The notes under the pieces are model-generated. The model did not search any database and was not told where the DNA came from. It worked only from the letters and a program-made list of their open reading frames with translations. From Candidatus Jorgensenbacteria bacterium GW2011_GWB1_50_10 (lineage in GTDB: Bacteria; Patescibacteriota; Minisyncoccia; UBA6257; GWB1-50-10): a stretch of 64,000 bases of DNA. The position numbers were made by a program, and so were the translations under genes. Where the stretch lies: positions 347 through 64,346 of the forward strand of contig LCQK01000002.1 in NCBI GenBank assembly GCA_001004105.1, read 5' to 3'. Positions within the stretch are counted from its first letter, which is position 1. Every line of letters starts with the position of its first letter. Below are positions 1 to 64,000 of this stretch, one piece after another.

Positions 1-68
1 ACGCAAGCGCGCATAGTATAGTAATTAGTAATTGGTAATCAGTAATTAGTCAAGTATAATTATGATTT

Positions 69-680
69 ATGGAGTTTAAATTATTTCTCTATGTCATCAT
101 CGTTCTTTCGGCGGTTTTCCATGAATACGCCCACGCCCTCACGGCTTATAAATTGGGAGATACGACGGCTAAAGACGCCGGTCGGCTTACCCTGAACCCC
201 CTGGTGCATTTGGATTTAGTGGGAACGGTGGTTGTGCCGCTCCTTCTGCTTTTTGCCTCCGGTATTTTTATCGGTTGGGCCAAGCCCGTCCCTTACAATC
301 CCGCAAATCTTCGCGACAAGCGCTACGGGTCTTTGAAGGTCGGAGCAGCGGGCCCGGGCGCGAACTTACTTATCGCCCTGATTTTGGGTCTTGTTTTGCG
401 TTTCTTGCCCCAAATTTTTCCCGGCGCCGAAGTTCTTTTTACGGCGACTTTGGGCGTTATTGTTTACATCAATATTTTTTTGGCGCTTTTTAATCTTTTG
501 CCTTTTCCGCCGCTTGACGGGAGTAAGATTTTCGCCGACGCATTTCCTAACGTCTTCCAAAAACTAGTTAACCTCGGATTTTGGGGATTCTTTTTGGCAC
601 TCCTTGCGGCTTTTTGGATACTGCCCGCCATCGCCAATATTATTTTTTCCCTTATCACTGGCAGGGGTTTTGCCTTTTAA
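69..680 (+). CDS. Site-2 protease family (M50-like) zinc metalloprotease, membrane protein
   Basis: HEYAH (HExxH) motif inside a TM helix, a downstream LDGS/LDG motif and several hydrophobic helices. Confidence 0.65.
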   Translation: MEFKLFLYVIIVLSAVFHEYAHALTAYKLGDTTAKDAGRLTLNPLVHLDLVGTVVVPLLLLFASGIFIGWAKPVPYNPANLRDKRYGSLKVGAAGPGANLLIALILGLVLRFLPQIFPGAEVLFTATLGVIVYINIFLALFNLLPFPPLDGSKIFADAFPNVFQKLVNLGFWGFFLALLAAFWILPAIANIIFSLITGRGFAF

Positions 681-725
681 AAAGCTTGACACTCGCAAAG
701 CAAAGGCCTTAACCTGAAAGCTGCC

Positions 726-1142
726 ATGCCAACGATTCAGCAACTGATTAAGAAAGGCAGGAAAAGGACGGTTCAAAAAACCAAGTCGCCGGCTTTTAGT
801 TTTTATTTCAATTACCAGAAAAACCGCCCGGTTGGTTCGCCTTCGCCCTTCAAGCGCGGCGTTTGTCTCAAGGTGTTTACCACCACCCCCAAAAAACCGA
901 ACTCGGCCCTGCGGAAAGTGGCGCGCGTCCGGCTCACCAACGGCATGGAAGTGACCGCATATATTCCCGGCGAAGGCCACAATCTTCAGGAACACTCGGT
1001 GGTTTTGCTCCGCGGCGGGAGAGTGAAGGATTTGCCGGGCGTCCGCTATCACATCGTCCGGGGCATTCTTGACGCCTCCGGCGTGGAAGCGAGAAAACAG
1101 CAGCGCTCCAAATACGGCGCGAAGCGCCCGAAAGCTAAGTGA
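726..1142 (+). CDS. rpsL: 30S ribosomal protein S12
   Basis: N-terminal [12 protein letters not shown] and conserved S12 core; first gene of the str operon order. Confidence 0.95.
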
Positions 1143-1155
1143 TGTCTAAATAGAA

Positions 1156-1635
1156 ATGAGAAAGAGAGGATATTATAAAAAAAGAGAGCGTCCGGTGGAC
1201 GCCGAATACAACCGCGTTGATGTTGGCCGTTTCATTAATTATTTGATGACGGGCGGCAGAAAACCCGCGGCCGAGAAAGCTTTCTACGGTGCGCTTAAGG
1301 CCATCGGAAAAACTTCAAAAGAAGAGCCGATTAAGGTTTTTGAAAAAGCGATGGAGAATGCCTCGCCGCTTGTTGAAGTGCGGTCGCGGCGGGTGGGCGG
1401 CGCGAACTACCAGATCCCGCAGGAAATCGCGCCGGACCGGCAATTCTTTTTGGCCACTCACTGGATAATTAATGCTGCCCGCAGCCGCAAGGGTAAGCCC
1501 ATTGCCGAGAAATTGGCCGAGGAATTTTTGGCCGCCGCCAAAAACGAAGGCGCTGCCATCAAGAAAAAACAGGACACGCACCGCATGGCCGAGGCGAACC
1601 GCGCCTTCGCGAGTTTCTTGAGGAAGAAAAGATAA
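1156..1635 (+). CDS. rpsG: 30S ribosomal protein S7
   Basis: S7-like sequence in the position following rpsL. Confidence 0.93.
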
Positions 1636-1645
1636 AAAATCTTAT

Positions 1646-3751
1646 ATGCCAAGACAGTATCCCATTGAAAAAGTCCGTGATATCGGAATAATCGCCCACA
1701 TTGATGCCGGGAAGACCACCGTTTCGGAACGGGTACTTTTCTACACCGGCGTCTCCCACAAAATCGGCGAGGTGCACGAGGGTGACACGGTGATGGACTG
1801 GATGGAACAGGAGCGGGAGCGCGGCATCACTATCACTTCGGCCGCGACCACCTGTTTTTGGACGCCGACTTACCGGGAGGGTGACAAGAATTTCGAGCAC
1901 CGCATCAACTTGATTGACACGCCCGGCCACATCGATTTCACCGTTGAAGTGAAGCGCAGTTTGCGCGTTTTGGACGGCGCGGTCGTGGTTTTTGATGGAG
2001 TCGCGGGCGTTGAGCCGCAATCGGAAACGAACTGGCACTACGCCGACGAATACAAGGTGCCGCGCTTATGTTTCATCAATAAACTTGACCGGACGGGCGC
2101 GAGTTTTGACAATAGTTACAGATCAATTTTGGAGCGGCTCACTCCCAACGCCGTTCTTCTTCAGATTCCCATCGGTCTGGAAAACCATTTTGAAGGCGTG
2201 ATTGATCTTTTGACGCGCCACGCCTTCCGCTTTGAAGGCGATAAAGGTGAGAAGACGGTTGGCGGCGAGGTTCCCGACAATCTTAAGGATGAAGTTGAAA
2301 AACAAAGGCATCATCTCATTGAAAAAATCGTCGAGCACGATGACGGAGCGATGCATGAATATCTGGGAGGCGGGGAGCCGGCTTTGGATAAATTAAAAGC
2401 GGTTTTACGCAAGGCGACGATCGGAAACGCTCTGGTGCCGGTGCTCTGCGGTTCGGCCCTGAAAAACAAGGGCGTCCAACTTGTGCTCGATGCGGTGGTG
2501 GACTATCTGCCCTCGCCCGCCGATCTGCCGCCGGTCAAAGGCATTAATCCCGAAACTCACGGTGAGGAGGAAAGGAAACCGAGTGACAATGAACCGCTCT
2601 CCGCACTCGCTTTTAAAATCGCCTCCGACCCTTTTGTGGGAACGCTCACTTTTTTCCGCGTTTACTCCGGTATCATGAAGCGCGGTAGCTATATTTTGAA
2701 TTCAACCAAAGGGGGACAGGAGCGAATCGGGAGAATTCTCCGGATGCACGCCAATCACCGGGAAGAAGCGGAGGAAATTTACGCGGGCGATTTGGGAGCG
2801 CTCGTGGGCCTCAAGGATACGACAACGGGCGATACATTAACTGACCCGGAGCATCCGGTTGTTTTGGAGCAAATCACTTTCCCCGAACCGGTTATCTCCG
2901 TTAGGATTGAGCCCAAGACCAAAGTTGACCAGGAAAGAATGGGCATCGCTCTCCGCCGTTTGGCGGAAGAAGACCCAACTTTCCGGCTTCGCGGAGACAT
3001 CGAAACGGGCGAGACTATCATCTCCGGTATGGGCGAACTGCATTTGGAAATTATCGTTGACCGGATGAAGCGGGAATTCAAAGTGGAAGCGAACGTCGGC
3101 CGGCCCCAGGTTGCTTACAAGGAAACCGTGAAGGGCACGGCGGAGGCCGAGGGCAAATATATTCGGCAGTCGGGCGGCCGGGGCCAGTACGGTCACGTCT
3201 GGCTTCGCTTAGAACCGATGGAACGAGGGCAGGGCTTTGAGTTCGTCGATGCCATCAAAGGCGGCATCATTCCCCAGGAATTCATCCCGGCCGCCGAAAA
3301 AGGCGTTCACGAAGCGGTGGATAAAGGCGTGCTCGCCGGTTACCCGGTCGTGGACGTGAAGGTCACCCTCTACGACGGTTCTTATCACGAAGTGGACTCC
3401 TCGGAAATCGCTTTCAAAATCGCCTCCGCCATGGCTTTTCAAGAGGCGGCCAGGCGCGCCAAAACAGTTCTTCTTGAACCGATAATGAAAGTGCAGGTCA
3501 TCGTCCCGCCAGATTTTTTGGGCGACGTGACCGGGGATTTGAGTTCCAAGCGAGGTAAGATAAAAGCCATGGGCGAGCGGGGAACGGTCCGCACCATCGA
3601 CGCGCTTGTCCCGCTCTCGGAAATGTTCGGCTATTCGACGACCTTGCGGAGTATGACCGAAGGCCGCGGCTCTTTCACGATGGAGTTTTCTCATTACGAA
3701 GAAGTGCCGGCCTCCGTCGCAACGGCAATAATTGAAGGGAAAAAGAAATAA
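1646..3751 (+). CDS. fusA: Elongation factor G
   Basis: GTPase G1 motif AHIDAGKTT, 701 aa, str-operon position. Confidence 0.95.
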
Positions 3752-3757
3752 GGTGTG

Positions 3758-3827
3758 CCCAGTACAATTACGCCGCCACTTCATGTCTTTTGCGCTCAAA
3801 GAGCGCCAGCGGTGTAGTTGTACTGGG
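3758..3827. repeat. Intergenic hairpin element, family A, copy 1: 19-bp stem (with G-U wobbles) enclosing a ~32-nt loop that carries a sub-hairpin GCGCTCAAAGAGCGC
   Basis: 5' arm CCCAGTACAATTACGCCGC at 3758-3776 pairs with GCGGTGTAGTTGTACTGGG at 3809-3827; both mismatches are G-U compatible. Paralogous to the element at 10304-10444. Confidence 0.6.
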
Positions 3828-3844
3828 TGTGGAAAAAGGCGGCT

Positions 3845-3880
3845 ATTGACAAGCGATACTCACTAGTTAATAATTGCCTT
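3845..3880 (+). promoter_or_regulatory. Candidate sigma70-like promoter for tuf (TTGACA, 17-nt spacer, AATAAT)
   Basis: TTGACA at 3846 followed 17 nt later by AATAAT, about 45 nt upstream of the tuf ATG. Confidence 0.35.
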
Positions 3881-3923
3881 TGCTCGCCTAAAAAGGCAGG
3901 TCGAATAAACATTTTTCATAGAT

Positions 3924-5123
3924 ATGGCAGAAAAAGAAAAATTTCAGCGAACTAAGCCCCACGTTAACGTGGGCACCATCGGTCACGTGGACCACGGCAA
4001 GACCACTCTTACCGCGGCAATTACCCACGTGCTCTTCATGAAAGGTCTTACCAAGAAAGAGGAAGGCGTTGACCAGATCGACAACGCGCCCGAGGAAAAG
4101 GCGCGGGGCATCACCATCGCCTTACACCACTCCGAGTACGAGTCAGAGAAGCGCCACTATGCGCACATTGATGCGCCGGGCCACGCCGATTACATCAAGA
4201 ACATGATTACCGGCGCCGCTCAAATGGATGGCGCGGTTCTCGTCGTTTCCGCGGCTGACGGTCCGATGCCGCAGACCCGGGAGCACATTTTGCTTGCCCG
4301 CCAGGTCGGCGTGCCGGCGATCGTCGTTTTCTTGAACAAAGTGGACATGGTTGACGACAAGGAACTCGTTGACTTAGTGGAATCGGAGGTCCGCGAGCTT
4401 TTGAAGAAGTACGAATTTCCCGGCGATGAAATCCCGGTCATCCGCGGCTCGGCCTTGAAGGCCTTGGAAGCGAAATCGGCCGATGACGAAGCGGCCAAAC
4501 CAATCTTGGATTTGGTGAAAGCTTTGGACGATCACATTCCGGAGCCGGTTCGGGAAACCGATAAACCGTTCCTTATGCCCGTTGAAGATATTTTCTCCAT
4601 TGAGGGCCGCGGCACGGTGGTTACCGGCCGGGCCGAGCGGGGTATTCTTAAAGTGAACGAAGAAGTGGAAATCGTTGGCTTAAAGCCGACGCAGAAGACC
4701 GTCGTGACCGGCGTTGAAATGTTCCAGAAGATTTTGGACGAAGCGCGGGCCGGCGACAACGTCGGTATCCTCCTTCGCGGCCTTAAAAAAGAAGACGTGG
4801 AGCGCGGCCAGGTGATTGCAAAGCCCGGCAGCGTCACGCCACACACTGAATTCGATTGCGAGGTCTACGTCCTCTCTAAAGAGGAAGGCGGCCGGCACAC
4901 GCCGTTCTTTAAGGGTTACAAGCCACAGTTCTATATAAGGACCACGGACGTGACGGGAGAAGTCATTTTGCCCGAAGGAATTGAAATGGTGATGCCGGGC
5001 GACACGATTAAAATTTCCGTTAAGCTCATCTCGCCGGTCGCGCTTGAAGAGAAACAGCGGTTCGCCATCCGCGAGGGCGGCAAGACAGTTGGCGCCGGCG
5101 TCGTCACGAAAATTAATAAATAA
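3924..5123 (+). CDS. tuf: Elongation factor Tu
   Basis: [18 protein letters not shown] and NKVD GTPase motifs; 399 aa. Confidence 0.96.
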
Positions 5124-5158
5124 GTCCTATCAGTCCCACCGGACCTATCAGAGAATGT

Positions 5159-5491
5159 ATGCCGAAAGCATCTGAGCAAGTTCAAAAAGAGAAATTAAGA
5201 TTGCGCATCAGAGCGTACGACGCCAAACTCATTGATTCGTCCTCAAGGCAAATCATTGAGGCTATCCGGCGTCAGGGCGGGGAAGTTGTTGGTCCCATTC
5301 CCTTACCGACCGAGATTCGGCGCTACACCGTGAACCGCTCCACTTTCGTGCACAAGAAATCCCGGGAGCAGTTCGAAATGAGGGTGCACAAGCGCCTGAT
5401 AGATATATTGAATCCCGGTCAAAAAATCATCGAATCTTTGACGGACCTGAACCTCCCCGGCGGAGTTGACGTGGAAATCAAAACTGGTTAG
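5159..5491 (+). CDS. rpsJ: 30S ribosomal protein S10
   Basis: S10 sequence (IRIRAYD...VHKKSREQFE); ends with a TAG stop. Confidence 0.95.
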   Translation: MPKASEQVQKEKLRLRIRAYDAKLIDSSSRQIIEAIRRQGGEVVGPIPLPTEIRRYTVNRSTFVHKKSREQFEMRVHKRLIDILNPGQKIIESLTDLNLPGGVDVEIKTG

Positions 5492-5533
5492 GATATTAGG
5501 GCTTTAGGCGATATTACAAACATATCAAAACAA

Positions 5534-5560
5534 TCCGCCTCGGGCGGGTTGTTTTGTTAA
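5534..5560 (+). terminator. Hairpin CCGCC-TCGG-GCGGG followed by a U-rich run, between rpsJ and rplC (possible attenuator)
   Basis: GC stem with a tetraloop followed by TTGTTTTGTT, directly upstream of the rplC start. Confidence 0.35.
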
Positions 5561-5567
5561 GGCGCTT

Positions 5568-6014
5568 ATGGAAAAAATCAAAGCCCAGAAAATCAACATG
5601 ACCCAGATTTGGAGAGGCGACCGGGCGGAGGCCGTCACGGTTCTTAAAGTTGTGGGCGGCGGTGATTCTTTTTTTTCCGAGATGAAACCGGGTGATAAGA
5701 TCATTGTAAGCGGCAAGAGCAAGGGTCGGGGATTCCAAGGCGTCGTGAAGCGCCACGGTTTCCACGGCGGTCCCAAAAGCCACGGCCAGAAAGACCGGCT
5801 CCGGGCGCCGGGTTCGATCGGCGCGACCGCGCCGCAGCGGGTCATTAAAGGCAAAAAAATGGCCGGTCACATGGGGCTCACGAAAGTGACCCTGAAAAAC
5901 ATGGAGGTGGCGGAAATTCGACCGGAGGAAAAAGTCCTAATGGTGAAAGGCGCGGTACCGGGTATGAAAGGCGCTTTCGTCGTAATTCAAGAAAATTTTA
6001 AAAATGATGATTGA
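5568..6014 (+). CDS. rplC: 50S ribosomal protein L3 (short form, 148 aa)
   Basis: L3 C-terminal core (GKGFQGVVKRHGF...KMAGHMG). No in-frame alternative start is available upstream; an in-frame stop lies at 5505. Confidence 0.88.
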   Translation: MEKIKAQKINMTQIWRGDRAEAVTVLKVVGGGDSFFSEMKPGDKIIVSGKSKGRGFQGVVKRHGFHGGPKSHGQKDRLRAPGSIGATAPQRVIKGKKMAGHMGLTKVTLKNMEVAEIRPEEKVLMVKGAVPGMKGAFVVIQENFKNDD

Positions 6015-6639
6015 AATTTACAACATTGAAAACAAAAAGACAGGCAAGATGGATTTACCCGAGGAAATTTTTCAGGCGCCTTGGCGGCCGGCTTTGGTTC
6101 ATCAAGTGATAACGGCGATTCTCTCAAACCGCCGCCGTCCGTTTGCACACGTGAAAGGCAGAGGCGAAGTGAGAGGCGGCGGCAAAAAACCGTGGCCGCA
6201 GAAGGGCACCGGCCAGGCCCGCCACGGTTCCATTCGTTCGCCTATCTGGAGAGGCGGCGGCGTCACTCACGGACCCTTGAAAGAGCGGACTTACGAAAAA
6301 AAGATAAACAAGGAAATGAAAAAGCAGGCGCTTTTTTCCGTTCTTTCCAAGAAGCTTTCCGACCAGGAACTGAAAATCGTGGACGAAATCAATTTGAAGG
6401 AAGCAAAGACGAAAATCTTAAACGGAATCCTCGGCAAATTTTTCGGCCAGAAGCGGAGCGTTCTCATCGTGCCCAAAACCGGCAACCGCGCTGTCCATCT
6501 TGCCGGCCGGAACATTCCGAAAACCACCGTCGGCAATCCGAACGCCTTGAACGTCTATGACTGCCTGGTCCACAAATACGTCGTTTTTGAGAAAGATGCG
6601 GTCGCCGATTTCGCCGGAACGTTTAAAAAAACAAAATGA
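6004..6639 (+). CDS. rplD: 50S ribosomal protein L4
   Basis: L4-like sequence in the S10-operon position. Confidence 0.9.
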   Translation: MMIEIYNIENKKTGKMDLPEEIFQAPWRPALVHQVITAILSNRRRPFAHVKGRGEVRGGGKKPWPQKGTGQARHGSIRSPIWRGGGVTHGPLKERTYEKKINKEMKKQALFSVLSKKLSDQELKIVDEINLKEAKTKILNGILGKFFGQKRSVLIVPKTGNRAVHLAGRNIPKTTVGNPNALNVYDCLVHKYVVFEKDAVADFAGTFKKTK

Positions 6640-7004
6640 GCATTCTTAATTTCAAAAAATCCCCGCCGAAGGCGGATCCGTCTCAGGCGGAGAAAAAGAA
6701 AGTTGAAGCGCCGGTTGGCGCCCACGGGCCGGCTAATTTCGGTTTGATAAGAAAGGCGTGGCTTAGCGAAAAGGCGGGCGACCTGGGTAAGTTCAACCAA
6801 TACGTCTTCCTGGTTCAAAATTCAGCCAACAAAAAGGAAGTGGAACGCGAAGTGGGCCGCCGTTACGGCGTGAAGGTCAAGGGCGTAAACATAATCCGTG
6901 AGCCGGGCAAAACCAAAAGAGTTGGTAACGTCGCCGGCCGCACTTCGGGCTTTAAAAAAGCAATAGTAACCCTGAAGGATGGAGAAAAACTGGAAATAAG
7001 CTAA
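6636..7004 (+). CDS. rplW: 50S ribosomal protein L23 (with N-terminal basic extension)
   Basis: L23 core YVFLV...KKEVEREV...VKV. Confidence 0.88.
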   Translation: MSILNFKKSPPKADPSQAEKKKVEAPVGAHGPANFGLIRKAWLSEKAGDLGKFNQYVFLVQNSANKKEVEREVGRRYGVKVKGVNIIREPGKTKRVGNVAGRTSGFKKAIVTLKDGEKLEIS

Positions 7005-7008
7005 ATAC

Positions 7009-7830
7009 ATGAAATCCTATAAACCGACAACCCCATCAAGGAGATTCATTACCGTGCCCGATTACCGGAGCTTGGCGAAGACCGGTCCTTTAAAATCCCT
7101 GACGCGCGCGGTTTTGAAAAAGGCGGGCCGGAATTCCAGTGGCCGCATCACCATGCGCCACCAGGGCGGCGGCGTTAAATCCATCTACCGCTTGGTGGAT
7201 TTCAAGGAAAATAAGGTGAACGTTCCGGGCCGGGTGGAAGCGATTGAATATGACCCGTACCGCACCGCTTTCATCGCCCGCGTCATCTACAAAGACGGCG
7301 AGCGGCGTTATATTCTTGCCTCGGACGGTCTCAAGGTGGGCACCACCATCGTCAATTCCGAAGACGCTCCTTTTGAAGTCGGCAACCGGACGAGCTTGAA
7401 GCGGATTCCGGTCGGCACTTTTGTCCATAACGTGGAAATCCTGCCAGGCAAAGGCGGCCAGCTGGGACGGGCCGCTGGTTCTTCCATTCAGATTCTCGCG
7501 AATGAAGAGGGCTACACCCACTTGAAGATGTCTTCCGGAGAGGTGAGGAAAGTGCCGTGGGGCGCTTTGGCCTCCATCGGTCAGGTTTCCAATCCGGAGC
7601 ACAATTTAATAGTTGTGGGCAACGCTGGCCGTTCCCGAAAAATGGGAATCAGGCCGACCGTTCGGGCCTCGGTCATGAACCCCCGCGACCACAAGTACGG
7701 CGGCGGCGAAGGCCGGACCCAGCGCGGCACGCGGCGACCCAAGGATAAATGGGGCAATATCACCGGCGGTCGCAAGACCCGCAAGAAAAAGAAGTGGTCT
7801 AACAAAATGATTTTGAAGCGGAGAAAATAA
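7009..7830 (+). CDS. rplB: 50S ribosomal protein L2
   Basis: L2 conserved core; 273 aa. Confidence 0.95.
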
Positions 7831-7834
7831 ATCT

Positions 7835-8161
7835 ATGTCGCGAAGCACTAAAAAAGGACCGTACGTCGACCCGAAACTCTTGAAAAAAATCGGGAAACTG
7901 GGGCCCGGCGCCAAGGAGGTTATTAAAACCTGGTCGCGCGATTCGGAAATTTCCCCCGAGATGGTCGGCTTCACTTTCGGCGTCCATAACGGCAAGAATT
8001 TCATTGAAGTAAAGGTGAGTGAGGACATGGTCGGCCACCGCCTCGGCGAATTTTCGCCGACCCGGCGTTTCACCAGGCACGGCGGCAAGATTCAGAAAGA
8101 GCTGGAGCTCCAGGCCAAGACGGCGACGCCGCCGCCTGCCCCCGCACCCGGCGCCAAATAA
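7835..8161 (+). CDS. rpsS: 30S ribosomal protein S19 (C-terminal Pro/Ala extension)
   Basis: [18 protein letters not shown] is the S19 signature. Confidence 0.93.
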
Positions 8162-8170
8162 TTTTAAACC

Positions 8171-8689
8171 ATGAAAGAAACCGTGACGGCAAAACTTAAA
8201 TACTTGAAAATCGCACCCCGCAAAACGAGATTTGTGGCGGATTTGGTGCGTGGTCTTCCGGTCGGGGCGGCGGAGGCCGAACTTCTCGGCAATCCCCGCC
8301 GGCCGGCCGTTGCGATTTTGAAACTTATCCGCTCGGCGGTTTCGAACGCCAAAAAGGCGACGCTCGCACCCGAGAAGCTCTACGTCAAGGAAATCAAAGT
8401 TGACCAGGGGCCGCGCCTCAAGCGTTTCATGCCGCGGGCTTTCGGCCGCTCCAATTTAATTGAGAAGAAAATGAGCCACGTCACCTTGGTTCTGGGCGTT
8501 GCCGAGAAACCTTTTGCCGAAAGATTTGTCATAGCTCCGAAACCCAAAAAAGAAAAGAAGGAGAAGAAAACAAAGGAACCGAAAGCAATAAAAGGCAAGG
8601 AAGAATTCGAAGAGAAAAAGGCCGCCGCTCCGAAGCCGAAAGCTCAACCGGGATTCTTCCGGAGAATTTTCCGCCGCAAGGCAGTATGA
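8171..8689 (+). CDS. rplV: 50S ribosomal protein L22 (with a K/E-rich C-terminal extension)
   Basis: L22 core at the N-terminus; low-complexity KEKKEKK tail. Confidence 0.88.
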   Translation: MKETVTAKLKYLKIAPRKTRFVADLVRGLPVGAAEAELLGNPRRPAVAILKLIRSAVSNAKKATLAPEKLYVKEIKVDQGPRLKRFMPRAFGRSNLIEKKMSHVTLVLGVAEKPFAERFVIAPKPKKEKKEKKTKEPKAIKGKEEFEEKKAAAPKPKAQPGFFRRIFRRKAV

Positions 8690-8720
8690 GATTTAAATAT
8701 TTAAACATTTAAGTATTCCT

Positions 8721-9413
8721 ATGGCCCAAAAGACAAAACCAGATTCGTTAAGATTAGGAATCAATAAACCGTGGTCCAGCCAGTGGTTTTTCAGGCGTAG
8801 CCGACGGTTTTTCCTGGAAGAAGACGAAATCATCCGGAAGCTGACGAGGGGAAAAATCCTCGCCTCCGGAGTGGCCGGCATTGACATAGAACGGGTGGGG
8901 GATGCCGTTCGAATCTCCATCCGGGCGGCGAGACCGGGGCTCATTATCGGCCGCGGCGGCAAGGGCATCGAGGAGCTGAAGAATCTGCTTCTCAAAGAAA
9001 TGAAAAATCTCCGTCGCAAGAACAAAATCGGTGGAAGTTTCTCCCTGAATTTGAACGTGGAGGAACTGAAGCGGATGGAAATCTCCGCCCCGGTCACGGC
9101 TCAGCAAATCGCTTTTGACATCGAAAGACGGCTCCCTTACCGCACTGCCATGAGACAGCAGATGGAAGGCCTGAAGCAGAATAAAGGTATTAAAGGCGGA
9201 AAAATAAAGATTGCCGGCCGGTTGAACGGCGCCGAAATCTCAAGGAGCGATTGGCTCGCTTTCGGCCGGATGCCTCTCCAGACGCTCCGGGCAAACATTG
9301 ACTACGGCGAAGCGACGGCTTACACCACCTACGGTACGGTGGGCATCAAGGTCTGGCTTTACAAAGGCGATATATTCGACAGCAAAGAGCAAAGCGCAAA
9401 TAGCAAATTGTAA
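8721..9413 (+). CDS. rpsC: 30S ribosomal protein S3
   Basis: KH-domain and S3 C-terminal conserved blocks. Confidence 0.94.
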   Translation: MAQKTKPDSLRLGINKPWSSQWFFRRSRRFFLEEDEIIRKLTRGKILASGVAGIDIERVGDAVRISIRAARPGLIIGRGGKGIEELKNLLLKEMKNLRRKNKIGGSFSLNLNVEELKRMEISAPVTAQQIAFDIERRLPYRTAMRQQMEGLKQNKGIKGGKIKIAGRLNGAEISRSDWLAFGRMPLQTLRANIDYGEATAYTTYGTVGIKVWLYKGDIFDSKEQSANSKL

Positions 9414-9449
9414 CGATTTGCGCTAAGCTATTAGCCATTTGCTAAAAAT

Positions 9450-9863
9450 ATGCTTCAACCCAAGAAACAAAAACACCGCAAAGTGCAAAAAGGACGCTCT
9501 CGCGGGCGCTTGAAGGAGACGCGCGGGGTTAATCTGGCTTTCGGCCAATTCGGGCTTCAGGCCCGTTCGGCCGCCTGGGTGACTTCCGCCCAAATTGAGG
9601 CCGCCCGCAAGGCCATCACTCACTCCTTAAAAAGGGAGGGCAAGCTCTGGATTCGGATTTTTCCCGATAAGCCGGTGACCAGTTTGCCGCCGGAGGTGAC
9701 TTTGGGCGGCGGCAAGGGCGACGTGAGCCATTATGTCGTGCCGGTTCGGCCCGGCCGGATGCTTTTTGAAGTTGACGGCGTGCCCAAGAAAGCCGCGACT
9801 GAAGCTCTGAGAATCGCCGGTCACAAACTGCCGGTTTTGACGAAAATCGTCGTCAAACGTTAA
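9450..9863 (+). CDS. rplP: 50S ribosomal protein L16
   Basis: MLQPKK...RGRLKE is the L16 signature. Confidence 0.94.
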   Translation: MLQPKKQKHRKVQKGRSRGRLKETRGVNLAFGQFGLQARSAAWVTSAQIEAARKAITHSLKREGKLWIRIFPDKPVTSLPPEVTLGGGKGDVSHYVVPVRPGRMLFEVDGVPKKAATEALRIAGHKLPVLTKIVVKR

Positions 9864-9867
9864 AACC

Positions 9868-10074
9868 ATGAAAAGAAAAGAACTGGAAAATTTCAAAACC
9901 AAGCCCCTACCCGAAGTCGACAAGGAAGTGAGACTTCACGAAGAGCGCTTGATGAATCTCAAAAAAGACTTGGTTTTGGGTAAGGTGAAAAACATCAGGG
10001 AAATCAGGCAAATTAAGAAAAGTCTGGCCCAGCTTTTAACCATCAAACGGTCAAGGGCGAATACCGACAAATAA
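9868..10074 (+). CDS. rpmC: 50S ribosomal protein L29
   Basis: Size, position and coiled-coil character. Confidence 0.8.
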
Positions 10075-10075
10075 C

Positions 10076-10303
10076 ATGAGGAAACTTCAAGGGACGGTTG
10101 TCTCCGACAAAATGAATAAGACAAGAGTGGTGGCGGTGGAGCGCCTTAAAAAGCACCCCCGCTACGGCAAGTATTTCAAGGTGACTCGGCGGTTTAAAGC
10201 TCACGACGAAAAAAACGAATATAAAACCGGGGACAAGGTTGTCATCCAAGAAACAAGGCCGATTAGTCGCGAGAAGCGCTGGGTTATCGTCGAAAAAATA
10301 TGA
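10076..10303 (+). CDS. rpsQ: 30S ribosomal protein S17
   Basis: S17 OB-fold sequence ([11 protein letters not shown]...). Confidence 0.9.
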
Positions 10304-10444
10304 CCCGGTACAATTACACCGCTTGCGCTAAAGGCGCACGTCATCAAAAATTAAAAATCAAAACTATGCTGCATACTCACCAAAGGTCAATGCGTATCAA
10401 ACCTACTCTGTCATTCAAGAGAATGGCGGTGTAATTGTACCGGG
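10304..10444. repeat. Intergenic hairpin element, family A, copy 2: perfect 19-bp stem (CCCGGTACAATTACACCGC / GCGGTGTAATTGTACCGGG) enclosing a 103-nt loop; fills the whole rpsQ-rplN gap
   Basis: The 5' arm begins at the first base after the rpsQ TGA stop. The 3' arm ends at the base before the rplN ATG. The loop begins TTGCGCTAAAGGCGCA, which resembles the copy-1 sub-hairpin. Confidence 0.65.
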
Positions 10445-10810
10445 ATGATACAAGAGCGAAGCATATTAAAAGTGGCCGACAACAGCGGAGCAAAACTCGT
10501 CCGCTGCTTCCGGATTTTGGGCGGTTCCAAGCGCCGTTACGCACAGATTGGCGATGTCATCGTGGTTTCCGTCCAGACGGCCGAGCCGCGGAAAGCGGTG
10601 AAGAAAAAGGATGTGGTGCGCGCGCTCGTTGTAAGGCAGAGGGCACCCATCCGCCGTTCGGACGGCACCCGTCTCCGCTTTGACGACAACGCCGTGGTCC
10701 TCGTTGATAAAAAGGAACCGAAAGCGACCCGAATTTTCGGGCCTATTCCCAGAGAAATCAAGGAAAAGGGCTACGACACCATTGCTTCCCTTGCGGAAGA
10801 ACTCGTCTAA
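10445..10810 (+). CDS. rplN: 50S ribosomal protein L14
   Basis: MIQ..ILKVADNSGAK is the L14 signature. Confidence 0.95.
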   Translation: MIQERSILKVADNSGAKLVRCFRILGGSKRRYAQIGDVIVVSVQTAEPRKAVKKKDVVRALVVRQRAPIRRSDGTRLRFDDNAVVLVDKKEPKATRIFGPIPREIKEKGYDTIASLAEELV

Positions 10811-10816
10811 AAATCC

Positions 10817-11122
10817 ATGAAAATCAAGAAAGGCGACAACGTAAAAATCATGAAAGGCAAGGACCGGGGGAAAACCGGCAAGGTTATTAAAGTTGACGAG
10901 GAAAAAGGCCGCCTCACGGTGGAAGGCGTAAATCTTTTCAAAAAGCACGTCCGGCCGAAGCGCCAGGGTGAAAAAGGCGAAGTCGTCTCCGTCGCGAGGC
11001 CGCTTGCCGTCTCGAATGTGATGCTCGTTTGTTCTTCCTGCGGCAAGGCCTCCCGGGTTGGATTTAGGATTGATAAGGAAATAAAAGAGCGATACTGCAA
11101 AAAGTGCAAAAGCGCAATTTAA
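10817..11122 (+). CDS. rplX: 50S ribosomal protein L24 with a C-terminal CxxC...CxxC zinc-ribbon-like extension
   Basis: KOW core MKIKKGD.V.I..GKDRGK; C-terminal CSSCGK...CKKCK. Confidence 0.88.
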   Translation: MKIKKGDNVKIMKGKDRGKTGKVIKVDEEKGRLTVEGVNLFKKHVRPKRQGEKGEVVSVARPLAVSNVMLVCSSCGKASRVGFRIDKEIKERYCKKCKSAI

Positions 11123-11125
11123 ACC

Positions 11126-11611
11126 ATGAAAAGCATAAGAGAACATATCAAAAAAATGGTGGTGAACGTCGGCTTGGGCAAGTTTCGGAACCTTTCCAGT
11201 TTCGAGGATAAGGTTTTGCCCGAGGTTGTAAAAGAAATCGCCCTCATTACCGGCCAGAAGCCTTCTTATCGGCCGGCTAAAAAATCCATCGCCGGTTTCA
11301 AGACGAGGCAAGGCGACACCATTGGTTTGCAGGTGACACTCCGGGGTAAGCGGATGGAGGATTTCTTTGCGCGGCTTATTAATTTCGTTCTGCCCCGCGT
11401 AAAAGACTTCCGGGGATTGGATGTGAGGAATGTCGACCACGACGGCAACTTGAACATTGGTTTTAAGGACCAATTCGTTTTTCCGGAGATAGTTCCCGAA
11501 AAGGCATCGGTCAATTTCGGCCTGCAGGTGACGTTTGTTACGGATTTGAAGAACCGCGAAAAAGCGATTGATTTCTACCGGAGGGTTTTGGTACCCTTAA
11601 AAAACAAATAA
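11126..11611 (+). CDS. rplE: 50S ribosomal protein L5
   Basis: L5 conserved blocks. Confidence 0.94.
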
Positions 11612-11621
11612 ATCAAAATTC

Positions 11622-11807
11622 ATGGCTAAAACTTCCGTAAGGGCCAGAGCCCGCAAAAAACCCAAATTCTCAAGCCGCACCGTGCGGCGCTGTTTCCGCT
11701 GCGGCCGGAGGCGGAGCTACATGCGCGATTTCAACATGTGCCGAATCTGTTTTCGGGAAATGGCCGGCCGCGGAGAAATTCCCGGCGTGAAAAAAGCTAG
11801 CTGGTAA
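11622..11807 (+). CDS. rpsZ: 30S ribosomal protein S14 type Z (zinc-binding)
   Basis: 61 aa with CxxC...CxxC (CFRCGR...CRIC). Confidence 0.9.
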
Positions 11808-11817
11808 TAGAACTTAT

Positions 11818-12189
11818 ATGTACATAAATTTACTGATTAGAATCAAAAACGCGAAGATGGCTGGTTTGGAAACGGTCAAGGCTCCTTACACCAAAAACGA
11901 CGAAGCGGTTGCCCTGCTTCTCAAGCGTTTCGGATTTATCAAAGACATCGAGATTAAGGGGCGGTCTTTCAAAAAAGTAATGGAAATCGATTTGGAGGAA
12001 GCAAGACCGCTTGAAGGTCTGAAATTCTTGAGCCGGCCCTCGCTCCGGCGTTACGGCAAATGCCGCGATTTCCGGAGGGTTAAAAGCGGCCGTGGACTCC
12101 TTATCGTTTCCACGCCCAAAGGAATTTTGACCGGCGAGGACGCCAAAAAAGCCAAAGTCGGCGGCGAACTGCTTTTTGAAATCTGGTAA
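11818..12189 (+). CDS. rpsH: 30S ribosomal protein S8
   Basis: S8-like sequence and position. Confidence 0.9.
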   Translation: MYINLLIRIKNAKMAGLETVKAPYTKNDEAVALLLKRFGFIKDIEIKGRSFKKVMEIDLEEARPLEGLKFLSRPSLRRYGKCRDFRRVKSGRGLLIVSTPKGILTGEDAKKAKVGGELLFEIW

Positions 12190-12194
12190 AAATC

Positions 12195-12752
12195 ATGTCT
12201 AAAATCGGCAAGCAAAAAATTGTCATTCCGGAGGGCGTTGAAGTCGCGGTAGGCGACGATTTCGTCATTTTAAAGAAAGACAAGAACGAATTGAAAGTAA
12301 TCCGGCTTCCGGGAGTGGTGATTTCCTACGATGCCGCGAAAAAGGAACTCGTTTTTTCGCTCGTGAACGTCACCAAGCAGACTAAGAGTAATTGGGGCAC
12401 GGAGCGGTCGCTCGTTTGGAACGCCGTCCAGGGTCTCACGAAAGGATTCGAAAAAACTTTGGTTTTGGAAGGGGTGGGCTACCGCATCACTAAAACCGGC
12501 GAAGATCTGGAGATGAACCTTGGTTTTTCGCATCCCGTCCGCTACAAGGCGTGCCCTGGCATCCAGTTTGAGGTCATCAAGAACACGACCTTGAAAATCC
12601 GGGGCGTGAATAAGGAAGTAGTGGGGCAGGTTGCCGCCGAAATCCGGGCTCTCAAAAAACCCGAGCCCTACAAGGGCAAGGGTTTCCACTATGAGGGCGA
12701 GGTCATCCGCCGCAAGGCCGGCAAGAAAGCGGTTGCTACAAGCGGCGCCTAA
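12195..12752 (+). CDS. rplF: 50S ribosomal protein L6
   Basis: L6 two-domain sequence. Confidence 0.93.
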
Positions 12753-12763
12753 CAAAAATTAAT

Positions 12764-13129
12764 ATGACGGGAAATAAATCTTTAAACAAATTAAGAACAA
12801 GGCGGGGGAGAAGAGTACGGTTCAAGGTAAGAGGCGTTTCTCTGCGGCCCCGGCTTTCGGTTTTCCGGGCGAACCGCCACATTTACGCCCAAATCATAGA
12901 TGACTTAAAACAAAAGACGCTCGTTTCCGCCTCCTCCCTGGAACTTATGAAAAAATCCAAGACAAAAATCCCGAAAACCAAAATCGCCGGGGTAGTGGGC
13001 GAACTTCTTGCGGAGAAAGCCAAGGTCATGAAAATCAAAGCGGTTGTTTTCGACCGCGGCGCTTACCGCTATCACGGTCGGGTAAAGGCGCTCGCCGAGG
13101 CGGCGCGGCAGAAAGGTCTGGAGTTTTAA
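12764..13129 (+). CDS. rplR: 50S ribosomal protein L18
   Basis: L18-like sequence and position. Confidence 0.88.
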
Positions 13130-13133
13130 ATTT

Positions 13134-13655
13134 ATGAACCAGAATTTCAACAGATTCGGCCGGGGACCGCGGCGGCCGCGGGAAGTCAGCGAATTCAAGG
13201 AAAAAACGCTGGAAATCCGGCGGGTGACGCGGGTCATGGCCGGCGGCAAGCGTTTCAGCTTCCGGGCTTCCGTAGTTTTGGGCGACCTGAAAGGCCGGGT
13301 CGGTTTCGGCGTGGCCAAGGGCTTGGACGTCGCCTCCGCCATTTCGAAGGCCAAGCTCAAGGCGAAGAAAAATATGATTAGAATCCCCTTGAAGGACAAC
13401 CGGACTCTCTACTACGACGTGGAAGCCAAATACGGCGCGGCGGTGGTGCGCCTGAAGCCCGCGAGGTTGAACCACGGCCTTATCGCCGGAGGCGCCGCGA
13501 GGCCGGTCTTGGAACTGGCGGGCGTGAAAGACGTCTCCGCCAAAATCATGGGCCGGACGACCAATAAAATCTCGAACGCAAGGGCGACGCTCGAAGCCCT
13601 GAAGAAAATCAAGGTCCCAGAAAAAAAGCAAGAAAATGCAACTCCACAATCTTAG
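13134..13655 (+). CDS. rpsE: 30S ribosomal protein S5
   Basis: S5 dsRBD and C-terminal domain. Confidence 0.94.
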   Translation: MNQNFNRFGRGPRRPREVSEFKEKTLEIRRVTRVMAGGKRFSFRASVVLGDLKGRVGFGVAKGLDVASAISKAKLKAKKNMIRIPLKDNRTLYYDVEAKYGAAVVRLKPARLNHGLIAGGAARPVLELAGVKDVSAKIMGRTTNKISNARATLEALKKIKVPEKKQENATPQS

Positions 13656-14052
13656 AAATCCCTTAAAAAGGAAAATCAAAAGAGTTGGGCGGGGCGGCAA
13701 GCGCGGCACTACTTCCGGCCGCGGCCAGAAGGGCCAGAAGGCGCGAGCCGGCCACCGCATTCGGCCGGCCGAACGCGACCTCTTATTGCGGTTGCCGAAA
13801 TTAAGAGGTGTGAAGAACAAGCCCAGAACTGCGCCTTCCCGCGTGATTAACGTGGGCGTTCTGGCGCGCCATGCCGAGGGCGGTGCTGTGAATCCCGACG
13901 TTCTTTTGAAAAAGAATTTCATCAAGGATAAAAGAGAAAGGGTCAAAATCTTAGGCGGCGGCGAATTGAAAAGCGCCTTGAGCGTTTCCGGAATCAGGGT
14001 TTCTGCTTCCGCCAGGGCCAAGATCGAAAAAGCCGGCGGCAGTGTAAAATAG
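13636..14052 (+). CDS. rplO: 50S ribosomal protein L15 (overlaps rpsE by 20 nt; no rpmD between them)
   Basis: L15 Gly/Arg-rich N-terminus GRGGKRGTTSGRGQKGQ. Confidence 0.9.
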   Translation: MQLHNLRNPLKRKIKRVGRGGKRGTTSGRGQKGQKARAGHRIRPAERDLLLRLPKLRGVKNKPRTAPSRVINVGVLARHAEGGAVNPDVLLKKNFIKDKRERVKILGGGELKSALSVSGIRVSASARAKIEKAGGSVK

Positions 14053-14056
14053 GGTT

Positions 14057-15328
14057 ATGGATAAAATCCTTCAGATTTGGCGGATTCCGGATTTGCGGAA
14101 AAAAATCCTGATGGTTTTGCTCTGGCTTTTGGTTTTCCGGGTTTTGGCGGCCATTCCCATTCCGGGAATTGACGCCTTTCGTCTCAACGAATTTTTCTCC
14201 TCCAACCAGCTCTTCGGCTTTTTGAACATTTTCTCCGGCGGCGGCCTTTCCAATTTGTCGGTCGTGATGCTGGGCGTCGGTCCCTACATTACGGCGGTCA
14301 TCATCATGCAACTCCTCACTATTGTTTTTCCCCAGCTCAAAAAGGCCTACTACGAAGAGGGGGCCGAGGGCCGGGCCAAATTCAACCGCTACTCGCGGTG
14401 GCTCACTCTGCCGCTTGCCGCCTTGCAGTCCTACGGATTTTTGAATCTTCTGGCTTCCCGAGAGGTCCTGCCGGCGCTCACCACCACCGGACTTTTAACC
14501 AACGTCGCCATGATTACGGCCGGGAGCATATTCCTCATGTGGATCGGCGAAATCATTTCGGAATATAAAATCGGCAACGGCGTCTCGCTCCTCATCTTTG
14601 CCGGCATTGTAAGCAGCCTGCCGCAATTCATCGTTTCGAGCGTCCTTACGTATACGCCCTCCGTGTTGCCGACCTACATTGCTTTTTTGATTTTGAGCGT
14701 GGTCGTGATTGCCGCCGTCGTCTTCGTAAACGAAGGCGAGCGGAAAATTCCCGTCTCTTACGCCAAACAAGTCCGCGGCAACCGCCTTTACGGGGGCGTG
14801 GCGACTTATCTGCCGCTCAAGGTGAACCAGGCGGGCGTGATTCCCATCATTTTTGCGATTTCCATCCTGCTTTTCCCGCAGTTCATCGCCCAGGCCGCTT
14901 CCATTTTCTCGCCGGAATTGTCGCTCAAATTGAACGAAATCGTGGTTAATATTTTCAACAATCTGGTGATTTACAGCGTGATTTACTTCCTCTTGGTCGT
15001 GGTTTTCACTTATTTTTATACCGCCATCACCTTTGACCCGAAGGAGATTTCCAAAAACTTGCAGCGTTCCGGCGGCTTCATTCCGGGCATCCGGCCGGGG
15101 GAAGCGACGGCGGAAGCCATCAGCCAAGTGGTGAGAAAGACCACGATTTTCGGAGCTTTTTTCCTCGGGTTTATCGCTATTCTGCCGAACCTCACCCAGC
15201 TTGTGACGGGAATCCAGACCTTGACCATCGGGGGCACGGCGCTCCTCATTGTCGTTGCCGTTGCGCTTGAAGTGATGAAGCAGATTGAATCGCAACTGAC
15301 GGTGCGCGAATACGAGGGGATTTTGTAA
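14057..15328 (+). CDS. secY: Preprotein translocase subunit SecY
   Basis: 10-TM protein with conserved SecY blocks; follows rplO. Confidence 0.95.
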   Translation: MDKILQIWRIPDLRKKILMVLLWLLVFRVLAAIPIPGIDAFRLNEFFSSNQLFGFLNIFSGGGLSNLSVVMLGVGPYITAVIIMQLLTIVFPQLKKAYYEEGAEGRAKFNRYSRWLTLPLAALQSYGFLNLLASREVLPALTTTGLLTNVAMITAGSIFLMWIGEIISEYKIGNGVSLLIFAGIVSSLPQFIVSSVLTYTPSVLPTYIAFLILSVVVIAAVVFVNEGERKIPVSYAKQVRGNRLYGGVATYLPLKVNQAGVIPIIFAISILLFPQFIAQAASIFSPELSLKLNEIVVNIFNNLVIYSVIYFLLVVVFTYFYTAITFDPKEISKNLQRSGGFIPGIRPGEATAEAISQVVRKTTIFGAFFLGFIAILPNLTQLVTGIQTLTIGGTALLIVVAVALEVMKQIESQLTVREYEGIL

Positions 15329-15522
15329 ACCTTTTCTTCCCCACGCCAGACGGCTTCGGCTCGGGCGATTTCGTCCCGCTTCGGCGGGACTCAACCCTTC
15401 GCTCGCTTTAGATTCGGTGATATGATGCGTCATATCACCGAATAGCTCGCTCATCCACGACTGCGGTCGGGACTCCGCCGAAGAGTTGAGGGGTAAGTCT
15501 GGCTTTGGGGAAGAAAAGGTTT
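15325..15522. repeat. Composite ~200-nt palindromic element. Its 22-bp terminal inverted repeats are derived from the 26-nt family-B motif. It contains a perfect GTCCCGC-TTCG-GCGGGAC hairpin and a central 13-bp-stem hairpin (TTCGGTGATATGA-TGCG-TCATATCACCGAA).
   Basis: 5' arm AAACCTTTTCTTCCCCACGCCAGAC at 15327-15351 overlaps the secY stop. Its reverse complement lies at 15497-15522. Confidence 0.6.
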
Positions 15523-15552
15523 TTAGCTTGTGTAATTTGGATAAAAAACGCC

Positions 15553-15590
15553 CCGCGACGAACTGTGTCGCGGGGGTGTTGCTTGTTCGG
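15553..15590 (-). terminator. Hairpin CCCCGCGAC-N7-GTCGCGGGG with a T-run on the - strand; likely terminator of the - strand ORF 15595..15858
   Basis: 9-bp GC stem. The reverse-complement flank is CGTTTTTTATCC. Confidence 0.45.
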
Positions 15591-15594
15591 TGCG

Positions 15595-15858
15595 TCAGAG
15601 AGCTACCGCTAAGCCGCCCTCCACTCGGATGGGGCCGAAGCCGTTGATCGCCCGTAGCCAGGTCTTGTCATCATTGACTCGGACCCACAACCACGGAAGC
15701 ACCGTTGGGGTGTAGCGCCACCAGCGTTGGCCGCAAGGGCACGTGAAGAAATTCATTTCGTCGTGTGCGAATGGGTCTTGGTCTTCGTCCGGGTGTACGA
15801 AAGGCCAACGGGAGCTGCTTGCTTCAACTTCTTGGCACCGGCAGTTAGTATTGGGCAT
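15595..15858 (-). CDS. Small Cys/Trp-rich hypothetical protein (CxC...CPC) inserted between secY and adk
   Basis: 87-aa ORF with an AAGGAG Shine-Dalgarno sequence 7 nt upstream, its own terminator, and GC-rich composition. Confidence 0.4.
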   Translation of the reverse strand: MPNTNCRCQEVEASSSRWPFVHPDEDQDPFAHDEMNFFTCPCGQRWWRYTPTVLPWLWVRVNDDKTWLRAINGFGPIRVEGGLAVAL

Positions 15859-15936
15859 CAGTGCTCCTTTTGGTGTGTGGTCAAAATCTATTGGTCAACT
15901 TGAAACACAATATTATAATTCAGTTTTTTAGTCAAT

Positions 15937-16659
15937 TTGAAGCATTCTAAGTTAATAATTGCTACAATAAACTTAATGTCTAAACAAGCAGTTGTAATTT
16001 ATGGCCCTCCGGGTTCTGGCAAGGGGACGCAGGCGGAACTCCTGGAGAGCAAATACAGTTTCATTCATTTTGACACCGGCAAGTATATTGAGTCGCTGGT
16101 TCATGACCCGGAACTCCGGAAAAATTCGCTTATTAAGCGAGAGAAAAAATTGTTTGATAGTGGAACACTTAACACGCCGGCTTGGGTGCTTAGCATCGTA
16201 AAAGATGCGACGATTAAAATCGCCCGCGCGGGCTACAGCATAATTTTCAGCGGTTCGCCGAGAACGCTTTTTGAAGCGTTGGGCGACAGGAGCCACGGCG
16301 GGCTTTTGGCGGCGCTCATTAATCTTTTTGGTCGTAGAAACATCACTATTCTCAAGCTCTCTGTCCGGCCGCAAACTTCCATCAAAAGGAATTCCAGCCG
16401 GCTTGTTTGCTCCGTTTGCGGCTTGCCGATTCTTGCGGCCTCCAAGATTAAAAATTGCGCTTTGTGCGGCGCACCCGCCCGGAAAAGGATTTTTGACAAT
16501 CCGAAGCTCATTAAAGTGCGGTTGAAGCAATACGAAGACCGCACCTTGCCGATTATTCAGAAAGCGAAAAAATTGGGTTTGAAAGTCGTGCAGATAAACG
16601 GCGAGCCCGCACCTTACAAAGTCCACGCGAGTGTTATCAGAGCTTTGAAATTAAAGTGA
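15937..16659 (+). CDS. adk: Adenylate kinase (long form with a Cys4 lid)
   Basis: P-loop GPPGSGKGTQ; lid CSVCG...CALCG; conserved position after secY. Confidence 0.85.
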   Translation: MKHSKLIIATINLMSKQAVVIYGPPGSGKGTQAELLESKYSFIHFDTGKYIESLVHDPELRKNSLIKREKKLFDSGTLNTPAWVLSIVKDATIKIARAGYSIIFSGSPRTLFEALGDRSHGGLLAALINLFGRRNITILKLSVRPQTSIKRNSSRLVCSVCGLPILAASKIKNCALCGAPARKRIFDNPKLIKVRLKQYEDRTLPIIQKAKKLGLKVVQINGEPAPYKVHASVIRALKLK

Positions 16660-17423
16660 AGATCAGATTAAAGAACGAAAAAGACCTGCAAGCTTTGAGG
16701 CAGTCGGGGCTCATTCTCGCCTCTGTTTTGGAACTTTTGAAAGACACGGCCAGAGTCGGCGTGAAGTTGTCGCATTTGGATGAGCTCGCGCGCCGTCTTA
16801 TTGAAGAGGCGGGCGGCAAGCCCGCGTTTCTTGGTTACCGGCCGGAGGGGGCTCTAAAGCCCTACCCTGCCTCTATTTGCACATCCGTAAACGAAACACT
16901 GGTGCATGGTTTGCCTACGAACTATATTTTGAAATCTGGCGATGTTTTGAAGCTTGATGCGGGCGTAAATTACAAGGGATATTTCACCGATGCGGCGATT
17001 ACCGTCCCGATGGGCGAGGTTTCCAGTGAGGCGAAAAAGCTCATTCAGACGACTAAAGAAGCCCTGGAAAAAGGTATTGAGGCCTGTGTGCCTGGTAACC
17101 GCTCTGGCGATATCGGCCACGCTATAGAGAGTGTTGTTAAGAAACATGGGTTCGCGGTCATTCAAAATCTCACCGGTCACGGCGTGGGTTTTGCGCTCCA
17201 CGAGGAGCCGGACATTTACAACTTCGGCGAGAAGGGGAAGGGAATAGTTTTGGAGCCGGGGATGGTGCTCGCAATTGAGCCGATGGTGGCCGTGAAATCT
17301 TCGCGGGTGTTGCAAAAAGAAGACGACAGTTTTGTGACCGAAAAAGGCGACTTATCCGCCCACTTTGAGCATACGGTGGCGATAACCGAGAAAGGACCGG
17401 AAATCCTTACTCGGTTGGTTTAA
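16656..17423 (+). CDS. map: Methionine aminopeptidase type I
   Basis: Pita-bread fold metal ligands (D..D..H..E..E pattern); 255 aa. Confidence 0.93.
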   Translation: MKIRLKNEKDLQALRQSGLILASVLELLKDTARVGVKLSHLDELARRLIEEAGGKPAFLGYRPEGALKPYPASICTSVNETLVHGLPTNYILKSGDVLKLDAGVNYKGYFTDAAITVPMGEVSSEAKKLIQTTKEALEKGIEACVPGNRSGDIGHAIESVVKKHGFAVIQNLTGHGVGFALHEEPDIYNFGEKGKGIVLEPGMVLAIEPMVAVKSSRVLQKEDDSFVTEKGDLSAHFEHTVAITEKGPEILTRLV

Positions 17424-17472
17424 TTTCCGGTTTTTTATCAGGAAGCAAGTAGGAAGCAAAGCGATAAATTAT

Positions 17473-17496
17473 GTCAGTATGACATGTCATACTGAC
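17473..17496. promoter_or_regulatory. Perfect 24-nt palindrome GTCAGTATGACATGTCATACTGAC, 2 nt from the 3' end of the TrpR-like gene
   Basis: Perfect dyad, seen directly in the sequence. Confidence 0.5.
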
Positions 17497-17498
17497 TA

Positions 17499-17951
17499 TC
17501 ACAACGAAGGGTGCAGGTAGACTTTCCCGTACTTGGTGCGTCGGTATCTTCGATAGGGTTTCTTTTTGGAAGGGTGGCGGCTCCATACTTTCTTTTTCCG
17601 CTCTGTTTTACCTCGTTCCCGGTAGCTCTTGTAATTCCTTTCTTTGATAGCTTTTCTTATGCTATTTATGGTTTGCCGGGAAATTAGGAGTCCTCTTGAG
17701 ATTTGCTGCGGCCTCTTCCCTGAATTTACAAATTCTGCCACCGCGGCGCGCATGACTATATTGCGGCGCTCATTGGCGGTGACGAGTGTTTCCAAAAATT
17801 TTCCGGATTTGGTTATTCTGTCCCAGCAAGCTTTCTCCCAATCTTTACGTGAAGAATATTCACTTCTCGGCGGCAATAAGAACGAACCCGCGCCCATATT
17901 GTTGATTTTAGCCATAAACAAGTTAAGTTTAACATATTTAATGTATGACAT
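17499..17951 (-). CDS. TrpR/YerC/YecD-like helix-turn-helix protein
   Basis: The block ANERRNIVMRAAVAEFV..GKRPQQISRGLLISRQTINSIRKAI fits the TrpR-like HTH pattern. The start codon is the centre of a palindrome. Confidence 0.5.
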   Translation of the reverse strand: MSYIKYVKLNLFMAKINNMGAGSFLLPPRSEYSSRKDWEKACWDRITKSGKFLETLVTANERRNIVMRAAVAEFVNSGKRPQQISRGLLISRQTINSIRKAIKERNYKSYRERGKTERKKKVWSRHPSKKKPYRRYRRTKYGKVYLHPSL

Positions 17952-17958
17952 GTCATAC
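17943..17958. promoter_or_regulatory. Perfect 16-nt palindrome GTATGACATGTCATAC overlapping the start codon of the TrpR-like gene
   Basis: Same core as the 17473-17496 palindrome. Confidence 0.5.
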
Positions 17959-18087
17959 TACCACTCTGTCTACTGTGAGGGGTTATTGATTTTTGGTCGG
18001 GGATAAACTATAACGATTTTAGTCCATTCCACCGTCGCTGATACGGGATTCGTCCTGTGGCGACACTACCAAGAGAGGAGCCTGACA

Positions 18088-18702
18088 ATGGATTCGTCCA
18101 ACAGGGTTCAGCTTTTAACCGAGGGTTTGCAAGTCAACCCCGGCGACCTATCGCCCGAAGAGCGGGTTAGAGTCATGAGGTACTGGATTAACGGGGGACG
18201 CACCTATTTCCAGTATCTTCCCACATTTCGTCCTCTCCGCGATAGGATAGGTTCTTCACAGGAGTCTGACCGGACAAGAAGGCCGGTCGGTGACAACGTC
18301 GTCAATCTTGAGTTTAAAGAAAATGCTTGGGGTGGCGGCGTTGATAGTCGTCTCAGAGTTGCCGACATCAAGCGTCTTCAGTACTCACTAGACGGTAACA
18401 TCGAACTCAGGACGACTATCCTTCTCAGTGAGCGGGGTCTTTTCTTACTCGAGCAGATGAGGTTGGAACTCACACGAGTAGATGGCTTTATACATGAAAC
18501 CCTTCGTGGCTACACAGGGCGCTTGCTCTGTGACGCCGACGTTGTCCAGCACGAGAGCACGAGCTCGTTCTTCGAGGAGACTCTCCGCATCATCGTGGAG
18601 AGCATGCGGCGTGCGGGTCAGGATAAAGTCGACTGGGGTAAGGTGTTGCTGTACAGAGCGGACCAGATGCAAGAGCGACTCGGCACAGCAGTGAGGTGGT
18701 AA
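18088..18702 (+). CDS. Hypothetical protein (GC-rich, strong GAGAGGAG Shine-Dalgarno sequence)
   Basis: 204-aa ORF preceded by a strong SD; no recognisable motif. Confidence 0.45.
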   Translation: MDSSNRVQLLTEGLQVNPGDLSPEERVRVMRYWINGGRTYFQYLPTFRPLRDRIGSSQESDRTRRPVGDNVVNLEFKENAWGGGVDSRLRVADIKRLQYSLDGNIELRTTILLSERGLFLLEQMRLELTRVDGFIHETLRGYTGRLLCDADVVQHESTSSFFEETLRIIVESMRRAGQDKVDWGKVLLYRADQMQERLGTAVRW

Positions 18703-18716
18703 GCGTAGGTAGCGAC

Positions 18717-18760
18717 GGGGCTCGGGAGAGCAAAACTCCCGGGCCCTGTTTGTTTTTATA
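18717..18760 (+). terminator. Rho-independent terminator (CGGGAG-N7-CTCCCG followed by a T-run)
   Basis: Stem-loop followed by GTTTGTTTTT. Confidence 0.5.
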
Positions 18761-18796
18761 ATTCCTCGGGCCGGCGTTTTGGGTTTTGTTTTCTCC

Positions 18797-18824
18797 ATTC
18801 GCCAATTCGCGCGAATTGGCGAAT
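18797..18824. repeat. Perfect 28-nt palindrome ATTCGCCAATTCGC|GCGAATTGGCGAAT
   Basis: Seen directly. Its core TTCGCGCGAA is shared with the palindrome at 42696-42731. Confidence 0.5.
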
Positions 18825-19241
18825 AGTCGCTTTTACCGTTCCGGGAACTTTCCGGGATGGGGTTGGTGGGGGGTTATTAAGCAGTTGGATTTTTGGTTTT
18901 ATTTCTAATATAAATAGATTGACGGTCGTCGGTTAAGTCCGACCTCTGGGTTATGGGTAGCTTGGAATCTGCCCGTTATCAACGAGACCGCCTTCTGCCC
19001 CCATTACCCCGGTTGCGGGGTTATAATCCGAGGAAATCTCCGTCCAAAGGAAAACAAAGGGGAATCGGAGCTCTCAATCGGCCAAGCGATAGAGGGGTAG
19101 CCTAACGCCTTGGTCCAGAAAATCGGACCAAGGCGTTGCTCATTTTCATTTCATCGGGCCGGCGTTTTGGGTTTTTAAAATGCGAACAGCCCCGAAAATT
19201 TCTCGGGGCCGTTTGGCGCAGTAACTGCTCCGTCGCGGGGT

Positions 19242-19532
19242 TCAAAAGAGCAGTTCTTTTACTAGTTGGTCGTTCTGGGCGACCATGATTTTGTTACCTT
19301 GGGCGCGCTCGTCGAGCAGGTGCTCGTAGATGCGAAGGGCGTTGCGTACTAATTCGGCGAAAGTGATGGCATCAGATTTTGCCTTGACGTCTTTCAAGCG
19401 CTTGTAGGTTTCATTTGAAAACTGGAACTGCAACCGATGCCCCGCCGACCGTCCTTTTCGAGCCCTTTTCATTATTAGCTCCCGTGATTTGTGTGCCAAA
19501 TCCAGCGTGCCACAGGTTCTTTTAAGAGTCAA
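19242..19532 (-). CDS. Ribbon-helix-helix (CopG/Arc-like) DNA-binding protein
   Basis: Block HRLQFQFSNETYKRLKDVKAKSDAITFAELVRNALRIY resembles an RHH fold; the start is probably the internal Met. Confidence 0.4.
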   Translation of the reverse strand: MTLKRTCGTLDLAHKSRELIMKRARKGRSAGHRLQFQFSNETYKRLKDVKAKSDAITFAELVRNALRIYEHLLDERAQGNKIMVAQNDQLVKELLF

Positions 19533-19578
19533 ATAAATGAACCTTCAACACTAGAAATTTTATAAATTTCCATACTAA

Positions 19579-19812
19579 CTAAGAAGTGGTCTCAATTTTA
19601 ATAAAATCTATTTTATATTGACGTTCTTTAGATGGGTCAAGATGAATTCCTGAATAAGTCCATCCTGGAATATCAGCAACAAAGCTAGTAACTTCTTTAC
19701 AATCAAATGTCGCGACAATAAAATCATCCTTTGGGTTAGGAAAAATAATATTAGTACAACCCATTTTCTCTAAAGCCTCTTTAATTTTCATTAAGATATC
19801 GTTTTTATCCAT
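19579..19812 (-). CDS. Hypothetical small protein (AT-rich island)
   Basis: 77-aa ORF immediately downstream of the ClpP-like gene; about 33% GC. Confidence 0.4.
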   Translation of the reverse strand: MDKNDILMKIKEALEKMGCTNIIFPNPKDDFIVATFDCKEVTSFVADIPGWTYSGIHLDPSKERQYKIDFIKIETTS

Positions 19813-19817
19813 ATTTT

Positions 19818-20363
19818 TTAGTTAATAATTACTATATCTTCTCTTAATACTCCTTTCGGTGGTATTTCTAGATGATTGATGGCTTGCACAATCCCACATT
19901 GAAGTGCTTGTTGTGCAGTAATACTTGTTCCGGTTTTCATCATGTTTTGAACTTTTTGAAGATCTAAACTGCAATTCTCGGAAATAAAATAAGCTATACG
20001 AGTACTCTCTGTTTTTACTGCTAAAAGTTGTTCATTAAGTCCCTTCTCGTCAAATATACCTTGTGTTGTCGCTCCATGCATATAGAATTTTGCATAAGAT
20101 TCTGCCGTTCTCTCTTTTGCGGAAAGATATATCACATTCGCAATAGAATCAATATTATTAGTAGCATGGATAGAAATGGGAATTTTGCAATTTTGAATAA
20201 CAGAAGCTAACGTGAATCCTTCCTGCGTACTCCCTCCTAATGAAGAAAACAATAAAATAATTTTTTTAGCACCTTGTTGAGTAGCGTTATTAACTGCGTT
20301 TAGCAATCTATTACCAAAACCCTGTTCAATTATCCCAGCGAAAACGATATAATAATCCATCAC
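19818..20363 (-). CDS. ClpP/crotonase-fold serine-protease-like protein (S14/S49 class)
   Basis: Aligns by eye to ClpP: LLFSSLGGS against the ClpP SPGGS block, a TNNIDS Ser position, and a FYMHGA His position. AT-rich. Confidence 0.55.
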   Translation of the reverse strand: MMDYYIVFAGIIEQGFGNRLLNAVNNATQQGAKKIILLFSSLGGSTQEGFTLASVIQNCKIPISIHATNNIDSIANVIYLSAKERTAESYAKFYMHGATTQGIFDEKGLNEQLLAVKTESTRIAYFISENCSLDLQKVQNMMKTGTSITAQQALQCGIVQAINHLEIPPKGVLREDIVIIN

Positions 20364-20409
20364 GGTTAAATTATATGTATAAATTTATTTTAAAGATACC
20401 CAACCTTCT

Positions 20410-20787
20410 TCAACTCTTAACAGCAATCATACTTATCTCAACCCGGGCGCCGAGGGGGAGTTCCTTGACGCAAACCGTTTCGCGGGCGGGGAATGGCTCC
20501 GACATATAGCTTCCGTACACTTCATTCACCTCGCCGTAAAGAGATATATCGGTTACGTAAATCGTAGTTTTGACCACATCCTTAAATGACACCCTAGCCG
20601 CCTCAAGAATCGCTTGCAAATTTTTCATTGCTTGGTGAGTTTGTTCTTCAATGCTCCCCTCAAGTGGTTTCCCCTCCGGCGTTAAGTGTACCTGTCCTGA
20701 AGTAAAAACCATATTGCCGTCTACAACCGCCTGCGAGAAAGGACCAGTTGCTTTTGGGGCTTTTGGAGTTTCAATTTTTTTCTTCAT
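20410..20787 (-). CDS. ridA: RidA/YjgF family reactive-intermediate deaminase
   Basis: 125 aa with conserved YjgF blocks (GPFSQAV..G...F.SGQ). Confidence 0.85.
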   Translation of the reverse strand: MKKKIETPKAPKATGPFSQAVVDGNMVFTSGQVHLTPEGKPLEGSIEEQTHQAMKNLQAILEAARVSFKDVVKTTIYVTDISLYGEVNEVYGSYMSEPFPARETVCVKELPLGARVEISMIAVKS

Positions 20788-20798
20788 TGAGAAATTTT

Positions 20799-21236
20799 TT
20801 AAAAGACTTTGCTGCTGATTTCAATTTTCACTCCCTTGATATAATTTTCTATTGATTTATGAACCCCTAATTTCATAGCTTCCTCCGGTGATTTCCAAAA
20901 GAATTCCTTAAGTTCTCTATCATCCAGTTTTACATCATCCGTCAGCGCTTCGCAGAGAACATGGAAATATACGAGGTGGGCTTTTCTATGAAAAGCGGGG
21001 TCATTAATCAGTTCTCCAATATTCACGCAATAGAGGGGCTTAAGTTTCAGTCCTGTTTCTTCTTCACCCTCTCTTTTTGCGGCCTCTAAAATTGTTTCGC
21101 CGAGCTCCACATGTCCTCCGGGGAGAAGATATTTCTCACCCCATTTGTGTGATTTTATGAGTAGAACTTTTTTCTCTCTATTCACAATAAGTGCAGAAGC
21201 AACCACCTCAGCATAATTGTAATTTTTAGGTGTCAT
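20799..21236 (-). CDS. NUDIX hydrolase
   Basis: Nudix box GGHVELGETILEAAKREGEEETG. The start is trimmed to the internal Met to avoid overlap with the upstream gene. Confidence 0.8.
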   Translation of the reverse strand: MTPKNYNYAEVVASALIVNREKKVLLIKSHKWGEKYLLPGGHVELGETILEAAKREGEEETGLKLKPLYCVNIGELINDPAFHRKAHLVYFHVLCEALTDDVKLDDRELKEFFWKSPEEAMKLGVHKSIENYIKGVKIEISSKVF

Positions 21237-21260
21237 GTTTAGAGATATTAGATTGATTAT

Positions 21261-21286
21261 ATAAACCTTTTCTTTTCTAAGCCAGA
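21261..21286 (+). repeat. 26-nt family-B motif ATAAACCTTTTCTTTTCTAAGCCAGA
   Basis: Identical to the copy at 58570-58595. About 25 nt upstream (on the - strand) of the NUDIX start. Confidence 0.6.
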
Positions 21287-21304
21287 TTTTGAAATAGTGG
21301 GGGA

Positions 21305-22093
21305 TTATCTTCTGATAATAAAATAAAACCCCGGGTATACCATTCCATGGAGACCCTTCTGCGGCTCTTTGCTCTCCAATTGGTTGTTGATTTCCCAATC
21401 ATGAGTCATCGCGTAATGCAAACCGACAAGACCATCCTCGGCCGGAGGATTTTCGCAATAATAACCGTCAACTTGGTCGGAAAGAAGCGTAACCTTGGCT
21501 CCAAAACCGAGTGATAGTTCCTTACCGTTTATAAATTTGTAGCCGCGCTTTTCAATTTCTTGCCACATAGCTTCGGGTATCTTTTTGATTGGGTCGCCGT
21601 ACGGGTAAGTAATGATCTTATTTCCGTTTGCTGAAAGATTCAGCGTTGGCCGTTTTCCGGATTCTTGGTGCTCCTTGCCGATAAATTTGTGAGTCCAGTC
21701 CATTGCCGGGTAGTGGTCAAAGGTGTATAGAGGCAGGCCGTCTTTCTGAATGCTAATAATTAGGCTGTAAATCGGCTCACGGGCGGCATAGCGATACGTC
21801 CCGTCAATTGGGTCTACTGTCAGTAAAAATTCCCCTTCCGGGTCAAATTTGTCCACCAAATCTGTTTTTTCTTCGGCAATCAGACGGCATTGAATAAGCT
21901 CCGTTTTGCTGATGGCGGACAATACCGCTTCTTGAACTGCAAAGTCCGCTTCGGTAACCACGTCAACCTCATCGATTCCCGTACTCTTCTTTTTCTTAGG
22001 AGATATTTCCCGCTGCATCTTCACGGCAATTTTACCCGCCTCAATAAAGGCGGGTTCTAATTTCTTAATCGTTTCTAGATAACTCTCAATCAT
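21305..22093 (-). CDS. Inositol monophosphatase family protein (SuhB/CysQ-like)
   Basis: DPIDGT motif; 262 aa. Confidence 0.82.
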   Translation of the reverse strand: MIESYLETIKKLEPAFIEAGKIAVKMQREISPKKKKSTGIDEVDVVTEADFAVQEAVLSAISKTELIQCRLIAEEKTDLVDKFDPEGEFLLTVDPIDGTYRYAAREPIYSLIISIQKDGLPLYTFDHYPAMDWTHKFIGKEHQESGKRPTLNLSANGNKIITYPYGDPIKKIPEAMWQEIEKRGYKFINGKELSLGFGAKVTLLSDQVDGYYCENPPAEDGLVGLHYAMTHDWEINNQLESKEPQKGLHGMVYPGFYFIIRR

Positions 22094-22102
22094 TTTTCAA
22101 TT

Positions 22103-22128
22103 ATAAACTTTTTCTTTCCTAAGCCAGA
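22103..22128 (+). repeat. 26-nt family-B motif variant ATAAACTTTTTCTTTCCTAAGCCAGA
   Basis: 2 substitutions relative to the 21261 copy. 10 nt upstream (on the - strand) of the IMPase-family start. Confidence 0.6.
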
Positions 22129-22233
22129 CACAATTTAAAACTATTGACAAATAACGTAATTTTTGATTCTATTTAAGACAGTTATTTCTGCAGCCGTGCA
22201 AGGCGGCCCCGGCCTCGGGCAGAGGCGAATTTT

Positions 22234-22815
22234 TTGGCAACCAGCCGAGAAAGGCAGGTTCGTATGAAGTACGGGGAACTTACGCTGGGCCAGGTGGAGG
22301 CGATGGTGAATAAGGTCGGCGGCATGGATGGCGTGAAGCGTCTCCTTGCGGGTGAACTTGCGGTCGGCCCGAAGTGGGAAGTTGAGAGCGTCTTCCGCAT
22401 CGACTGCTGGGGTGATCAAACAGCGAGCGAACTCGTCCGGCTCGGCCAATACGACCGGGTAAATGATTTCGTGACGGACGAGCGATTTCCGCTCGTAAGG
22501 CACGACCCCGAGGAGCGCGTGGTTGAGCTCATTAAACTCGCCAACAAATCGACCTCAGAAGAAGTGCTCCGTGAGTTGGAGGTACGCGGTCTTGCCCGGC
22601 CCACAGCCGAAGACGCTCTCTACTTCGGGAGGAAGTATCTTAGAGAGCAACAGAAGCGCCCAATCGTCTTCCTACATGAGCCGGTGCTTGTCCCGGGTGG
22701 TGACCGCGTCGTTCTCGTCCTGGGCGGGTACGCTTCGAGGCGGAATTTGGACCTGCTCTGGTTTGGATATCGGTGGGATCGGTTCTACGCCTTCGCTGGT
22801 GTCCACAAGAAGTAG
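22234..22815 (+). CDS. Hypothetical protein
   Basis: 193-aa ORF, GC-rich, no recognisable domain. Confidence 0.4.
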   Translation: MATSRERQVRMKYGELTLGQVEAMVNKVGGMDGVKRLLAGELAVGPKWEVESVFRIDCWGDQTASELVRLGQYDRVNDFVTDERFPLVRHDPEERVVELIKLANKSTSEEVLRELEVRGLARPTAEDALYFGRKYLREQQKRPIVFLHEPVLVPGGDRVVLVLGGYASRRNLDLLWFGYRWDRFYAFAGVHKK

Positions 22816-22882
22816 AAGATCATCTAGTTCTTGGCAGTCAACGGCTGCGTGAGCAATCACGCAGCCGTTTCTCATTTTTCTA

Positions 22883-24889
22883 CTATCTGGGTTTTTGCCA
22901 GCTTGCGTAGTCGCAGTCGGGGTAGCGGGTGCAGCCGTAGAAAAAGCGGCCCTTGCGGGTGCGGCGGCGGATGACCTCGCCCTCGCCGCATTTCGGGCAT
23001 TTCATTCTTATGCCGTTCTCGTCTTTTAGCCCCACATTTTTCACGAGCGACTTCGCGTTTTTGCATTCAGGGAAACCGGAGCAGGCGAGGAAGCGGCCAA
23101 AACGTCCCGTTTTAATCACCATCGGTTTGCCGCATTTCTCGCAAACTTCCTCGGTTTTCTCTTCCTTCACTAAATCGCTTTTGGAAACTTCCTCATATTT
23201 TTCGCCCAAGTGTTTGGCGAACGGTTCGTAAAAATTCCTGATTACCTTTTGCCACTTTTCTTTGCCTTCGGCGATTTTGTCCAAATCCTCCTCCATTTTG
23301 GCGGTAAAGCCGATATCCACGACAACCGGAAAATGCTCGCGGAGGACTTTGTTCACGAGTTCGCCGAGTTCGGTCGGCTGGAGCCGCCGCCCTTCGTTCT
23401 TTTCCACGTAGTTGCGCGTCTGAATCACGGAGATGGTCGGCGCGTAGGTGGACGGCCGGCCGATGCCCTCGGCCTCCAGCCGCTTGATCAAGCTCGCTTC
23501 GTTGAAGCGGGCCGGCGGTTCGGTGAAGTGCTGAGCGGGATTAACTTTTTCCACCTCTAAATTCTCACCCTCGGAAACTTCCGGCAGTTCTTTTTCTTCA
23601 AATTTCTGCGGCCAAACCTTGAGGAAGCCGTCAAAGCGGAGAACGTTACCATTAGCTGATAGCTGATAGCTGATAGGTGATAGAGAACTCTTGGCGGCAA
23701 TTTCAATGTGGGTGGAATCAAAGCTTGCTTCGGGCATCTGGGAGGCGATGAAACGGCGCCAGATAAGTTCGTAAAGTTTCTTTTCCCCTGCTTCTTCTAA
23801 TTCTATTTTCTCCGGCGTAATTAGTGGATTTGTCGGCCGAACCGCTTCGTGGGCTTCCTGGGCGAGCCGGGATTTGCCTTTGAAGATACGCGGCGAGGAG
23901 AGGAGATATTTTTCGCCGAATTCGTTTCCGATTGTTTTTGCGGCGGCTTCAAGCGACTCGCGGGAGAGATTCACCGAATCCGTCCTCATATAGGTAATGT
24001 GGCCGTTTTCGTAGAGCCGCTGGGCGAACATCATCGTCTGCCTCACGCTCATCCGTAGGCGTTGGGATGCCGCCTGCTGGAGAGTGCTCGTGGTGAAGGG
24101 CGGGAGGGGGTATTTGTGCGTTTCCTTGCTCTCCACGCTCGTCACGCGGCAATCGGACGATTCCAAGTCCTTGGCAATTCTCTTCGCGTCCTTTTCGTTT
24201 TTTAGCCCTAGCTTATCCAGAACCTCGCCGTCAACTTTCGCGAGCGACACTTCAAATTCTTTTTTACCAGATTTTAAAAGAACATCAATTGACCAGTATT
24301 CCTCGGGCTTGAAAGCGCGGATTTCCTCTTCGCGTTCGGCGATGAGGCGCAAAGCGACGGATTGCACCCGGCCGGCGGAGAGCCCGCGGGCGATTTTTTT
24401 CCACAAAAAAGGCGAGAGCTGGTAGCCGACCAGGCGGTCCAAAATCCTTCTCGCCTGCTGGGCATCCACCATGTGCATGTCTATGCCGCGCGGGTTTTTG
24501 AGGGCATCTTCAATGGCCCGCTCGGTGATTTCGTGAAAAACAATCCGCTCCACCTGCGGTAATTTTGAATTTTGAATTTTGAATTTTGAATTTTCCAAGC
24601 CCAGGGCCTCTGCCAGGTGCCAGGCAATTGCTTCGCCCTCGCGGTCTTCATCGGTCGCGAGAATGATTTTGTCGGATTTGGCCGCCAGTTTTTTCAGGGC
24701 CGTGATGGTCTTCCGAGATTTCACGGGAACTATGTAGTGCGGCTCGAAATCTTTATCCACGTCGACACCGAGCTTGGATTTCGGCAAGTCGCGGACGTGG
24801 CCGTAAGAGGACTCTATTTTATATTTGTCGCCAAGAAATTTGCCGATTGTTTTGGCTTTGGTCGGTGATTCAACGATTACGAGGTTCAT
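22883..24889 (-). CDS. topA: DNA topoisomerase I
   Basis: Toprim N-terminus MNLVIVESPTKAKTI; C-terminal Cys4 zinc ribbons. Confidence 0.95.
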   Translation of the reverse strand: MNLVIVESPTKAKTIGKFLGDKYKIESSYGHVRDLPKSKLGVDVDKDFEPHYIVPVKSRKTITALKKLAAKSDKIILATDEDREGEAIAWHLAEALGLENSKFKIQNSKLPQVERIVFHEITERAIEDALKNPRGIDMHMVDAQQARRILDRLVGYQLSPFLWKKIARGLSAGRVQSVALRLIAEREEEIRAFKPEEYWSIDVLLKSGKKEFEVSLAKVDGEVLDKLGLKNEKDAKRIAKDLESSDCRVTSVESKETHKYPLPPFTTSTLQQAASQRLRMSVRQTMMFAQRLYENGHITYMRTDSVNLSRESLEAAAKTIGNEFGEKYLLSSPRIFKGKSRLAQEAHEAVRPTNPLITPEKIELEEAGEKKLYELIWRRFIASQMPEASFDSTHIEIAAKSSLSPISYQLSANGNVLRFDGFLKVWPQKFEEKELPEVSEGENLEVEKVNPAQHFTEPPARFNEASLIKRLEAEGIGRPSTYAPTISVIQTRNYVEKNEGRRLQPTELGELVNKVLREHFPVVVDIGFTAKMEEDLDKIAEGKEKWQKVIRNFYEPFAKHLGEKYEEVSKSDLVKEEKTEEVCEKCGKPMVIKTGRFGRFLACSGFPECKNAKSLVKNVGLKDENGIRMKCPKCGEGEVIRRRTRKGRFFYGCTRYPDCDYASWQKPR
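23654..23681. repeat. Heptanucleotide tandem repeat (AGCTGAT x3 + AGGTGAT) inside topA
   Basis: Seen directly. Confidence 0.7.
24561..24598. repeat. Heptanucleotide tandem repeat (AATTTTG x5.4) inside topA (encodes ENSKFKIQNSK)
   Basis: Seen directly. Confidence 0.8.
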
Positions 24890-25767
24890 TGGTGTATTCT
24901 GAATTTTCCGTTGCTTTCCTCAATAAATCCATCGAGGGTCAGGAACGTTAATTTTTGTGTCACAACGTTTGGGTCAAGTTTAGTGATTTCGACGAGCTTG
25001 TCAACGTGAAGCGGTTCGGCGGAGTTTTTAATCGTTTCCAAAATCAAAAGCGATGCTTCGTCCTGCGCCGCTTTTTTTGTTTCGTTTTTGGCGGCTAAGT
25101 TGTAGGGCGCGAGCGTTTCGGCTAAATCTTCCAAGACATCTTTAGCGGAAGTGACGATTCTTGCGCCGTTCCGCAAGAGCATATGCGAACCCTCGTAGTT
25201 TTGGTGGCCAGCCCGACCGGGCACGACGAATACTTCGCGGCCCTGGTCCAAAGCGTGTTTGGCCGTGACGAGTGCGCCAGAGTCAATCGGCGCTTCAAGG
25301 ACGATAACCGCAAGCGATAGGCCGCTTACGATTCTGTTTCTTTCCAAAAATTGATGGGGCATTGGCGGCGTGCCGGGGAGATACTCGGATAAAATGCCGC
25401 CGTTTTGATTCAGGATTTTCTGAGCCAGATTGTAGTGGGAATGGGGATAAACTATATCCACGCCGTTGCCGAGCACGGCGAAAGTCCGTCCGCCCGCGGC
25501 GAGCGCCCCTTCGTGGGCGGCCGCATCAATCCCGAGCGCCAGACCGCTTACAATCGTAATGCCCGCCTGGGCGAGGTCGTAGCTAATGGTTTTGGCAACA
25601 GCGAGGCCGTCGTTCGTGGCTTTGCGGGTGCCGACAATAGCGATGAGCGGTTCGTTCTGCGGTAAATGCCCTAAATAGTAAAGTTCCTGCGGCGCACCCT
25701 TAACTTCTTTCAAAAGGGTCGGATAAATTTTATCGGCGAGGGATATTTTCTTAATTGGTAAGGGCAT
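24886..25767 (-). CDS. dprA: DNA processing protein DprA (Smf)
   Basis: Rossmann-like block GLALGIDAAAHEGAL...GNGVD. 4-nt overlap with topA, which is the classic dprA-topA pairing. Confidence 0.9.
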   Translation of the reverse strand: MPLPIKKISLADKIYPTLLKEVKGAPQELYYLGHLPQNEPLIAIVGTRKATNDGLAVAKTISYDLAQAGITIVSGLALGIDAAAHEGALAAGGRTFAVLGNGVDIVYPHSHYNLAQKILNQNGGILSEYLPGTPPMPHQFLERNRIVSGLSLAVIVLEAPIDSGALVTAKHALDQGREVFVVPGRAGHQNYEGSHMLLRNGARIVTSAKDVLEDLAETLAPYNLAAKNETKKAAQDEASLLILETIKNSAEPLHVDKLVEITKLDPNVVTQKLTFLTLDGFIEESNGKFRIHQ

Positions 25768-25805
25768 TAAAATTATGATAAAGTTTTAATGTTTATAAGC
25801 AAACG

Positions 25806-26159
25806 ATGCTGGGGATTATTGGTAAAATTTATTCAGAAAGAAAAGTGATGTTCGTTTTGCTCGCCGCCGCCATGGCACTTATGGCTTTTTCCCTGGTTTT
25901 GGTCCTTTTGAACGTCAATGAACTAAGCGCGCCGCTCATTCTTCACTTTGACAAACTGAAAGGCATTGATTTTTTGGGCGAGAAAAGCGACGTCTGGGGA
26001 ATTTGGGCTGGCGGGTTTGCGCTTCTGGTTTTGAATTCGCTCCTCGCTAGCGTCTTTTTCCACCGGGAGCGGGTGCTCGCTTACGTTTTTGCCGGCGTAA
26101 ATCTCTTGTTTGCGGTTCTGGTGCTAGTCGCCTTGGGCGTTATTTTTTCCGTCAACTGA
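25806..26159 (+). CDS. Hypothetical membrane protein (4 TM)
   Basis: Hydrophobic 117-aa ORF. Confidence 0.45.
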   Translation: MLGIIGKIYSERKVMFVLLAAAMALMAFSLVLVLLNVNELSAPLILHFDKLKGIDFLGEKSDVWGIWAGGFALLVLNSLLASVFFHRERVLAYVFAGVNLLFAVLVLVALGVIFSVN

Positions 26160-26160
26160 C

Positions 26161-27201
26161 ATGGATAATCTGCTTATCATAGCCGTATTTGTCCTTGCTG
26201 CCGCCGTAGCAGCGCTCTTATGGTTTATTTTCAAGCGTGGTGGCGCCGGCGGCGACAATCAGTCGATGCTAATGCTTCAGCAGCAATTAAATAACCTCAA
26301 CCGCACTATTGATTCCAAAATCGGCGAATCAACGAAAGCGATGCAGCGGCAGTTCGGCGAGAGCGCGAAAATCATCCGCGACGTGACGGAGCGCCTGACG
26401 CGGCTCGATGAAACGAACAAACAGGTGGTGAATTTCGCCGACCAGCTGAAATCCCTGCAGGATATCCTGAAAAATCCGAAACAGCGCGGGGTTTTGGGAG
26501 AGTATTATCTGGAGACGGTTTTGAAAAACGTGATGCCGCCGGGCACTTACCAGATGCAGTACGAGTTCAAGGACGGCACAATCGTGGATGCGGTGGTTTT
26601 CGTCAAAGAAAAAATCATTCCAATTGATTCCAAGTTCAGCTTGGAAAATTACAATCGTCTCATTGCTACTCGCGATGACGCCGAGAAAAAGCGGTTGGAA
26701 GAGGCGTTTCGGAGCGATTTGAAAACCAGGATTGACGAGACTTCAAAATACATCAAGCCGGGGGAGAACACGATGGATTTCGCTTTCATGTTCATTCCGG
26801 CCGAGGCCGTTTATTACGATTTACTCATCAACAAAGTCGGTTCGGTTGAGGCGCGGGATTTGATTGAATACGCCATAGTGGATAAAAAAGTGATTGTGGT
26901 CTCGCCGACCTCGTTTCTCGCGTATCTTCAAACCGTGCTTCAGGGTTTGAAAGCGCTCCAGATTGAAGAGTCGGCTAAGGAAATCAGAAAAAGAGTGGAA
27001 GAGTTGGGCCGGCACTTGGGCAGTTACGAAACCTACATGAAGAAATTGGGGACGCACTTGGGCACCACGGTTAATATGTATAACAGCGCTTCCAAAGAAC
27101 TCGGCAAAATTGACAAGGACGTTTTGCGCATCAGCGGTCGGGCCGCCGGTATTGAACCAATAAGCATTGATGGACCGAGAAGCGCAGACGAAACGGAATA
27201 A
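26161..27201 (+). CDS. rmuC: DNA recombination protein RmuC
   Basis: N-terminal TM, coiled coil, and the conserved RmuC C-terminal block DFAFMFIPAEAVY. Confidence 0.82.
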   Translation: MDNLLIIAVFVLAAAVAALLWFIFKRGGAGGDNQSMLMLQQQLNNLNRTIDSKIGESTKAMQRQFGESAKIIRDVTERLTRLDETNKQVVNFADQLKSLQDILKNPKQRGVLGEYYLETVLKNVMPPGTYQMQYEFKDGTIVDAVVFVKEKIIPIDSKFSLENYNRLIATRDDAEKKRLEEAFRSDLKTRIDETSKYIKPGENTMDFAFMFIPAEAVYYDLLINKVGSVEARDLIEYAIVDKKVIVVSPTSFLAYLQTVLQGLKALQIEESAKEIRKRVEELGRHLGSYETYMKKLGTHLGTTVNMYNSASKELGKIDKDVLRISGRAAGIEPISIDGPRSADETE

Positions 27202-27922
27202 GTTGCTGGAAAAGAAATGGCGGAAGTTTTTGCGCCTCCGGCCGGTTTTTTCGTTCATTCCTTTTCTGGATTTCGTGATTGTTTCGGGTTCTTTAGCCAC
27301 CGGTAACGTTCACGAGAATTCGGATTTTGACGTAATTGTGGGCGCGCGAAAAGGTAAGATTTTCACGGTGCGGGCTTTCTGCGTTTTCGTTTTCGGGATT
27401 TTAGGCCTGCGGCGGCGGGGGATAGACCACAAAGCAGCGTCCAGCGATAAAGTTTGTTTCAATCACTTCGTGACACCGAAGGCCTATCGGCTTTCGCCGC
27501 CCTACAACGATTACTGGGTGAAGCTTTACCAGAATCTCGTGCCGGTTTATGGCAGAGAAAAGGCGGTAAGGGATTTTTTCCGGGCTAACGATTGGGCACT
27601 GCCTGCCGGCAGGCAGGGGCCACGCGAGACAATTTTCAGCGAAAAGTACTGGCAGAGCACAAACCCCAATCCTGCAGGTGGTATACATATGTATACCACC
27701 TGGATTTTAAAGACTTTCTTTGAGTTTGTTTTGCAGGGCTGGATCTTGGGCCGGGTTTTTGAAAAGTTCGTGAAAATCATAGAGCTCCATTACATCAAAA
27801 AGGGAATCAAGAACGGCGCTTTGGGTTTCAAGCCGCGCGTCCGCTACGGCGACGACGAATTGGAATTTCACCCCGACACCGCCCGGATTGAGGAGATGCT
27901 CAAAGAGGACTTGCGTTTTTAG
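27167..27922 (+). CDS. Nucleotidyltransferase-domain protein (Pol-beta-like NTase fold)
   Basis: Motif GSLATG(N5)SDFDVIV followed by a downstream acidic residue; 35-nt overlap with rmuC. Confidence 0.55.
   Translation: MMDREAQTKRNKLLEKKWRKFLRLRPVFSFIPFLDFVIVSGSLATGNVHENSDFDVIVGARKGKIFTVRAFCVFVFGILGLRRRGIDHKAASSDKVCFNHFVTPKAYRLSPPYNDYWVKLYQNLVPVYGREKAVRDFFRANDWALPAGRQGPRETIFSEKYWQSTNPNPAGGIHMYTTWILKTFFEFVLQGWILGRVFEKFVKIIELHYIKKGIKNGALGFKPRVRYGDDELEFHPDTARIEEMLKEDLRF
27674..27701. repeat. Perfect 28-nt palindrome CAGGTGGTATACAT|ATGTATACCACCTG (family C) inside the NTase CDS
   Basis: Core GGTGGTATACATATGTATACCACC is identical to the copy at 40495-40518. Confidence 0.7.
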
Positions 27923-28000
27923 GAATGCCGTGATACAATGCTATTGGTGATGTGTTAATTCCCTTGGCGATCACATCGACAAAGGAATTACCCCAATTCC

Positions 28001-28035
28001 ACAAGCCGCCGCAAGGCGGCTTGTGGTTTTTGCTT
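28001..28035 (+). terminator. Rho-independent terminator CCACAAGCCGCC-GCAA-GGCGGCTTGTGG followed by TTTTT
   Basis: 12-bp stem followed by a T-run. Confidence 0.6.
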
Positions 28036-28082
28036 TTAAAAAGCCCTTATTTTATGCTTATTTTGAGGTGATTGGACTGCTT

Positions 28083-28148
28083 GAGCGGCCGCGGATTCGA
28101 GCACTCACCAAGTAATAAAAAAATTGGAGGTCACCGCCGCGGTCGCTC
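28083..28148 (+). promoter_or_regulatory. secA leader stem: GAGCGGCCGCGG (28083-28094) pairs with CCGCGGTCGCTC (28137-28148), enclosing GGAGG and abutting the secA ATG
   Basis: 12-bp stem with one G-U pair; the Shine-Dalgarno sequence at 28118-28122 lies inside the loop. Confidence 0.4.
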
Positions 28149-30668
28149 ATGCGGTCTAATTTTTTGGGATTTTTATTCAAGGACCCGACAAGCCGGCTGA
28201 AGGATGCCGTCCGGCTTATTAACGCCGAAGAGCCGAAAGTGGAAAAATTGAGCGACGAGGAACTGAAATCGGCTTCTTTGGATTTGAGGAAAAAAATATC
28301 TACTGGAGATTCAATAGAGAATAGCGGAGATACAATGGATAATCTTCTGCCGCAGGCATTTGCCTTGGTGCGGGAGGCGAGCCGCCGGACGCTTCGCCAG
28401 CGCCACTTTGACGTCCAGCTTATGGGAGGCATCGTGCTCCACGAAGGGAAAATCGCCGAGATGATGACCGGCGAGGGTAAGACGCTTGTGGCAACATTGC
28501 CGGTGTATCTGAACGCCATATCCGGCAAGGGCGTGCACGTTGTGACGGTGAATGACTATCTGGCCAAGCGCGACACCGTTTGGATGGGGCAGATTTACCA
28601 CGCCTTGGGACTCAAGATTTCCTGCATCGTTCACGACACCGCTTACCAGTACGACCCGGAATTTGAGGGCACCGAATTGGACAAGGAGCGCGATGCGGTC
28701 GCGAGCTTCAAAGTTTTGGAAAAATTCCTGCGGCCGATAAGCCGGCGGGAAGCCTACCAAGCGGACATCACTTACGGCACGAACCACGAGTTCGGTTTTG
28801 ACTATCTGCGGGACAATCTAGTTTTGCGCCTCGCCGACAAAGTTCAAAAGGAACACAACTACGCGATTATCGACGAGGTGGACAGCATTTTGATAGACGA
28901 GGCGCGGACGCCGCTTATAATTTCGGCGCCCGACGTTGAGTCAAGCGGCTATTACCGGACGTTCGCGAAACTCGTTGAACGTTTGAATCAGGAAGACGAC
29001 TATGTCGTTGACGAAAAATTGAGAGTCGTAAACATCACCGATGCGGGTCTCGATAAGGTTGAAAAAATTCTCTCCATTCAAAACATCTTCGGGCCGGAGA
29101 ATGTGCGGCTGGTCCATTTTTTGCAGGAGAGCTTGCGGGCCAAGGCGCTTTTCAAGCGCGACAAGGATTATGTCGTCAAAAACGGCGAGGTGATAATTGT
29201 TGACGAGTTCACCGGCCGGATGCTTTTGGGAAGGCGCTATTCGGGCGGTTTGCATCAGGCGATTGAAGCGAAGGAGGGCGTCTCCGTGCAGGAAGAGAAC
29301 CGCACTTACGCCCAGATTACGATTCAAAATTATTTCCGGCTCTACAAGAAAATCGCCGGCATGACCGGTACCGCTTCCACGAGTGCCGAAGAATTCCACA
29401 AGGTTTACAATCTGGATGCGGTGACGGTTCCGACGAATAAACCGCTCGTTCGGCAGGATTTGTCGGATGCCGTTTATAAGGATAAAGACGGGAAATTCAA
29501 AGCGGTCGCGGAAGAAGTGAAGCGCCGGCACCTGCGTGGCCAGCCCGTGCTTTTGGGCACCGCTTCCATTAGCCACAACGAGTTGCTCTCGGAGTATTTG
29601 AAGCGCGTGGGCGTTCCGCACGAGGTTTTGAACGCCAAGAACAACGAGCGGGAAGGCGAGATTATCGCCCAGGGCGGCCGGGCCGGAGCGGTCACGGTCG
29701 CGACCAACATCGCCGGCCGGGGCGTGGACATTGTTTTAGGCGGTAATCCGCCCAATCCCGAAGAAGCGCAAAAAGTTAAGGAACTTGGCGGTTTGCACGT
29801 CGTCGGTACCGAACGGCATGAAGCGAGGAGAATTGACAACCAGCTTCGTGGCCGGAGCGGCCGGCAAGGCGACCCCGGCTCCACGCAATTCTTTTTGTCG
29901 CTGGAGGACGACCTGCTCCGCATTTTCGGCGGCGACAGAATCAAAAGTTTGATGGAAACTTTGAATTTCCCGGAAGACATGCCCATTGAGTCAAAAATGG
30001 TTTCCCGGTCGGTGAACCAAGCCCAGGCCCGCGTTGAGGGCGCGAACTTGGACATCCGGCGGCATCTTTTGGATTTTGATGACGTATTGAACAAACAGCG
30101 AATCGCCGTTTACGGGAAACGGGCGAAAATTCTGGAGGCGGGGGAGAAAGGCGAAATCCGGCCGTTCCTCATTGAAACGCTCGCGCACTTCGTGGATATC
30201 GCTGAGGAAGGGTTTAAAAAAGGAATAGAAGCGGGCGCGTTAAAGCGGGAAGACGAAGGGAAAATTGCCGAGTTGAGGCAAAAACTCAACACGATCCCTG
30301 AAAAAATTGAACCGGAGCGGGCGCAGGCGGTTGGTCAGCACATGACGCGGATTTTGGACAGTTTGTGGATTGGGCATTTGGAAAACCTGGAGGCGTTGCG
30401 GGACTCCGTTAATATCCGCGCTTACGGCCAGCACGAGCCATTGGTGGAATACCGGCGCGAGGCGCACAAGCTCTACACCGAGCTTAATCTCAATTTTGAG
30501 TCGCTTACGTTCAACACAATCTTTCAGTTTTTTGAAGGGGCCGCGAATAGATTTAAAATGGAAGCTAGACCGCAAGTGGCCAAGCCAGCCGACGTCAAAA
30601 AAATCGGCCGCAACGATCCCTGCTGGTGCGGTTCAGGCAAAAAGTTCAAAAAGTGCCATGGGGTGTGA
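28149..30668 (+). CDS. secA: Preprotein translocase ATPase SecA
   Basis: DEAD-like motor motifs and a C-terminal CWCGSGKKFKKCHG zinc finger. Confidence 0.95.
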   Translation: MRSNFLGFLFKDPTSRLKDAVRLINAEEPKVEKLSDEELKSASLDLRKKISTGDSIENSGDTMDNLLPQAFALVREASRRTLRQRHFDVQLMGGIVLHEGKIAEMMTGEGKTLVATLPVYLNAISGKGVHVVTVNDYLAKRDTVWMGQIYHALGLKISCIVHDTAYQYDPEFEGTELDKERDAVASFKVLEKFLRPISRREAYQADITYGTNHEFGFDYLRDNLVLRLADKVQKEHNYAIIDEVDSILIDEARTPLIISAPDVESSGYYRTFAKLVERLNQEDDYVVDEKLRVVNITDAGLDKVEKILSIQNIFGPENVRLVHFLQESLRAKALFKRDKDYVVKNGEVIIVDEFTGRMLLGRRYSGGLHQAIEAKEGVSVQEENRTYAQITIQNYFRLYKKIAGMTGTASTSAEEFHKVYNLDAVTVPTNKPLVRQDLSDAVYKDKDGKFKAVAEEVKRRHLRGQPVLLGTASISHNELLSEYLKRVGVPHEVLNAKNNEREGEIIAQGGRAGAVTVATNIAGRGVDIVLGGNPPNPEEAQKVKELGGLHVVGTERHEARRIDNQLRGRSGRQGDPGSTQFFLSLEDDLLRIFGGDRIKSLMETLNFPEDMPIESKMVSRSVNQAQARVEGANLDIRRHLLDFDDVLNKQRIAVYGKRAKILEAGEKGEIRPFLIETLAHFVDIAEEGFKKGIEAGALKREDEGKIAELRQKLNTIPEKIEPERAQAVGQHMTRILDSLWIGHLENLEALRDSVNIRAYGQHEPLVEYRREAHKLYTELNLNFESLTFNTIFQFFEGAANRFKMEARPQVAKPADVKKIGRNDPCWCGSGKKFKKCHGV

Positions 30669-30687
30669 GGATAGGAAAAATGTGAAT

Positions 30688-31431
30688 ATGGCTATAAAAT
30701 TGGATTTCAAAATAGAAGACGATTACTTGATAGTTCACACGCTATCAAATATGGGAAAGGGTAAATTTTCTTCAACGAAGTGTCAGAAAGATATTGTGGC
30801 ATTTCAGAATTACGCGTGGGGAAAATGCAAACCATGCTATAACTTACTTATTGGAAGGTTTCAAACAACAAAGATAGTGAAGGGGGGATTACAAAAAACA
30901 GCAGAACAATTGCCGAAATTCTTAAATGAATTAAAGAGGAGTGAGCAGTACAAAAAAATTCGTCAGCAGACAGAGGAATATTTTAGATTCTGTAAAAATC
31001 AATGGAATGGTAACTATCTTGTTGCAAGTAAAATAATAGAGGAATTGATGGGATTGAAATTGAATAAAAAAATTGCGGTATACATTACTCATCCCGGTTT
31101 GAAAAATGGAAGGTATGTAGGAAATAACACAATCGAGTGGGGGCACAATGAAGATTGGCCGAATTATGCAACTATATACTTATGGCACGAAATTCTTCAT
31201 TCATATATCGGATATTCAGAAAAAGGGCATGCGGTAATTGAATTGATAACGGATGAAGAATTGCGGACTCAATTAAACAGTGGTAAATACCCGCCATTTG
31301 TGGGACACAAGTATCTAAAATCGATTAAAAATAGATTATTGCCTCAATGGAGAAAATATCTTAATTCCGAAGAAAGAAACATTAGGAAATTTATAAAAGA
31401 AATTCCGCATGGGATAGTGAATAAAGCGTAA
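30688..31431 (+). CDS. Hypothetical protein with an HExxH motif (WHEILHSY...E); AT-rich
   Basis: The listed ORF 30370..31431 has a 5' part in an alternative frame over secA. The credible start is ATG 30688. About 35% GC. Confidence 0.45.
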   Translation: MAIKLDFKIEDDYLIVHTLSNMGKGKFSSTKCQKDIVAFQNYAWGKCKPCYNLLIGRFQTTKIVKGGLQKTAEQLPKFLNELKRSEQYKKIRQQTEEYFRFCKNQWNGNYLVASKIIEELMGLKLNKKIAVYITHPGLKNGRYVGNNTIEWGHNEDWPNYATIYLWHEILHSYIGYSEKGHAVIELITDEELRTQLNSGKYPPFVGHKYLKSIKNRLLPQWRKYLNSEERNIRKFIKEIPHGIVNKA

Positions 31432-31465
31432 AAGCGTCATAGGAAATAAGATATCCACAGCGCTA

Positions 31466-31495
31466 TTGACAACAAGTTTATCTAAAGATAAACTT
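31466..31495 (+). promoter_or_regulatory. TTGACA -35 element plus a perfect 22-nt palindrome AAGTTTATCT-AA-AGATAAACTT upstream of the Phd-like antitoxin
   Basis: Palindrome at 31474-31495, immediately upstream of the 31502 start. Confidence 0.5.
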
Positions 31496-31501
31496 TAAAA
31501 T

Positions 31502-31741
31502 ATGAAAAATAATATTGTCGGTCTGAAAGAGCTCCGAGAAAATATAGAGAACTACATCGCCCAGGTTAAAAAGGGCAAATCCTTTATTGTAGTGCGCCGC
31601 TCAAAACCGGTGCTTAAAGTTTCTTCCCCTGACGACGAGGGGCTTTGGGAAACCGTTGCTGATTTCACTAAGATAAACAAAAACGGAGTCGCCGCCAGAG
31701 ATGTCTTAAAAGAACTCCGCAAACTGAATGCCCGCTCTTAG
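31502..31741 (+). CDS. Phd/YefM-family type II antitoxin
   Basis: Pattern GLKELRENIENYI....GKSFIVVRRSKPV matches the Phd/YefM N-terminus; followed by an overlapping toxin-like ORF. Confidence 0.6.
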   Translation: MKNNIVGLKELRENIENYIAQVKKGKSFIVVRRSKPVLKVSSPDDEGLWETVADFTKINKNGVAARDVLKELRKLNARS

Positions 31742-31967
31742 AAAACTTCTTTCTAAATTTGACAAGGCGGAAAGAAAAATAATAGAAGCTTTGATTGAGA
31801 AAGTTATTTCTTTGAACTGGCGCGGTTTAGACGTTAAAAAGCTTAAGGGGTATCAAAACATTTTTCGCGTTCGCAAAGGCAAAATCAGGATTATTTTTTC
31901 CAGAAACGGCAAAAATATTTCTATCCTGTCCGTTGAACGTCGGCGAGAAGATACTTATAGGTTGTAA
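31728..31967 (+). CDS. RelE/ParE-family type II toxin
   Basis: Block KKLKG....FRVRKGKIRIIFS..G..I.IL.V.RR...Y; 14-nt overlap with the antitoxin. Confidence 0.6.
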   Translation: MPALRKLLSKFDKAERKIIEALIEKVISLNWRGLDVKKLKGYQNIFRVRKGKIRIIFSRNGKNISILSVERRREDTYRL

Positions 31968-31974
31968 AAGCGCC

Positions 31975-32688
31975 ATGGGACTAGCTGAGCTGGTTGGGTC
32001 TCGTGAGGATAAGAATATGGAAAAGAAAAGTATAAAACAAATATACGATGAATATGATATATCCCCGGCCCTACAGACGCATATGTATCGAGTCGCGGCG
32101 GTAGGTTCCATAATTTGCCGAAATTTTCAGGAGACAATGGAAACCGCCGAAATTATATCGGCTTGCCTGCTGCATGATATGGGCAACATAATAAAATTTA
32201 ATTTTGATGTTTTGCCGGAGCTAGTTGAGCCGCAAGGCAAAGATTACTGGTTGGGCATTCAGAAAAACTTTAAAGATCGGTATGGAGAAGATGAACATGA
32301 GGCCACATACGCGATTGCGAAAGAAATAGGTGTCACGGATAGAGTGTGTGATATAGTTCGGTCAATAGGATTTAGAAAGGCATGCGAGAGATATAAGAAC
32401 GACGATCTTGCCGAGAAAATTTGTACATACGCGGATGAAAGAACAGGGCCATTTGGCGTTTTATCTTTAAAAGGTAGAATCAGGGAGGGTCATAAGCGTT
32501 TCTTGGCATCCGGACGAAAACCAACCGGTGACGAAAGAACGTTTCAGACGCTTGTATCCTGTCTTGAGGGCATCGAAAAACAAATATTCAGCCATTTAGC
32601 TATCAAACCGGCGGATATCAACGACGGTTCGGTAAATTTAGAAATCGAAAATCTCAAAGAATTTGGCATCATTATAAAGTCCGCATGA
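31975..32688 (+). CDS. HD-domain phosphohydrolase
   Basis: LLHDMG HD motif. The start is set at the first Met after the toxin stop; the alternative start is 32017. Confidence 0.6.
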   Translation: MGLAELVGSREDKNMEKKSIKQIYDEYDISPALQTHMYRVAAVGSIICRNFQETMETAEIISACLLHDMGNIIKFNFDVLPELVEPQGKDYWLGIQKNFKDRYGEDEHEATYAIAKEIGVTDRVCDIVRSIGFRKACERYKNDDLAEKICTYADERTGPFGVLSLKGRIREGHKRFLASGRKPTGDERTFQTLVSCLEGIEKQIFSHLAIKPADINDGSVNLEIENLKEFGIIIKSA

Positions 32689-32733
32689 TATTAAGAAATG
32701 CGGGAGTGGGTATGAAATGCCATAGAAAATGCA

Positions 32734-33087
32734 ATGATTAAAAAGTGGCAAAATATTACCAGCAAGATTGAGCCGTGGTGGACGCTGGTTGGGGCGCCTG
32801 TTATACAAGAATTCATTTTCCGGTTTGTTCCGTATCAGATTTATGTTGCCTACGGCGGATTCTATACAGTTGGTATAGTAAGCTCTATCTTATTTGCCGC
32901 AATTCATTGGTATTTTGGGAGATGGTTTGTGTTGTACGCGTTAGTGGGGGGATTTATTGCCTGGTTTGTAATGGTAAGCTACGGGCTTTTATGGGCAGTG
33001 ATTCTTCACGTCGTTGCGAATGTCGTACTTTTGAGATTAGGGGTGTTACAGAAAGTTAAAGAAAAATCTCCGCAGAAAGGGAAGTAA
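32734..33087 (+). CDS. CPBP (CAAX protease/Abi) family intramembrane protein
   Basis: Conserved His blocks AAIHWY and ILHVVAN in TM helices. Confidence 0.55.
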   Translation: MIKKWQNITSKIEPWWTLVGAPVIQEFIFRFVPYQIYVAYGGFYTVGIVSSILFAAIHWYFGRWFVLYALVGGFIAWFVMVSYGLLWAVILHVVANVVLLRLGVLQKVKEKSPQKGK

Positions 33088-33102
33088 TTAAGCAAAAACG
33101 CC

Positions 33103-33375
33103 ATGGAAAATAATTTAGAGCAACGAATTCAAAAAATTGAGGAGAGGAATAGAGCAGTGGAAGCCGATAAGGGTTGGGAGACGAGCTGGACAAGGCGGGT
33201 TTTACTGACAATATTTACTTATTTAGCTATTGCTGTTTATCTCTGGGCGATAAGAATATCGTAGCCATGGCTGAATGCCATCGTGCCGGCGGTGGCTTTT
33301 ATGATTTCAACCTTAACAATGCCGTGGTTTAAGAAGGTTTGGCTGAAGTATGTTCGGCGGCAGAAGGAGATATAA
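33103..33375 (+). pseudogene. Small 2-TM protein ORF interrupted by an in-frame TAG at 33262-33264 (53-aa ORF plus a 36-codon in-frame continuation)
   Basis: MENNLEQRIQKIEERN...LAIAVYLWAIRIS-TAG-PWLNAIVPAVAFMISTLTMPWFKK...; the second hydrophobic helix continues in the same frame. Confidence 0.3.
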
Positions 33376-33439
33376 AATACAAACTTAGCTTGAATTGCCG
33401 GGCTCCATATTTTAGACTTGGGATGTCGGCTTTATTGAT

Positions 33440-33685
33440 ATGATTTCCAAAGAGGACAAGGCCAGTTCGGCGCATTCCAAGGGTTTTATCCGCCCCTTAG
33501 CTCTCGCTTGGGAGCTTGGTTACACCATCGCTATTCCGATTGTTGTTATGGCTTTGGGCGGGAGATTTCTGGATAGGTATTTCGGCACGGGTCCGATTTT
33601 ACTGCTCGTCGGCATCTTCGTTTCCGTTCTGCTTACGAGTTTCCTGGTTTACCGGAAAACGAAGAAAGTTTTGTCTCAATTTTAG
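33440..33685 (+). CDS. AtpZ/AtpI-like small membrane protein preceding the ATP synthase operon
   Basis: 81 aa, 2 TM, located directly upstream of atpB. Confidence 0.45.
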   Translation: MISKEDKASSAHSKGFIRPLALAWELGYTIAIPIVVMALGGRFLDRYFGTGPILLLVGIFVSVLLTSFLVYRKTKKVLSQF

Positions 33686-33737
33686 TATGCGAATAGCCTT
33701 AACGAATAGACACATGCGAATAAATTATGAATAAAAT

Positions 33738-34475
33738 ATGATTGAAGGTGTTCACATATCCCTGTCGGCCGAGAAAATACTGGATGTTTTCGGGTTTCCG
33801 CTCACCAACACCCTTTTAACGTCCTTTCTGGTCGTCATCTCATTAATGGTCGGTGCATACGTCTTGGGCAGAAAGATAAAGGCCATACCGGCCGGGATTC
33901 AAAATGCCGCGGAGTTCGTAATCGACGGCCTGCTTGGCTTTATGACGACCATCGCCGGCGACCGGAAAACGGCCGAAAAGTTTTTTCCGATCGTCGCCAC
34001 GATTTTTATTTTCGTCTTGTTCGCCAATTGGGCCGGCATTATCCCCGGCGTGGGGAGCATCGGTTTTTATGAAGATGGGAAAACTTTTGTGCCGTTTTTC
34101 CGGTCGGTCAATTCCGACCTGAACATGACGCTCGCCCTTGCCTTGATTGCCGTCACTTTAAGTCATTTTTTCGGCGTGGCCGGCCTCGGCGCCTTCAAGC
34201 ACGCCGGCAAGTTTTTCAACTTCAAAAACCCCATCGGCTTTTTCGTCGGCATCCTTGAATTTGTGAGCGAATTTGCTAAGATTATCTCGTTCTCTTTCCG
34301 GTTGTTCGGGAACGTTTTTGCCGGCGAGGTGCTGCTCGTAATCATCACGTTTCTCGTGCCAGTCATCGCCCCGGTGCCGTTCTACGGATTGGAGATTTTC
34401 GTGGGTTTCATTCAAGCGTTGATTTTTGCGGTGTTAACCATGATGTTTCTGGTGGTCGCAACGAAGCATCACTAA
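33738..34475 (+). CDS. atpB: ATP synthase F0 subunit a
   Basis: Conserved block R..GN..AGE. Confidence 0.94.
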   Translation: MIEGVHISLSAEKILDVFGFPLTNTLLTSFLVVISLMVGAYVLGRKIKAIPAGIQNAAEFVIDGLLGFMTTIAGDRKTAEKFFPIVATIFIFVLFANWAGIIPGVGSIGFYEDGKTFVPFFRSVNSDLNMTLALALIAVTLSHFFGVAGLGAFKHAGKFFNFKNPIGFFVGILEFVSEFAKIISFSFRLFGNVFAGEVLLVIITFLVPVIAPVPFYGLEIFVGFIQALIFAVLTMMFLVVATKHH

Positions 34476-34489
34476 ACAAATAAAAATAA

Positions 34490-34729
<240 letters not shown>

Positions 34730-34744
34730 AAGACGGAATGTCTA

Positions 34745-35251
34745 ATGTCGGAGCTATTCCACAATCTCGGCATAGATTGGAAGGTTCTCCTCGCACAGAT
34801 TGTTAATTTTGCGATTCTTCTTTTCGTCCTCAAGAAATTCGCCTACAAGCCCATTTTGAAGGTTTTAAACGATAGGCGGAAAAAGATAGAGGAAGCCATC
34901 GAGCGTTCGAAGGGCGTGGATGAAAAGATGGCTGAAATTGAGGCATTGAAAGAAAAGATTTTAGTTGAGGCAAGGCGGGAGTCGAGCGAGATTATAAAAA
35001 AAGCGGAGGAAGCCGCCGATAAGATTCAAGAGGACGCTTTAAAAGAGGCCTACGGCAAATCCGAAAAATTCATGGCCGAGTCCCTCAAAAAAGTCCAGGC
35101 CGAGCGCGAGAAAATATTCCAAGAGGTGAAAAACGAAACCGCGGGCCTTGTCTATGCGGCGGTTGAAAGAACAATCGGCGACTTGGCCGACGAGAAACTT
35201 AAGGCGAAAATGGTTGAGGATGCATTAAAATTTGTTATTTCAAAAAGATGA
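34745..35251 (+). CDS. atpF: ATP synthase F0 subunit b
   Basis: N-terminal TM plus a long charged helix. Confidence 0.88.
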   Translation: MSELFHNLGIDWKVLLAQIVNFAILLFVLKKFAYKPILKVLNDRRKKIEEAIERSKGVDEKMAEIEALKEKILVEARRESSEIIKKAEEAADKIQEDALKEAYGKSEKFMAESLKKVQAEREKIFQEVKNETAGLVYAAVERTIGDLADEKLKAKMVEDALKFVISKR

Positions 35252-35625
35252 CAAGGTATTCTTCAAAACAATACGCCCGCGCTTTATACGAGTTGGCCGC
35301 GGAATCTCCCAAAAAGATGCCCCTCATTCTCAAGGGTTTTGCGAACACGCTTCTTAAAAACAACGATTTGTCCAAAAGCGAGGAAATCATGAAGGAGTTT
35401 GAAAAAATTTACTACGAAGAGAGCGGAATACGGCGGGTTGAAGTGAGCGCCGCCGATGAAGGGGTTGGGAAATCTTTAAACCAAAAAATCAAGGGGGATA
35501 GCGTTTTCAAAAAAGACCTGGGGCTGATCGGCGGCGTCAAAATCAAAATCGGCGATGAAATGGTTGATAACACTCTTCACGGCAGACTTCGCCGTCTAAA
35601 AGAATCATTAATGCCCAATGGATAA
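35248..35625 (+). CDS. atpH: ATP synthase subunit delta (short)
   Basis: Position between atpF and atpA; OSCP-like sequence. Confidence 0.7.
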
Positions 35626-37153
35626 AGACAAGATTTTACAGGATTTAAAAAAGGATATTCTGGGAGTGAAGCGGGAACTTCGGGTGGAAAACGTCGGAGA
35701 GGTTTTTAAAGTTGGCGATGGCGTTGCGGAAATCAGGGGTTTATCGAACGTGATGTACTCGGAAATACTGGAGTTTGAAGCCGGCGACAAGAAAGTCCGG
35801 GGTTTGGCCTTGAATCTCCTTGAGGATTCCGTGAGCGCGATCGTGCTGGGTGATGCAACACTCATTAAAGAAGGTCAGGTTGTGAAATCAACCAACAAGC
35901 TGCTTTCCATTCCGGTCTCCGAGGGCCTTTTGGGGCGCGTGATAAATCCTTTGGGTGAACCCTTGGACGGCGGGCCGGCGATTAATTTTGAAAAAGCAAA
36001 GAACTATCCCATTGAGAAAATCGCCCCCGGCGTGATTACCAGGGAATCAGTGAACACGCCGATTCATACCGGCGTCAAAGCCATTGACGCCCTGATTCCC
36101 ATCGGCCGGGGCCAGCGGGAGCTCATTATCGGCGACCGGCAAATCGGGAAGACGGCACTTGTCGTTGACACCATCATCAATCAGGGAAAAGACGTTCGCC
36201 ACAAAACTCCCGTCTGCATTTATGTGGCGGTCGGCCAGAAGGAGTCAAAAGTTGCGAAACTCGTCCAGGATTTGAAAAAAGCGGGCGCCATGGATTACTC
36301 CATTGTGGTTTTGACCGGCGCTTCCTCGGGCGTGGCTTTGCAGTTTTTGGCCCCCTACGCCGGGTGCGCCATCGGCGAGTATTTCATGGACCAGGGAAAA
36401 GACGCGCTGGTAATCTACGATGATTTGACAAAGCACGCTTGGGCCTACCGGGAAATTTCCCTGCTTCTCAAACGTCCGCCGGGAAGAGAAGCTTACCCGG
36501 GCGATATTTTTTATCTTCATTCAAGACTTTTGGAGCGGGCGGCGAAAATGAGCAAAGCGCACGGCGGCGGCTCGCTTACGGCCCTACCCATAATAGAAAC
36601 CCAGCTCGCCGATATTTCGGCCTATATTCCCACCAACGTCATTTCGATCACCGACGGCCAGATTTATCTTGAGCCGGAACTTTTTTATCAGGGAGTGCGG
36701 CCGGCCTTGAACGTCGGCCTCTCGGTTTCCCGCGTTGGTTCGGCGGCGCAGACCAAGGCGATGAAGAAAGTCGCCGGCCGGTTAAGACTGGAACTGGCCC
36801 AGTATCGCGAACTGGCCGCTTTCGTTCAATTCGGCCAGGATTTGGACGAGGCCACCAAGCGTCAGATAGAACGGGGACGGCGGCTTACCGAGCTCTTGAA
36901 ACAGCCGCAATATCAGCCGATGCCTTTCGAGAACCAGGTCGCTTCGCTATATGCTGCCGTGAACGGTTTCTTGGACGGCGTAGCGGTGGAGGAAATTCGG
37001 GATTTTGAAAAGGGGTTCCTGAAATTCCTGCATGAGCGGCACAGCGGCATTTTGGACAAAATCCGGGAGACGGCCGACCTTGCGGACGGTCTTGAAGAAA
37101 AATTGAAATCCGCGGCGGAAGATTTCAGCCGGAATTATTTCGGAAAAATCTAA
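35618..37153 (+). CDS. atpA: ATP synthase F1 alpha
   Basis: Walker A motif GDRQIGKT; 511 aa. Confidence 0.96.
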
Positions 37154-37170
37154 ACTATATACATAAAAAT

Positions 37171-39472
<2,302 letters not shown>

Positions 39473-39476
39473 AGGC

Positions 39477-39722
39477 ATGAAAGTTTTCATCTACTCTTTG
39501 AAGAAGACAATTTATGAAGGCGAGGCCGACGTACTGTCCTTGCCCACCGCGGACGGGGAAATCAGCGTTCTAGAGAACCATGTCCCGCTCATCACCTCAA
39601 TAGCCAATGGAAAGATAAGAATAAGAAAGGGCAGCGGTTTTGACGAGACAAGCAGCGTTTATGAGGTCGGCGGCGGGTTTGCCGAGGTTAATCCCAAAGA
39701 AACAATCCTGCTTATTGATTGA
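39477..39722 (+). CDS. atpC: ATP synthase F1 epsilon (beta-sandwich domain only)
   Basis: 81 aa; N-terminal domain conserved. Confidence 0.82.
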   Translation: MKVFIYSLKKTIYEGEADVLSLPTADGEISVLENHVPLITSIANGKIRIRKGSGFDETSSVYEVGGGFAEVNPKETILLID

Positions 39723-39735
39723 TTTTGAAGGGAGT

Positions 39736-40224
39736 ATGGAAAATCAGAAGCTCCACGAAGTAGTGATCACCGCCATTATCGTGAAAGACGGTAAATATTT
39801 GATTACCCAGCGCTCCATGCAGGAGAAACGTTTCCCCGGCATGTGGACGGTGCCGGGCGGGAAGCTGGAAACGGACGACTACGTCCATCTGCCTAAAGAA
39901 ACCGAACATTATTGGTATAACGTGCTTGAGAAAGTATTGAGAAAAGAGGTTCGCGACGAAGTCGGATTGGAAATCAAGAACATTGAATACGTGACGAGTC
40001 TGGCGAGAGTTCACGAAGACAAAAATCCTTCGCTCGTAATCTCATGTATGGCCGATTACGAGTCAAGGGAAGTTGTTTTACAAGAAGGAGAAACGGATAG
40101 TTTCGCCTGGGTGAGCTTGGACGAAGCTAAAAATTATAAACTCATTGACGGAATTTATGATGAATTGGTGATGGTGGAAAATAAAAGAAAAGGCGTAAAA
40201 TCGGAGTGGCAGAGGTTTAAATAA
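39736..40224 (+). CDS. NUDIX hydrolase
   Basis: Nudix box GGKLE...LRKEVRDEVG. The internal ATG is taken as the start; the listed ORF begins inside atpC. Confidence 0.72.
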   Translation: MENQKLHEVVITAIIVKDGKYLITQRSMQEKRFPGMWTVPGGKLETDDYVHLPKETEHYWYNVLEKVLRKEVRDEVGLEIKNIEYVTSLARVHEDKNPSLVISCMADYESREVVLQEGETDSFAWVSLDEAKNYKLIDGIYDELVMVENKRKGVKSEWQRFK

Positions 40225-40226
40225 TC

Positions 40227-40451
40227 ATGGAACAGATCAAATTAGGCAAATACGAGCATTTCAAAGGAGATATAGTTGAGGTTTTTGGCAATGCGTTTCA
40301 CAGTGAAACTCTGGAGGGGTTTGTCATATACAAACACACCACCGGCAAGTGCGCCGGAGAACCTTATTATTGGGTCCGGCCGCTCAAAATGTTCACGGAA
40401 GAAGTGGAAGTAAACGGCCAAAAATTACCGCGGTTCCGTTACATCGGTTAA
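40227..40451 (+). CDS. DUF1653-like small protein
   Basis: Pattern YEHFKG..Y.V...A.HSET.E..V.Y.......WVRP...F. Confidence 0.5.
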   Translation: MEQIKLGKYEHFKGDIVEVFGNAFHSETLEGFVIYKHTTGKCAGEPYYWVRPLKMFTEEVEVNGQKLPRFRYIG

Positions 40452-40487
40452 TAACTAAAAATTCAGCAACTAAGAATTTAGTGACTA

Positions 40488-40528
40488 AAACCAAGGTGGT
40501 ATACATATGTATACCACCTTGGTTTTTT
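40488..40528 (+). terminator. Family-C palindrome AAACCAAGGTGGTATACA|TATGTATACCACCTTGGTTT followed by TTTTT; rho-independent terminator
   Basis: 18-bp stem followed by a T-run, after the DUF1653 gene. Confidence 0.6.
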
Positions 40529-40601
40529 GATTTTTACTGAAGTTTTTTAGGTTTTTAACCCAGCTTATTGTTACTGCTTTTCGTTTCCAGAGCCTTATTA
40601 G

Positions 40602-40970
40602 CTAGGAGTGCAGGGAACTCCAGCGGCCTCGGCCGTAGGAAGCGGGGTATTTTTGAAATTTATTCCTTTTAGGAAATTTTGAGTAAATTTTCTTTTTATA
40701 ATTGAGTTTTTTCAGGCCGCGCTTGATGAAAATCACGGTTTTTCTCGCGACGTCAGCTTTCTTGCTAGTTTCTCTCAAGCTTTCACCCTGCTTCAGGAAA
40801 TAAAGAGCAGCCAATCTTTTTTCCAAAATGACTTTTTCTTCTTCGGTTAGGAATTTTGAAAGAAAATCCGCCGGGCCGGATTTCTTGGATTTTTCAACCT
40901 CGGCCCAGAAAATTTTCCAAATCTCCTTTCTCAATCCCTCGCTAAAATTTTTCCTATTAGTTCTCGGCAT
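40602..40970 (-). CDS. TrpR/YerC/YecD-like helix-turn-helix protein
   Basis: Block EEEKVILEKRLAALYFLKQGESLRETSKKADVARKTV. The start is set at the internal Met; the listed ORF extends to 41024. Confidence 0.55.
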   Translation of the reverse strand: MPRTNRKNFSEGLRKEIWKIFWAEVEKSKKSGPADFLSKFLTEEEKVILEKRLAALYFLKQGESLRETSKKADVARKTVIFIKRGLKKLNYKKKIYSKFPKRNKFQKYPASYGRGRWSSLHS

Positions 40971-40972
40971 GG

Positions 40973-40996
40973 GTGGTATACTTAAGTATACCACCG
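40973..40996. promoter_or_regulatory. Family-C palindrome variant GGTGGTATACTTAAGTATACCACC, abutting the start of the TrpR-like gene
   Basis: Perfect 24-nt dyad, 2 nt from the ATG. Confidence 0.5.
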
Positions 40997-41148
40997 GGGA
41001 TTGAAATAGGAAGTGGCTGGGCATAAAATTGACAAAGGTATTAATATTTGACTGGGGGCAGACGCTTTACGGCGGTTTTCCCCAAGTATTCGGAGAAAAT
41101 TAAAAAAATACGGCCTCATTGTGATAGAGTTGTGATAAAATTAATACA

Positions 41149-41673
41149 ATGACTCCTGCGCAAAAGCGGATAACGGTGCAAGTTTCCATTGCTTTGGGGA
41201 TTGTGGGCGTTTTGGTTGCAGGTCTCATTTTTTTCGGTTTTAACATCAAAAACCTCACCCAAAAAATCGTGGCGGCAAGGGAAGAGCTTGCGTTGAGAAC
41301 GGTGGCTCTCCAATCGCTTGCAACGTTGCGGGCCGATTACACGAGCAAGGCCGAGGCCTATTTGAACGTTTTGCACAACATCATTCCCCAGAAAGACGAG
41401 CTTATAGACCTTTCCAAAGATTTCCAGACGATTGCTTCGGCATCGGGATTGGAATACGGCTTCACATTTTTGGGGGAGAATCCGCCAGCTGCCGGCGCCC
41501 TGGGTTCGGTGAAGTTCGGCTTGAAACTGGGCGGCACTCTAAATAAGCTTCTGGAGTTCCTGAAAAATATCCAAAATTTCCGTTATCTTGTCCAAGTGGA
41601 GAGCGTTTCTATTTTCCGGGAAGAATCAATGATGAGAATGAACTTGAGCGGCAGTGTTTATTTTAGACAATAA
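41149..41673 (+). CDS. PilO-like type IV pilus assembly protein (tentative)
   Basis: N-terminal TM, coiled coil, then a C-terminal domain with PilO-like spacing. Confidence 0.4.
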   Translation: MTPAQKRITVQVSIALGIVGVLVAGLIFFGFNIKNLTQKIVAAREELALRTVALQSLATLRADYTSKAEAYLNVLHNIIPQKDELIDLSKDFQTIASASGLEYGFTFLGENPPAAGALGSVKFGLKLGGTLNKLLEFLKNIQNFRYLVQVESVSIFREESMMRMNLSGSVYFRQ

Positions 41674-41917
41674 AATGAAAATCAATTTAGGATTTCTTTC
41701 AAAATTAAAGAATAAAAAACCATCCCGCGGCGGCAGTAAGCAATTCACCTTCATCGCCCTCGCTTTCGTGATGCTCGTTGTGGTCGCGCTTTTCGTTATT
41801 TACAGTTTCACCTTTCTTATTTCGGAGTTTAATGACGTTTCCGGACAACAGATTTCGCCGCCGCCGGTGCCACGATTTGACATTCAGGGTTTCGAAAAGC
41901 TAGATTTGACTAAGTAA
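41654..41917 (+). CDS. Hypothetical small membrane protein
   Basis: One TM segment; overlaps the upstream gene's end. Confidence 0.35.
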   Translation: MFILDNKMKINLGFLSKLKNKKPSRGGSKQFTFIALAFVMLVVVALFVIYSFTFLISEFNDVSGQQISPPPVPRFDIQGFEKLDLTK

Positions 41918-41922
41918 TCACC

Positions 41923-41994
41923 GGGTGACTAGTTCAGTGGTAGAACGCTGTCCTGATAAGACAGAGGTCGCAGGTTCGATTCCTGCGTCACCCA
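41923..41994 (+). tRNA. tRNA-Ile (anticodon GAT); no CCA encoded
   Basis: Cloverleaf: acceptor GGGTGAC/GTCACCC, D stem GTTC/GAAC, anticodon stem CTGTC/GACAG with loop CTGATAA, T arm GCAGG-TTCGATT-CCTGC. Confidence 0.85.
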
Positions 41995-42001
41995 CTATTT
42001 T

Positions 42002-42694
42002 ATGGTTTCCGTTATTTACGAGGATGAGAATTTTATTGGTCTTTCAAAACCGGCCGGCGTTTTGGTTCACAAAACCGCAAAAAACGAGCAGGAAGAAACG
42101 GTAGCGGATTGGCTGGTTAACCGTTACCCGGAAGTGAAAAGCGTCGGGGATGCGCCGGGGGTCCGGCCAGGGCTGGTTCACCGATTAGACAAAGAAACTT
42201 CCGGAGTTCTCGTCGTTGCCCGAAACCAAAATAGCTTCAAGTATCTGAAAGGCCTTTTTCAAGAGCACAAAATTATCAAAAAATATGTTGCCCTTGTGCA
42301 CGGCAAACTTGAAGGAAACGGCGTGATTAACGTGCCGATAGGACTGAAACCCGGGACGGTAAAAAGAAGTGTGCGGGCCAAGAACATGAAGATGGTTAAG
42401 GAAGCGGTAACGGAATACAGAGTCCTGAAAAACTTTGAAAAAAGCGGCGAATTTTTCACTTTGGTCGAACTTATTCCTAAAACCGGTCGGACTCACCAAT
42501 TGCGGGTTCATTTGGCGAGCATTTATCATCCGGTTGTGGGGGATATACTTTATGGTCCGAAGAATAATTCCTTGGGCATGAAACGGCAATTTTTACACGC
42601 CAACTCATTAGAATTCGTGAACCAGGAAGGTGCCCGTCTCAGGTTAGAAGCGGGGTTACCCCGGGAACTTGAAGAAACTCTTTCAGCTCTTTAA
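42002..42694 (+). CDS. Pseudouridine synthase, RluA/RluD family
   Basis: HRLDKETSGVLV catalytic-Asp motif. Confidence 0.88.
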   Translation: MVSVIYEDENFIGLSKPAGVLVHKTAKNEQEETVADWLVNRYPEVKSVGDAPGVRPGLVHRLDKETSGVLVVARNQNSFKYLKGLFQEHKIIKKYVALVHGKLEGNGVINVPIGLKPGTVKRSVRAKNMKMVKEAVTEYRVLKNFEKSGEFFTLVELIPKTGRTHQLRVHLASIYHPVVGDILYGPKNNSLGMKRQFLHANSLEFVNQEGARLRLEAGLPRELEETLSAL

Positions 42695-42695
42695 T

Positions 42696-42731
42696 AACTA
42701 TTTTCTTATTCGCGCGAATAAGAAAATAGTT
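42696..42731. repeat. Perfect 36-nt palindrome AACTATTTTCTTATTCGC|GCGAATAAGAAAATAGTT immediately after the rluD stop
   Basis: Seen directly; a T-run follows 10 nt later. Confidence 0.5.
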
Positions 42732-42773
42732 AGAATTTGACTTTTTTATCCAAGAAATTATCATTACTCCATA

Positions 42774-43094
42774 ATGATTCCAACTGAAGTTTTAGAAAAA
42801 ATTAGGCCCGGCGCGCGGGTGAGAGTTTGGGAACGTATTAAAGAAGGGGATAAGGAGCGGCAAAGCGCTTTTGAAGGCATCGTTTTGGCGCGCAAGCATG
42901 GGGATGAGGCGGGCGCGACTTTCACCGTCCGGGCCATTTTGCAGGAAGTGGGCGTTGAGAAAGTTTATCCCGTTCATTCGCCGGTTATCGCGAAAGTGGA
43001 GGTTATTTCCAGCCCGAAAAAAGTAAGCCGCGCCAAGCTTTATTTTTTGAGGAAGCTTTCGCCTAAGAGAGTGGCGGAGAAACTAAAGATTTAG
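42774..43094 (+). CDS. rplS: 50S ribosomal protein L19
   Basis: L19-like sequence. Confidence 0.92.
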   Translation: MIPTEVLEKIRPGARVRVWERIKEGDKERQSAFEGIVLARKHGDEAGATFTVRAILQEVGVEKVYPVHSPVIAKVEVISSPKKVSRAKLYFLRKLSPKRVAEKLKI

Positions 43095-43182
43095 ATTTCA
43101 TTAGATTCCGATCCCCACAGTCTTTTTTATTTCATTATATTTGGTATACGCTATAAACTTGAGGTATGATATAATAAGAAAA

Positions 43183-43848
43183 ATGGGGAAAAGGGGACCG
43201 AAGCCGAAAAGAAAGGTGGAAATCAGATGGTCGCCGGAATTTGCTTATGCCCTCGGGCTTTTGGCTACCGATGGGAATCTTTCTTCGGATGGCCGGCACC
43301 TTGATCTCACTTCTCAAGATAAAGAACAGCTTTTGAATTTTATGAAATGTCTTAGGATCAAGGTGGAAATTGGTTATAAAACTTCCGGGTTGAGCGGAGA
43401 AAGAACAGCCCGGGTTCAGTTCGGAGATGTCAATTTTTATAAATTTTTATTAAACATCGGTTTTTCACCCAACAAGTCGAAAACCATAGGGAGATTGGAT
43501 ATTCCGGATAAGTATTTCTTTGATTTTCTCCGAGGTCATTTTGACGGCGACGGTACTTTTTATTCTTATTGGGATCCGCGCTGGAGGTCGAGTTTTATGT
43601 TTTACACGGTTTTCATTTCGGCCAGCAAAGGTCATATTCAGTGGTTGAGAAAAAAAATTAATGAAACGTTGCCTATAAAGGGGCACATAACCAAGAGTAA
43701 AACCCAATCCACTTATAATCTTAAATACGCTAAAAGAGAATCATTAAAATTACTGAAAAAAGTTTATTATTCTCATAAAGTAATTTGCCTTTCTCGCAAA
43801 CGTTTGAAGATTGAAAAAGCTTTGGCTATAATGGGAGCGAAGCTATAA
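43183..43848 (+). CDS. LAGLIDADG homing endonuclease (double-motif, free-standing)
   Basis: Motifs LGLLATDGNLS and LRGHFDGDGTF; AT-rich; TATAAT about 10 nt upstream. The listed ORF starts at TTG 43141. Confidence 0.75.
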   Translation: MGKRGPKPKRKVEIRWSPEFAYALGLLATDGNLSSDGRHLDLTSQDKEQLLNFMKCLRIKVEIGYKTSGLSGERTARVQFGDVNFYKFLLNIGFSPNKSKTIGRLDIPDKYFFDFLRGHFDGDGTFYSYWDPRWRSSFMFYTVFISASKGHIQWLRKKINETLPIKGHITKSKTQSTYNLKYAKRESLKLLKKVYYSHKVICLSRKRLKIEKALAIMGAKL

Positions 43849-43849
43849 T

Positions 43850-43934
43850 GCCCAGGTGGCGGAACTGGAATACGCGTGCGTTCGAGGGGCGCATGCCGCA
43901 AGGCTTGCGGGTTCAAATCCCGCCCTGGGCACCA
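43850..43934 (+). tRNA. tRNA-Leu, type II with a long variable arm; anticodon most likely GAG; CCA encoded
   Basis: Acceptor GCCCAGG/CCTGGGC; T arm GCGGG-TTCAAAT-CCCGC; 13-nt variable arm; discriminator A. Alignment to canonical tRNA-Leu(GAG) puts GAG at positions 34-36 but gives C at position 33. A reading as Ser-CGA would need a G-G mismatch in the anticodon stem. Confidence 0.7.
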
Positions 43935-44001
43935 GTAAGGAATTTGCAAGCAAGAAACGAATTGGCGGTTTCGTTTGGGGGAAAGAAAAATTTTTAATCA
44001 T

Positions 44002-44451
44002 ATGGAAACAGAAAATACAACTTTCAGTTATGCTGGCTTTTGGAAAAGATTTGCCGCTTTTATCATAGATATGTTTATCGTGTCTATCGGTGGCTTTATT
44101 ATTGGTTTTATATTCGGAGTTCCCTACGATGTTCTCACTGGTAAAGCCGAGTTCGCTGGATTTGCCGAAGATTATATTCTTAGTTTCATTTTGAGTTTTT
44201 TGCTTGTTTGGATTTACCAAGCAGTTATGGAAAGTTCTTCTAAACAAGCGACTCTTGGCAAAATGGCTCTTGGAATAATAGTTACTGATTTGTCTGGCAA
44301 GCGTGTATCTTTCGGAAAGGCATCGGGTCGCTACTTTGGGCAGATACTTTCCGGGTTTATCCTCGGCATAGGATTTCTCATGATTGCTTTTACTGCAAGA
44401 AAACAGGGGCTTCACGATAAAATGGCTGGTTGTCTTGTTGTGAATAAATAA
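44002..44451 (+). CDS. RDD-family membrane protein
   Basis: Blocks FWKRFAAFIIDMFI and ATLGKMALGI...GLHDKMAGCLVV are typical of RDD. Confidence 0.65.
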   Translation: METENTTFSYAGFWKRFAAFIIDMFIVSIGGFIIGFIFGVPYDVLTGKAEFAGFAEDYILSFILSFLLVWIYQAVMESSSKQATLGKMALGIIVTDLSGKRVSFGKASGRYFGQILSGFILGIGFLMIAFTARKQGLHDKMAGCLVVNK

Positions 44452-44831
44452 TGTTTCCATATCGCCGATTTTTATTTCCCCGAGAAGACTATCCGGAAAA
44501 TTGGGACGAATTGAGAAAAGCGGTTTATCGCAGAGACGGATGGCAATGTCAGCAGTGCGGTGCTAGAAATATCCAACTCCACGCCCACCACCAAACTCCG
44601 TTGTCTGCGGGTGGCTCTAACGACATGAGCAACCTGATTACTCTTTGTAAAAATTGTCATATTGATGACCATCCGCACATGTGGTGGGGTAGGTGGAAAG
44701 AAAACAATCCCCAAACCGTTCTCGCACTTCGTATTATTGTTCTCGCCATAGCAATCTCGTTACTTATAATATCTGGCTTTAGTTGGTGGAAAGTTATAAT
44801 TTTAATAATTGTACTTCGACCTTTATTCTGA
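44451..44831 (+). CDS. HNH endonuclease domain protein with a C-terminal transmembrane anchor
   Basis: Block CQQCG...LHAHHQ...NL..LCKNCH, followed by a hydrophobic LALRIIVLAIAISLLIISGFSWWKVIILIIV tail. Confidence 0.65.
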   Translation: MFPYRRFLFPREDYPENWDELRKAVYRRDGWQCQQCGARNIQLHAHHQTPLSAGGSNDMSNLITLCKNCHIDDHPHMWWGRWKENNPQTVLALRIIVLAIAISLLIISGFSWWKVIILIIVLRPLF

Positions 44832-44844
44832 TTTAATATGAATT

Positions 44845-44932
44845 GCCGCCAAAGAAAAACTTGAAATTGTCAGCGGTGCGGCTCTGCCGCCAAAGAAAAA
44901 CTTGAAATTGTCAGCGGTGCGGCTCCGCCGCC
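44845..44932. repeat. 41-nt tandem direct repeat x2.1 (GCCGCCAAAGAAAAACTTGAAATTGTCAGCGGTGCGGCTCY) upstream of gyrB
   Basis: Seen directly; the units differ at one position. Confidence 0.8.
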
Positions 44933-45106
44933 TTTCCGAATTTTCACGGGGGGATTTCCTCGCCGCCGCAGGCGGCGAAATGCGTTCGGACTAATTCAAG
45001 AATACTGCACAAATAGAAAGGCCTCTGGGCCGTTTTTGCTCAGATTTTACGCTTGTTTTTGGCCCTAAATATGGTAAAATTAAAGAGCCCGTAAGAGGGG
45101 CTTTTT

Positions 45107-47029
<1,923 letters not shown>

Positions 47030-47057
47030 CAGCATAATTTTGCAGAATAAGACGACC

Positions 47058-47243
47058 ATGATAGGCAGGATTAAAAACTTTTTTGAGGAGTCCCGGCGCG
47101 AGTTCAAGCGCGTCAATTGGCCGAGCCGCGCTGAAACGACCCGCTACACGATTTTCGTGGTCGTTTTCTCCATTATTTTGGCTGCTTTTCTCGGGTTTTT
47201 GGATTTCGCCTTCTTGAAGGGACTGGAAAATTTGATTTTATAA
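47058..47243 (+). CDS. secE: Preprotein translocase subunit SecE
   Basis: Single-TM protein with a conserved FF.E...E..KV.WP block. The internal Met is taken as the start. Confidence 0.75.
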   Translation: MIGRIKNFFEESRREFKRVNWPSRAETTRYTIFVVVFSIILAAFLGFLDFAFLKGLENLIL

Positions 47244-47244
47244 C

Positions 47245-47781
47245 ATGACCGACAAGAACAGACATTGGTACGCGATTCACACTTACGCCGGCTACGAGGA
47301 CGCCGTCTCCCGCTACTTGAAGCAGCGCATAGAGTCGCTCGCCATGACCGACAAGATTTTCAGCGTCATCGTTCCGAAAGAGGTGAAAATCAAAGTGAAA
47401 AGCGGCAAGCGGCATAAGGTGGAGGAAAAAATCTACCCCGGCTACGTGCTTGTGGATATGATTCTGGACAATGATTCTTGGTACGTGGTGCGCAACACCC
47501 CGCGCGTCACGGGATTTGTGGGGGCGAGCGCCGCCAAACCCACGCCGCTTTCCAAGGAAGAGGTGGACGAACTGATGACACGGATGGGGGAGGCCGAACC
47601 GCGCTTCAAGCTTGACTTGAAGGTGAACGAAACGGTAAAAATCATTGACGGGCCTTTTAAGGAGCATGACGCCAAGATCGCCGAGATCGACGAGGAACGA
47701 GGAAAGGTGAAAGTGCTTGTGCCGATATTCGGCCGCGACACCGTGGTGGAATTAGACACATTACAGGTTCAGAAGATATAA
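47245..47781 (+). CDS. nusG: Transcription termination/antitermination factor NusG
   Basis: NGN and KOW domains (WYAIHTYAGYE). Confidence 0.93.
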   Translation: MTDKNRHWYAIHTYAGYEDAVSRYLKQRIESLAMTDKIFSVIVPKEVKIKVKSGKRHKVEEKIYPGYVLVDMILDNDSWYVVRNTPRVTGFVGASAAKPTPLSKEEVDELMTRMGEAEPRFKLDLKVNETVKIIDGPFKEHDAKIAEIDEERGKVKVLVPIFGRDTVVELDTLQVQKI

Positions 47782-47805
47782 TAAAGGCTGAAAAGAAATA
47801 ATTTT

Positions 47806-48294
47806 ATGGGAAAAGAAAGATACGAACCAATACCAGAAGAAATGCAAAAAGCTGAAAGCTCAATGGAGAGAGTGCAACAAGAACTTTCGAAAATTAGAGA
47901 GAGATATTATGCAGAAAGATTGGAGATAGCTCAGAGAGAGGGTATTCCTCCTGAAGTCTTAGAAGAAACATTTTTGACACTTGATAAGACTCACGATGGA
48001 GGGGAAGACAAAGAATGGCAGTTTATACGCGGAAAAATAAAAAATCTGAGAGTTTCCGGAAGTAGACCAGAAAAAGGATTTACTGTGTATGTTGATATTG
48101 ATGGCAAACAAATGCCGATGAGCGACGCTGGACTTTTTTGGGGAAAATTTGGGGATTTAGCTAAATCTTTTTCTGAAGAACAAGAGCAGGTAGAGGAGGC
48201 ATTGCAAAAAGATTGGGAGACGATAGAAAAAGGGGAGGCGTCACAAGCGGAAGCCGAACAAGCAAAAGAACTTTTGAGAGACATTCTAGACTAG
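47806..48294 (+). CDS. Hypothetical acidic protein inserted between nusG and rplK (AT-rich)
   Basis: 162 aa, Glu-rich, about 38% GC, in a site that is normally contiguous. Confidence 0.45.
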
Positions 48295-48331
48295 TTACGG
48301 GTTTAGCGAAGTCGTAAAAATTTGTATATTA

Positions 48332-48760
48332 GTGAAGCTTATGAAACCAATCAAAACAACAATTAAATTGCAACTGCCAGCCGGAGCGGCCAATCCCGCC
48401 CCGCCCGTGGGCACCGCCCTGGGGCCGCATGGCGTAAACATCGGGCTTTTCTGTCAGCAGTTTAATGAGGCGACCAAAGCAATGGCTGGTGACATCATTC
48501 CGGCGGAGATCACGATTTACGAAGACCGGAGTTTTGACTTCAAACTGAAAACCCCGCCCGCTTCGGCGCTTTTAGAGAAAGCCGCCGGCATCGAAAAGGG
48601 TTCAGCCGAGCCCCACAAGACCAAGGTGGGTAAGGTGACCAGGGCGCAAATCCGCGAAATCGCTGAGAAGAAGATGGTGGATTTGAACGCCAATTCCTTG
48701 GAAGCCGCCGAGAAGATAATTGAAGGAACAGCAAGGCAGATGGGGATTGTGGTAGAGTAA
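48332..48760 (+). CDS. rplK: 50S ribosomal protein L11
   Basis: L11-like sequence. Confidence 0.94.
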
Positions 48761-48768
48761 AGAGTAAT

Positions 48769-49347
48769 ATGGTTCTTTCCGACAAGGACATAAAAAAATA
48801 CATTCAGGAAGGGAAAATAAACATCTCTCCCGCACCCGATTTTGAAAAACAGCTGGGTTCTTGTTCGCTCGACCTCCATCTCGGGGAAATTTTCAAAATT
48901 TTCAAATCCTCCCAGTACCCCTATTTGGATTTGAAGCAGAACGTCAACTTTGAAGGGCTAATGGAAGAAGTTCGGGTGGATAAGGAAGGCGGCGCTTTCG
49001 TTCTCCAGCCCAAAGGTTTCGTGCTCGCCGTCACCAAGGAATCCTTTGAGCTTCCGGACGACATTATGGGCCGACTTGACGGAAGGAGTTCTTTGGGGAG
49101 ATTGGGAGTAGTGGTTCATTCAACAGCCGCGCGTTTTGACCCCGGCTGGAAGGGGAAAGCGGTAATGGAATTGGGCAATCTCGGCATCATGCCGGTGGTT
49201 CTTTATTCCGGTATGAGAATTTGCGCCCTTACTTTTGAGATGCTTTCTTCGCCTTCGGAAGTTCCTTACGGTAAAGGAAAAGACAGCAAGTACCTTTCCC
49301 AAGAAGGACCGCAGGCAACCAAAGTTGACGAGGAATTACGGGGCTAA
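48769..49347 (+). CDS. dcd: dCTP deaminase
   Basis: dUTPase-fold dCTP deaminase sequence. Confidence 0.82.
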   Translation: MVLSDKDIKKYIQEGKINISPAPDFEKQLGSCSLDLHLGEIFKIFKSSQYPYLDLKQNVNFEGLMEEVRVDKEGGAFVLQPKGFVLAVTKESFELPDDIMGRLDGRSSLGRLGVVVHSTAARFDPGWKGKAVMELGNLGIMPVVLYSGMRICALTFEMLSSPSEVPYGKGKDSKYLSQEGPQATKVDEELRG

Positions 49348-50315
49348 AGGCTCGCGTGGAGTTTTTTGTTGTAACCGCCGGCCACCGTCAGTTCGCCTTT
49401 GATGGGCGGATGGGGATCATACCTTTCGAGGGTTACGTGCTCGGGGCGGAAGTCGTCAAGGTTTTTGACGGCGTCCGCAATCTTAATCGTAGGGAAGGTT
49501 TTTGGTTCCCGCGTGAGTTGCTCGCGTGCTTGTTCCAGGTGGTTTTCGTAGATGTGAACGTCGCCGAAGGTATGGGTGAATTCGCCGGGTTCAAGATTTG
49601 TCACTTTCGCGAGGACGTGGAGGAGAAGGGCGTAGCTTGCAATATTAAAAGGAACTCCGAGGAAGATATCGGCGGTTCGCTGATAGAGTTGGAGGCAAAG
49701 CCGGCCGTCTTTGACGTTTAGCTGGTACATGTTGTGGCAGATGGGGAATCGGGACGCCTCTTCCGGACGAGCCATCGCGTAGAGATATTCCGGATTCCAC
49801 GAGTTTACTATCGCGTTGTGACAATCGGGATCTTTTTTGATTTCGCTCACCACCCAGGCGAGCTGGTCAATTTCGCGACCGTCTTTGGCGGGCCAGCGCC
49901 GCCACATTTCGCCGTAGATGCGCGGGAGCTCGCCGTGCACTTTAGCGAAGTCGGCGTCTTTCCCGATGCGGTCAATGAAATCTTCTTTTGTCATATCCTC
50001 CGCTTCCCTTCGTTCAACGAGCTCCCGATAAATTTTATAGGGGTAGTCGTCCCAGATGTGGACACCATTATCAACGAGATATTTAATGTTGGTTCCTCCG
50101 GAATAGAACCAGTAAAGTTCGTGGAGCACGCCTTTCCAATACACTTTTTTCGTCGTAAGGAGCGGGAAACCGTCTTTCATGTCAAAACGGATTTGCCGAC
50201 CGAAGACGCTGTAAGTGGAGACGCCCGTGCCCTTATCAACCTGCTTTATGCCTTTGTCCAGGATTTCTTGGAGAAGGTTCAAATATTGATATTCAGGGTG
50301 TTGGGAATTATTCAT
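49344..50315 (-). CDS. thyA: Thymidylate synthase ThyA
   Basis: Blocks SWNP...PCH-equivalent...DIFLGVPFNIASYALL. The internal Met is chosen as the start; the listed ORF extends to 50408. Confidence 0.85.
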   Translation of the reverse strand: MNNSQHPEYQYLNLLQEILDKGIKQVDKGTGVSTYSVFGRQIRFDMKDGFPLLTTKKVYWKGVLHELYWFYSGGTNIKYLVDNGVHIWDDYPYKIYRELVERREAEDMTKEDFIDRIGKDADFAKVHGELPRIYGEMWRRWPAKDGREIDQLAWVVSEIKKDPDCHNAIVNSWNPEYLYAMARPEEASRFPICHNMYQLNVKDGRLCLQLYQRTADIFLGVPFNIASYALLLHVLAKVTNLEPGEFTHTFGDVHIYENHLEQAREQLTREPKTFPTIKIADAVKNLDDFRPEHVTLERYDPHPPIKGELTVAGGYNKKLHASL

Positions 50316-50327
50316 GTTCCGGATTCT

Positions 50328-50344
50328 GTGATAGTATATCACAC
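50328..50344. promoter_or_regulatory. Inverted repeat TGTGATA-GTA-TATCACA in the divergent thyA / DHFR-like intergenic region
   Basis: Seen directly, between the two divergent starts. Confidence 0.45.
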
Positions 50345-50346
50345 AT

Positions 50347-50840
50347 TGAAAGCGTTCATTATTGCGGCTTTGACCGCCGACGGATTTATCGCCAAGGATG
50401 CCCGCCATCCGGCTTTTTGGACGAGCAAAGAGGACAAGAAATTTTTTGCGGAAATGACGAAGAAGGCGGGGGTGGTTATTATGGGTCGGACGACCTACGA
50501 AACCATCGGGAGGCCGCTCAAGGACAGGTTAAATATTGTTTATTCTCGGCAAGGAGGAAATTATCCCGGCGTTGAAGTGACAGCTGAAGGGCCGGCCGAA
50601 CTCTTTAAAAACTTAGAAGCACGAGGTTACAGCGAAGCTGCAATTATGGGGGGCTCCTCCATTTATACGATGTTTATGGCCTCCGGTATGGTTCAAAAAC
50701 TCTATTTGACGGTGTCCCCGCTCGTCTTCGGACAGGGAGTAAATCTCTTCAGTAAGGCGTTTGAGAAAAAACTTAAGTTGGAATCGGTGGAAAAACTTGG
50801 CGAGGAAACCGTTTTAATGGAGTACAGTATAATAAATTAG
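50347..50840 (+). CDS. Dihydrofolate reductase-like (RibD C-terminal domain family) reductase; TTG start
   Basis: Block IIAALTADGFIA...VVIMGRTTYE..G.PL..R...V.S is the DHFR/RibD_C pattern. The listed ORF 49734..50840 is an artefactual fusion. Confidence 0.55.
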
Positions 50841-50842
50841 CC

Positions 50843-51382
50843 ATGGTATTGGGAATTGAAGAACTTCATAGACTGGTTAAGGAAAATAATCTAGTGGAGG
50901 GACTTTCCAAGCGCGAGCTGGAGAATCCCGAGGGGGCGGGTTTTGACTTGCGGATAGGCGGGCTCTATGAGATGTCCGGGGGCGGCTTTTTGGGCGTGGA
51001 GAAGCGCGAGACGCCGGAGGTGAAGCTAATCGCCGAGTATAAAGAGGGGGAAACAAAAACAGTGGCGCTTCAGCCACACACCTATTACCTTATGAGAACC
51101 GTGGAGAAAGTGAATCTGCCGGAGAGTCTCTTGGCCATCATGACGCCCCGTTCCACCTTGTTCCGTTCGGGAATCTACATTTTTGGAGGCCAGGTCGCTC
51201 CTGGTTACAGCGGCGAGCTCTATTTGGGAATTTACAATTTTAGAGACGCCAAATTTGAAATGGAGATGGGTTCTCGCGTTTTGCACATCATGTTTTTTGA
51301 AGTGAAAGGCAAGGGAAACATGTACAGAGGGCAGTGGCAGGGAGGAAGAGTCGCTACAAACGAAAGAGAAACTCAAGTTTAG
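50843..51382 (+). CDS. dCTP deaminase/dUTPase family protein (second copy)
   Basis: dUTPase-fold sequence; paralogous to 48769..49347. Confidence 0.65.
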   Translation: MVLGIEELHRLVKENNLVEGLSKRELENPEGAGFDLRIGGLYEMSGGGFLGVEKRETPEVKLIAEYKEGETKTVALQPHTYYLMRTVEKVNLPESLLAIMTPRSTLFRSGIYIFGGQVAPGYSGELYLGIYNFRDAKFEMEMGSRVLHIMFFEVKGKGNMYRGQWQGGRVATNERETQV

Positions 51383-51399
51383 ATTTTTGAAATGAAAAC

Positions 51400-51422
51400 A
51401 GGACAGCAACTAATGCTGTCCT
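51400..51422. terminator. Convergent terminator hairpin AGGACAGC-N7-GCTGTCCT
   Basis: Lies between the + gene ending at 51382 and the - gene ending at 51441. Confidence 0.5.
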
Positions 51423-51440
51423 GGCCGACTTTCTGGTCGG

Positions 51441-51974
51441 CTATGCTCGTTGCAACGCCCGTTGCAACGCCCCTTTCTTTTTCAGAGTGAAGAGGCAGCG
51501 GGCCCGGTCCTTGTTTTTCGGCTCCCGCCTTACCCAAACCCAAGCGTCATTCGGGAAAACGAAGGGGCGAGCGTTGCTCCTCTGTAGGAACGCTCCGATG
51601 ACGGCAAGGTGAATCTGGGTTGCCCGCCCTACAGTTTGGTGAATGACTTCGGTGCCGCCGATGACAAACACATCGGTTTTTCCCCTTGCTTCGGCGAGCG
51701 TGATTGCCTCGTCAATGCTCCCAGCAGTGAGGCGGTCGGGAGCTTCGTAATGAGGGTTCCGGGAGAGCACCACCACGGTGCGATTGTTGAACACGCGGCC
51801 GCGGCCATTCCGCAGAGTGGCTTCGTAGGTATTGCGACCCACGATAACGACTTTGTGCCGGGTGAGATTGTAGAGGGGATGCAGGCCAATTGCCATCTCA
51901 GAAGTGCTTTCGCCGTTCCGCCCTCCGATGAAACTGTCCATGGAGGCCGTCACCATCAGGGAAACGTTGACCAT
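51441..51974 (-). CDS. folA: Dihydrofolate reductase
   Basis: Block MVNVSLMVTASMDSFIGG..G.......VIVGRNTYE...L....VVLSR is the canonical DHFR pattern. Confidence 0.78.
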   Translation of the reverse strand: MVNVSLMVTASMDSFIGGRNGESTSEMAIGLHPLYNLTRHKVVIVGRNTYEATLRNGRGRVFNNRTVVVLSRNPHYEAPDRLTAGSIDEAITLAEARGKTDVFVIGGTEVIHQTVGRATQIHLAVIGAFLQRSNARPFVFPNDAWVWVRREPKNKDRARCLFTLKKKGALQRALQRA

Positions 51975-52102
51975 ATCGCAATCTCCTTAAGGAGATAATC
52001 GGTTGTTGTTCTAGTAGAGTGCCGTCCGTATTATCGTTCTCTCAAAGGTCATAGTCAAGGTTTAATTCTCAAAAATAGGCCTTTATTGTAGTATTAAAAC
52101 TA

Positions 52103-53512
52103 ATGTATATCCCGACCATTGGCTTGGAAATTCACGTTGAATTGAAGACAAAAACCAAAATGTTCTGTTCCTGCCCGAATGAGCCGGATGAAAAACACCC
52201 GAACAAAAACGTCTGTCCGATTTGTTTGGGCCATCCTGGCACTTTACCCGTCGCCAACAAGGAAGCGATTCTTTCGGTTATCAAACTGGGTTTGGCTTTG
52301 GGCGGGAAAATTGCCGAGCATTCCCACTTTGACCGGAAAAGCTATTTTTATCCGGATTTGCCCAAAGGCTACCAAATCTCGCAGTATGAGCATCCGCTCG
52401 TGGAAGGCGGCACGTTAAATGATGTCCGTCTCCGACGGATTCACTTGGAAGAAGATACCGGCCGATTGCTTCATGAGGACGACTTATCCCTCGTCGATTT
52501 CAATCGAGCGGGCGTGCCTTTGATGGAGCTTGTGACCGAACCCGACATCAAAAACGCGGAGGAAGCGGTTGCTTTCGCCCGCGAACTGCGTTTGATTCTC
52601 CGTTATCTCGGGATCTCCGACGCCGACATGGAAAAAGGGCATATGCGGATTGAAGCAAACGTAAGCGTGGGCAAAGCCGGCGAGCTAGGAACGAAAGTGG
52701 AGCTCAAAAACATCAATTCCTTCAAGGTGGTTCATGACGCCATTGCTTGTGAGCTTAAAAGGCAGGAGAAACTACTTGAGAGCGGCAAAAAAGTGAGTCA
52801 GGAAACGCGGGGATGGAACAGTGATAAAGGCACAACCGAGAGCCAGCGGAGCAAGGAAGAAGCCCACGACTACCGCTATTTTCCCGAACCGGATTTGCCG
52901 CCCCTGGATTTGCGGGAATTTGACATCAAAACCTTGAAAACGGAGATTCTGGAGCTGCCGGAAGCAAAGCGGCAGAGATTTATCGGGGAGTACGGACTTA
53001 ATAAGGAACAAGTAGAAATACTTATTGAGGACCAAAAAATGTCCGAGATTTTTGAGGAGGCAGTTAGTGAATTAAAATCTAAAGTTTCAAATCCAGATAA
53101 TAATCTTTTATACAATTACATAGTTACCGACCTTCGCGGGACTATAAGCGCTAGAAAAGCGACGTTTGAAGATTTAGTGATAAAACCCGAGCATCTCGCA
53201 CATCTTATTGCAATGATTCAAGAGGGTAAGTTATCCAGCCGTTTGGCCAAAGACATACTCCTCAAAATGTTTGAAACAGGCGAGGACCCGGAGAATTTGA
53301 TGGAGTCAGAAAAAGTTACGCTCATCTCCGCCGAGGCGGAACTGCGAGAAATCGCCAAAGCAATTATAGAAGAAAATCCGAAACCGGCCGAAGATTACAA
53401 GAAAGGAAAAATTCCAGCACTCCAAGCACTGGTTGGGAGAGCGATGGTCAAAACAAGAGGCCAAGCCGACCCCAAAGTTACCGAAAAAATTCTAAAAGAG
53501 CTCTTAAAGTGA
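52103..53512 (+). CDS. gatB: Asp-tRNA(Asn)/Glu-tRNA(Gln) amidotransferase subunit B
   Basis: Block PTIGLEIHVEL.T..K.FC.C; 469 aa. Confidence 0.94.
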   Translation: MYIPTIGLEIHVELKTKTKMFCSCPNEPDEKHPNKNVCPICLGHPGTLPVANKEAILSVIKLGLALGGKIAEHSHFDRKSYFYPDLPKGYQISQYEHPLVEGGTLNDVRLRRIHLEEDTGRLLHEDDLSLVDFNRAGVPLMELVTEPDIKNAEEAVAFARELRLILRYLGISDADMEKGHMRIEANVSVGKAGELGTKVELKNINSFKVVHDAIACELKRQEKLLESGKKVSQETRGWNSDKGTTESQRSKEEAHDYRYFPEPDLPPLDLREFDIKTLKTEILELPEAKRQRFIGEYGLNKEQVEILIEDQKMSEIFEEAVSELKSKVSNPDNNLLYNYIVTDLRGTISARKATFEDLVIKPEHLAHLIAMIQEGKLSSRLAKDILLKMFETGEDPENLMESEKVTLISAEAELREIAKAIIEENPKPAEDYKKGKIPALQALVGRAMVKTRGQADPKVTEKILKELLK

Positions 53513-53517
53513 GCAAC

Positions 53518-53549
53518 TCCATTTATGGACGACCGTCCATAAATGGAGT
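53518..53549. terminator. Bidirectional terminator palindrome CTCCATTTATGGACG-AC-CGTCCATAAATGGAG
   Basis: Lies between convergent gatB and miaA. Confidence 0.55.
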
Positions 53550-53560
53550 ATTTGGAAGAA

Positions 53561-54451
53561 TCAATTCTTTAAGTTCAAAAACTTGTTTACTAATTTTTCA
53601 GCTTTTTCTTTTGAATCCACCCAATGGATATCCGGTTGCATTTTGAACCACGTTATTTGTCTCCGGGCATAGCGGCGGCTGTTTCTTTTTATATCTTCAA
53701 TTGATTTTTCCAGCGTGGTTTCACCGCGGAGATAGGGGAGCAGTTCTTTGTAAGCAATGGAGTTTTGGAGGGCGTAGGCATTTTCGCCGTATTTTTTCAC
53801 CAATTTTTTAACTTCCTGCACCAGTCCTCTTTTGATTTGTTCGTTTACTCTTTTATTTATTCTTTCGTACAATTCTTCACGCGGAACTTTAATGCCGATT
53901 ACAAGCGCGTTAAAAAGCGGTTTGCCTTTTTGCCTTTGCGAAGAGAAGTAATTGCCGGTTTTTAAGATCACCTCCAGGGCTCGGATAATGCGGCGCTTGT
54001 TTTTACTCGCGGTTTTAGCGGCTTCGGGGTCAAGCCGACTCAGTTTTTCTTCCAGTTCTTCGGTCGTCATTTCTTCCAGTTCTTCGCGGAGTTTCTTGTC
54101 GGGTTTCACGGCCGGTATTTTCAGATTTTCTAAAATGGCTTTGATGTAAAGGCCCGTGCCGCCGACCAAAATCGGGAGCTTGCCTCTTTTCAAAATCTCC
54201 CGGATTTTCTTCACGGTTGCCCGCTTGTATTTCACGGCATTCCAAACTTGTTTTGGGGCAGTCGTGTCAATGAGGAATTGTGGATAAGTTTTATCTTTGC
54301 CGGTGCCGATATCCATTCCTCTGTAGATTTGACGGGAATCAGCCGAAATAACCTCCCCCCGGAGTCGTTTGGCGAGGGCAATGGCGAGTGCTGTTTTGCC
54401 TGAGGCGGTCGGGCCCGCGATGGCGATGATTTTAGGTCTTTTGTTTGACAC
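53561..54451 (-). CDS. miaA: tRNA dimethylallyltransferase MiaA
   Basis: P-loop GPTASGKT; 296 aa. Confidence 0.9.
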   Translation of the reverse strand: MSNKRPKIIAIAGPTASGKTALAIALAKRLRGEVISADSRQIYRGMDIGTGKDKTYPQFLIDTTAPKQVWNAVKYKRATVKKIREILKRGKLPILVGGTGLYIKAILENLKIPAVKPDKKLREELEEMTTEELEEKLSRLDPEAAKTASKNKRRIIRALEVILKTGNYFSSQRQKGKPLFNALVIGIKVPREELYERINKRVNEQIKRGLVQEVKKLVKKYGENAYALQNSIAYKELLPYLRGETTLEKSIEDIKRNSRRYARRQITWFKMQPDIHWVDSKEKAEKLVNKFLNLKN

Positions 54452-54506
54452 GGATTTCGCTACACCATATCATTTTAGCGTAGTTCTTTTTAAGAGGAGG
54501 TGGGTT

Positions 54507-54947
54507 ATGACGACCCGCCGGATATACAAGAAGGACTGGCTTCGCTCTTTTGACCGGGGAATTGAGGTCGTTGAGCGCGTCTCGGGCAGAAAAGTGCTCA
54601 ACAAGAAGCTAGCCAGAGAGGTTGCTGACGATTTTCTCCGTGGTAAGGTCGTGGAGGTACCGGAGGCACAAGTCTTCGCAGACTTCACCATGATGCCCCT
54701 CACGATGCAAGGTGTACCAGATAGCTCTCTTCAAATTGCCTTCGGGCGTTGGCCGCTTGAGCTGACAATTCGGAGCAACACAGGAGCTCTGGACATCCGG
54801 GCGTTGGAGAGGGAGTATGAAAGTCGTCGCAGCTCCCATTCCCACATTCGGGTCCGCTTTCGGGAGATAGGCTATGCAGAACTGAAACGTGAGTTCGTAA
54901 GCAGGCTGAAAAAGGAACCTCCCATCGTTGGACTTGACGACAGCTAG
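54507..54947 (+). CDS. Hypothetical protein (GC-rich, AGGAGG Shine-Dalgarno sequence)
   Basis: Internal ATG preceded by AGGAGG; the listed ORF starts inside miaA. Confidence 0.4.
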   Translation: MTTRRIYKKDWLRSFDRGIEVVERVSGRKVLNKKLAREVADDFLRGKVVEVPEAQVFADFTMMPLTMQGVPDSSLQIAFGRWPLELTIRSNTGALDIRALEREYESRRSSHSHIRVRFREIGYAELKREFVSRLKKEPPIVGLDDS

Positions 54948-54984
54948 TAGACCGAGTATCGGAGGGTACTCGGTCTTCGCATTC

Positions 54985-56838
54985 TTACATTCGCCGTTCC
55001 TTTATTTCCTCGGTTATCTTTTTCAAAAAATCCTCAATCGTCATTTTGACGTTTTCTTTTTTGTGCCGCAGGCGAACGCTCAAGTTTTTGTCCTGCATTT
55101 CTTTCTCGCCGACGACGACAACGTAGGGAATTTTTTCCATCTCGGCTTGTCTGATGTTTTTGCCGAGCGTTTCGCTCTCGGAGGCCAAATCCGCCCTCAA
55201 ACCCTTTTCTTTGAAAAGCTCCAGAAGTTTTCTGGCGTAGGCCGCGGATTTGACGCTCACCGGCGCGATTCGGACTTGGACGGGGGAGAGCCACGTCGGG
55301 AAATCGCCGGCGAAATGTTCCAATAAGAAGCCGACCATTCGTTCATGACTGCCGAGCGGGGCTCTATGTATAATAACCGGTCTTTCTTTTTCACCTCTTT
55401 CATTGATAAAAGAGAGATTGAACCGGGTCGGCATAAAGAGGTCGATTTGGATTGTACCGATGGCATATTCTTTGCCGATGACGGACTCAATAATGACATC
55501 TCCTTTTGGTCCGTAGTGCGCCGCGCCGCCCACGTCTTCGCTGTATTTGACGCGGGCTTTTTTTAGACCTGCTCTGGTTAATTTTTCTGCTTTGGCCCAC
55601 ATTTTATCGTCACCGTGATATTTCTTGCGGAGATTTTTAGGGTCTCTTATTCCTAACTTAACTTTGAAATTTTTGATGCCCAATTTTTTGTAGTAGTACC
55701 GGTGCATATCCATAACTCGCGCAAATTCATCAACAACGTCTTTCTCCGCCACGTAAATGTGGGCGTCGTTTTGGCAGAATCCTCGCACCCTAAAAAGACC
55801 GTGGAGAGTGCCTGATCTCTCGTAGCGGTAAAGCTGGCCGTACTCGGTGAGCCGAAGCGGAAGTTCTCTGTAGCTCCGGGTGCGGGATTTATAAATCATG
55901 TGGTGGTGGGGACAGTTCATTGGTTTTAGATAGTATTTTTCATTCTCAATGTTCATTGGTGAATACATATCATCCGTGTAGTAAGGGATGTGGCCGGAGA
56001 TTTTATAAAGATCTTCTTTTGTAATGTGAGGAGTGACGACGCGCTGGTAGCCGGCCGCCGTTTCAACCTCTTTTGCCCAAGCTTCAAGTTCATCGCGAAC
56101 GATAGTGCCCTTGGGCAGCCAAAGAGGAAGACCGGGGCCGACTTCCTCGGCAAAAGTGAAAAGTTCCAGGTCCTGGCCTAATTTGCGGTGGTCGCGTTTT
56201 TTCGCTTCCTCTTCCATTTCGAGATACGCTTCAAGTTCTTTTTTGTTTTTGAAAGCGACGCCATAAATCCGCTGGAGCTGGGGCTTGTTTTCGTCACCGT
56301 GCCAGTAAGCGGCGGCGATTTCGGTAAGTTTGAAAGCGTCCGAATTGATTTCACCGGTATTTTTCACGTGGCCGCCGCGGCAGAGGTCAATAAAACAGGT
56401 TATAGGTTTTAGGTTATAGGTTTTAGGAGGGCAGGTGGAATATACGGTAAGTTGTTTTTTTTCTTCAATAAATTCTTTTATTAAATCAAGTTTAAAAGGT
56501 TGATTTTGGAATAAATTTTTAGCTTCGTCGGCGGTCACCTTTTTGCCGGAGAATACCCACCTTTCTTTAATCGTTTGCCGCATTGTTTTTTCAAATTCCT
56601 TCAAATCCTCGGGCGAGAGAGAGCGGGGGAGGAGAAAATCGTAATAGAAGCCGTTCTCAATGGTCGGGCCGATGCCGAGCTTGGCGTCCGGAAACTTCTT
56701 CAAAACCGCCGCCGCCAAGAGATGCGCAAGCGAGTGTCTAATATTTTCCAAATTGCTTTTAGGCACGATGCTAATAATTATAGAAAAATTGGACTTTTTT
56801 GGTAGGGTATTGACAGATTTTCGTTCATATGTTAGCAT
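54985..56838 (-). CDS. thrS: Threonyl-tRNA synthetase
   Basis: N2 editing domain HSLAHLL; class II core and anticodon-binding domain. The internal Met is taken as the start. Confidence 0.9.
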   Translation of the reverse strand: MLTYERKSVNTLPKKSNFSIIISIVPKSNLENIRHSLAHLLAAAVLKKFPDAKLGIGPTIENGFYYDFLLPRSLSPEDLKEFEKTMRQTIKERWVFSGKKVTADEAKNLFQNQPFKLDLIKEFIEEKKQLTVYSTCPPKTYNLKPITCFIDLCRGGHVKNTGEINSDAFKLTEIAAAYWHGDENKPQLQRIYGVAFKNKKELEAYLEMEEEAKKRDHRKLGQDLELFTFAEEVGPGLPLWLPKGTIVRDELEAWAKEVETAAGYQRVVTPHITKEDLYKISGHIPYYTDDMYSPMNIENEKYYLKPMNCPHHHMIYKSRTRSYRELPLRLTEYGQLYRYERSGTLHGLFRVRGFCQNDAHIYVAEKDVVDEFARVMDMHRYYYKKLGIKNFKVKLGIRDPKNLRKKYHGDDKMWAKAEKLTRAGLKKARVKYSEDVGGAAHYGPKGDVIIESVIGKEYAIGTIQIDLFMPTRFNLSFINERGEKERPVIIHRAPLGSHERMVGFLLEHFAGDFPTWLSPVQVRIAPVSVKSAAYARKLLELFKEKGLRADLASESETLGKNIRQAEMEKIPYVVVVGEKEMQDKNLSVRLRHKKENVKMTIEDFLKKITEEIKERRM

Positions 56839-57058
56839 TCTCGCCAGCAGTATTTCAGCAGTGTAATCGTTGGTTAATTCTTGGTAGTGCCTCCAGTGGG
56901 GGCGAAGTTCCGCTATACTCTTTCTCTTTTTTCTTGTTTCAGTTCGTTCGGAAAGCAGTGTAGTGGCGTTCGGCACAAGGCCGCACGTCGCCCACCACCA
57001 GTTCGTGTGAGTATGGCGCTCGCACGGACTCAACACCCCTTAGGGGAGGAGGCACGCC

Positions 57059-57412
57059 ATGGAGATAGGAACAACTAGAGAGACCAAGGATCAGTTGGTT
57101 TCTCGAGTCAAGCAGGTGCTCGAAAGGTATCTGCTTGGGGATCCGGGACCCACTAGGATCGAGAAAGATCCGATCTGGGGGAGAATCGCCGCCGAGTACA
57201 TCATCAGCAGATCGCTGGTGATTGCTGCGGTCGATCCTCTCGAGCTCGCTCAGCGAGTCGATCCCAAACTCTTCCGGCTCGTCACTGTTCCGGAAGGTTG
57301 GGCGAATCGCGCCGACTGGGCACTCGGGGTATACCTGACATTCGGGAATGGTTCTATGCCCGAAAAGGTCAGTCGTATACTCGAGACGGCGAGTTCGATG
57401 ATTCCCGAATAG
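57059..57412 (+). CDS. Hypothetical protein (GC-rich, GGAGGAGG Shine-Dalgarno sequence)
   Basis: 117-aa ORF with a strong SD. Confidence 0.4.
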   Translation: MEIGTTRETKDQLVSRVKQVLERYLLGDPGPTRIEKDPIWGRIAAEYIISRSLVIAAVDPLELAQRVDPKLFRLVTVPEGWANRADWALGVYLTFGNGSMPEKVSRILETASSMIPE

Positions 57413-57843
57413 GGAACCGGCCGGGGTTCACCACCACCCCCGGAAAGAGGTGGGAGCGAGCCGAAGCTCGCGCGCAAGGCGTCGTGGAAGTTCACGGCGC
57501 TTTTTGTTTTAGTAAGAAGACCCGTTCCATAGGTTTTTCGAGTTGGGATTTGTAGAGTTTATATTAATGCTGTAAAATGCAAATATGTTGAAAGCAATAT
57601 TGAGTGCCTAGGCCGGAGTCGGGGATCCTCATATGGGCACAAAAGTTAGATCAGAGTTTTTCAGCCGGAGTCGGAACCCCTCATTGCTTCTCACATGAAA
57701 AATTGAGAAGGATTCAGTGAATAGAAACCGCTTTAACGGCGGTTTCTGTCACTACAGAACATCTAAATATAGGAGATAATCATTGAGAAATCAGAAGATT
57801 GACGGTACTAGACCGTTTACATTATGCTGATAGCCCTACCGTC

Positions 57844-57867
57844 AACGGCTAGCCGTTAAGGTATAAT
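57844..57867 (+). promoter_or_regulatory. 14-nt palindrome AACGGCTAGCCGTT followed by a TATAAT -10 box, upstream of the HicB-like gene
   Basis: Palindrome at 57844-57857; TATAAT at 57862-57867; GTG start at 57874. Confidence 0.4.
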
Positions 57868-57873
57868 AAAAAT

Positions 57874-58281
57874 GTGAGAATAGATAACAATATCATCCCG
57901 GTAATATTAGTGGTTTATAAGTCAAAGAATGGTTATTGGCATGGTTTTTGCCACCCATACGATGTGTCTTGTAATGCAGAAATTAAAGAAGAGGTTATAA
58001 ACAACCTAGAAGAATTGGTGGAAACCTACGAAAAATCGTTAGAGCGCTATGGGAACCCAATACATCTAATAGAGAAGAAACTTTCTGATAAAGAAGATCA
58101 AGAGAAGTTCAAGAAAATATGGCCGTATGTTTCTAAAAAGATTGCGGAGCATATTAAAACCGCACATAGTCCTATTCGATACTCTCAATATTTATCACGA
58201 GCCAAGAAATTCAGTATTAAATCTGGAGCAGATATAACTTATTCTCACAGAAGTTTATCGTTAACACCCTCACCTCGCTGA
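57874..58281 (+). CDS. HicB-like (UPF0150) antitoxin-like protein; AT-rich
   Basis: N-terminal pattern IPVILVVYKSKNGYWHGFCHPYDVSCNAEIKEEVINNLEE resembles the HicB N-terminus. Confidence 0.3.
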   Translation: MRIDNNIIPVILVVYKSKNGYWHGFCHPYDVSCNAEIKEEVINNLEELVETYEKSLERYGNPIHLIEKKLSDKEDQEKFKKIWPYVSKKIAEHIKTAHSPIRYSQYLSRAKKFSIKSGADITYSHRSLSLTPSPR

Positions 58282-58285
58282 TATT

Positions 58286-58564
58286 GTGGCGGCGCCGACA
58301 GATATTAATTTTGATGATTTCTATGAAGCAGTTAAATCATTAGCTGCACAAAAAGGATTTATTTGTAAACCCTATAAGGGTAAGAAAGCTTCTGCTATAT
58401 GTTTTGAATTTTTCCGAGATGGAGAAAATAAACCGTTTGAGATATTTTGCGTTCATGAAGATAAGAAAAATAGAGTTATATGGTCAGATGATCTCAAAAA
58501 GGCATGTAAAGCGTTAGGAGTAACTAAAAAAGAATTTATTGATTTTACAAAAAATAAAGTTTAA
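58286..58564 (+). CDS. Hypothetical small protein (possibly HicA-like); AT-rich
   Basis: 92 aa, basic, 4-nt gap from the upstream gene. Confidence 0.3.
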   Translation: MAAPTDINFDDFYEAVKSLAAQKGFICKPYKGKKASAICFEFFRDGENKPFEIFCVHEDKKNRVIWSDDLKKACKALGVTKKEFIDFTKNKV

Positions 58565-58569
58565 CTAAT

Positions 58570-58595
58570 ATAAACCTTTTCTTTTCTAAGCCAGA
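58570..58595 (+). repeat. 26-nt family-B motif ATAAACCTTTTCTTTTCTAAGCCAGA (identical to the 21261 copy)
   Basis: Seen directly, 6 nt after the stop of the upstream + gene. Confidence 0.65.
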
Positions 58596-58614
58596 ATTAT
58601 TCTTCCCAACTAAA

Positions 58615-58769
58615 AAATCTGCCCCGCGTGTGTCTCTGACGGCAACTCTCGGAGGCAAAAAAGCTCGGTGTCGCCTGAGGCGACTTTTTCGCCGAGAGCG
58701 TAGCGGTGCGCCTTGCTGCTGGAGCGGGGCGACACCCGGTGGCGGAGGAGATATACGCGGGGCAGATTT
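58615..58769. repeat. Nested inverted-repeat structure: AAATCTGCCCCGCG ... CGCGGGGCAGATTT flanking CTCTCGG...CCGAGAG and GTCGCC-TGAG-GCGAC; the 3' arm overlaps the dnaE stop
   Basis: Seen directly; 14-bp outer arms. Confidence 0.5.
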
Positions 58770-61700
58770 ACAGCTCCTTTACTGCGTTCACGATGACTTT
58801 CGGTTCGTTCCCTTTGAAGGAGAGACGGCCGTCTATCATCACCGCCTTGTTTTCCTGCCAGACATTCGGATTTTTGTTAAGAACATCGGAGAAGACAAGC
58901 ACTTCCGTGGAACCCGTCGCGTCTTCCAAGCTCACGAAAAGCATCGGGTCGCCCCTTTTGGTCAAAATCTTTTGGACGGCGGTAATGACACCGGCCAAAA
59001 GCAGCTGTCCGGAACCGGCGTTATTGGGAGTCGCGCCGGCTATTTTTTTAATCGGCACCGTCTGCTTTTTGATTTTTGAGGCATAGGCGTTGAAAGGGTG
59101 GTCGGTGATATAGAGACCCAGCAGTTCTTTTTCCCAGATAAGCATCATTTTTTTGTCGGTCGGCTCGCCGCCATTTACGAATTTCATGGCGGCGAGTTCC
59201 AGACCGGCGCCGCCGAATAAGGAATTCTGATTGGCGCTTTTCATTTTTTTGGCGGCCTGGTTAAATCTGATAATTTCATCAATATTAGCGAGAGCTCTTG
59301 CTCTGTCCACGCCCAAAGAATCAAAAGCGCCGCATTTTATGAGGGATTCCAGGGATTTTTTGTTCAAATCGCGGTGCTGGATGCGGTTTAAGAATTCGCT
59401 GAAATTTTGGAAGGGGCCGCCGCGGCTCCGTTCGTCGATCACAACCTCAACGATGTTCACGCCCAAATTCTTGATGGCGAGAAGTCCGAAGCGGATATTG
59501 CCTTGGTCCACGGTGAAGTCCTGCAAGCTTAAATTGACGTCCGGCGGCAGAACTTTGATTTTCAGGCGCTTGGCCTCGTTGATGAGGAAATTAACTCTCT
59601 CCACGTCGCTCCCGGAGATATTCAGCAAACTCGTCATGAATTCAACTGGGAAGTTGGCCTTGAGGTAGGCGGTGCGGTAGCTAATTAGTGCGTAGGCGGC
59701 GCCGTGGCTTTTGTTGAAGCCGTATCTCGCGAAAGGCGGGAAGAGTTCCCAGATTTGGTTCGCCGTTTTTTTATCAATGCCGTTTGCGACGAGACCGTTC
59801 AAGAGTTTTTCCTTTTGCTCGTCGAGAAGTTTTTTTATTTTTTTGCCGATTGCTTTACGTAGCGTGTCGGCCTCGGCGAGCGTAAAGCCGGCCAAGTCCC
59901 TTGCAATGCGCATCATCTGTTCCTGATAGATGCCCACGCCGTAGGTTTTTTCCAAAATCGGTTCGAGTCGCGGGTGGATGTAGGTCACTTTTTCCCGGCC
60001 GAATTTTCTTTTGATGTAGAGCGGGATAAGTTCCATCGGTCCCGGCCGGTAGAGGGAAATCATGACGATGATGTCTTCCAACTCCGTCGGTTTCAATTCT
60101 TTTAAGTAGCGGCGCATGCCGGAGGATTCAAGCTGAAAAACGCCGGTCATCTCCGCGCTCTGAAAAAGCTCAAAAGTTTTTTTGTCGTCCAAAAGCAAGT
60201 TGTTGATGTCAATATCAATGCCGTGGAGGTCTTTCACGAGCCGCAAAGTTTTTTCGATGATGGTGAGATTTTTCAAACCCAAGAGGTCAATTTTAAGGAG
60301 CCCCAAGTCCTCAATGCTGTGCATTTCGAACTGGGTGATAATCGCGTCGTCGCCCTGCGGCGCGCGCTGGAGCGGCACGAAATTTACGAGCGGGTAACTG
60401 GAAATCACAATGCCGCAGGCATGGACGGAGGCATGTCTCGCCGTTCCTTCCAGTTTGATAGCCGCCTCCAAAATCTTTTTGGCGTCTTCGTTTTCGTCCA
60501 TCATTTTTTTCAACTCCGGCACGGCCGCAATGGATTGTTTCAAGGGGACATTGAAGGGGATTAGTTTGGCGATTTGGTCGCAGAAGCCGTAGGGAAGCCC
60601 TAGAGCCCGGCCGGCGTCGCGCACCGCGGCTCTTGCCATCATTGTGCCGAAAGTGATGATTTGAGCCACTTTATCGGCGCCGTATTTGTCCTTGATGTAG
60701 GCCAAAACCTCGTCGCGACGGGTGTCGGTGAAGTCAATATCAATATCCGGCACCTGGATGCGGTCGGGGTTCAAAAACCGCTCAAAAAGCAAGTCGTATT
60801 TCAAAGGGTCAACGTCGGTGATGCCTAAAATATAGGAGACGATGCTCCCGGCGGCCGAGCCTCTTCCCGGGCCGACCACGATGCCGTGATTCTTCGCCCA
60901 GTTCACGAAATCCTGGACAATGAGGAAGTAATCGACGAAACCCGTTTTTTCAATGACGTCTATTTCATGAGAGAGCCGTTCCTCGACTTCTTTGGTGGTG
61001 CGTGGGAAGCGGAGAGGCAAACGCTCGGCAATCAGTTTTTTCAAGTAATTCATTGCCGTTTCGCCTTCGGGGAGGGGAAAACTTGGAAGATACGTTTGGT
61101 TCAAGTCAATTTCCAGATTACATTTCTCCGCAATGCGGGCCGTGTTCTCAATCGCTTGAGGCACATGGCGGAAAAGTTCAATCATTTCTTCGGGCGAGCG
61201 GAGAGAGACGTTGTAGTTTTTTAAAGAGAGCCGGTCCTGGTCGTCCAGTTTGGTGTTGGTCTGTACGGCGAGAAGTATCTCGTGGGCGGTTCGGTCATCG
61301 AGCGACACGTAATGAACGTCCTGGGTGGCGACCACGGGAATTTTAAGTTTCTCCGCCATATCGAGAATCAGTTTGTGGATTTCCGGCGCGTGTGGCTGGA
61401 TTTCCAGATAAAAATCTCCTCCGAAGACGGATTGATACCACTTGGCCGCTTCTTCGGCCTCGCTCATTTTGCCCTGGGAGAGAAGGCGGGAAATTTCGCC
61501 GGAGAAGCAGCCCGAAAGGCAGACGAGACCCTCGGCGTGCTTCAAAAGAATTTCCTTATCAATGCGGGGCTTGTAATAAAAACCTTCGAGGTGGGCGGCG
61601 GTCACGAGGCGAACCAAATTTTTCCAACCGGTTTTGTTTTTGGCGAGTAAGATAAGGTGATAGCGTGCCTCGTCTATCTTCGGGCGTTTGTTCAGGCGGC

Positions 61701-61917
61701 CGTTAGGCGCCAAATATGCTTCCACGCCGACGATTGGCTTAATTCCTTCTTTCCTCGCTTTTTTGTAGAACTCAATCGCGCCGTAGAGGTTGCCGTGGTC
61801 GGTTAAGGCAAGCGAATCCATCCCGAGTTCCTTGGTTTTTTTGATGAGGTCGTCGATTTTCGCGAGGCCGTCGAGCAACGAGTAATGGCTGTGGACGTGC
61901 AGATGGACAAATTTCAT
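58768..61917 (-). CDS. dnaE: DNA polymerase III alpha subunit
   Basis: PHP domain HLHVHSHYSLLDG; 1049 aa. Confidence 0.95.
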   Translation of the reverse strand: MKFVHLHVHSHYSLLDGLAKIDDLIKKTKELGMDSLALTDHGNLYGAIEFYKKARKEGIKPIVGVEAYLAPNGRLNKRPKIDEARYHLILLAKNKTGWKNLVRLVTAAHLEGFYYKPRIDKEILLKHAEGLVCLSGCFSGEISRLLSQGKMSEAEEAAKWYQSVFGGDFYLEIQPHAPEIHKLILDMAEKLKIPVVATQDVHYVSLDDRTAHEILLAVQTNTKLDDQDRLSLKNYNVSLRSPEEMIELFRHVPQAIENTARIAEKCNLEIDLNQTYLPSFPLPEGETAMNYLKKLIAERLPLRFPRTTKEVEERLSHEIDVIEKTGFVDYFLIVQDFVNWAKNHGIVVGPGRGSAAGSIVSYILGITDVDPLKYDLLFERFLNPDRIQVPDIDIDFTDTRRDEVLAYIKDKYGADKVAQIITFGTMMARAAVRDAGRALGLPYGFCDQIAKLIPFNVPLKQSIAAVPELKKMMDENEDAKKILEAAIKLEGTARHASVHACGIVISSYPLVNFVPLQRAPQGDDAIITQFEMHSIEDLGLLKIDLLGLKNLTIIEKTLRLVKDLHGIDIDINNLLLDDKKTFELFQSAEMTGVFQLESSGMRRYLKELKPTELEDIIVMISLYRPGPMELIPLYIKRKFGREKVTYIHPRLEPILEKTYGVGIYQEQMMRIARDLAGFTLAEADTLRKAIGKKIKKLLDEQKEKLLNGLVANGIDKKTANQIWELFPPFARYGFNKSHGAAYALISYRTAYLKANFPVEFMTSLLNISGSDVERVNFLINEAKRLKIKVLPPDVNLSLQDFTVDQGNIRFGLLAIKNLGVNIVEVVIDERSRGGPFQNFSEFLNRIQHRDLNKKSLESLIKCGAFDSLGVDRARALANIDEIIRFNQAAKKMKSANQNSLFGGAGLELAAMKFVNGGEPTDKKMMLIWEKELLGLYITDHPFNAYASKIKKQTVPIKKIAGATPNNAGSGQLLLAGVITAVQKILTKRGDPMLFVSLEDATGSTEVLVFSDVLNKNPNVWQENKAVMIDGRLSFKGNEPKVIVNAVKEL

Positions 61918-61950
61918 GTCTTGGTATCAGACTAATTATACTAATAGCAG

Positions 61951-62541
61951 GTGGCAAGAAAAAGATACATCGTAGGCATTGATGAAGTCGGGCGCGGCTC
62001 TCTGGCTGGCTACTTGCTCGTGGCTGCGGTCATAGTTCCTTCAGGAATAAACCTGCGCCGCCGGCATCTTCCGAAAATCAAGGACTCCAAGCGTCTCACG
62101 GCGCTTGCAAGGGGGAAATGGCTTTCTTTCGTAGAAAGGCATCCGGGAATAAAATACACCCTTTTTAAGGCGAGTCCGGGGACCATAGATGGGATTAACG
62201 TAACCCGCGCCGCTAATATAGCCGCAACCGGAGCGGTAAGGAATTTGATGACTAAGAACCCCGCCACTTTTGCCCGCGCCAACGTCTATTTGGATGGCGG
62301 CCTTTATTTGAACCTTAAGAACGTAAAGTTCAGGACCTTGACGAGAGGCGACGAAAAAATCAACGCTATCAAGCTTGCTTCAATCATCGCCAAGGTGAAA
62401 AGGGACAAATATATGACTGAACTCCATAAAAAATATCCCAAATATGCCTTTGACAAACACAAGGGCTATGGAACGAAGAAGCATAAAAGAGCCATTAAAA
62501 AATACGGTCCGACCAAGATACACAGATTGACGTTCATTTAA
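61951..62541 (+). CDS. rnhB: Ribonuclease HII
   Basis: Block GIDEVGRGSLAG; GTG start. Confidence 0.9.
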   Translation: MARKRYIVGIDEVGRGSLAGYLLVAAVIVPSGINLRRRHLPKIKDSKRLTALARGKWLSFVERHPGIKYTLFKASPGTIDGINVTRAANIAATGAVRNLMTKNPATFARANVYLDGGLYLNLKNVKFRTLTRGDEKINAIKLASIIAKVKRDKYMTELHKKYPKYAFDKHKGYGTKKHKRAIKKYGPTKIHRLTFI

Positions 62542-62575
62542 ACTTTCATTATTCTTAATTCATAATTCTAGGAAT

Positions 62576-62752
62576 ATGGGAGGCGTACCAGTAAAACATC
62601 ATTCCAAGTCCAAAGTCGGCCGGCGGCGGTCGCAACTCGCCTTGAAGAGGCGGTTTCTTGCGGTTTGTCCCGACTGCAAGGGGCCAACCATGCCGCACCG
62701 TAGCTGTCCCCAATGCGGAAAATACGCAAAATCGAAATCTGGAAAAAGCTAA
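62576..62752 (+). CDS. rpmF: 50S ribosomal protein L32 (58 aa; below the ORF-track size cutoff)
   Basis: Own translation: MGGVPVKHHSKSKVGRRRSQLAL....CPDCKG...HRSCPQCGKY matches the L32 zinc-ribbon pattern. Confidence 0.8.
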   Translation: MGGVPVKHHSKSKVGRRRSQLALKRRFLAVCPDCKGPTMPHRSCPQCGKYAKSKSGKS

Positions 62753-62775
62753 ACTCACTCGCTCTTTAAAAATCC

Positions 62776-63216
62776 ATGGCCACAAGACACTTAGCGAGAA
62801 CGATTGTTGTCCAATCGCTTTACGAATGGGATTTTTACAATCGGGAAGCCGACCTCATTAAAATCGTGGAGAGGAACATGGCAAGTTTCGGTGCGGGCAT
62901 TGACGAGCCGGATTTTGTCTGGCGGATGGTGAAAGGCGTAATAGAGCATTTGAAAGATATTGATGCGGTCATTGAAAAGGCGGCGCCGGAGTGGCCGCTT
63001 GCGAAAATCGCGATCGTGGACCGGAACGTCCTGCGTCTCGGCCTCTACGAGCTTCTTTACGCCGACCGAAACGAAGTGCCGCCTAAGGTAGCCATCAACG
63101 AAGCGATTGAAATCGCCAAAAATTACAGCGGCCCCAATTCGCCGAAGTTCGTAAACGGCGTCTTGGGCACGGTTTATCGGCAAATGGAAGGCGGGACGGC
63201 GGAAGAGAAAAAATAA
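62776..63216 (+). CDS. nusB: Transcription antitermination factor NusB
   Basis: NusB-like sequence. Confidence 0.88.
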
Positions 63217-63217
63217 A

Positions 63218-63916
63218 ATGTTTTCGGAACTGAAAAAACTGGAAGAGAAAATTGGCGTTGATTTCAAAAACAAAGCGCTTCTTCTTGAAGCTCTCACTCA
63301 CCGTTCCTATTTAAATGAGAATCCCGGAGTAAAAACCGGGAATAACGAGCGTTTGGAATATTTGGGCGACGCAGTTTTGGAACTTGTCGTGACGGAGGAG
63401 CTTTTTCACAAGTTTCCCGAGCGTCAGGAAGGGGAACTCACGCTTCTCCGGGCCGCGCTCGTAAATTACGTGATGTTGGGGCGAATCGCCCGTGAAATCG
63501 GTTTGGAAAAATACGTGCTTTTGTCCCGGGGTGAAGCCAAGGATTTCGGCAAGGCGCGGGAAGTGATTTTGGCAAACGCCATTGAAGCTTTGATTGGCGC
63601 GCTGTATCTCGACAAGGGCTACGATATTGCCGGTAAATTCATTAAGGATAACGTTTTGAATCATTTGGAAGAAGTGATCGCCAACGGCTCTTACCGCGAC
63701 TCCAAAAGCAGCTTGCAGGAAATCATTCAGGAGAAAACGAAGGTTACGCCGACCTACAAAGTTTTGGAAGAACGGGGGCCGGACCACGCCCGAGAGTTCG
63801 TGGTCGGGGTTTTCTTTGGCGGCGAGCTTCAGGCGACCGGCACCGGGAGTTCCAAACAGGAGGCCGAAAATGACGCGGCGGGGGAGGCGCTAAGGGATTT
63901 AAGGCATAAGAAATGA
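63218..63916 (+). CDS. rnc: Ribonuclease III
   Basis: Block ERLEYLGDAVL and a dsRBD. Confidence 0.94.
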   Translation: MFSELKKLEEKIGVDFKNKALLLEALTHRSYLNENPGVKTGNNERLEYLGDAVLELVVTEELFHKFPERQEGELTLLRAALVNYVMLGRIAREIGLEKYVLLSRGEAKDFGKAREVILANAIEALIGALYLDKGYDIAGKFIKDNVLNHLEEVIANGSYRDSKSSLQEIIQEKTKVTPTYKVLEERGPDHAREFVVGVFFGGELQATGTGSSKQEAENDAAGEALRDLRHKK

Positions 63917-64000
63917 ATTTTTTGAAACGTTTGGAGTTGCAGGGATTCAAATCTTTTGCCGGGAAGATGATTTTGGATTTTCCGGCCAAAATCGTGGGCG
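63913..64000 (+). CDS. smc: Chromosome segregation protein SMC, 5' end (partial)
   Basis: MNFLKRLELQGFKSFAG is the typical SMC N-terminus; rnc-smc adjacency is common. Confidence 0.55.
   Translation, partial: MNFLKRLELQGFKSFAGKMILDFPAKIVG

What the first reader, a model, noticed from the sequence alone, without database searches (positions are those of the whole stretch)
10304..10444. Paralogous long-stem hairpin elements exactly filling ribosomal-operon intergenic gaps (rpsQ-rplN and fusA-tuf), with compensatory stem changes
A perfect 19-bp stem (CCCGGTACAATTACACCGC / GCGGTGTAATTGTACCGGG) with a 103-nt loop begins at the first base after the rpsQ TGA stop and ends at the base before the rplN ATG. 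A second copy at 3758-3827, after fusA, has the same stem sequence with two substitutions. Both substitutions keep pairing as G-U, which argues for selection on RNA structure rather than on DNA sequence. Both loops open with a related sub-hairpin (TTGCGCTMAAGRGCGC). In copy 2 the stem buries the L14 translation start. This could be an RNase III processing site, a translational attenuator, or a MITE-like insertion. I know of no described regulatory structure at these positions in str/S10/spc operons.
Basis: seen in the sequence. Interest (0 to 1): 0.72.

Follow-up and report, generated by a model that had tools for sequence, protein, structure and literature searches.

The report
Small transposon inserted at gene starts
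The two hairpins are copies of a small, previously undescribed mobile DNA element (a MITE) of ultra-small groundwater bacteria; one copy landed exactly on the overlapping stop/start codons between two ribosomal-protein genes and re-created both codons by duplicating four bases, so it is an insertion rather than an evolved regulatory RNA.

Summary
There is a perfect 19-bp inverted repeat at 10304-10444, and a second copy at 3758-3827.

- Each copy is flanked by a 4-bp direct repeat: ATGA (copy 1) and TGTG (copy 2).
- Eleven independent copies were found in Jorgensenbacteria-like and Saccharibacteria-labelled genomes. Ten have perfect 4-bp duplications.
- Two precise empty sites exist in near-identical strains. 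A contig encoding the identical L14 protein reads ...AAAAAT-ATGA-TACAGG..., with the S17 stop overlapping the L14 start.

The hairpin is therefore the two transposon ends pairing. The G-U "compensation" argument does not hold.

Some features are unusual:
- All seven long copies (132-169 bp) abut a host start codon that lies inside the duplication, and all point the same way as the host gene (rplN, rpsL, rplT, rpsS, grpE, two unknown).
- None of the four short copies (68-70 bp) abuts a start codon.
- Seven of eleven copies sit beside translation-apparatus genes.
- The long form carries a 22-codon mini-ORF that ends in the right end-repeat, 10-11 nt before the host ATG.
- Its sense strand is depleted of stop codons.

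I infer, without proof, that translation running through the element keeps the downstream gene expressed. No parent transposase was found.

The parts
10300..10303 (+). Left copy of the target-site duplication, ATGA. It holds the S17 stop TGA (10301-10303) and the original L14 ATG (10300-10302).
   Evidence: The empty site in L066 has a single ATGA.
10304..10322 (+). Left terminal inverted repeat of copy 1 (long form): CCCGGTACAATTACACCGC.
10324..10338 (+). GC-rich sub-hairpin next to the left repeat (TGCGCT-AAA-GGCGCA). Other copies have a hairpin of different sequence at this position.
   Evidence: pair 24/63: GC x2, CG x2, GU x1.
10300..10434 (+). 44-codon read-through ORF. It starts at the duplicated original ATG and ends at a TAA inside the right repeat.
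   Evidence: frame f2 is open; the only f2 stop is at element position 129. No protein homologues were found.
10366..10434 (+). Conserved 22-codon mini-ORF, MLHTHQRSMRIKPTLSFKRMAV. It has an A-rich unpaired leader, and its stop is 10 nt before the L14 ATG.
   Evidence: The same length and frame occur in 5 of 6 distinct long copies.
10426..10444 (+). Right terminal inverted repeat of copy 1: GCGGTGTAATTGTACCGGG.
10445..10448 (+). Right copy of the target-site duplication, ATGA. It now serves as the L14 (rplN) start codon.
3754..3757 (+). Left target-site duplication of copy 2: TGTG.
3758..3827 (-). Copy 2, the short form (70 bp). Arms are at 3758-3776 and 3809-3827, and the sub-hairpin is at 3792-3806. 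It is probably inverted relative to copy 1.
   Evidence: In one search the minus orientation scores 12.8 + 12.9 bits against 9.5 bits with the long-copy model.
3828..3831 (+). Right target-site duplication of copy 2: TGTG.
3846..3874 (+). Promoter-like site TTGACA-17-AATAAT for tuf. It is not part of the element; it lies downstream of copy 2 and is left intact.
   Evidence: 11 of 12 matches.

Best explanation
Both hairpins are copies of a non-autonomous transposon (a MITE) that circulates in Patescibacteria (CPR bacteria).

Shown:
- The element has 19-bp terminal inverted repeats and makes a 4-bp target-site duplication.
- It exists as a long form (132-169 bp) and an internally deleted short form (68-70 bp).
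- It is present or absent between near-identical strains.
- Copy 1 inserted into the ATGA where the S17 stop overlapped the L14 start. Duplicating ATGA re-created a stop on the left and a start on the right, which is why the element appears to fill the gap exactly.
- Copy 2 sits in the fusA 3' region, upstream of the tuf promoter-like site.

Inferred:
- The element was moved in trans by a DDE-type transposase that cuts the target with a 4-bp stagger. That transposase was not found.
- The element is co-transcribed with the operon, and its two ends pair into the 19-bp RNA stem.
- The insertion is tolerated in front of an essential gene because ribosomes still start at the duplicated original ATG (10300, with its native context). 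They read through the stop-poor sense strand and the mini-ORF, and so melt the stem. They terminate at the TAA in the right repeat, 10 nt before the L14 ATG, where they can re-initiate.

On this view the hairpin is a by-product of transposon ends, not an evolved operon regulator.
For: Target-site duplications: 10 of 11 independent copies have perfect 4-bp flanking repeats (ATGA x3, TGTG, TATG, CATA, CACA, CATG, CTTG, TCAA), and one has 3 of 4. The chance of a match is 1/256 per site.

Empty sites:
- L066 encodes the identical L14 protein and reads GGAAAAAT-ATGA-TACAGG. The window has ATGA + 141 bp + ATGA.
- L084 is 100% identical to L055 over the 235 nt upstream and reads AATC-CATG-GCTAGAG without the 141-bp element.

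Spread: copies occur at unrelated loci in a Saccharibacteria-labelled MAG (L001), a Jorgensenbacteria MAG (L003) and several metagenome contigs.

No known RNA family matches, and there is no + strand terminator or promoter in copy 1.

For the translation inference:
- 7 of 7 long copies abut a host start codon (0-1 nt) in the sense orientation, against 0 of 4 short copies. On the ten copies found by the pattern scans, Fisher p is about 0.005.
- The mini-ORF has the same 22 codons in 5 of 6 distinct long copies.
- Sense-strand stop trinucleotides number 14, against 30.9 +/- 3.5 in dinucleotide shuffles. The antisense strand has 55 against 42.3 +/- 4.0.
- Genes of this operon have no Shine-Dalgarno motif, only A-rich leaders and gaps of about 1-11 nt. 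The mini-ORF has the same kind of leader, and it is predicted to be unpaired.
Against: - No autonomous element with these end repeats was found in the window, in about 90 fetched loci, in the genome or metagenome scans, or in viral contigs. The transposase family is therefore unknown.
- The family is small: 11 copies, several probably from one population. The orientation and stop-depletion statistics rest on related sequences.
- The mini-ORF shows no third-position excess of variation (reading), so the peptide itself is not under visible selection.
- The conserved block CAAAGGTCA/ATGTTATAT also matches a weak antisense promoter-like site, TTGACC-16-CATAGT.
- The ORF from the left ATG is open to the end in only 3 of 6 distinct long copies, about what the low stop density alone would give.
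- There are no transcript or ribosome data.
Confidence: 0.9

Rival explanations
1. The hairpin is an evolved cis-regulatory RNA of the ribosomal-protein operons, kept by selection on RNA structure. It could be an RNase III processing site, a translational attenuator of rplN, or an autoregulatory protein-binding site.
For: - The stems are very stable.
- The stem ends at the rplN start codon.
- One both-sided G-C to A-U change and several G-U pairs occur in the arms.
- 7 of 11 copies lie next to translation genes.
Against: - The element is absent from a contig with the identical L14 protein and from other relatives.
- It is flanked by 4-bp duplications.
- The same element sits before grpE, a pilin-like gene and unknown genes.
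- The short copies appear to occur in both orientations.
- Rfam finds nothing.
- G-U against A-C on the transcribed strand is 8 to 3 and is mostly one inherited polymorphism.
Confidence: 0.03
2. It is a MITE, and its RNA hairpin has a secondary effect on the host. RNase III would cut the 19-21 bp stem and uncouple the upstream and downstream halves of the operon transcript, as reported for Correia elements in Neisseria.
For: - The perfect 19-bp stem, extended to about 21 pairs in the predicted fold, is near the usual length of an RNase III substrate.
- The review PMC10969869 reports RNase III cleavage at the end repeats of Correia elements in co-transcribed mRNAs.
Against: - There are no transcript data.
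- I did not check whether this genome encodes RNase III.
- Cleavage would separate rplN and all distal spc genes from their promoter-proximal mRNA, which seems costly.
- This does not explain the orientation bias or the stop depletion of the long copies.
Confidence: 0.25
3. It is a palindromic element of the REP/PATE type, moved by a HUH (IS200/IS605-like) transposase, or a recombination or replication artefact that produced palindromes.
For: It is a long perfect palindrome-like structure located in intergenic DNA.
Against: - Such elements insert without target-site duplication, but here 10 of 11 copies have perfect 4-bp duplications.
- The boundaries are sharp and identical in all copies.
- Empty sites retain exactly one copy of the 4 bp.
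Confidence: 0.02

Closest known systems
Correia elements (CREE/NEMIS) of Neisseria
   Same: - Both are 100-160 bp MITEs with long terminal inverted repeats.
- Both exist in long and internally deleted forms.
- Both insert next to genes and are co-transcribed.
- The end repeats fold into a long RNA stem. For Correia elements, RNase III cleavage at that stem is reported (review PMC10969869).
   Different: - Correia elements have 26-bp repeats and a TA duplication (my own knowledge), occur in hundreds of copies, and are confined to Neisseria.
- This family has 19-bp repeats, a 4-bp duplication, few copies, and lives in Patescibacteria.
- The start-codon abutment and the mini-ORF seen here are not mentioned for Correia elements in that review, which contains no occurrence of 'start codon'.
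ERIC/IRU and Rickettsia palindromic elements (RPE)
   Same: Both are small palindromic mobile sequences that carry open frames and can lie within translated regions without destroying the gene (PMC10969869). The depletion of sense-strand stops here is the same kind of adaptation.
   Different: - RPEs insert in-frame inside coding sequences and become part of the protein.
- The element here sits at the gene boundary, on the start codon. Its frames mostly terminate just before or on the host ATG, so the host protein is unchanged.
Insertion-sequence families that make 4-bp duplications (IS5 group, IS1380, IS701, ISH3). This list is from my own memory of ISfinder and is a lead only.
   Same: They share the 4-bp target-site duplication and short terminal inverted repeats. 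IS1380-family ends are listed as starting with CC, as here.
   Different: No transposase gene and no full-length element with these repeats was found, so no family can be assigned.

Membership tests
MITE (non-autonomous terminal-inverted-repeat transposon) | Terminal inverted repeats at sharp, reproducible boundaries | tested here: met
   19-bp repeats with 0-2 mismatches in all 11 copies.
MITE (non-autonomous terminal-inverted-repeat transposon) | Target-site duplication of fixed length | tested here: met
   A 4-bp direct repeat is perfect in 10 of 11 copies and 3 of 4 in L051.
MITE (non-autonomous terminal-inverted-repeat transposon) | Small size and no transposase gene | tested here: met
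   Copies are 68-169 bp. The longest internal ORFs are 44-58 codons, and the window's 44-residue ORF has no homologues among 1.84 billion representative proteins.
MITE (non-autonomous terminal-inverted-repeat transposon) | Several copies at unrelated loci | tested here: met
   Copies lie at S17|L14, fusA|tuf, before rpsL, rpmI|rplT, rplB|rpsS, before grpE, trmD|rpsB, upstream of rpmE, upstream of a pilin-like gene, and before two unknown genes.
MITE (non-autonomous terminal-inverted-repeat transposon) | Presence/absence polymorphism with a precise empty site that holds one copy of the duplicated bases | tested here: met
   L066 against the window and L084 against L055.
MITE (non-autonomous terminal-inverted-repeat transposon) | A cognate autonomous insertion sequence with matching ends | tested here: inconclusive
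   None was found in the window, the fetched loci, or the genome, metagenome and viral scans. The scans needed exact matches and were capped.
Correia element family | 26-bp repeats, TA duplication, Neisseria host (feature values from my own knowledge) | tested here: not met
   Here the repeats are 19 bp and of a different sequence, the duplications are 4 bp and mostly lack TA, and the hosts are Patescibacteria.
REP/PATE elements (HUH transposase) | Insertion without target-site duplication | tested here: not met
   Duplications are present at 11 of 11 copies.
Intrinsic terminator | GC-rich stem followed by a U tract on the transcribed strand | tested here: not met
   No + strand terminator-like site was found at either copy. 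The stems are followed by AUGAUAC and UGUGGAA.
Curated regulatory RNA, such as a ribosomal-protein leader (Rfam) | A match to a covariance model, and conservation at the orthologous position | tested here: not met
   No Rfam match at E <= 1 in 3600-10600, and only a tRNA in the whole window. The element is absent at the orthologous junction in relatives.
RNase III substrate | About two turns of uninterrupted double-stranded RNA that is cleaved in vivo | not testable with these tools
   The 19-21 bp perfect stem is predicted. Cleavage cannot be assessed here.
Leader-peptide translational attenuator | A short ORF whose translation remodels a structure that masks the downstream start | tested here: inconclusive
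   A mini-ORF crossing the right arm is present and conserved in length. No alternative pairing or stalling signal was identified, and there are no expression data.

The most novel reading that the evidence does not exclude
The long form may be a MITE adapted to land on start codons of highly expressed genes, mostly translation-apparatus genes.

How this would work:
- The 4-bp duplication copies the ATG.
- The original initiation site then drives ribosomes into a sense strand purged of stop codons.
- A conserved mini-ORF ends in the right repeat, 10-11 nt before the new host ATG. In the ATGA type, the frame ends in a TGA that overlaps the host ATG.
- Translation thus melts the transposon hairpin and is relayed to the host gene.

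The element would be a portable translational-coupling cassette that makes insertion into essential operons harmless. That would explain why it accumulates in ribosomal-protein operons of tiny, tightly packed CPR genomes.
Probability: 0.3. Interest if true: 0.75.

Novelty: new variant of a known kind. Interest (0 to 1): 0.5.

Why it matters
At the basic level, this turns an apparent operon regulator into a dated insertion event. It also adds a MITE family for Patescibacteria. My four literature searches found no paper on MITEs in these bacteria and no paper about this end repeat.

Practical uses:
- The presence/absence polymorphism is a strain-level marker in groundwater populations.
- Near-identical ends in MAGs labelled Saccharibacteria and Jorgensenbacteria hint at transfer between CPR lineages.

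If the start-codon pattern holds in a larger census, the element would show how a selfish element can enter essential, translationally coupled operons without harm. It would also be a natural test bed for re-initiation and hairpin melting by ribosomes in organisms that lack Shine-Dalgarno-led initiation. And it would provide a compact cassette for coupling gene expression.

Tried and rejected
1. Link to tuf. The arm 19-mer equals the tuf codons for KPGTITPH in one Saccharibacteria MAG (L030). The window's own tuf reads KPGSVTPH and has no match within 3 mismatches. The other roughly 40 single hits of the genome scan are unrelated. I treat the tuf match as chance.

2. Parent transposon. None was found:
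- No second pair of arms within 5 kb in any locus.
- None with up to 5 mismatches.
- No viral contig.
- nhmmer over all held DNA found only the known copies.
- phmmer of the 44-residue ORF found nothing.

4. Coding selection on the mini-ORF. Variable sites are spread over codon positions roughly 5/3/4 in the conserved eight codons (reading), so there is no evidence that the peptide matters.

5. Outward promoter or terminator in copy 1. None was found on the + strand, only weak antisense matches.

6. G-U as evidence of RNA selection. The count is 8 G-U against 3 A-C on transcribed strands, which is not significant and is largely one inherited polymorphism.

7. L087 looked like a third context, but it is an assembly chimera. 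It joins the rplB flank of L090 to the grpE flank of L062 across two near-identical copies.

8. Empty site for copy 2. None was obtained. The relative L081 instead carries a solo, decayed right end (AATGGTGGCGTAATTGTGCT, 17 of 20 to my reading of the family's right-end consensus) in the same spacer.

Full report
**1. The observation**

The window carries the str/S10/spc ribosomal-protein gene cluster on the + strand. Pfam identifies EF-G (1646-3751), EF-Tu (3924-5123), L29, S17 (10076-10303), L14 (10445-10810) and L24.

Copy 1:
- The arms CCCGGTACAATTACACCGC (10304-10322) and GCGGTGTAATTGTACCGGG (10426-10444) are perfectly complementary, with 103 nt between them.
- They occupy every base between the S17 TGA and the L14 ATG.

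Copy 2:
- It lies at 3758-3827, with 19-nt arms, two G-U pairs on the + strand and 32 nt between the arms.

Both are well beyond chance:
- The arm occurs four times in the window within three mismatches, against 0.00 expected.
- The predicted folds are far more stable than shuffles: -54.6 kcal/mol (z = -7.4) and -43.0 kcal/mol (z = -5.5).

Three details of the finding are inaccurate:
- Copy 2 fills only 70 nt of the 172-nt fusA-tuf gap.
- Its arms differ from those of copy 1 at four positions, not two.
- Its GC sub-hairpin lies at the 3' end of the loop, not at the opening.

**2.

Copy 1 is flanked by ATGA on both sides (10300-10303 and 10445-10448). Copy 2 is flanked by TGTG on both sides (3754-3757 and 3828-3831). 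This is the signature of a cut-and-paste or copy-and-paste transposon. It implies that, before insertion, the S17 stop and the L14 start overlapped as ATGA.

**3. Copies elsewhere**

Genome scan. An exact scan of one genome per species for CCCRGTACAAYTACRCCGC gave 43 stretches.
- Only two had paired arms: a MAG labelled Saccharibacteria (L001) and a Jorgensenbacteria MAG (L003).
- The single hits are unrelated sequence. One of them is the tuf codons KPGTITPH in another MAG, which I treat as coincidence.

Metagenome scan. A scan for the right end gave seven more contigs with real copies, five of them from one sample.

ORF look-up. Looking up a 58-residue ORF that a gene caller had called inside one copy led to a further copy between rplB and rpsS (L090).

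Totals:
- There are eleven independent complete copies.
- Ten have perfect 4-bp flanking repeats (ATGA x3, TGTG, TATG, CATA, CACA, CATG, CTTG, TCAA). One has 3 of 4.
- Seven copies are long (132-169 bp) and four are short (68-70 bp). The short copies lack the central part (alignment).

**4. Empty sites**

First empty site:
- The L14 protein of the window is encoded identically on contig JBFOMS010017856.1 (L066). There, S17 and L14 overlap by 4 nt.
- The alignment shows GGAAAAAT-ATGA-TACAGG, where the window has ATGA + 141 bp + ATGA.
- More distant relatives have a 1-nt S17-L14 gap and no element.

Second empty site:
- Contig L084 is 100% identical to L055 over the 235 nt upstream.
- It reads AATC-CATG-GCTAGAG, where L055 has CATG + 141 bp + CATG in front of rplT.

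Other points:
- Copy 1 is identical in contigs from at least five independent assemblies, and NCBI record LCPO01000002.1 carries copy 2. The element is therefore not an artefact.
- The nearest named relatives of the L14, L20 and GrpE proteins are Jorgensenbacteria.

**5. Conclusion on identity**

The element meets the structural and population criteria of a MITE: inverted ends, a fixed-length duplication, small size without a transposase, dispersed copies and precise empty sites.

- The one missing item is the autonomous parent. I did not find it in any held sequence, in the capped scans, or by protein search.
- No Rfam family matches.
- There is no terminator or sense promoter in copy 1.
- Copy 2 lies upstream of an intact tuf promoter-like site, TTGACA-17-AATAAT.

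A conserved operon regulator is therefore excluded.

- On transcribed strands, the family shows 8 G-U against 3 A-C arm mismatches.
- Most of these are one A/G polymorphism at arm position 15 that is shared by descent.

**6. Unusual features**

Position and orientation:
- All seven long copies abut a true host start codon, with 0-1 nt between the right end and the ATG. The ATG lies inside the duplication.
- All seven have the same orientation as the host gene.
- The host genes are rplN (window), rpsL (L001), rplT (L055), rpsS (L090), grpE (L062) and two unknown genes (L003, L051).
- In element orientation, the duplications of the long copies all contain ATG (ATGA, TATG, CATG).
- None of the four short copies abuts a start codon. 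They lie after fusA, after the trmD stop and 28 nt before rpsB, about 135 nt upstream of rpmE, and about 45 nt upstream of a pilin-like gene.
- For the ten copies found by the pattern scans, 6 of 6 against 0 of 4 gives Fisher p of about 0.005.
- The orientation of the long copies is unambiguous: 116 against 16 bits for copy 1. The orientation of the short copies is less certain.

Neighbourhood:
- Seven of eleven copies are next to ribosomal-protein or translation-factor genes.
- Such genes make up only roughly a tenth of these genomes (my own estimate).

**7. A possible reason: translation through the element**

Initiation signals:
- Genes of this operon have no Shine-Dalgarno motif. They have A-rich leaders and gaps of about 1-11 nt, so they probably depend on coupling.

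The mini-ORF:
- The long form carries a mini-ORF of 22 codons in five of six distinct copies.
- The window's peptide is MLHTHQRSMRIKPTLSFKRMAV. Others include MLYLQQRSLFSDLSSSFERMAV and MLYIQERSKYINLSLSFKRMAV.
- It has an A-rich leader that is predicted to be unpaired.
- Its TAA lies in the right repeat (GCG GTG TAA), 10-11 nt before the host ATG.

The left copy of the duplicated ATG keeps the native leader and opens a frame into the element:
- In the window (10300-10434, 44 codons) and in L003, this frame runs to the TAA in the right repeat.
- In L062 and L090, it runs 58 codons to a TGA that overlaps the host ATG.
- In L051 and L055, it stops 6 and 17 nt before the mini-ORF ATG.
- In L001, it overshoots.

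Stop-codon content:
- Across the interiors of the six distinct long copies, the sense strand has 14 stop trinucleotides. Dinucleotide-preserving shuffles give 30.9 +/- 3.5.
- The antisense strand has 55, against 42.3 +/- 4.0.

I infer that ribosomes entering from the old start site melt the 19-bp stem and are handed on to the host gene. This would explain why only sense-oriented long copies survive on start codons.

Caveats:
- The copies share ancestry and the sample is small.
- The mini-ORF shows no codon-position signature.
- Its conserved 5' block also resembles a weak antisense promoter.
- Nothing here measures expression.

**8. Comparison with known systems**

- The closest analogues are the Correia elements of Neisseria: long and short forms, co-transcription, and a stem formed by the end repeats that RNase III cuts.
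- ERIC and RPE elements are also close, as small palindromic elements that carry open frames in translated regions (review PMC10969869).
- This family differs in its ends, its duplication, its host phylum, and its position on start codons. That review has no occurrence of "start codon".
- Four full-text searches found no description of MITEs in CPR bacteria, and no paper about these bacteria or transposons contains this end repeat. The one sequence hit was an unrelated neuroscience paper.

**9. Verdict**

- The finding is real.
- Its MITE reading is correct (confidence about 0.9).
- Its RNA-selection reading is not supported.
- The family is new, and its long form behaves unusually. The translation relay is a hypothesis, with probability about 0.3.

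Noticed in passing
window 15327-15522; L081 15085-15239: A second, unrelated long hairpin starts inside the secY stop codon. It has 17-bp perfect arms (AAACCTTTTCTTCCCCA / TGGGGAAGAAAAGGTTT), a GC-rich 162-nt interior, and lies in a 608-nt gap after secY. The relative L081 has a different 21-nt inverted repeat at the same place after secY. There is no Rfam match and no clear target duplication. It could be another mobile hairpin family or a structured RNA.
   Followed up: partly
L081 11166-11255, 8894-9037, and the S17-L14 gap 9918-10000: The ribosomal-protein operon of this relative has several other enlarged gene junctions. At least one further inverted repeat (18-nt arms) starts at the rplE stop codon. 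Hairpin-type insertions at operon junctions therefore seem recurrent in these genomes.
   Followed up: no
L081 3034-3056: A solo, decayed right end of the same element (AATGGTGGCGTAATTGTGCT, 17 of 20 to my reading of the family's right-end consensus) lies 11 nt after the fusA stop in the fusA-tuf spacer. It appears to be in the opposite orientation to window copy 2. This suggests an independent or older insertion in the same spacer.
   Followed up: partly
window 3752-3833 and L044 945-1024: Window copy 2 and the short copy in L044 lie at different loci (fusA-tuf against upstream of a pilin-like gene). They share the same 8-bp target, GGTGTGGA, with TGTG duplicated. This hints at target preference for the short subfamily.
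   Followed up: no
L030 669-687: The 19-nt end repeat is identical to the tuf codons for (K)PGTITP(H) in a Saccharibacteria MAG. The window's tuf reads KPGSVTPH and does not match. I judge this a coincidence.
   Followed up: yes
L087 (whole contig) compared with L062 and L090: L087 is an assembly chimera. Its left flank is the rplB 3' end of L090, and its right flank is grpE of L062. The two are joined across two near-identical 169-bp copies that differ at 1 nt. This shows very recent transposition within one population.
   Followed up: yes
window 69-15328 (gene starts): None of about 26 consecutive genes has a recognisable Shine-Dalgarno motif. Their leaders are A-rich, and most gaps are -20 to +13 nt.
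   Followed up: partly
window 40487-40526, 42695-42732, 53516-53549: Three perfect palindromes of 40, 38 and 34 nt, with 0-2 nt between the arms.
   Followed up: no
L062 125-155 and L090 8643-8673: The 169-bp variant carries an internal 13-14 bp hairpin whose arms copy the first 12 nt of the end repeat (CCCAGTACAATT...AATTGTACTGGG). This looks like a nested or duplicated end.
   Followed up: no

Follow-up and report, generated by a model that had tools for sequence, protein, structure and literature searches.

A one-off mosaic of repeated hairpin and promoter-like modules directly behind secY in Candidatus Jorgensenbacteria

To our knowledge, almost nothing has been established about how the tiny genomes of CPR bacteria (Patescibacteria) end or process their transcripts. 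The 3′ end of the S10-spc-secY gene cluster in a Candidatus Jorgensenbacteria genome (Parcubacteria, CPR) from Rifle groundwater raises this question directly. What is the palindromic element that abuts secY, how did it come to lie there, and what may it do for the transcript that it follows? We analysed a stretch of 64,000 nt of this genome, referred to below as the window, together with related loci, which are given L numbers; the best species-level relatives are Jorgensenbacteria MAGs. A preliminary description of the same DNA had proposed that the element is either a MITE or a discrete small RNA.

The secY-adk junction and the element that opens it

The secY gene (14057-15328, plus strand; Pfam SecY match at 1e-99) is the last of the long ribosomal-protein cluster and ends with a TAA stop codon at 15326-15328. 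On its 3′ side lies adk (15937-16659), followed by map. The 608-bp spacer between secY and adk contains the element (15327-15522), a GC-rich hairpin (15551-15575) and a minus-strand ORF (15595-15858). This ORF, orf87, is an orphan small protein gene of 87 codons that is convergent with secY, with a Shine-Dalgarno sequence AAGGAG 5 nt ahead of its ATG and a promoter-like site, TTGACT-N17-TATTGT, on the minus strand at 15907-15935. It has no Pfam domain and, among 5.8 billion proteins, no homologue but itself, and therefore offers no clue to mobility. Because this minus-strand unit lies between the two genes, secY faces a convergent transcription unit; adk has a promoter-like site of its own at 15892-15919. 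The hairpin at 15551-15575 carries TTTTTT on the minus strand and terminates the orf87 unit; for secY it is a weak backup terminator. No transposase gene is present among the immediate neighbours secY, orf87, adk and map, and a retron was rejected since there is no reverse transcriptase nearby. A read-through extension of secY was likewise rejected, as the frame stops after 32 codons and is unconserved.

The secY-adk pair had been regarded as a rigidly conserved junction. Across 80 species-level relatives of the clade, the gap instead ranges from overlapping genes up to more than 2 kb. The view that the element is an insertion relative to an ancestral, adjacent arrangement holds up, since the nearest species representatives (L034, L005 and L041; 82% SecY identity) have no insert between secY and adk, which makes adjacency the likely ancestral state. 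Synteny of the element itself is borne out in one further carrier, L087, where it occupies the same site, and fails in these nearest representatives.

The element is palindromic, spans 196 nt, directly abuts secY and lies ahead of orf87. Folded as RNA, its plus strand reaches a minimum free energy (MFE) of −107 kcal/mol compared with −67 for shuffled sequences (z = −9.96), and no shuffle equals it; folding of the minus strand is comparable (z = −9.35). A highly structured element after secY, as originally described, is therefore present. Its outer helix P1 starts within the stop codon, the final two bases of which open the stem, also in agreement with the preliminary description. P1 consists of 17 perfect base pairs (15327-15343 with 15506-15522), an asymmetric 1×2 internal loop (C15344 versus TT15504-15505) and 7 further base pairs (15345-15351 with 15497-15503). 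This replaces the perfect 22-bp arms reported before, and the coordinates then given for the 3′ arm (15497-15522) span 26 nt, not 22. On the plus strand, the 5′ arm (15327-15351) thus comprises 17 nt, the unpaired C15344 and GCCAGAC, while the 3′ arm comprises GTCTGGC (15497-15503) and TGGGGAAGAAAAGGTTT (15506-15522). The helix is closed by CC...GG, with GG at 15518-15519, and TTTTT follows directly at 15520-15524. The T-run and its conserved flank (15520-15545) extend to the convergent terminator and differ from L087 at two positions.

Between the arms lie 145 nt with three hairpins, set in a conserved, C-rich backbone and described here on the plus strand. The first backbone segment, S2 (15352-15372, GGCTTCGGCTCGGGCGATTTC), differs from L087 at one position and leads into hairpin slot H1 (15373-15390), which holds the previously noted tetraloop hairpin GTCCCGC-TTCG-GCGGGAC. 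Segment S3 (15391-15411) is conserved and identical in L087; it contains the first GCTCGCT motif (15401-15407) and the sequence CTCAACCCTTCG, for which pairing with 15479-15490 is possible. Slot H2 (15412-15443) has the core GGTGATATGATGCGTCATATCACC; a perfect central hairpin is present here as claimed, with a stem of 14 bp rather than 13. It is followed by the conserved segment S4 (15444-15453), carrying the second GCTCGCT motif at 15445-15451, and by slot H3 (15454-15472), which reads TCC-A-CGAC-TGCG-GTCG-GGA. The remainder (15473-15522) is a rightward copy of a module that we call B, made up of the conserved CTCCGCCGAAGAGTTGAGGGGTAAG and the P1 3′ arm. The interior sequence CTCAACCCTTCG is the reverse complement of CGAAGAGTTGAG, which adjoins the 3′ arm, so that the element resembles an inverted duplication of a ~45-nt module around a central segment. 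Two features speak against reading it as a terminator: a branched interior of 145 nt is not what intrinsic terminators usually have, and the part of the stem adjoining the U-run is A/U-rich. A terminator scan made no call on the element.

Dispersed modules within the element

The motif AAACCTTTTCTTnnnnnnGCCAGA has four plus-strand matches in the window, at 15327, 21263, 22105 and 58572, against 0.13 expected; the first is the 5′ arm, whose match to this recurrent family-B motif is thereby confirmed. The 3′ arm is a gapped reverse copy of the same motif, and P1 as a whole consists of two inverted copies of module B (approximately TGGCTT-N15-17-TATAAT), the 5′ arm being the inverted and diverged one. 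The composite nature of the element, with inverted arms tied to a recurrent motif, was thus correctly recognised from the start. Outside the element, copies of module B are solitary, keep one orientation throughout and stand in front of genes. The free copies lie 6-19 nt ahead of the start codons of accessory genes, preceding NUDIX and inositol-monophosphatase genes in the window and a hydrolase gene in L086, where a second copy (1152-1178) is located upstream of the next gene. Two of the copies lying 6-19 nt ahead of a start codon are predicted to yield leaderless mRNAs. Module B is also found after the 3′ element of dnaE (58572) and after the secY element of L089. The 3′ part of the element (15473-15522) is homologous to L089 4450-4504 and L086 1769-1810, and this homology reaches ~25 nt past the arm. 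A metagenome scan with the canonical motif B returned two contigs, one of them from the same genome. We rejected an integron attC site, as the motif lacks palindromic symmetry and its orientation bears no fixed relation to the 3′ ends of genes.

The central hairpin is a dispersed module as well. Its core GGTGATATGATGCGTCATATCACC belongs to a family of 24-nt palindromes, GGTGnTAT-N8-ATAnCACC, with seven other copies; copies lie at 27677, 40495 and 40972 of the window, and L007 and L091 have the palindrome too. Several members of the family flank genes for TrpR-like HTH proteins, both in the window and in L091, and secY-adk-map have a TrpR-like gene as a conserved neighbour. TrpR-like proteins are encoded in the window at 17499-17951 and 40602-41024. 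A scan of viral contigs for the H2 palindrome gave no match. In L087, the H2 slot is occupied by a member of another family, CAACTCCAnTTATGrACG, which also occurs in the window at 53514-53549, between convergent genes, and at L095 4701-4738, after dnaE. The palindrome of this second family is maintained via covarying changes.

A further, MITE-like repeat, family A, lies in the rpsQ/rplN gap here and upstream of thrS in L095, with the same 19-nt terminal inverted repeats (TIRs) and the same interior. Since it occupies different sites in related genomes, small repeats do move in these genomes.

The element in relatives and a wider class at operon ends

In the sequence examined, full copies of the element are confined to a single site. 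By blastn against 84 loci, only same-lineage copies were found; by blastn and nhmmer over the window and ~0.6 Mb of related loci, every full copy, whether from the same lineage or from L087, was at the orthologous site. A cluster-member look-up for further strain variants recovered the same genome only. L087, which like L088 and L089 is one of the closer relatives located via the protein database after the 80 species-level relatives, is the only other lineage known to carry the full element. Its SecY is 97% identical to that of the window, and the two secY genes differ at 10.7% of bases and 24.3% of third codon positions, the last 200 nt being the gene's most diverged part. In sharp contrast to the third codon positions, only 9 of the 155 aligned positions of the element backbone are different (binomial p ~9e-10 versus third-codon divergence). 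On this comparison, the backbone is either constrained or recently shared; its low divergence need not be due to selection, as the cassette could have recombined recently between lineages. All three hairpins, by comparison, are swapped in L087 for unrelated ones: GTGG-CTTCA-CCAC in H1, a 19-bp hairpin of the CAACTCCAnTTATGrACG family in H2 and CCCC-TTCG-GGGG in H3. The core pairing is not the same in the MFE folds of the two elements, and the helix differences at 15485 and 15510 would leave G-U on the minus strand and C-A on the plus strand.

Other relatives show how variable this site is. L004, a partial contig broken inside the element, keeps the 5′ arm, which is 100% identical in L087 and L004, while its interior diverges; it looks like a recombinant around the secY 3′ end. 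At 91% SecY identity, L088 has only a plain hairpin after secY, and in L089 the stop codon is abutted by another palindromic element, behind which comes a copy of the window's 3′ portion. The closest relatives without the element (L088, L034 and L092) evidently manage without it.

The arrangement recurs well beyond this pair of lineages. Elements of 127-202 nt, mostly 140-200 nt, follow secY in 10 of ~37 loci with SecY identity of at least 70%. They start −3 to +7 nt from the stop codon and have an outer stem of 9-17 bp and then a T-run. C exceeds G in nine of the ten extracted elements and equals it in that of the window, and CTCGC outnumbers GCGAG by 19 to 2. In eight of the ten, folding of the minus strand matches or surpasses that of the plus strand, and the outer stems contain, as counted by inspection, 10 A-C versus 6 G-T mismatches. 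These strand comparisons are ambiguous and weaken the case for a terminator. Because the ten fall into at least three families, no single alignment covers them all.

Two of the families can be followed across sites. Family R1 is found after dnaE in the window, after secY in L089 and after map in L005. Its dnaE 3′ element (58615-58769, minus strand) has a core ~83% identical to that of the L089 secY element, while the closing stems of the two are entirely different in sequence. For the R1 closing stem, RNAalifold gives nine compensatory pairs, and four one-sided changes stay G-U on the gene-sense strand. The third member, directly after map in L005, was detected with the R1 covariance model. 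An empty terminator hairpin, as expected had the R1 core entered a terminator loop, was not found at the dnaE 3′ ends of relatives, where the dnaE-thrS gap is 14-23 nt or holds unrelated inserts. Family iii, with 14 covarying pairs, follows secY in L014, L031, L017 and L090 and map in L034, in which secY-adk-map are contiguous. Their placement after secY, map and dnaE puts the R1 and iii elements at operon ends, in sense orientation.

With both families, the window's secY element shares the stop-abutting placement, the sense orientation, the long closing stem with its T-run and the C-rich loops bearing CUCGCU; unlike them, it uses module B itself as the 3′ strand of its stem. Run against the R1 covariance model with filters off, it gave only trivial hairpin matches below 9 bits, and it did not match the family-iii profile. 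It shares the design of the class and is a detectable member of neither family. Taken together, these comparisons demonstrate that the element is modular, sits at a convergent operon end and represents one case of a recurrent design. The mosaic is real and one-off, its small repeated modules being hairpins and promoter-like sequences.

What the element may be and what it resembles

We favour reading the element as a lineage-specific mosaic of dispersed modules at the 3′ end of S10-spc-secY that has arisen by accretion and serves in cis as a terminator or 3′-end stabiliser, and we give this reading about an even chance of being right. Its anatomy and position lead us to infer an action on the secY transcript, be it as terminator, insulator or 3′-end protector. 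The internal hairpins would fold during transcription, and the 24-bp P1 would close the whole domain just ahead of the U-run (GG-UUUUU). Since P1 starts inside the stop codon, it would close only once the last ribosome has gone. Closure would then end transcription of the ribosomal-protein operon before it collides with the orf87 unit, and/or leave an exonuclease-resistant 3′ end. As for its origin, small repeat modules may have been accreted and inversely duplicated at an insertion-prone junction, rather than a 200-bp unit having been transposed. The backbone offers three hairpin slots with exchangeable occupants, the central one being a copy of a dispersed hairpin family. That the secY transcript simply ends at the element, with no independent RNA, was named in the preliminary description as a refuting outcome and comes close to this best-supported reading, with the difference that the structure is one of a wider class and much more complex than any plain terminator.

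A broader proposal, which we think unlikely, is that Jorgensenbacteria possess an undescribed class of large branched 3′-UTR RNA domains, several families of which relocate between operon ends. Such domains would combine a closing stem at the stop codon, a C-rich CUCGCU core, exchangeable hairpin slots and a terminal U-run. They might have originated as a mobile core that invaded the loops of pre-existing terminator hairpins, or as RNA modules that bind a protein or Rho and link termination or stability of the transcript to the end of translation. On this view, the variant after secY would have captured a portable promoter as one strand of its stem.

An independent structured RNA gene, for instance a 6S-like or protein-binding one, with its own promoter or cut from the secY 3′ UTR, seems quite unlikely. 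Functional RNAs do combine conserved junction segments with hairpins that vary freely, and the long closing stem, internal bubble and apical hairpin within ~196 nt would suit one, as would the strong CTCGC strand asymmetry across the class and the covarying closing stems of the sister families. The swapped hairpins, however, are copies of dispersed genomic modules and not compensatory variants, the core pairing is unlike in the window and L087 MFE folds, and the element occurs in two lineages only, being absent from relatives at 82-91% SecY identity. Rfam was searched with the window, with the region of the element (E up to 10) and with 25 related loci, and the only find was one tRNA, in the window; on the element itself nothing reached the gathering score, the best match at E up to 10 was noise, and 6S and SRP RNA were rejected, as neither model matched. 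With no Rfam family and no evident promoter for the element, the discrete small RNA of the preliminary description is not supported.

The MITE of the same description, a non-autonomous transposon that was moved as a unit via its TIRs by a transposase encoded elsewhere and landed after secY, is in our judgement decidedly improbable. The element does have inverted arms of ~24 bp and no ORF, its arm motif recurs, and it is better conserved than its flanks between the window and L087. Its presence among relatives is patchy, the L004 contig breaks inside it, and family A, with conserved TIRs at different sites, shows that such elements move here. Yet there is no target-site duplication: the flanks are TTTGT and TTAGC, or TAAA and TTTT with the element trimmed, and no direct repeat is seen. 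No second full copy was found in the window and ~0.6 Mb of related loci, both known carriers have the element at the orthologous site, and the other copies of motif B are solitary, uniformly oriented and placed before genes. Moreover, it is the interior backbone that is conserved, while the imperfect arms vary from lineage to lineage, and L089 has the 3′ module only, paired to a different element. It is the missing target-site duplication, the lack of another copy, the orthologous site and the conserved interior with drifting arms that disfavour transposition as a unit.

We are equally doubtful of a role at the level of DNA, in which back-to-back promoter-like modules would flank an operator-like H2 bound by a TrpR-like regulator, forming a regulatory or insulator region or a cruciform. 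The copies of module B that end in TATAAT directly upstream of genes, the 24-nt palindromes flanking TrpR-like HTH genes (window, L091), with a TrpR-like gene near secY-adk-map, and the equal folding of both strands all point this way. Against it, the −10-like hexamers of the element itself are degenerate (TAGCTT and CAAAAT), and neither arm faces a gene, the right one pointing to the convergent terminator and the left one antisense into secY. In addition, the H2 slot holds a different hairpin in L087, and the strand-asymmetric, C-rich composition of the class favours a single-stranded function. A sigma-70 scan made no call at the module B sites or in the element; the sites were missed because their −35 is non-canonical, and without such a call 'promoter' is our interpretation of the module. 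Functionless debris, palindromic junk gathered at an insertion hot spot, would fit the highly variable junction, where anything from an overlap of the genes to an insert above 2 kb is seen, the modules swapped between close lineages and the absence from the closest relatives, but is very improbable given a backbone about four times more conserved than third codon positions and a stop-abutting, long-stem, T-run design that recurs in unrelated sequence families at operon ends.

Should the favoured reading be true, CPR bacteria would end their operons not with plain hairpins but with elaborate modular structures, which they also shuffle, and a portable promoter module would double as half of a terminator stem. 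For the dispersed element families, the analysis also yields sequence alignments and, with R1, a covariance model. Even if the element were junk, the junction would still record a hot spot of recombination and insertion within the most conserved gene cluster of bacteria. In any case, it is a genuine intergenic palindromic-repeat or terminator-like feature of a poorly studied phylum, and the mechanism proposed for it is plausible.

Compared with known systems, the element shares with intrinsic terminators a C-G-closed helix followed by UUUUU, an upstream A-run and a location where a transcription unit ends opposite a convergent gene. It differs in its 'loop', which has 145 nt and three hairpins instead of a compact 3-8 nt; ordinary terminators of the same genome are simple hairpins (e.g. 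15551-15575, 22840 and 51399). REP/BIME elements of enterobacteria stabilise upstream mRNA and can attenuate transcription. Like them and like the pneumococcal BOX, RUP and SPRITE elements, the window element is a mosaic of small palindromic modules in a 3′ intergenic region; unlike all of these, its module sequences being unrelated to theirs, it is closed into a single branched domain by one long helix and starts inside a stop codon. SPRITE resembles a Rho-independent terminator, and in these mosaics, as in the window element, one module can be nested in or inserted into another (PMC10969869, PMC3049150, PMC3184786). Correia elements of Neisseria (CREE/NEMIS) are similarly intergenic, 100-200 bp long and closed by inverted repeats of ~26 bp. 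The ends of CREE can form promoters that point outwards, and RNase III binds or cuts the hairpin once it is transcribed (PMC2649163, PMC10969869); the arms of the window element, as copies of a promoter-like module, may likewise face outwards, their own −10-like hexamers being degenerate. CREE are, however, present in more than 100 copies per genome and have a conserved core with an IHF site, whereas the window element is single-copy in the sequence examined, has imperfect arms and exchangeable internal hairpins and lacks a target-site duplication. With Correia, REP/BIME and the pneumococcal BOX/RUP/SPRITE elements as its closest analogues, the element is probably best read as a REP/BIME/SPRITE/Correia-like composite.

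Assembly differences at the secY element and a candidate RNA beside it

The palindromic block that follows secY (the secY element) differs between assemblies of the same population. One of them (L001, position 4294) carries an A-to-C change at window position 15350, within the inner portion of the outer stem, and another contig (L004) terminates inside the element. This points to heterogeneity among strains or to difficulty in assembling the palindrome. In relatives, a unit roughly 300 nt long (L087 3360-3700, L088 4300-4690, L089 4520-4850 and L090 ~1700-1960) is transcribed from a consensus minus-strand promoter, TTGACA-N16-TATAAT, situated just upstream of adk; the terminator that ends the unit adjoins the secY element. 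A candidate ncRNA, the unit includes a CTGTCTGG...CCAGACAG stem and holds no conserved ORF in these four loci. The corresponding slot of the window is occupied by the orphan gene orf87.

Structured elements at gene ends and in a gene-free stretch

The covariance-model family R1 comprises branched elements of 150 nt that abut stop codons in three genomes: that of dnaE in the window (58615-58769, minus strand), that of secY in L089 (4272-4423) and that of map in L005 (6239-6390). Its members keep a common core, while their closing stems are unrelated in sequence, with 9 compensatory pairs, and a T-run follows every member (3/3). R1 has no counterpart in Rfam. A gene-free stretch of 539 nt at window 18703-19241 is predicted to fold into a very stable structure (-228 kcal/mol), contains a 33-nt repeat (18755-18787 and 19143-19175) and matches nothing in Rfam; it is therefore a candidate large ncRNA.

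Dispersed repeats

The MITE-like family A, with 19-nt inverted ends (CCCRGTACAATTACRCCGC), occurs at window 3758-3827 and 10304-10444, and one copy exactly fills the gap that separates the stop codon of rpsQ from the ATG of rplN. In a different genome, a homologue that shares this interior is located upstream of thrS (L095 5197-5339). A 24-nt palindrome, GGTGnTAT-N8-ATAnCACC (window 27677-27700, 40495-40518 and 40972-40995; L091 5496 and 5984; L007 5793 and 7082), often flanks TrpR-like HTH genes (40602-41024 in the window), and is thus a possible operator or terminator module. The second dispersed hairpin family, CAACTCCAnTTATGrACG..CGTyCATAAnTGGAGT, shows covarying positions (window 53514-53549, L087 3226-3263, L095 4701-4738); its window copy sits between convergent genes. 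Separately, a 41-nt unit, TGCCGCCAAAGAAAAACTTGAAATTGTCAGCGGTGCGGCTC, is duplicated exactly in tandem at window 44844-44925.

Module B and the low-GC islands

Two islands in the window (~19000-22100 and ~57500-58600) have a GC content of 0.39-0.43, versus about 0.50, and carry accessory genes: NUDIX, inositol monophosphatase, possibly a ClpP-like gene, and small orphan genes. Relatives have thrS directly after dnaE. Each island ends on the right at a copy of module B, a portable promoter-like module (TCTGGCTTAGrAAAGAAAAGGTTT + TATAAT) found at window 21263-21289, 22105-22129 and 58572-58598 and at L086 1152-1178 and 1772-1797. Two of these cases would, from sequence, imply leaderless mRNAs. Module B precedes successive accessory genes, in the manner of a cassette promoter.

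Follow-up and report, generated by a model that had tools for sequence, protein, structure and literature searches.

A TrpR-fold regulator gene bracketed by two copies of an exact palindrome in Paceibacteria, a probable autorepressor with dispersed cognate sites

In the genome of a groundwater candidate phyla radiation (CPR) bacterium, Candidatus Jorgensenbacteria, a small gene is located between two copies of the same palindrome, which raises the question of how the palindromes and the protein encoded between them are related. The window, i.e. the whole stretch of 64,000 nucleotides that was analysed, lies within contig UY26_C0003, and the protein is UY26_C0003G0013. A preliminary description of the locus had called the gene TrpR/YerC-like and had suggested an autoregulated cassette or a tiny mobile unit. 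The best reading, to which we assign a probability of about 0.68 from sequence comparisons, is that the gene belongs to a lineage-specific family whose cognate sites are dispersed, and that it encodes an autorepressed regulator predicted to recognise the palindromes flanking its own gene. The features discussed are listed in Table 1.

Table 1. Location of the regulator gene, its paralogue and the associated palindromes. Positions refer to the window unless a locus (L) is named.
Feature	Position	Strand	Sequence	Remarks
Solo palindrome, P0012 type	15412..15443	none	ATTCGGTGATATGATGCGTCATATCACCGAAT	secY-adk spacer
Downstream palindrome of the regulator gene	17473..17496	none	GTCAGTATGACATGTCATACTGAC	perfect 24-mer, 12-nt perfect arms
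Coding sequence of the TrpR-fold helix-turn-helix protein	17499..17915	-		138 aa from M13, basic carboxy-terminal tail
Alternative start M19	17897..17895	-		longest ORF extends to 17951
Extended -10	17926..17934	-	TGTTAAACT	10 nt upstream of the ATG of M13 (17915..17913)
Upstream palindrome of the regulator gene	17943..17958	none	GTATGACATGTCATAC	perfect 16-mer, predicted operator
Third copy of the distant paralogue's palindrome	27675..27702		GGTGGTATAC...GTATACCACC	in frame inside nucleotidyltransferase-like ORF 27167..27922
Downstream palindrome of the distant paralogue	40487..40526	none	AAAACCAAGGTGGTATACATATGTATACCACCTTGGTTTT	20-nt perfect arms, A and T tracts, between convergent genes
Distant paralogue	40602..40970	-		122 aa, 27% identical, same TrpR-like superfamily
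Upstream palindrome of the distant paralogue	40972..40995	none	GGTGGTATACTTAAGTATACCACC	1 nt from ATG (40970..40968)
P0012-type site			GGTGATATGACGCGTCATATCACC	
In-frame site	L034 2885-2910			
In-frame site	L060 4542-4565			
In-frame site	L061 3205-3228			
In-frame site	L003 1690-1783			
In-frame site	L038 1801-1867			

The downstream palindrome is placed between the regulator gene and the convergent map gene. As the preliminary description had it, and as is seen directly in the sequence, this perfect 24-mer ends 2 nt from the stop of the minus-strand ORF 17499..17951, a TGA codon at 17499-17501 in plus-strand numbering. The repeat common to the two copies is 17 nt long, and the 16-mer occurs exactly twice in the 64-kb window; when up to three mismatches are allowed, 0.05 matches are expected by chance (100 shuffles), and the observed count was attained in none of the shuffles. 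The upstream palindrome had been described as centred on the start codon, and its central CATG does contain the ATG (17951..17949) with which the longest ORF opens. However, the extended -10 falls downstream of that ATG, and the homologues of the regulator start around residues 13-19, with the 89%-identical orthologue P0002 beginning as MAKTNN at the position of M13. Translation therefore likely starts at M13 or M19, and the ATG inside the palindrome is probably not the start codon but a coincidence of the CATG centre. The neighbours of the gene are map, adk and hypothetical genes, without any amino-acid biosynthesis gene nearby. No known RNA families or tRNA genes were found among or close to the palindromes, the only ones in the window being tRNA-Ile and tRNA-Leu elsewhere. 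About 1.3 kb from the regulator gene, a low-GC island is located (window 19200-22200, GC 0.32-0.43 versus about 0.52), which contains ClpP/NfeD-like, RidA-like, NUDIX and inositol-monophosphatase-like genes, every one on the minus strand, and which is probably acquired DNA.

The window protein matches the Pfam family PF01371 (Trp_repressor) weakly, at 22.1 bits for a gathering cut-off of 27. A precomputed PF01371 match is present on most of 78 homologues, and a profile made from 70 family members matches PDB entry 3kor ("possible Trp repressor") with an E-value of 8e-6; from these matches, the assignment as a TrpR-like helix-turn-helix protein is supported at the superfamily level. In the structure comparison, the best match is TrpR, with its helical core and helix-turn-helix. 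The preliminary description had proposed such a check against TrpR/YerC, for which a model lacking a helix-turn-helix would have been adverse, and a helix-turn-helix of the TrpR fold was found. The TrpR part of the name thus stands at the level of superfamily and fold, but the YerC part does not: the match to TIGR02531 (YerC/YecD, that is HisR) reaches 16.8 bits, far from the equivalog cut-off of 42.2, and the predicted operator does not resemble the motifs given for HisR and TrpR (PMC9413887), so that HisR/YerC orthology was rejected. The family has an additional, strongly conserved basic tail of 40 residues (YRSYRERGKTERKKK ... RTKYGKVYLP), which in the structure model forms a short helix, followed by a low-confidence linker and a beta-hairpin. 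A match to PDB entry 8vd6 ("CAP REPEAT", E-value 1e-8) was discarded as a clue to function, this being a designed repeat protein of helix-turn-helix-like units (PMC12339374) and hence uninformative. A domain search found no catalytic domain, including Y1_Tnp/HUH, in the window protein.

The family is small, with 345 cluster representatives at E ≤ 0.001 out of 1.8 billion searched. The named source organisms are Paceibacteria-type CPR bacteria, with contig L012, which carries the label Spirochaetia, as the sole exception; this label is taken to be the result of mis-binning. In 2.9 million viral contigs no family gene was found, and the 5 occurrences of the 16-mer CTATGACRYGTCATAG there are at chance level, so a phage origin was rejected. 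Taken from these comparisons, the protein is most likely a small dimeric DNA-binding protein with the TrpR fold, belonging to a family restricted to Paceibacteria-type CPR bacteria.

The flanks of the family gene were searched for palindromes in 26 usable homologous loci from one-genome-per-species contigs. In 23 of these, palindromes of the type TATGAC-RY-GTCATA, or a close variant, are present on both sides of the gene; the loci belong to Jorgensen-, Wolfe-, Lipton- and Brennerbacteria and to further Paceibacterota. In most loci, the centre of the upstream palindrome is located about 28-61 nt from the start codon (about 100-125 nt in L002, L020 and L023), and the centre of the downstream palindrome 12-80 nt from the stop codon (155 nt in L016). 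The two copies are spaced 457-587 bp apart among the loci, and about 466 bp in the window. In a strict bracket test, which asked for perfect arms of 7 nt or more in both flanks and for a 12-mer common to them, 24 of the 36 family genes were bracketed, versus 6 of 599 other ORFs of the same DNA, and the family genes that did not pass are mostly near-matches. The window locus is a local instance of a conserved, lineage-wide architecture.

Synteny around the family gene is not conserved beyond close relatives, and there is one recurring neighbour, a Cys-rich protein designated "c1". This protein of about 580 aa, without a Pfam domain and with the amino-terminus CQNCK...PPPTWCPECR, is a neighbour in about 10 of 27 loci (L027 10449-13991, L004, L005, L020, L029, L031, L063 and L065), frequently in tandem arrays with palindromes between the copies, and is a candidate target of the TrpR-like regulators. 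Genes of other types are also found between palindromes. One of them is a PaaX-like regulator gene of L047 (1750..2319), on either side of which, within 1699-2388, lies a copy of another perfect palindrome, TTATCACATGAGCGCGCGACCGCGCGCTCATGTGATAA, of 36-38 nt; because of this the bracket design extends beyond the TrpR-like family. In L042 (4641-5421; also in L052, L058 and L069), a nitroreductase gene lies between two family-1 palindromes, one of which overlaps a palindrome of another variant, GCTATGCTATAGCATAGC.

The position of the upstream copy is best seen when the loci are aligned on the palindrome centre. An extended -10 motif (TGnTAnnnT; examples are TGGTAAAAT, TGATACACT and TGCTATAAT) begins 13-14 nt from the centre in about 15 loci, on the gene side only; the full range in the 15 gene-proximal upstream sites is 13-17 nt, with 16 nt in the window. 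The same motif is present at only 2 of about 93 other palindrome copies, solo and downstream ones together, which is the chance rate. From its distance to the -10, the palindrome spans the region from about -21 to about -36, where the half farther from the gene, ATGACA, is similar to a -35 hexamer; in the window, the copy is centred at about -31 relative to the predicted transcription start. The palindrome overlaps the core promoter of its own gene, and this overlap is conserved among the homologues. Such a location is the classical one for a repressor, and the proposed autorepression by way of the predicted operator is well supported by the comparison, in agreement with the autoregulation supposed in the preliminary description. 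In the mechanism that we propose, the protein most likely recognises (GGTG)nTATGAC-RY-GTCATAn(CACC). The upstream copy would overlap the -35 region of the gene's extended -10 promoter, and the bound protein would exclude RNA polymerase, a negative autoregulation suggested by position and comparative conservation.

In L008 and L009 the -10 is just 6 nt from the ATG, and because of this distance leaderless mRNAs are likely in several loci. In the window, this copy separates two divergent genes, with the -10 downstream of it, and no promoter that would transcribe it was identified. A reading in which the two palindromes would give the mRNA the same RNA hairpin at its 5' and its 3' end was rejected, since the upstream copy, being upstream of the -10, is outside the transcript.

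The HisR and TrpR proteins have palindromic operators, and a HisR site precedes about half of the hisR genes, which amounts to autoregulation; the HisR operator, cacTTTAn6TAAAgtg, is found upstream of his or histidine-transport genes, and the TrpR operator is TGTAcTnGTnnACnAgTACA (PMC9413887). The palindromic operator predicted here and the site preceding the protein's own gene are shared with these members of PF01371. In contrast, the operator has the form TATGAC-RY-GTCATA, with neither the HisR operator nor his genes associated with it, and our family has in addition the basic tail, a second site after the stop codon, and neighbourhoods from which amino-acid biosynthesis genes are absent.

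The preliminary description had pointed out a second TrpR-like paralogue in the window with a different dyad at its start. The dyad is indeed different, but it is not limited to the start of this distant paralogue, which is bracketed by GGTGGTATAC-N4-GTATACCACC on both sides, with the third copy located far from the gene within another ORF. The upstream palindrome, which abuts the gene, includes the extended -10 TGGTATACT, from which a leaderless or near-leaderless mRNA is predicted, and the downstream palindrome resembles a bidirectional terminator. The genes homologous to this paralogue (L085-L088) are bracketed likewise, and their upstream palindromes are located 0-11 nt from the ATG and hold the same -10.

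The pattern of two regulators with two dyad families is real, and more general than had been claimed, with three pairs of paralogue and palindrome variant in the window genome and in one other genome. Generally, the upstream and downstream copies around one gene are of the same variant, and the variant follows the protein tree. The window genome contains the gene at 17499 (GTATGAC-AT), P0012 in locus L027 (GATATGAC-GC) and the distant paralogue. In genome WY2.bin82, three paralogues (loci L019, L020 and L023) each have their own variant, these being GCTATGAC-AT, GTTATGAC-GC and GCTATGC-TATA. P0012, the second family-1 paralogue of the window genome, is bracketed by ...GATATGACGCGTCATATC... at 9953-9984 and 10384-10407 of L027. 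Both of these genes also have a site of the other's type nearby: the window gene's type is found near P0012 (L027 12194-12217), and a P0012-type solo copy near the window gene. The secY-adk spacer in which the latter is located is unusually long, about 600 nt (window 15329-15936), and also holds a minus-strand, Cys-containing ORF of 87 aa (15595..15858) without a Pfam match.

The palindrome variants covary with the proteins. The residue at the first of the specificity positions in the recognition helix is Q for the cores TATGAC and TATGC, N for TATCAT and CTACAG, K for GTATAC and D for CTCTGT. In the tail, YRSY-R-ERGK goes with TATGAC cores, as opposed to YRSY-W-ERGK with TATGC-TATR-GCATA cores. 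This covariation of protein and site is the strongest indirect sign that the proteins would read these palindromes. Because each paralogue's variant also occurs solo, the proteins probably act at many places, such as gene ends, intercistronic gaps and beside the arrays of Cys-rich proteins.

The weakest step of the proposed mechanism concerns the copy behind the stop codon, which would be a second binding site and may mark the 3' boundary of the unit. Its constant place right after the stop suggests a boundary role, as a terminator, roadblock or insulator. In the window, the copy (read as 17496..17473) passes a terminator scan on the minus strand with the tail ATAATTTATC, its RNA hairpin has a calculated energy of -17.7 kcal/mol (z -3.1), and it may also fold as the terminator hairpin of the regulator gene. 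A classical terminator role is not general, because only 22 of 120 family sites have a T-rich tail, taken as 5 T or more within the 8 nt next to the palindrome on one side or the other, and no promoter motif was seen beside the downstream copies. More generally, the post-stop copy might act as a roadblock or insulator, or possibly as an auxiliary operator that would form a loop with the promoter site, at a distance of about 466 bp. Looping is without specific support, because the spacings show no helical phasing; coordinate arithmetic gave none for the two copies, nor for tandem upstream copies. In LacI (O1/O2), GalR (OE/OI) and DeoR, the operator at the promoter has an identical partner some hundreds of bp distant, either inside the transcribed region or past its end. 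Here, by comparison, the partner invariably follows the stop codon closely, so that looping would take in the whole gene of the regulator, and there is no sign of tetramerisation or helical phasing.

The terminator scan result would also suit another explanation, in which the palindromes are mainly RNA or DNA hairpins, used throughout these genomes to punctuate gene ends (bidirectional terminators, mRNA stabilisers), and the gene merely lies between the terminator of the preceding gene and its own. Long perfect palindromes of unrelated families are in fact found at convergent junctions and after stops (window 18797, 22840, 27999, 40487, 42695 and 53516), and the outer arms are symmetric despite their unconserved sequence. 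We consider this explanation improbable, however. It accounts neither for a single 14-nt core flanking the family across lineages and covarying with the protein, nor for the fixed distance to the -10, nor for an upstream copy between divergent genes, upstream of the -10, with no identified promoter transcribing it. In addition, 98 of the 120 sites are without a T tail, the arms show no tolerance of the G.U type, and copies are present inside essential genes.

The preliminary description had proposed a search for further sites and a regulon. A metagenome scan for GGTGnTATGACRYGTCATAnCACC gave 56 stretches, 52 of which have no family gene nearby and about four of which do. For 120 non-redundant core sites, the position was classified: 57 are located between co-directional genes, 21 between convergent genes, 14 between divergent genes, 17 inside ORFs and 11 at contig ends, and the co-directional sites are mostly closer to the preceding stop than to the following start codon. 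Solo copies are thus dispersed over gene ends, intercistronic gaps and gene interiors, but mostly away from promoters, which is unusual for a plain repressor regulon. Palindromes widespread without any link to the gene family had been named as the observation that would speak against the earlier interpretation, and half of this was found: solo copies are common, but the link is kept, as the strict bracket test makes clear. In the 84 kb read from the window genome, each variant has about 3 copies, and each family a density of about one site in 25 kb.

Some of the intragenic sites are in genes that are certainly real: exact palindromes are found in frame in genes for SecA, CysRS, TatD (two copies) and a DNA_alkylation protein, with Pfam domains on either side. 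These intragenic copies are in linkers and are read in a single frame, always encoding a peptide like G-G-M-T-R/C-H-T-T. The SecA copy is at the identical site in two diverged orthologues, and for that reason is judged to be vertically inherited; it is absent from the SecA of the window. Rickettsia palindromic elements are selfish palindromes of 100-150 bp found in frame in coding genes, and a cognate flanked gene is not known for them. Our palindromes are similar in being in frame within variable loops of housekeeping proteins, and differ in being exact, 24-34 bp long and always encoding the same kind of peptide.

Dispersed palindromes with a gene of their own are known from the REP/RAYT system. 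In the "REPtron", the gene is flanked on both sides by dispersed short palindromes, with an own repeat family for each paralogue; the REPs, usually in more than 100 copies per genome, are palindromes of imperfect symmetry headed by GTAG or CGTC, and the RAYT is an HUH/Y1 transposase related to IS200/IS605 (PMC2817692, PMC3116915). In its layout, the bracket described here resembles REP/RAYT units most, without their defining features. The gene flanked by two copies of a dispersed palindrome, the paralogue-specific repeats, the location at gene 3' ends and the clusters are alike. In contrast, the protein is a helix-turn-helix protein without a catalytic domain, thus not a transposase, and the palindromes are exact, lack the GTAG/CGTC head, are much sparser (in the 84 kb read) and are partly in frame inside genes.

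A REPtron equivalent, not primarily regulatory, would have proliferating palindromes and a bracketed gene domesticated as an element-binding partner that maintains, spreads or exploits them. The 52 stretches without a family gene nearby, the copies at gene 3' ends, the BIME-like mixed clusters of different palindromes (L041, L073 and L042) and the in-frame copies in the SecA, CysRS, TatD and DNA_alkylation genes agree with this, as do the own repeat family and cognate flanking repeats of each paralogue, as for RAYTs (PMC2817692), the variable gene context between genomes, tandem palindromes and gene-end remnants in L002, and a weak similarity of the protein to the helix-turn-helix of IS630 transposases (E-value 0.002). 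We nevertheless consider it rather unlikely. The protein has no HUH/Y1 or other catalytic domain, and the elements show neither fixed boundaries nor target duplications, their outer arms varying by site. The density is low in the 84 kb read, the shared site of the SecA copy in two diverged orthologues indicates vertical inheritance, and the upstream copy has a clear promoter-operator geometry.

The two flanking copies of a site that is also present solo could also have arisen from insertion of the gene into a solo palindrome by site-specific recombination, in the manner of integron attC cassettes or Xer dif modules. Its position relative to adk-map differs between two Jorgensenbacteria genomes, the gene being immediately upstream of adk-map in L007, unlike in the window, and other genes are sometimes bracketed, such as the nitroreductase gene of L042 and the c1 gene of L031. 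Against this, none of the loci has a recombinase gene next to it, and the family is absent from viral contigs. Crossover at the core moreover predicts junctions with mismatched outer arms, whereas each copy is self-symmetric, with arms unlike those of its partner (L012, L013 and L010). With neither a recombinase nor chimeric junctions, the loci differ from integron cassettes and dif modules, and a mobile cassette is very improbable. The tiny mobile unit of the preliminary description is therefore not borne out, although the neighbourhood does vary, and tandem gene-end remnants are present in L002. There, 3' of the family gene (994-1290), two tandem units are located, each made up of a palindrome, a spacer of about 60 nt and a remnant of about 20 codons from the 3' end of the family gene (...HGRPVRTKYGTV...), a pattern that unequal recombination between the flanking copies would produce. 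Gene remnants between multiple palindromes were found in L002 only, and not in L003, L009 and L021.

Palindromes of further families were also seen, and the genomes of the metagenome loci contain many palindrome families. Palindromes with the core (A)ATTCGCGCGAAT(T) are located just past stops or between convergent genes (window 18797-18824 and 42695-42732; L027 16505-16532), and no cognate gene was identified for these. At 53516-53549 of the window, a 34-nt palindrome, ACTCCATTTATGGACGACCGTCCATAAATGGAGT, lies between convergent genes, and a similar one adjoins a family-1 site in L084 (607-640). The palindrome CCTGCCTGCCGGCAGGCAGG and longer forms of it recur in many metagenome loci (L030 284-323, L033, L034, L042, L057, L060 and others), and further recurring families have the centre CACGATCGTG or GCGATCGC, or contain GGTGCTACAGTTAACTGTAGCACC.

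The symmetry of the family sites is striking, with 115 of the 120 (~95%) being exact palindromes through the centre. The arms are 7-22 nt long, with a mode of 12 that is set by the 24-nt scan pattern with which about half of the sites were found. Beyond the common motif, the sequence of the outer arms is specific to the site and the symmetry is still exact: arithmetic on the site table gives about 65-75% extension of the arms per further step, versus 25% by chance. Beyond the first mismatch, pairing ends abruptly, continuing for at least 3 bp in only 5 of 118 sites. Recognition by a protein accounts for the common core, not for exact, site-specific outer arms or abrupt ends, and selection for an RNA hairpin would tolerate G.U pairs and bulges. 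We infer that a symmetrising process at the DNA level, such as hairpin-templated correction or template switching, may lie behind the exact symmetry.

A wider system is doubtful, though conceivable, in which the genomes of Paceibacteria would be punctuated by several families of exact, 24-40-bp palindromes, each with its own bracketed gene for a TrpR-fold protein, in an arrangement like the REPtron without a transposase. The DNA-level symmetrising would generate the palindromes or keep them perfect, they would have reached gene ends and, in frame, even essential genes, and throughout the genome they would serve the proteins as marks for a boundary, a roadblock or a terminator.

CPR bacteria (Patescibacteria) cannot be grown alone, and almost nothing is known of their gene regulation; a search of the literature on CPR palindromes and on TrpR-like regulators in Patescibacteria found nothing relevant, and no paper describing the system. 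The autorepressed regulator proposed here provides a concrete, directly testable predicted pair of regulator and site, with a binding code that is readable from covariation. The predicted pair is conserved across several candidate phyla, with several orthogonal paralogues per genome. The exact palindromes in SecA, CysRS and TatD are a clean natural case for the origin and persistence of palindromes in coding DNA. The REP/RAYT logic, if it does apply, would have a second example here, on a different protein, and should the dispersed copies prove to be functional as boundary marks, or to form a family that propagates itself, a reduced genome would be seen to organise its transcription in a new manner.

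Follow-up and report, generated by a model that had tools for sequence, protein, structure and literature searches.

The AT-rich insert at positions 19579-20363 of the window (the whole 64-kb stretch of DNA that was analysed, from Candidatus Jorgensenbacteria bacterium GW2011_GWB1_50_10) is a minimal, autonomous cassette of two genes, which horizontal transfer has distributed across CPR/Patescibacteria and into at least one archaeon of the DPANN. It carries a gene for a short ClpP-family serine protease and a gene for a 77-residue orphan protein, the latter being dedicated to the protease and co-diverging with it. We propose, at a probability of roughly 40%, that the protease acts independently of an unfoldase and is restrained or directed by its small partner, the two forming a module of the toxin-antitoxin or abortive-infection type, and that a restriction-modification (R-M) complex takes over from the partner in a derived clade.

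Two ORFs were verified at the locus, both on the minus strand, with the partner gene downstream of the protease gene. The mechanically called protease ORF comprises 181 codons (20363..19818) and opens with a GTG one codon before an ATG at position 20360. Homologues begin at that ATG ('MDYY…'), i.e. at the codon after GTG 20363, and the start of the protease is likely to be there, giving a protein of 180 aa (20360..19818, minus strand). In this shorter form it shows 100% identity to P0001, a database protein of Candidatus Jorgensenbacteria bacterium GW2011_GWA1_48_13. The partner gene occupies 19812..19579 (minus strand), and its ATG is separated from the stop codon of the protease by a spacer of 5 nt ('aaaat', 19813..19817, minus strand) that contains no Shine-Dalgarno sequence. 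The original prediction had thus recovered an ORF that is present, of 181 aa, but placed its start probably one codon too early, and had miscounted the spacing of the two genes as 4 nt.

The insert is compositionally foreign to the window. With a GC content of 0.329, where the window averages 0.491, it has the lowest GC of any 785-nt stretch in the 64 kb (z = -3.3). Sliding windows equally low made up only 0.3% of the total and clustered at this insert, with the minimum at 19517. The contrast was also seen at third codon positions, GC3 being 0.22-0.23 in the cassette genes and 0.48-0.69 in the neighbouring genes. The proposal of an acquired insert of about 33% GC is borne out by these values. 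The flanks do differ in composition from the insert, as had been claimed, but at 0.47 (ridA) and 0.49 (a ribbon-helix-helix, RHH-like gene), with 0.39 for a NUDIX gene further to the right, and not at the 52-55% first given. As to the identity of these neighbours, the ridA assignment was secured by a match to PF01042 (E 6e-37), whereas the label of RHH regulator is plausible for a 96-aa product whose sole match was PHROG 8557, of unknown function, with none in Pfam. An Rfam search of the adjacent gene-poor stretch returned no structured RNA. A separate AT-rich patch of the window carries a Phd/ParE-like toxin-antitoxin pair.

Several lines of evidence indicated that the first gene encodes a genuine ClpP-fold Ser-His peptidase and not a crotonase-type protein, as judged from its sequence. 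The protein matched PF00574 (Clp_protease) over residues 13-162 with 44.4 bits (cutoff 20.2, E 2e-11). The best sequence match in the PDB was chain 9uxt_A, PpClpP1 (E 1e-14), the Ser73 and His96 of which were aligned with S73 and H96 of the protease (181-aa numbering is used for these positions). Ser73, His96 and the GG motif of the oxyanion hole did not vary among 20 aligned homologues, in agreement with the Ser and His blocks that had been picked out by eye. For the structural search, the AF2 model of a homologue approximately 60% identical to the window protease was used (P0097, a read-through pseudo-fusion); Foldseek placed 9uxt_A at the top (TM 0.82, with about 23% identity in the alignment), and the further top matches listed were ClpPs and SppA peptidases. 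The protease is annotated in public databases as 'Peptidase S14 ClpP'. An assignment to the NfeD/STOPP membrane proteases (PF25145) was rejected, with 22.5 bits for a cutoff of 40 and no SPFH gene in the neighbour annotations obtained.

The protease nevertheless fails several of the features that define a functional ClpP. The equivalent of E. coli Asp171 is Gly145/Thr146 ('KTGTS'), and no conserved acidic residue was found at that place in the 20 homologues. In the alignment to S. aureus ClpP, residue 4 of the query fell on residue 28, about 24 N-terminal residues being missing, so that the protein begins with the first strand of the core and lacks the N-terminal axial loops, which in ClpP gate the pore and dock ClpX/ClpA. 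The handle helix is retained, and members of the CPR family share an additional, conserved tail of about 19 residues at the C terminus. The best score against the NCBIfam ClpP models was 32.1 bits for a cutoff of 228 (NF009205), and PADLOC-DB 2.0 gave no defence-family match beyond a spurious one at E 0.011. The ORFs checked, out to about 3 kb to the left and right of the cassette, include no AAA+ unfoldase gene, and none recurred beside the protease across the loci that we collected, in line with the description of a standalone protease with no clpX partner. Compared with canonical ClpP (MEROPS S14), the fold, the Ser-His pair, the oxyanion GG motif and the handle helix are shared, whereas the catalytic Asp, the gate and docking loops and a linked AAA+ gene, as in systems with ClpX/ClpA, are all lacking, and the CPR protease differs further in being mobile, AT-rich and patchily distributed.

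The closest solved relative of the protease, going by sequence similarity, is PpClpP1 of Pseudomonas plecoglossicida (9UXT), a ClpP missing more than 15 N-terminal residues (PMC12900304). PpClpP1 is a tetradecamer with a pore of 42.7 Å that does not bind ClpX, and its 'triad' is Ser-His-Pro, of which Ser and His are required while the third residue is dispensable (PMC12900304). Its intrinsic activity is low, and it becomes more active as a heterotetradecamer with the canonical PpClpP2, which supplies the ClpX docking (PMC12900304). The CPR protease resembles it in size (about 180 residues), in the N-terminal truncation, in having Ser73 and His96 at the same positions and in a third triad residue that is not Asp. 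By analogy with 9UXT, and with the handle helix in place, the CPR protease should also assemble into a barrel of two heptamers. The two differ in that the third position is Pro in PpClpP1 and Gly/Thr in the CPR protease, in the extra C-terminal tail of the CPR family, and in genetic setting, PpClpP1 being described as a chromosomal paralogue paired with a canonical ClpP, with no small partner gene reported.

The downstream gene was characterized in the same way. We found 48 homologues of the partner, at 51-77% identity, with conservation extending over its full length. The AF2 model (pLDDT 86.7, pTM 0.74) consists of a single helix followed by four strands, the helix packing on the four-stranded sheet (alpha-beta4). 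The small ORF had been said to have no recognisable motif, and indeed it remained unmatched in Pfam, NCBIfam, PHROGs and PADLOC, had no sequence or fold match in the PDB and no match among viral folds. The possibility of a ClpS-type adaptor was rejected, since neither a ClpS fold or sequence nor any other adaptor fold was found. When 1.84 billion representatives were searched exhaustively with a profile, 29 hits at E <= 0.001 were obtained, 24 of which were convincing (set at E <= 1e-6). All but one of these 24 were standalone proteins of 73-93 aa. The exception, the 256-aa P0097, would have passed for a natural protease-partner fusion, but its junction codon is a TGA read as Trp (locus L031); with this read-through artefact set aside and all others standalone, the partner is never genuinely fused to anything. 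By these data the partner is a real gene, and its product, as modelled, a real folded protein.

To evaluate the two genes as a unit, loci drawn from contig look-ups, species-representative genomes and metagenomes were reduced to 77 non-redundant protease loci, nearly all from CPR. In 50 of the 70 evaluable loci the protease gene is immediately followed by the partner gene, with a gap that ranges from -1 to 29 nt and is mostly 1-12 nt, and the distances among proteases are correlated with those among partners (Mantel r 0.66, 0/2000 permutations). The pair is thus strongly co-conserved, a point on which the original prediction could have fallen. Both genes are under purifying selection, with dN/dS values between 0.05 and 0.24 (0.05-0.13 for the protease, 0.12-0.24 for the partner). 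An AF2 model of the unpaired protease-partner pseudo-fusion reached a pTM of 0.51, with low confidence around residues 88-102, and showed no interface that could be relied on.

The cassette probably brings its own promoter. In the window, a perfect TATAAT (-10-like) box at 20370..20375 (minus strand) ends 9 nt before the protease ATG. Across loci, a -10 box matching at least five of the six positions of TATAAT was found 3-15 nt (mode 9) before the start in 34 of 69 cases, where 11 were expected from shuffles (p ~1e-10). At the window cassette, no complete sigma-70 promoter came out of a generic scan for two hexamers. Given the position of the box, the mRNA is predicted to be leaderless or nearly so, and the short spacer with no Shine-Dalgarno sequence leads us to predict that the partner gene is translationally coupled to the protease gene.

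The distribution of the family is that of a mobile element. It was detected in 19 of 185,579 species-representative genomes, the carriers being nearly all Patescibacteria, from many different classes, together with one Nanoarchaeia genome. No relatives were found in IMG/VR, and those in cultured phages and plasmids were only about 26% identical. Between loci, DNA similarity starts and stops at the two ORFs, and the compared loci showed no shared flanks, no terminal or inverted repeats and no duplications of att sites or tRNA 3' ends. The neighbours are correspondingly diverse: purine genes, CTP synthase, RNase HII and ftsX at some loci, and at others defence or variable-region genes, namely AbiJ, AbiEii, a UvrD-like helicase, DNA methylases, R-M genes, a ThsB-TIR protein with a ubiquitin-like system, a KAP NTPase, an integrase and a serine recombinase. 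A search for a recurrent third gene turned up only small GIY-YIG genes, near 7 of the 77 loci.

The low GC content is likewise a property of the family. In 61 of 69 loci the cassette had a higher AT content than the flanking DNA (mean difference 5 points, Wilcoxon 1e-10), and the contrast of 16 points in the window is among the largest of the loci. Synonymous sites were saturated between all compared pairs, which means that the sampled cassette lineages are old, and their low GC would then come from AT-rich genomes, in which the cassette resided or from which it was transferred repeatedly. This points to an origin of the composition other than a recent hop between sampled genomes.

In 20 of the evaluable loci the partner is absent. 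In 8 of these the protease directly adjoins hsdM and/or hsdS of a type I R-M operon, as it does at a further locus (L019) that was counted apart, its downstream sequence being missing; in the 50 paired loci this adjacency was never seen (Fisher 1.3e-5 against the partner-less loci). The gene orders were HsdR-HsdM-protease at L019, HsdM-protease-HsdS at L021 and protease-HsdS at L017. At one partner-less locus (L010) the protease is followed by an AAA_15/AAA_21 ATPase. In a neighbour-joining tree, the deep branches were all paired, while the partner-less and R-M-embedded proteases formed a nested clade. By this topology the pair is ancestral, and the partner disappeared as the protease entered R-M operons. 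Neither the cassette nor its R-M-embedded derivative was described in the literature searched or in PADLOC.

The above findings suggested a model in which the shortened ClpP-type peptidase would form a barrel with a wide-open pore, as PpClpP1 does, and by the same analogy this open barrel would cut peptides without an ATPase. The partner would bind the protease stoichiometrically and control it, either as an inhibitor or pore cap, which we favour, or as a substrate selector. Loss or displacement of the partner, for example when a phage infects the cell or the cassette itself disappears, would set off ungated proteolysis. In the derived clade, the R-M complex would assume the role of the small partner, which would resemble the silencing of PrrC-type effectors within type I R-M operons. 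That the barrel assembles, that the partner binds to it, which way the regulation runs and that the cassette has a defence or addiction phenotype are all points that we infer. A narrower version of the model, in which the partner is a stoichiometric cap or inhibitor of an open-pore ClpP, its removal sets off indiscriminate, ADEP-like proteolysis, the system is specific to CPR/DPANN and the R-M complex restrains the protease in the derived lineage, seems doubtful to us as a whole.

The resemblance to toxin-antitoxin and abortive-infection modules rests on a compact, co-oriented and co-inherited gene pair with predicted co-transcription and translational coupling and no recombinase of its own, found in variable regions and beside defence genes, with a derived form between hsdM and hsdS. 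The defence or toxin-type module brought up by the original prediction would fit these contexts. PrrC-type abortive-infection effectors are embedded, and kept silent, in type I R-M operons (PrrC in EcoprrI), and the R-M-embedded protease clade may be comparable to them. We counted this clade as support for a link to defence; the Phd/ParE-like pair in the same window and the ATPase gene that follows the protease at L010 were also counted in that direction. Against such a reading, many paired loci, that of the window included, lie among housekeeping genes and not in defence islands. A large enzyme encoded first and a small partner second is the order of a minority of classical toxin-antitoxin systems, and, as a toxin, a protease that forms a stable barrel would be out of the ordinary. 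To our knowledge, no ClpP-fold protease is established as a toxin of a toxin-antitoxin system or as a defence effector. Moreover, in view of the low activity of PpClpP1 and its gain with canonical ClpP, the CPR protease might not be autonomous.

The main rival reading makes the protease a regulator of R-M or other defences and not an effector, degrading for instance HsdR, with the partner as a substrate adaptor. With restriction alleviation built in, R-M genes or mobile DNA entering the cell could become established without harm; there is a precedent in the degradation of HsdR by E. coli ClpXP during restriction alleviation (PMC4231737, PMC11109961). The position of the derived clade between hsdM and hsdS, the main reliance of Patescibacteria on R-M for defence (PMC12455944) and the methylase or R-M genes that adjoin some paired loci would all fit. 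Yet the type I R-M genes searched for adjoin 0 of the 50 paired loci, no R-M gene lies within about 3 kb on either side of the window cassette, and the degradation of a folded HsdR is hard to explain without an unfoldase. On balance we regard this explanation as unlikely.

The gain in activity of PpClpP1 in a heterotetradecamer with canonical ClpP2 raises another possibility, namely that the CPR protease is an accessory housekeeping ClpP paralogue working in mixed rings with canonical ClpP, the partner being an adaptor or assembly factor in proteostasis; the database annotation 'Peptidase S14 ClpP' would agree with this. One would not, however, expect such a paralogue in only 19 of 185,579 species-representative genomes, with foreign GC and GC3 and in unrelated neighbourhoods where similarity stops at the ORF boundaries. 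This patchy, foreign and context-free distribution disfavours a mixed-ring role, as do the derived clade inside R-M operons and a partner with no ClpS-like or other adaptor fold, and we hold it to be quite unlikely.

Tight coupling of the gene pair could also mean that the partner is a precursor, cut by the protease into a peptide toxin, a signal or a bacteriocin, and toxin processing had been raised in the original prediction. The partner is predicted to be a compact domain, modelled with confidence and conserved over its full length, with no leader/core architecture, and its sequence has no evident signal peptide; nor is any exporter or immunity gene conserved nearby across loci. A conserved folded domain is not what a precursor peptide would look like, which makes a toxin-processing version of the module improbable.

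Descent from a prophage was considered because the best NCBIfam and PHROG matches of the protease were ClpP-related head-maturation proteases (E 9e-13 and 2.5e-9) and because remote tblastn matches fell on phage proteases, at about 26% identity. Like these enzymes (NF045542, PHROG 94), it is a short ClpP-fold Ser protease with no unfoldase. Its score against NF045542, however, was 48.6 bits, far below the cutoff of 120, and it was absent from the viral contigs of IMG/VR. The neighbour annotations obtained held no capsid, portal or terminase families, the small GIY-YIG genes being the only recurrent flanking family, and purifying selection on both members of the two-gene unit is strong. A decayed remnant of a head-maturation protease with its scaffold is therefore highly improbable. 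Least credible of all is a non-proteolytic crotonase-fold enzyme of the enoyl-CoA hydratase kind, the alternative that the original prediction had named as its own refutation: the ECH_1 and PaaF matches, over some 27 residues at E 0.03, are local and insignificant (ECH_1, PF00378, E 0.029, 14.1 bits for a cutoff of 27), while the catalytic Ser and His of ClpP are invariant at the right positions and all top structural matches listed for the P0097 model are ClpP or SppA peptidases.

The current annotation of such protease genes as 'ATP-dependent Clp protease proteolytic subunit' is, on this evidence, probably misleading. CPR/Patescibacteria and DPANN archaea have very small genomes with few recognised defence systems beyond restriction-modification. 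If the model of a partner-controlled, unfoldase-independent protease is true, a ClpP-fold module devoid of unfoldase docking would be a new type of effector in their repertoire. ADEP antibiotics kill bacteria through ungated ClpP, and the cassette would then be a natural case of 'ungated ClpP' biology working on the same principle. The switch from partner to R-M complex would in turn offer a route to studying how proteolysis is wired into R-M control outside E. coli. The protease-partner module itself is clear and well supported, in organisms that are poorly understood, and, with its function read from sequence, it offers a potentially new protease-based mechanism.

At 10 of the 77 non-redundant protease loci compared, a tRNA gene lies upstream of the protease gene in the same orientation, ending 31-227 nt before it. 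Five of these ten are tRNA-Gln genes, with anticodon CTG at L013, L014, L015 and L053 and TTG at L040, the remaining co-oriented tRNA genes being found at L047, L051, L027, L029 and L080. No duplicated tRNA 3' end resembling an att site was found. Besides tRNA genes, a small gene of about 100 aa with a GIY-YIG nuclease domain (PF01541) was observed 0.1-1.3 kb from the cassette at 7 of the 77 loci (L012/L038, L014, L016, L018, L034, L036 and L068). A single further copy among the fetched loci, at L043, is more distant from the cassette, and the window has no GIY-YIG gene. This proximity may reflect a common hot spot, or nuclease-assisted mobility of the cassette.

In the window, the NUDIX hydrolase gene just past ridA (20799-21236, minus strand) is AT-rich too (GC 0.39, GC3 0.36), and the right-hand flank of the cassette is therefore not uniformly host-like in composition. 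Further along, the plus-strand gene at 22234-22815 encodes a protein of the 190-245-aa size range without a Pfam match, homologues of which, likewise without one, are encoded at L015 (6108-6845) and L026 (2124-2765). At these three loci the gene lies 0.3-2.2 kb from the cassette, probably as a gene conserved in CPR and not as a component of the module. On the other side, the ORF-poor stretch adjoining the RHH-like gene (18.7-19.25 kb) contains a terminator-like element (19103-19138, plus strand) in which a T-rich tail follows a strong 14-bp hairpin; no Rfam family matched in this stretch.

Two other low-GC gene pairs were found in the window, both on the plus strand. One, at 31502-31967 in a stretch rich in AT (about 30.7-32 kb), consists of two 79-aa ORFs that overlap. 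One of these resembles a Phd/YefM antitoxin (E 8e-6) and the other a ParE/RelE toxin (E 0.008), with neither match reaching its Pfam cutoff; they are probably a type II toxin-antitoxin pair in a further low-GC insert. The patch at 57874-58564 (GC 0.334), which ranks second among the lowest-GC patches of the window, contains ORFs of 135 and 92 aa with 4-nt spacing, neither having a Pfam match, and looks like an additional compact gene pair of foreign origin.

An apparent protease-partner fusion, the 256-aa database protein P0097 (L031), was rejected as an artefact of gene calling with an alternative genetic code, in which the TGA stop of the protease is read as Trp. At L015 (5004-5550) and L027 (5001-5540), the protease frame is truncated or in two HMM pieces beside an intact partner gene; a frameshifted pseudogene or an error of assembly may account for this.

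Protease relatives lacking the partner are housed in type I restriction-modification operons at nine loci (L017, L019, L021, L063, L065, L069, L070, L078 and L091), where the protease gene directly adjoins hsdM and/or hsdS; in the protease tree they form a derived clade. A standalone ClpP-like gene (183 aa, profile E 4e-18) was also detected on the Enterobacter plasmid NZ_CP091500 (L032, 45568-46119), its product carrying the active-site motif NIDSIAN, as in the cassette protease family. On this phage-plasmid it lies among genes for phage lysis and antitermination, and no capsid gene adjoins it, so that the lineage of short ClpPs may reach into mobile elements of Proteobacteria.
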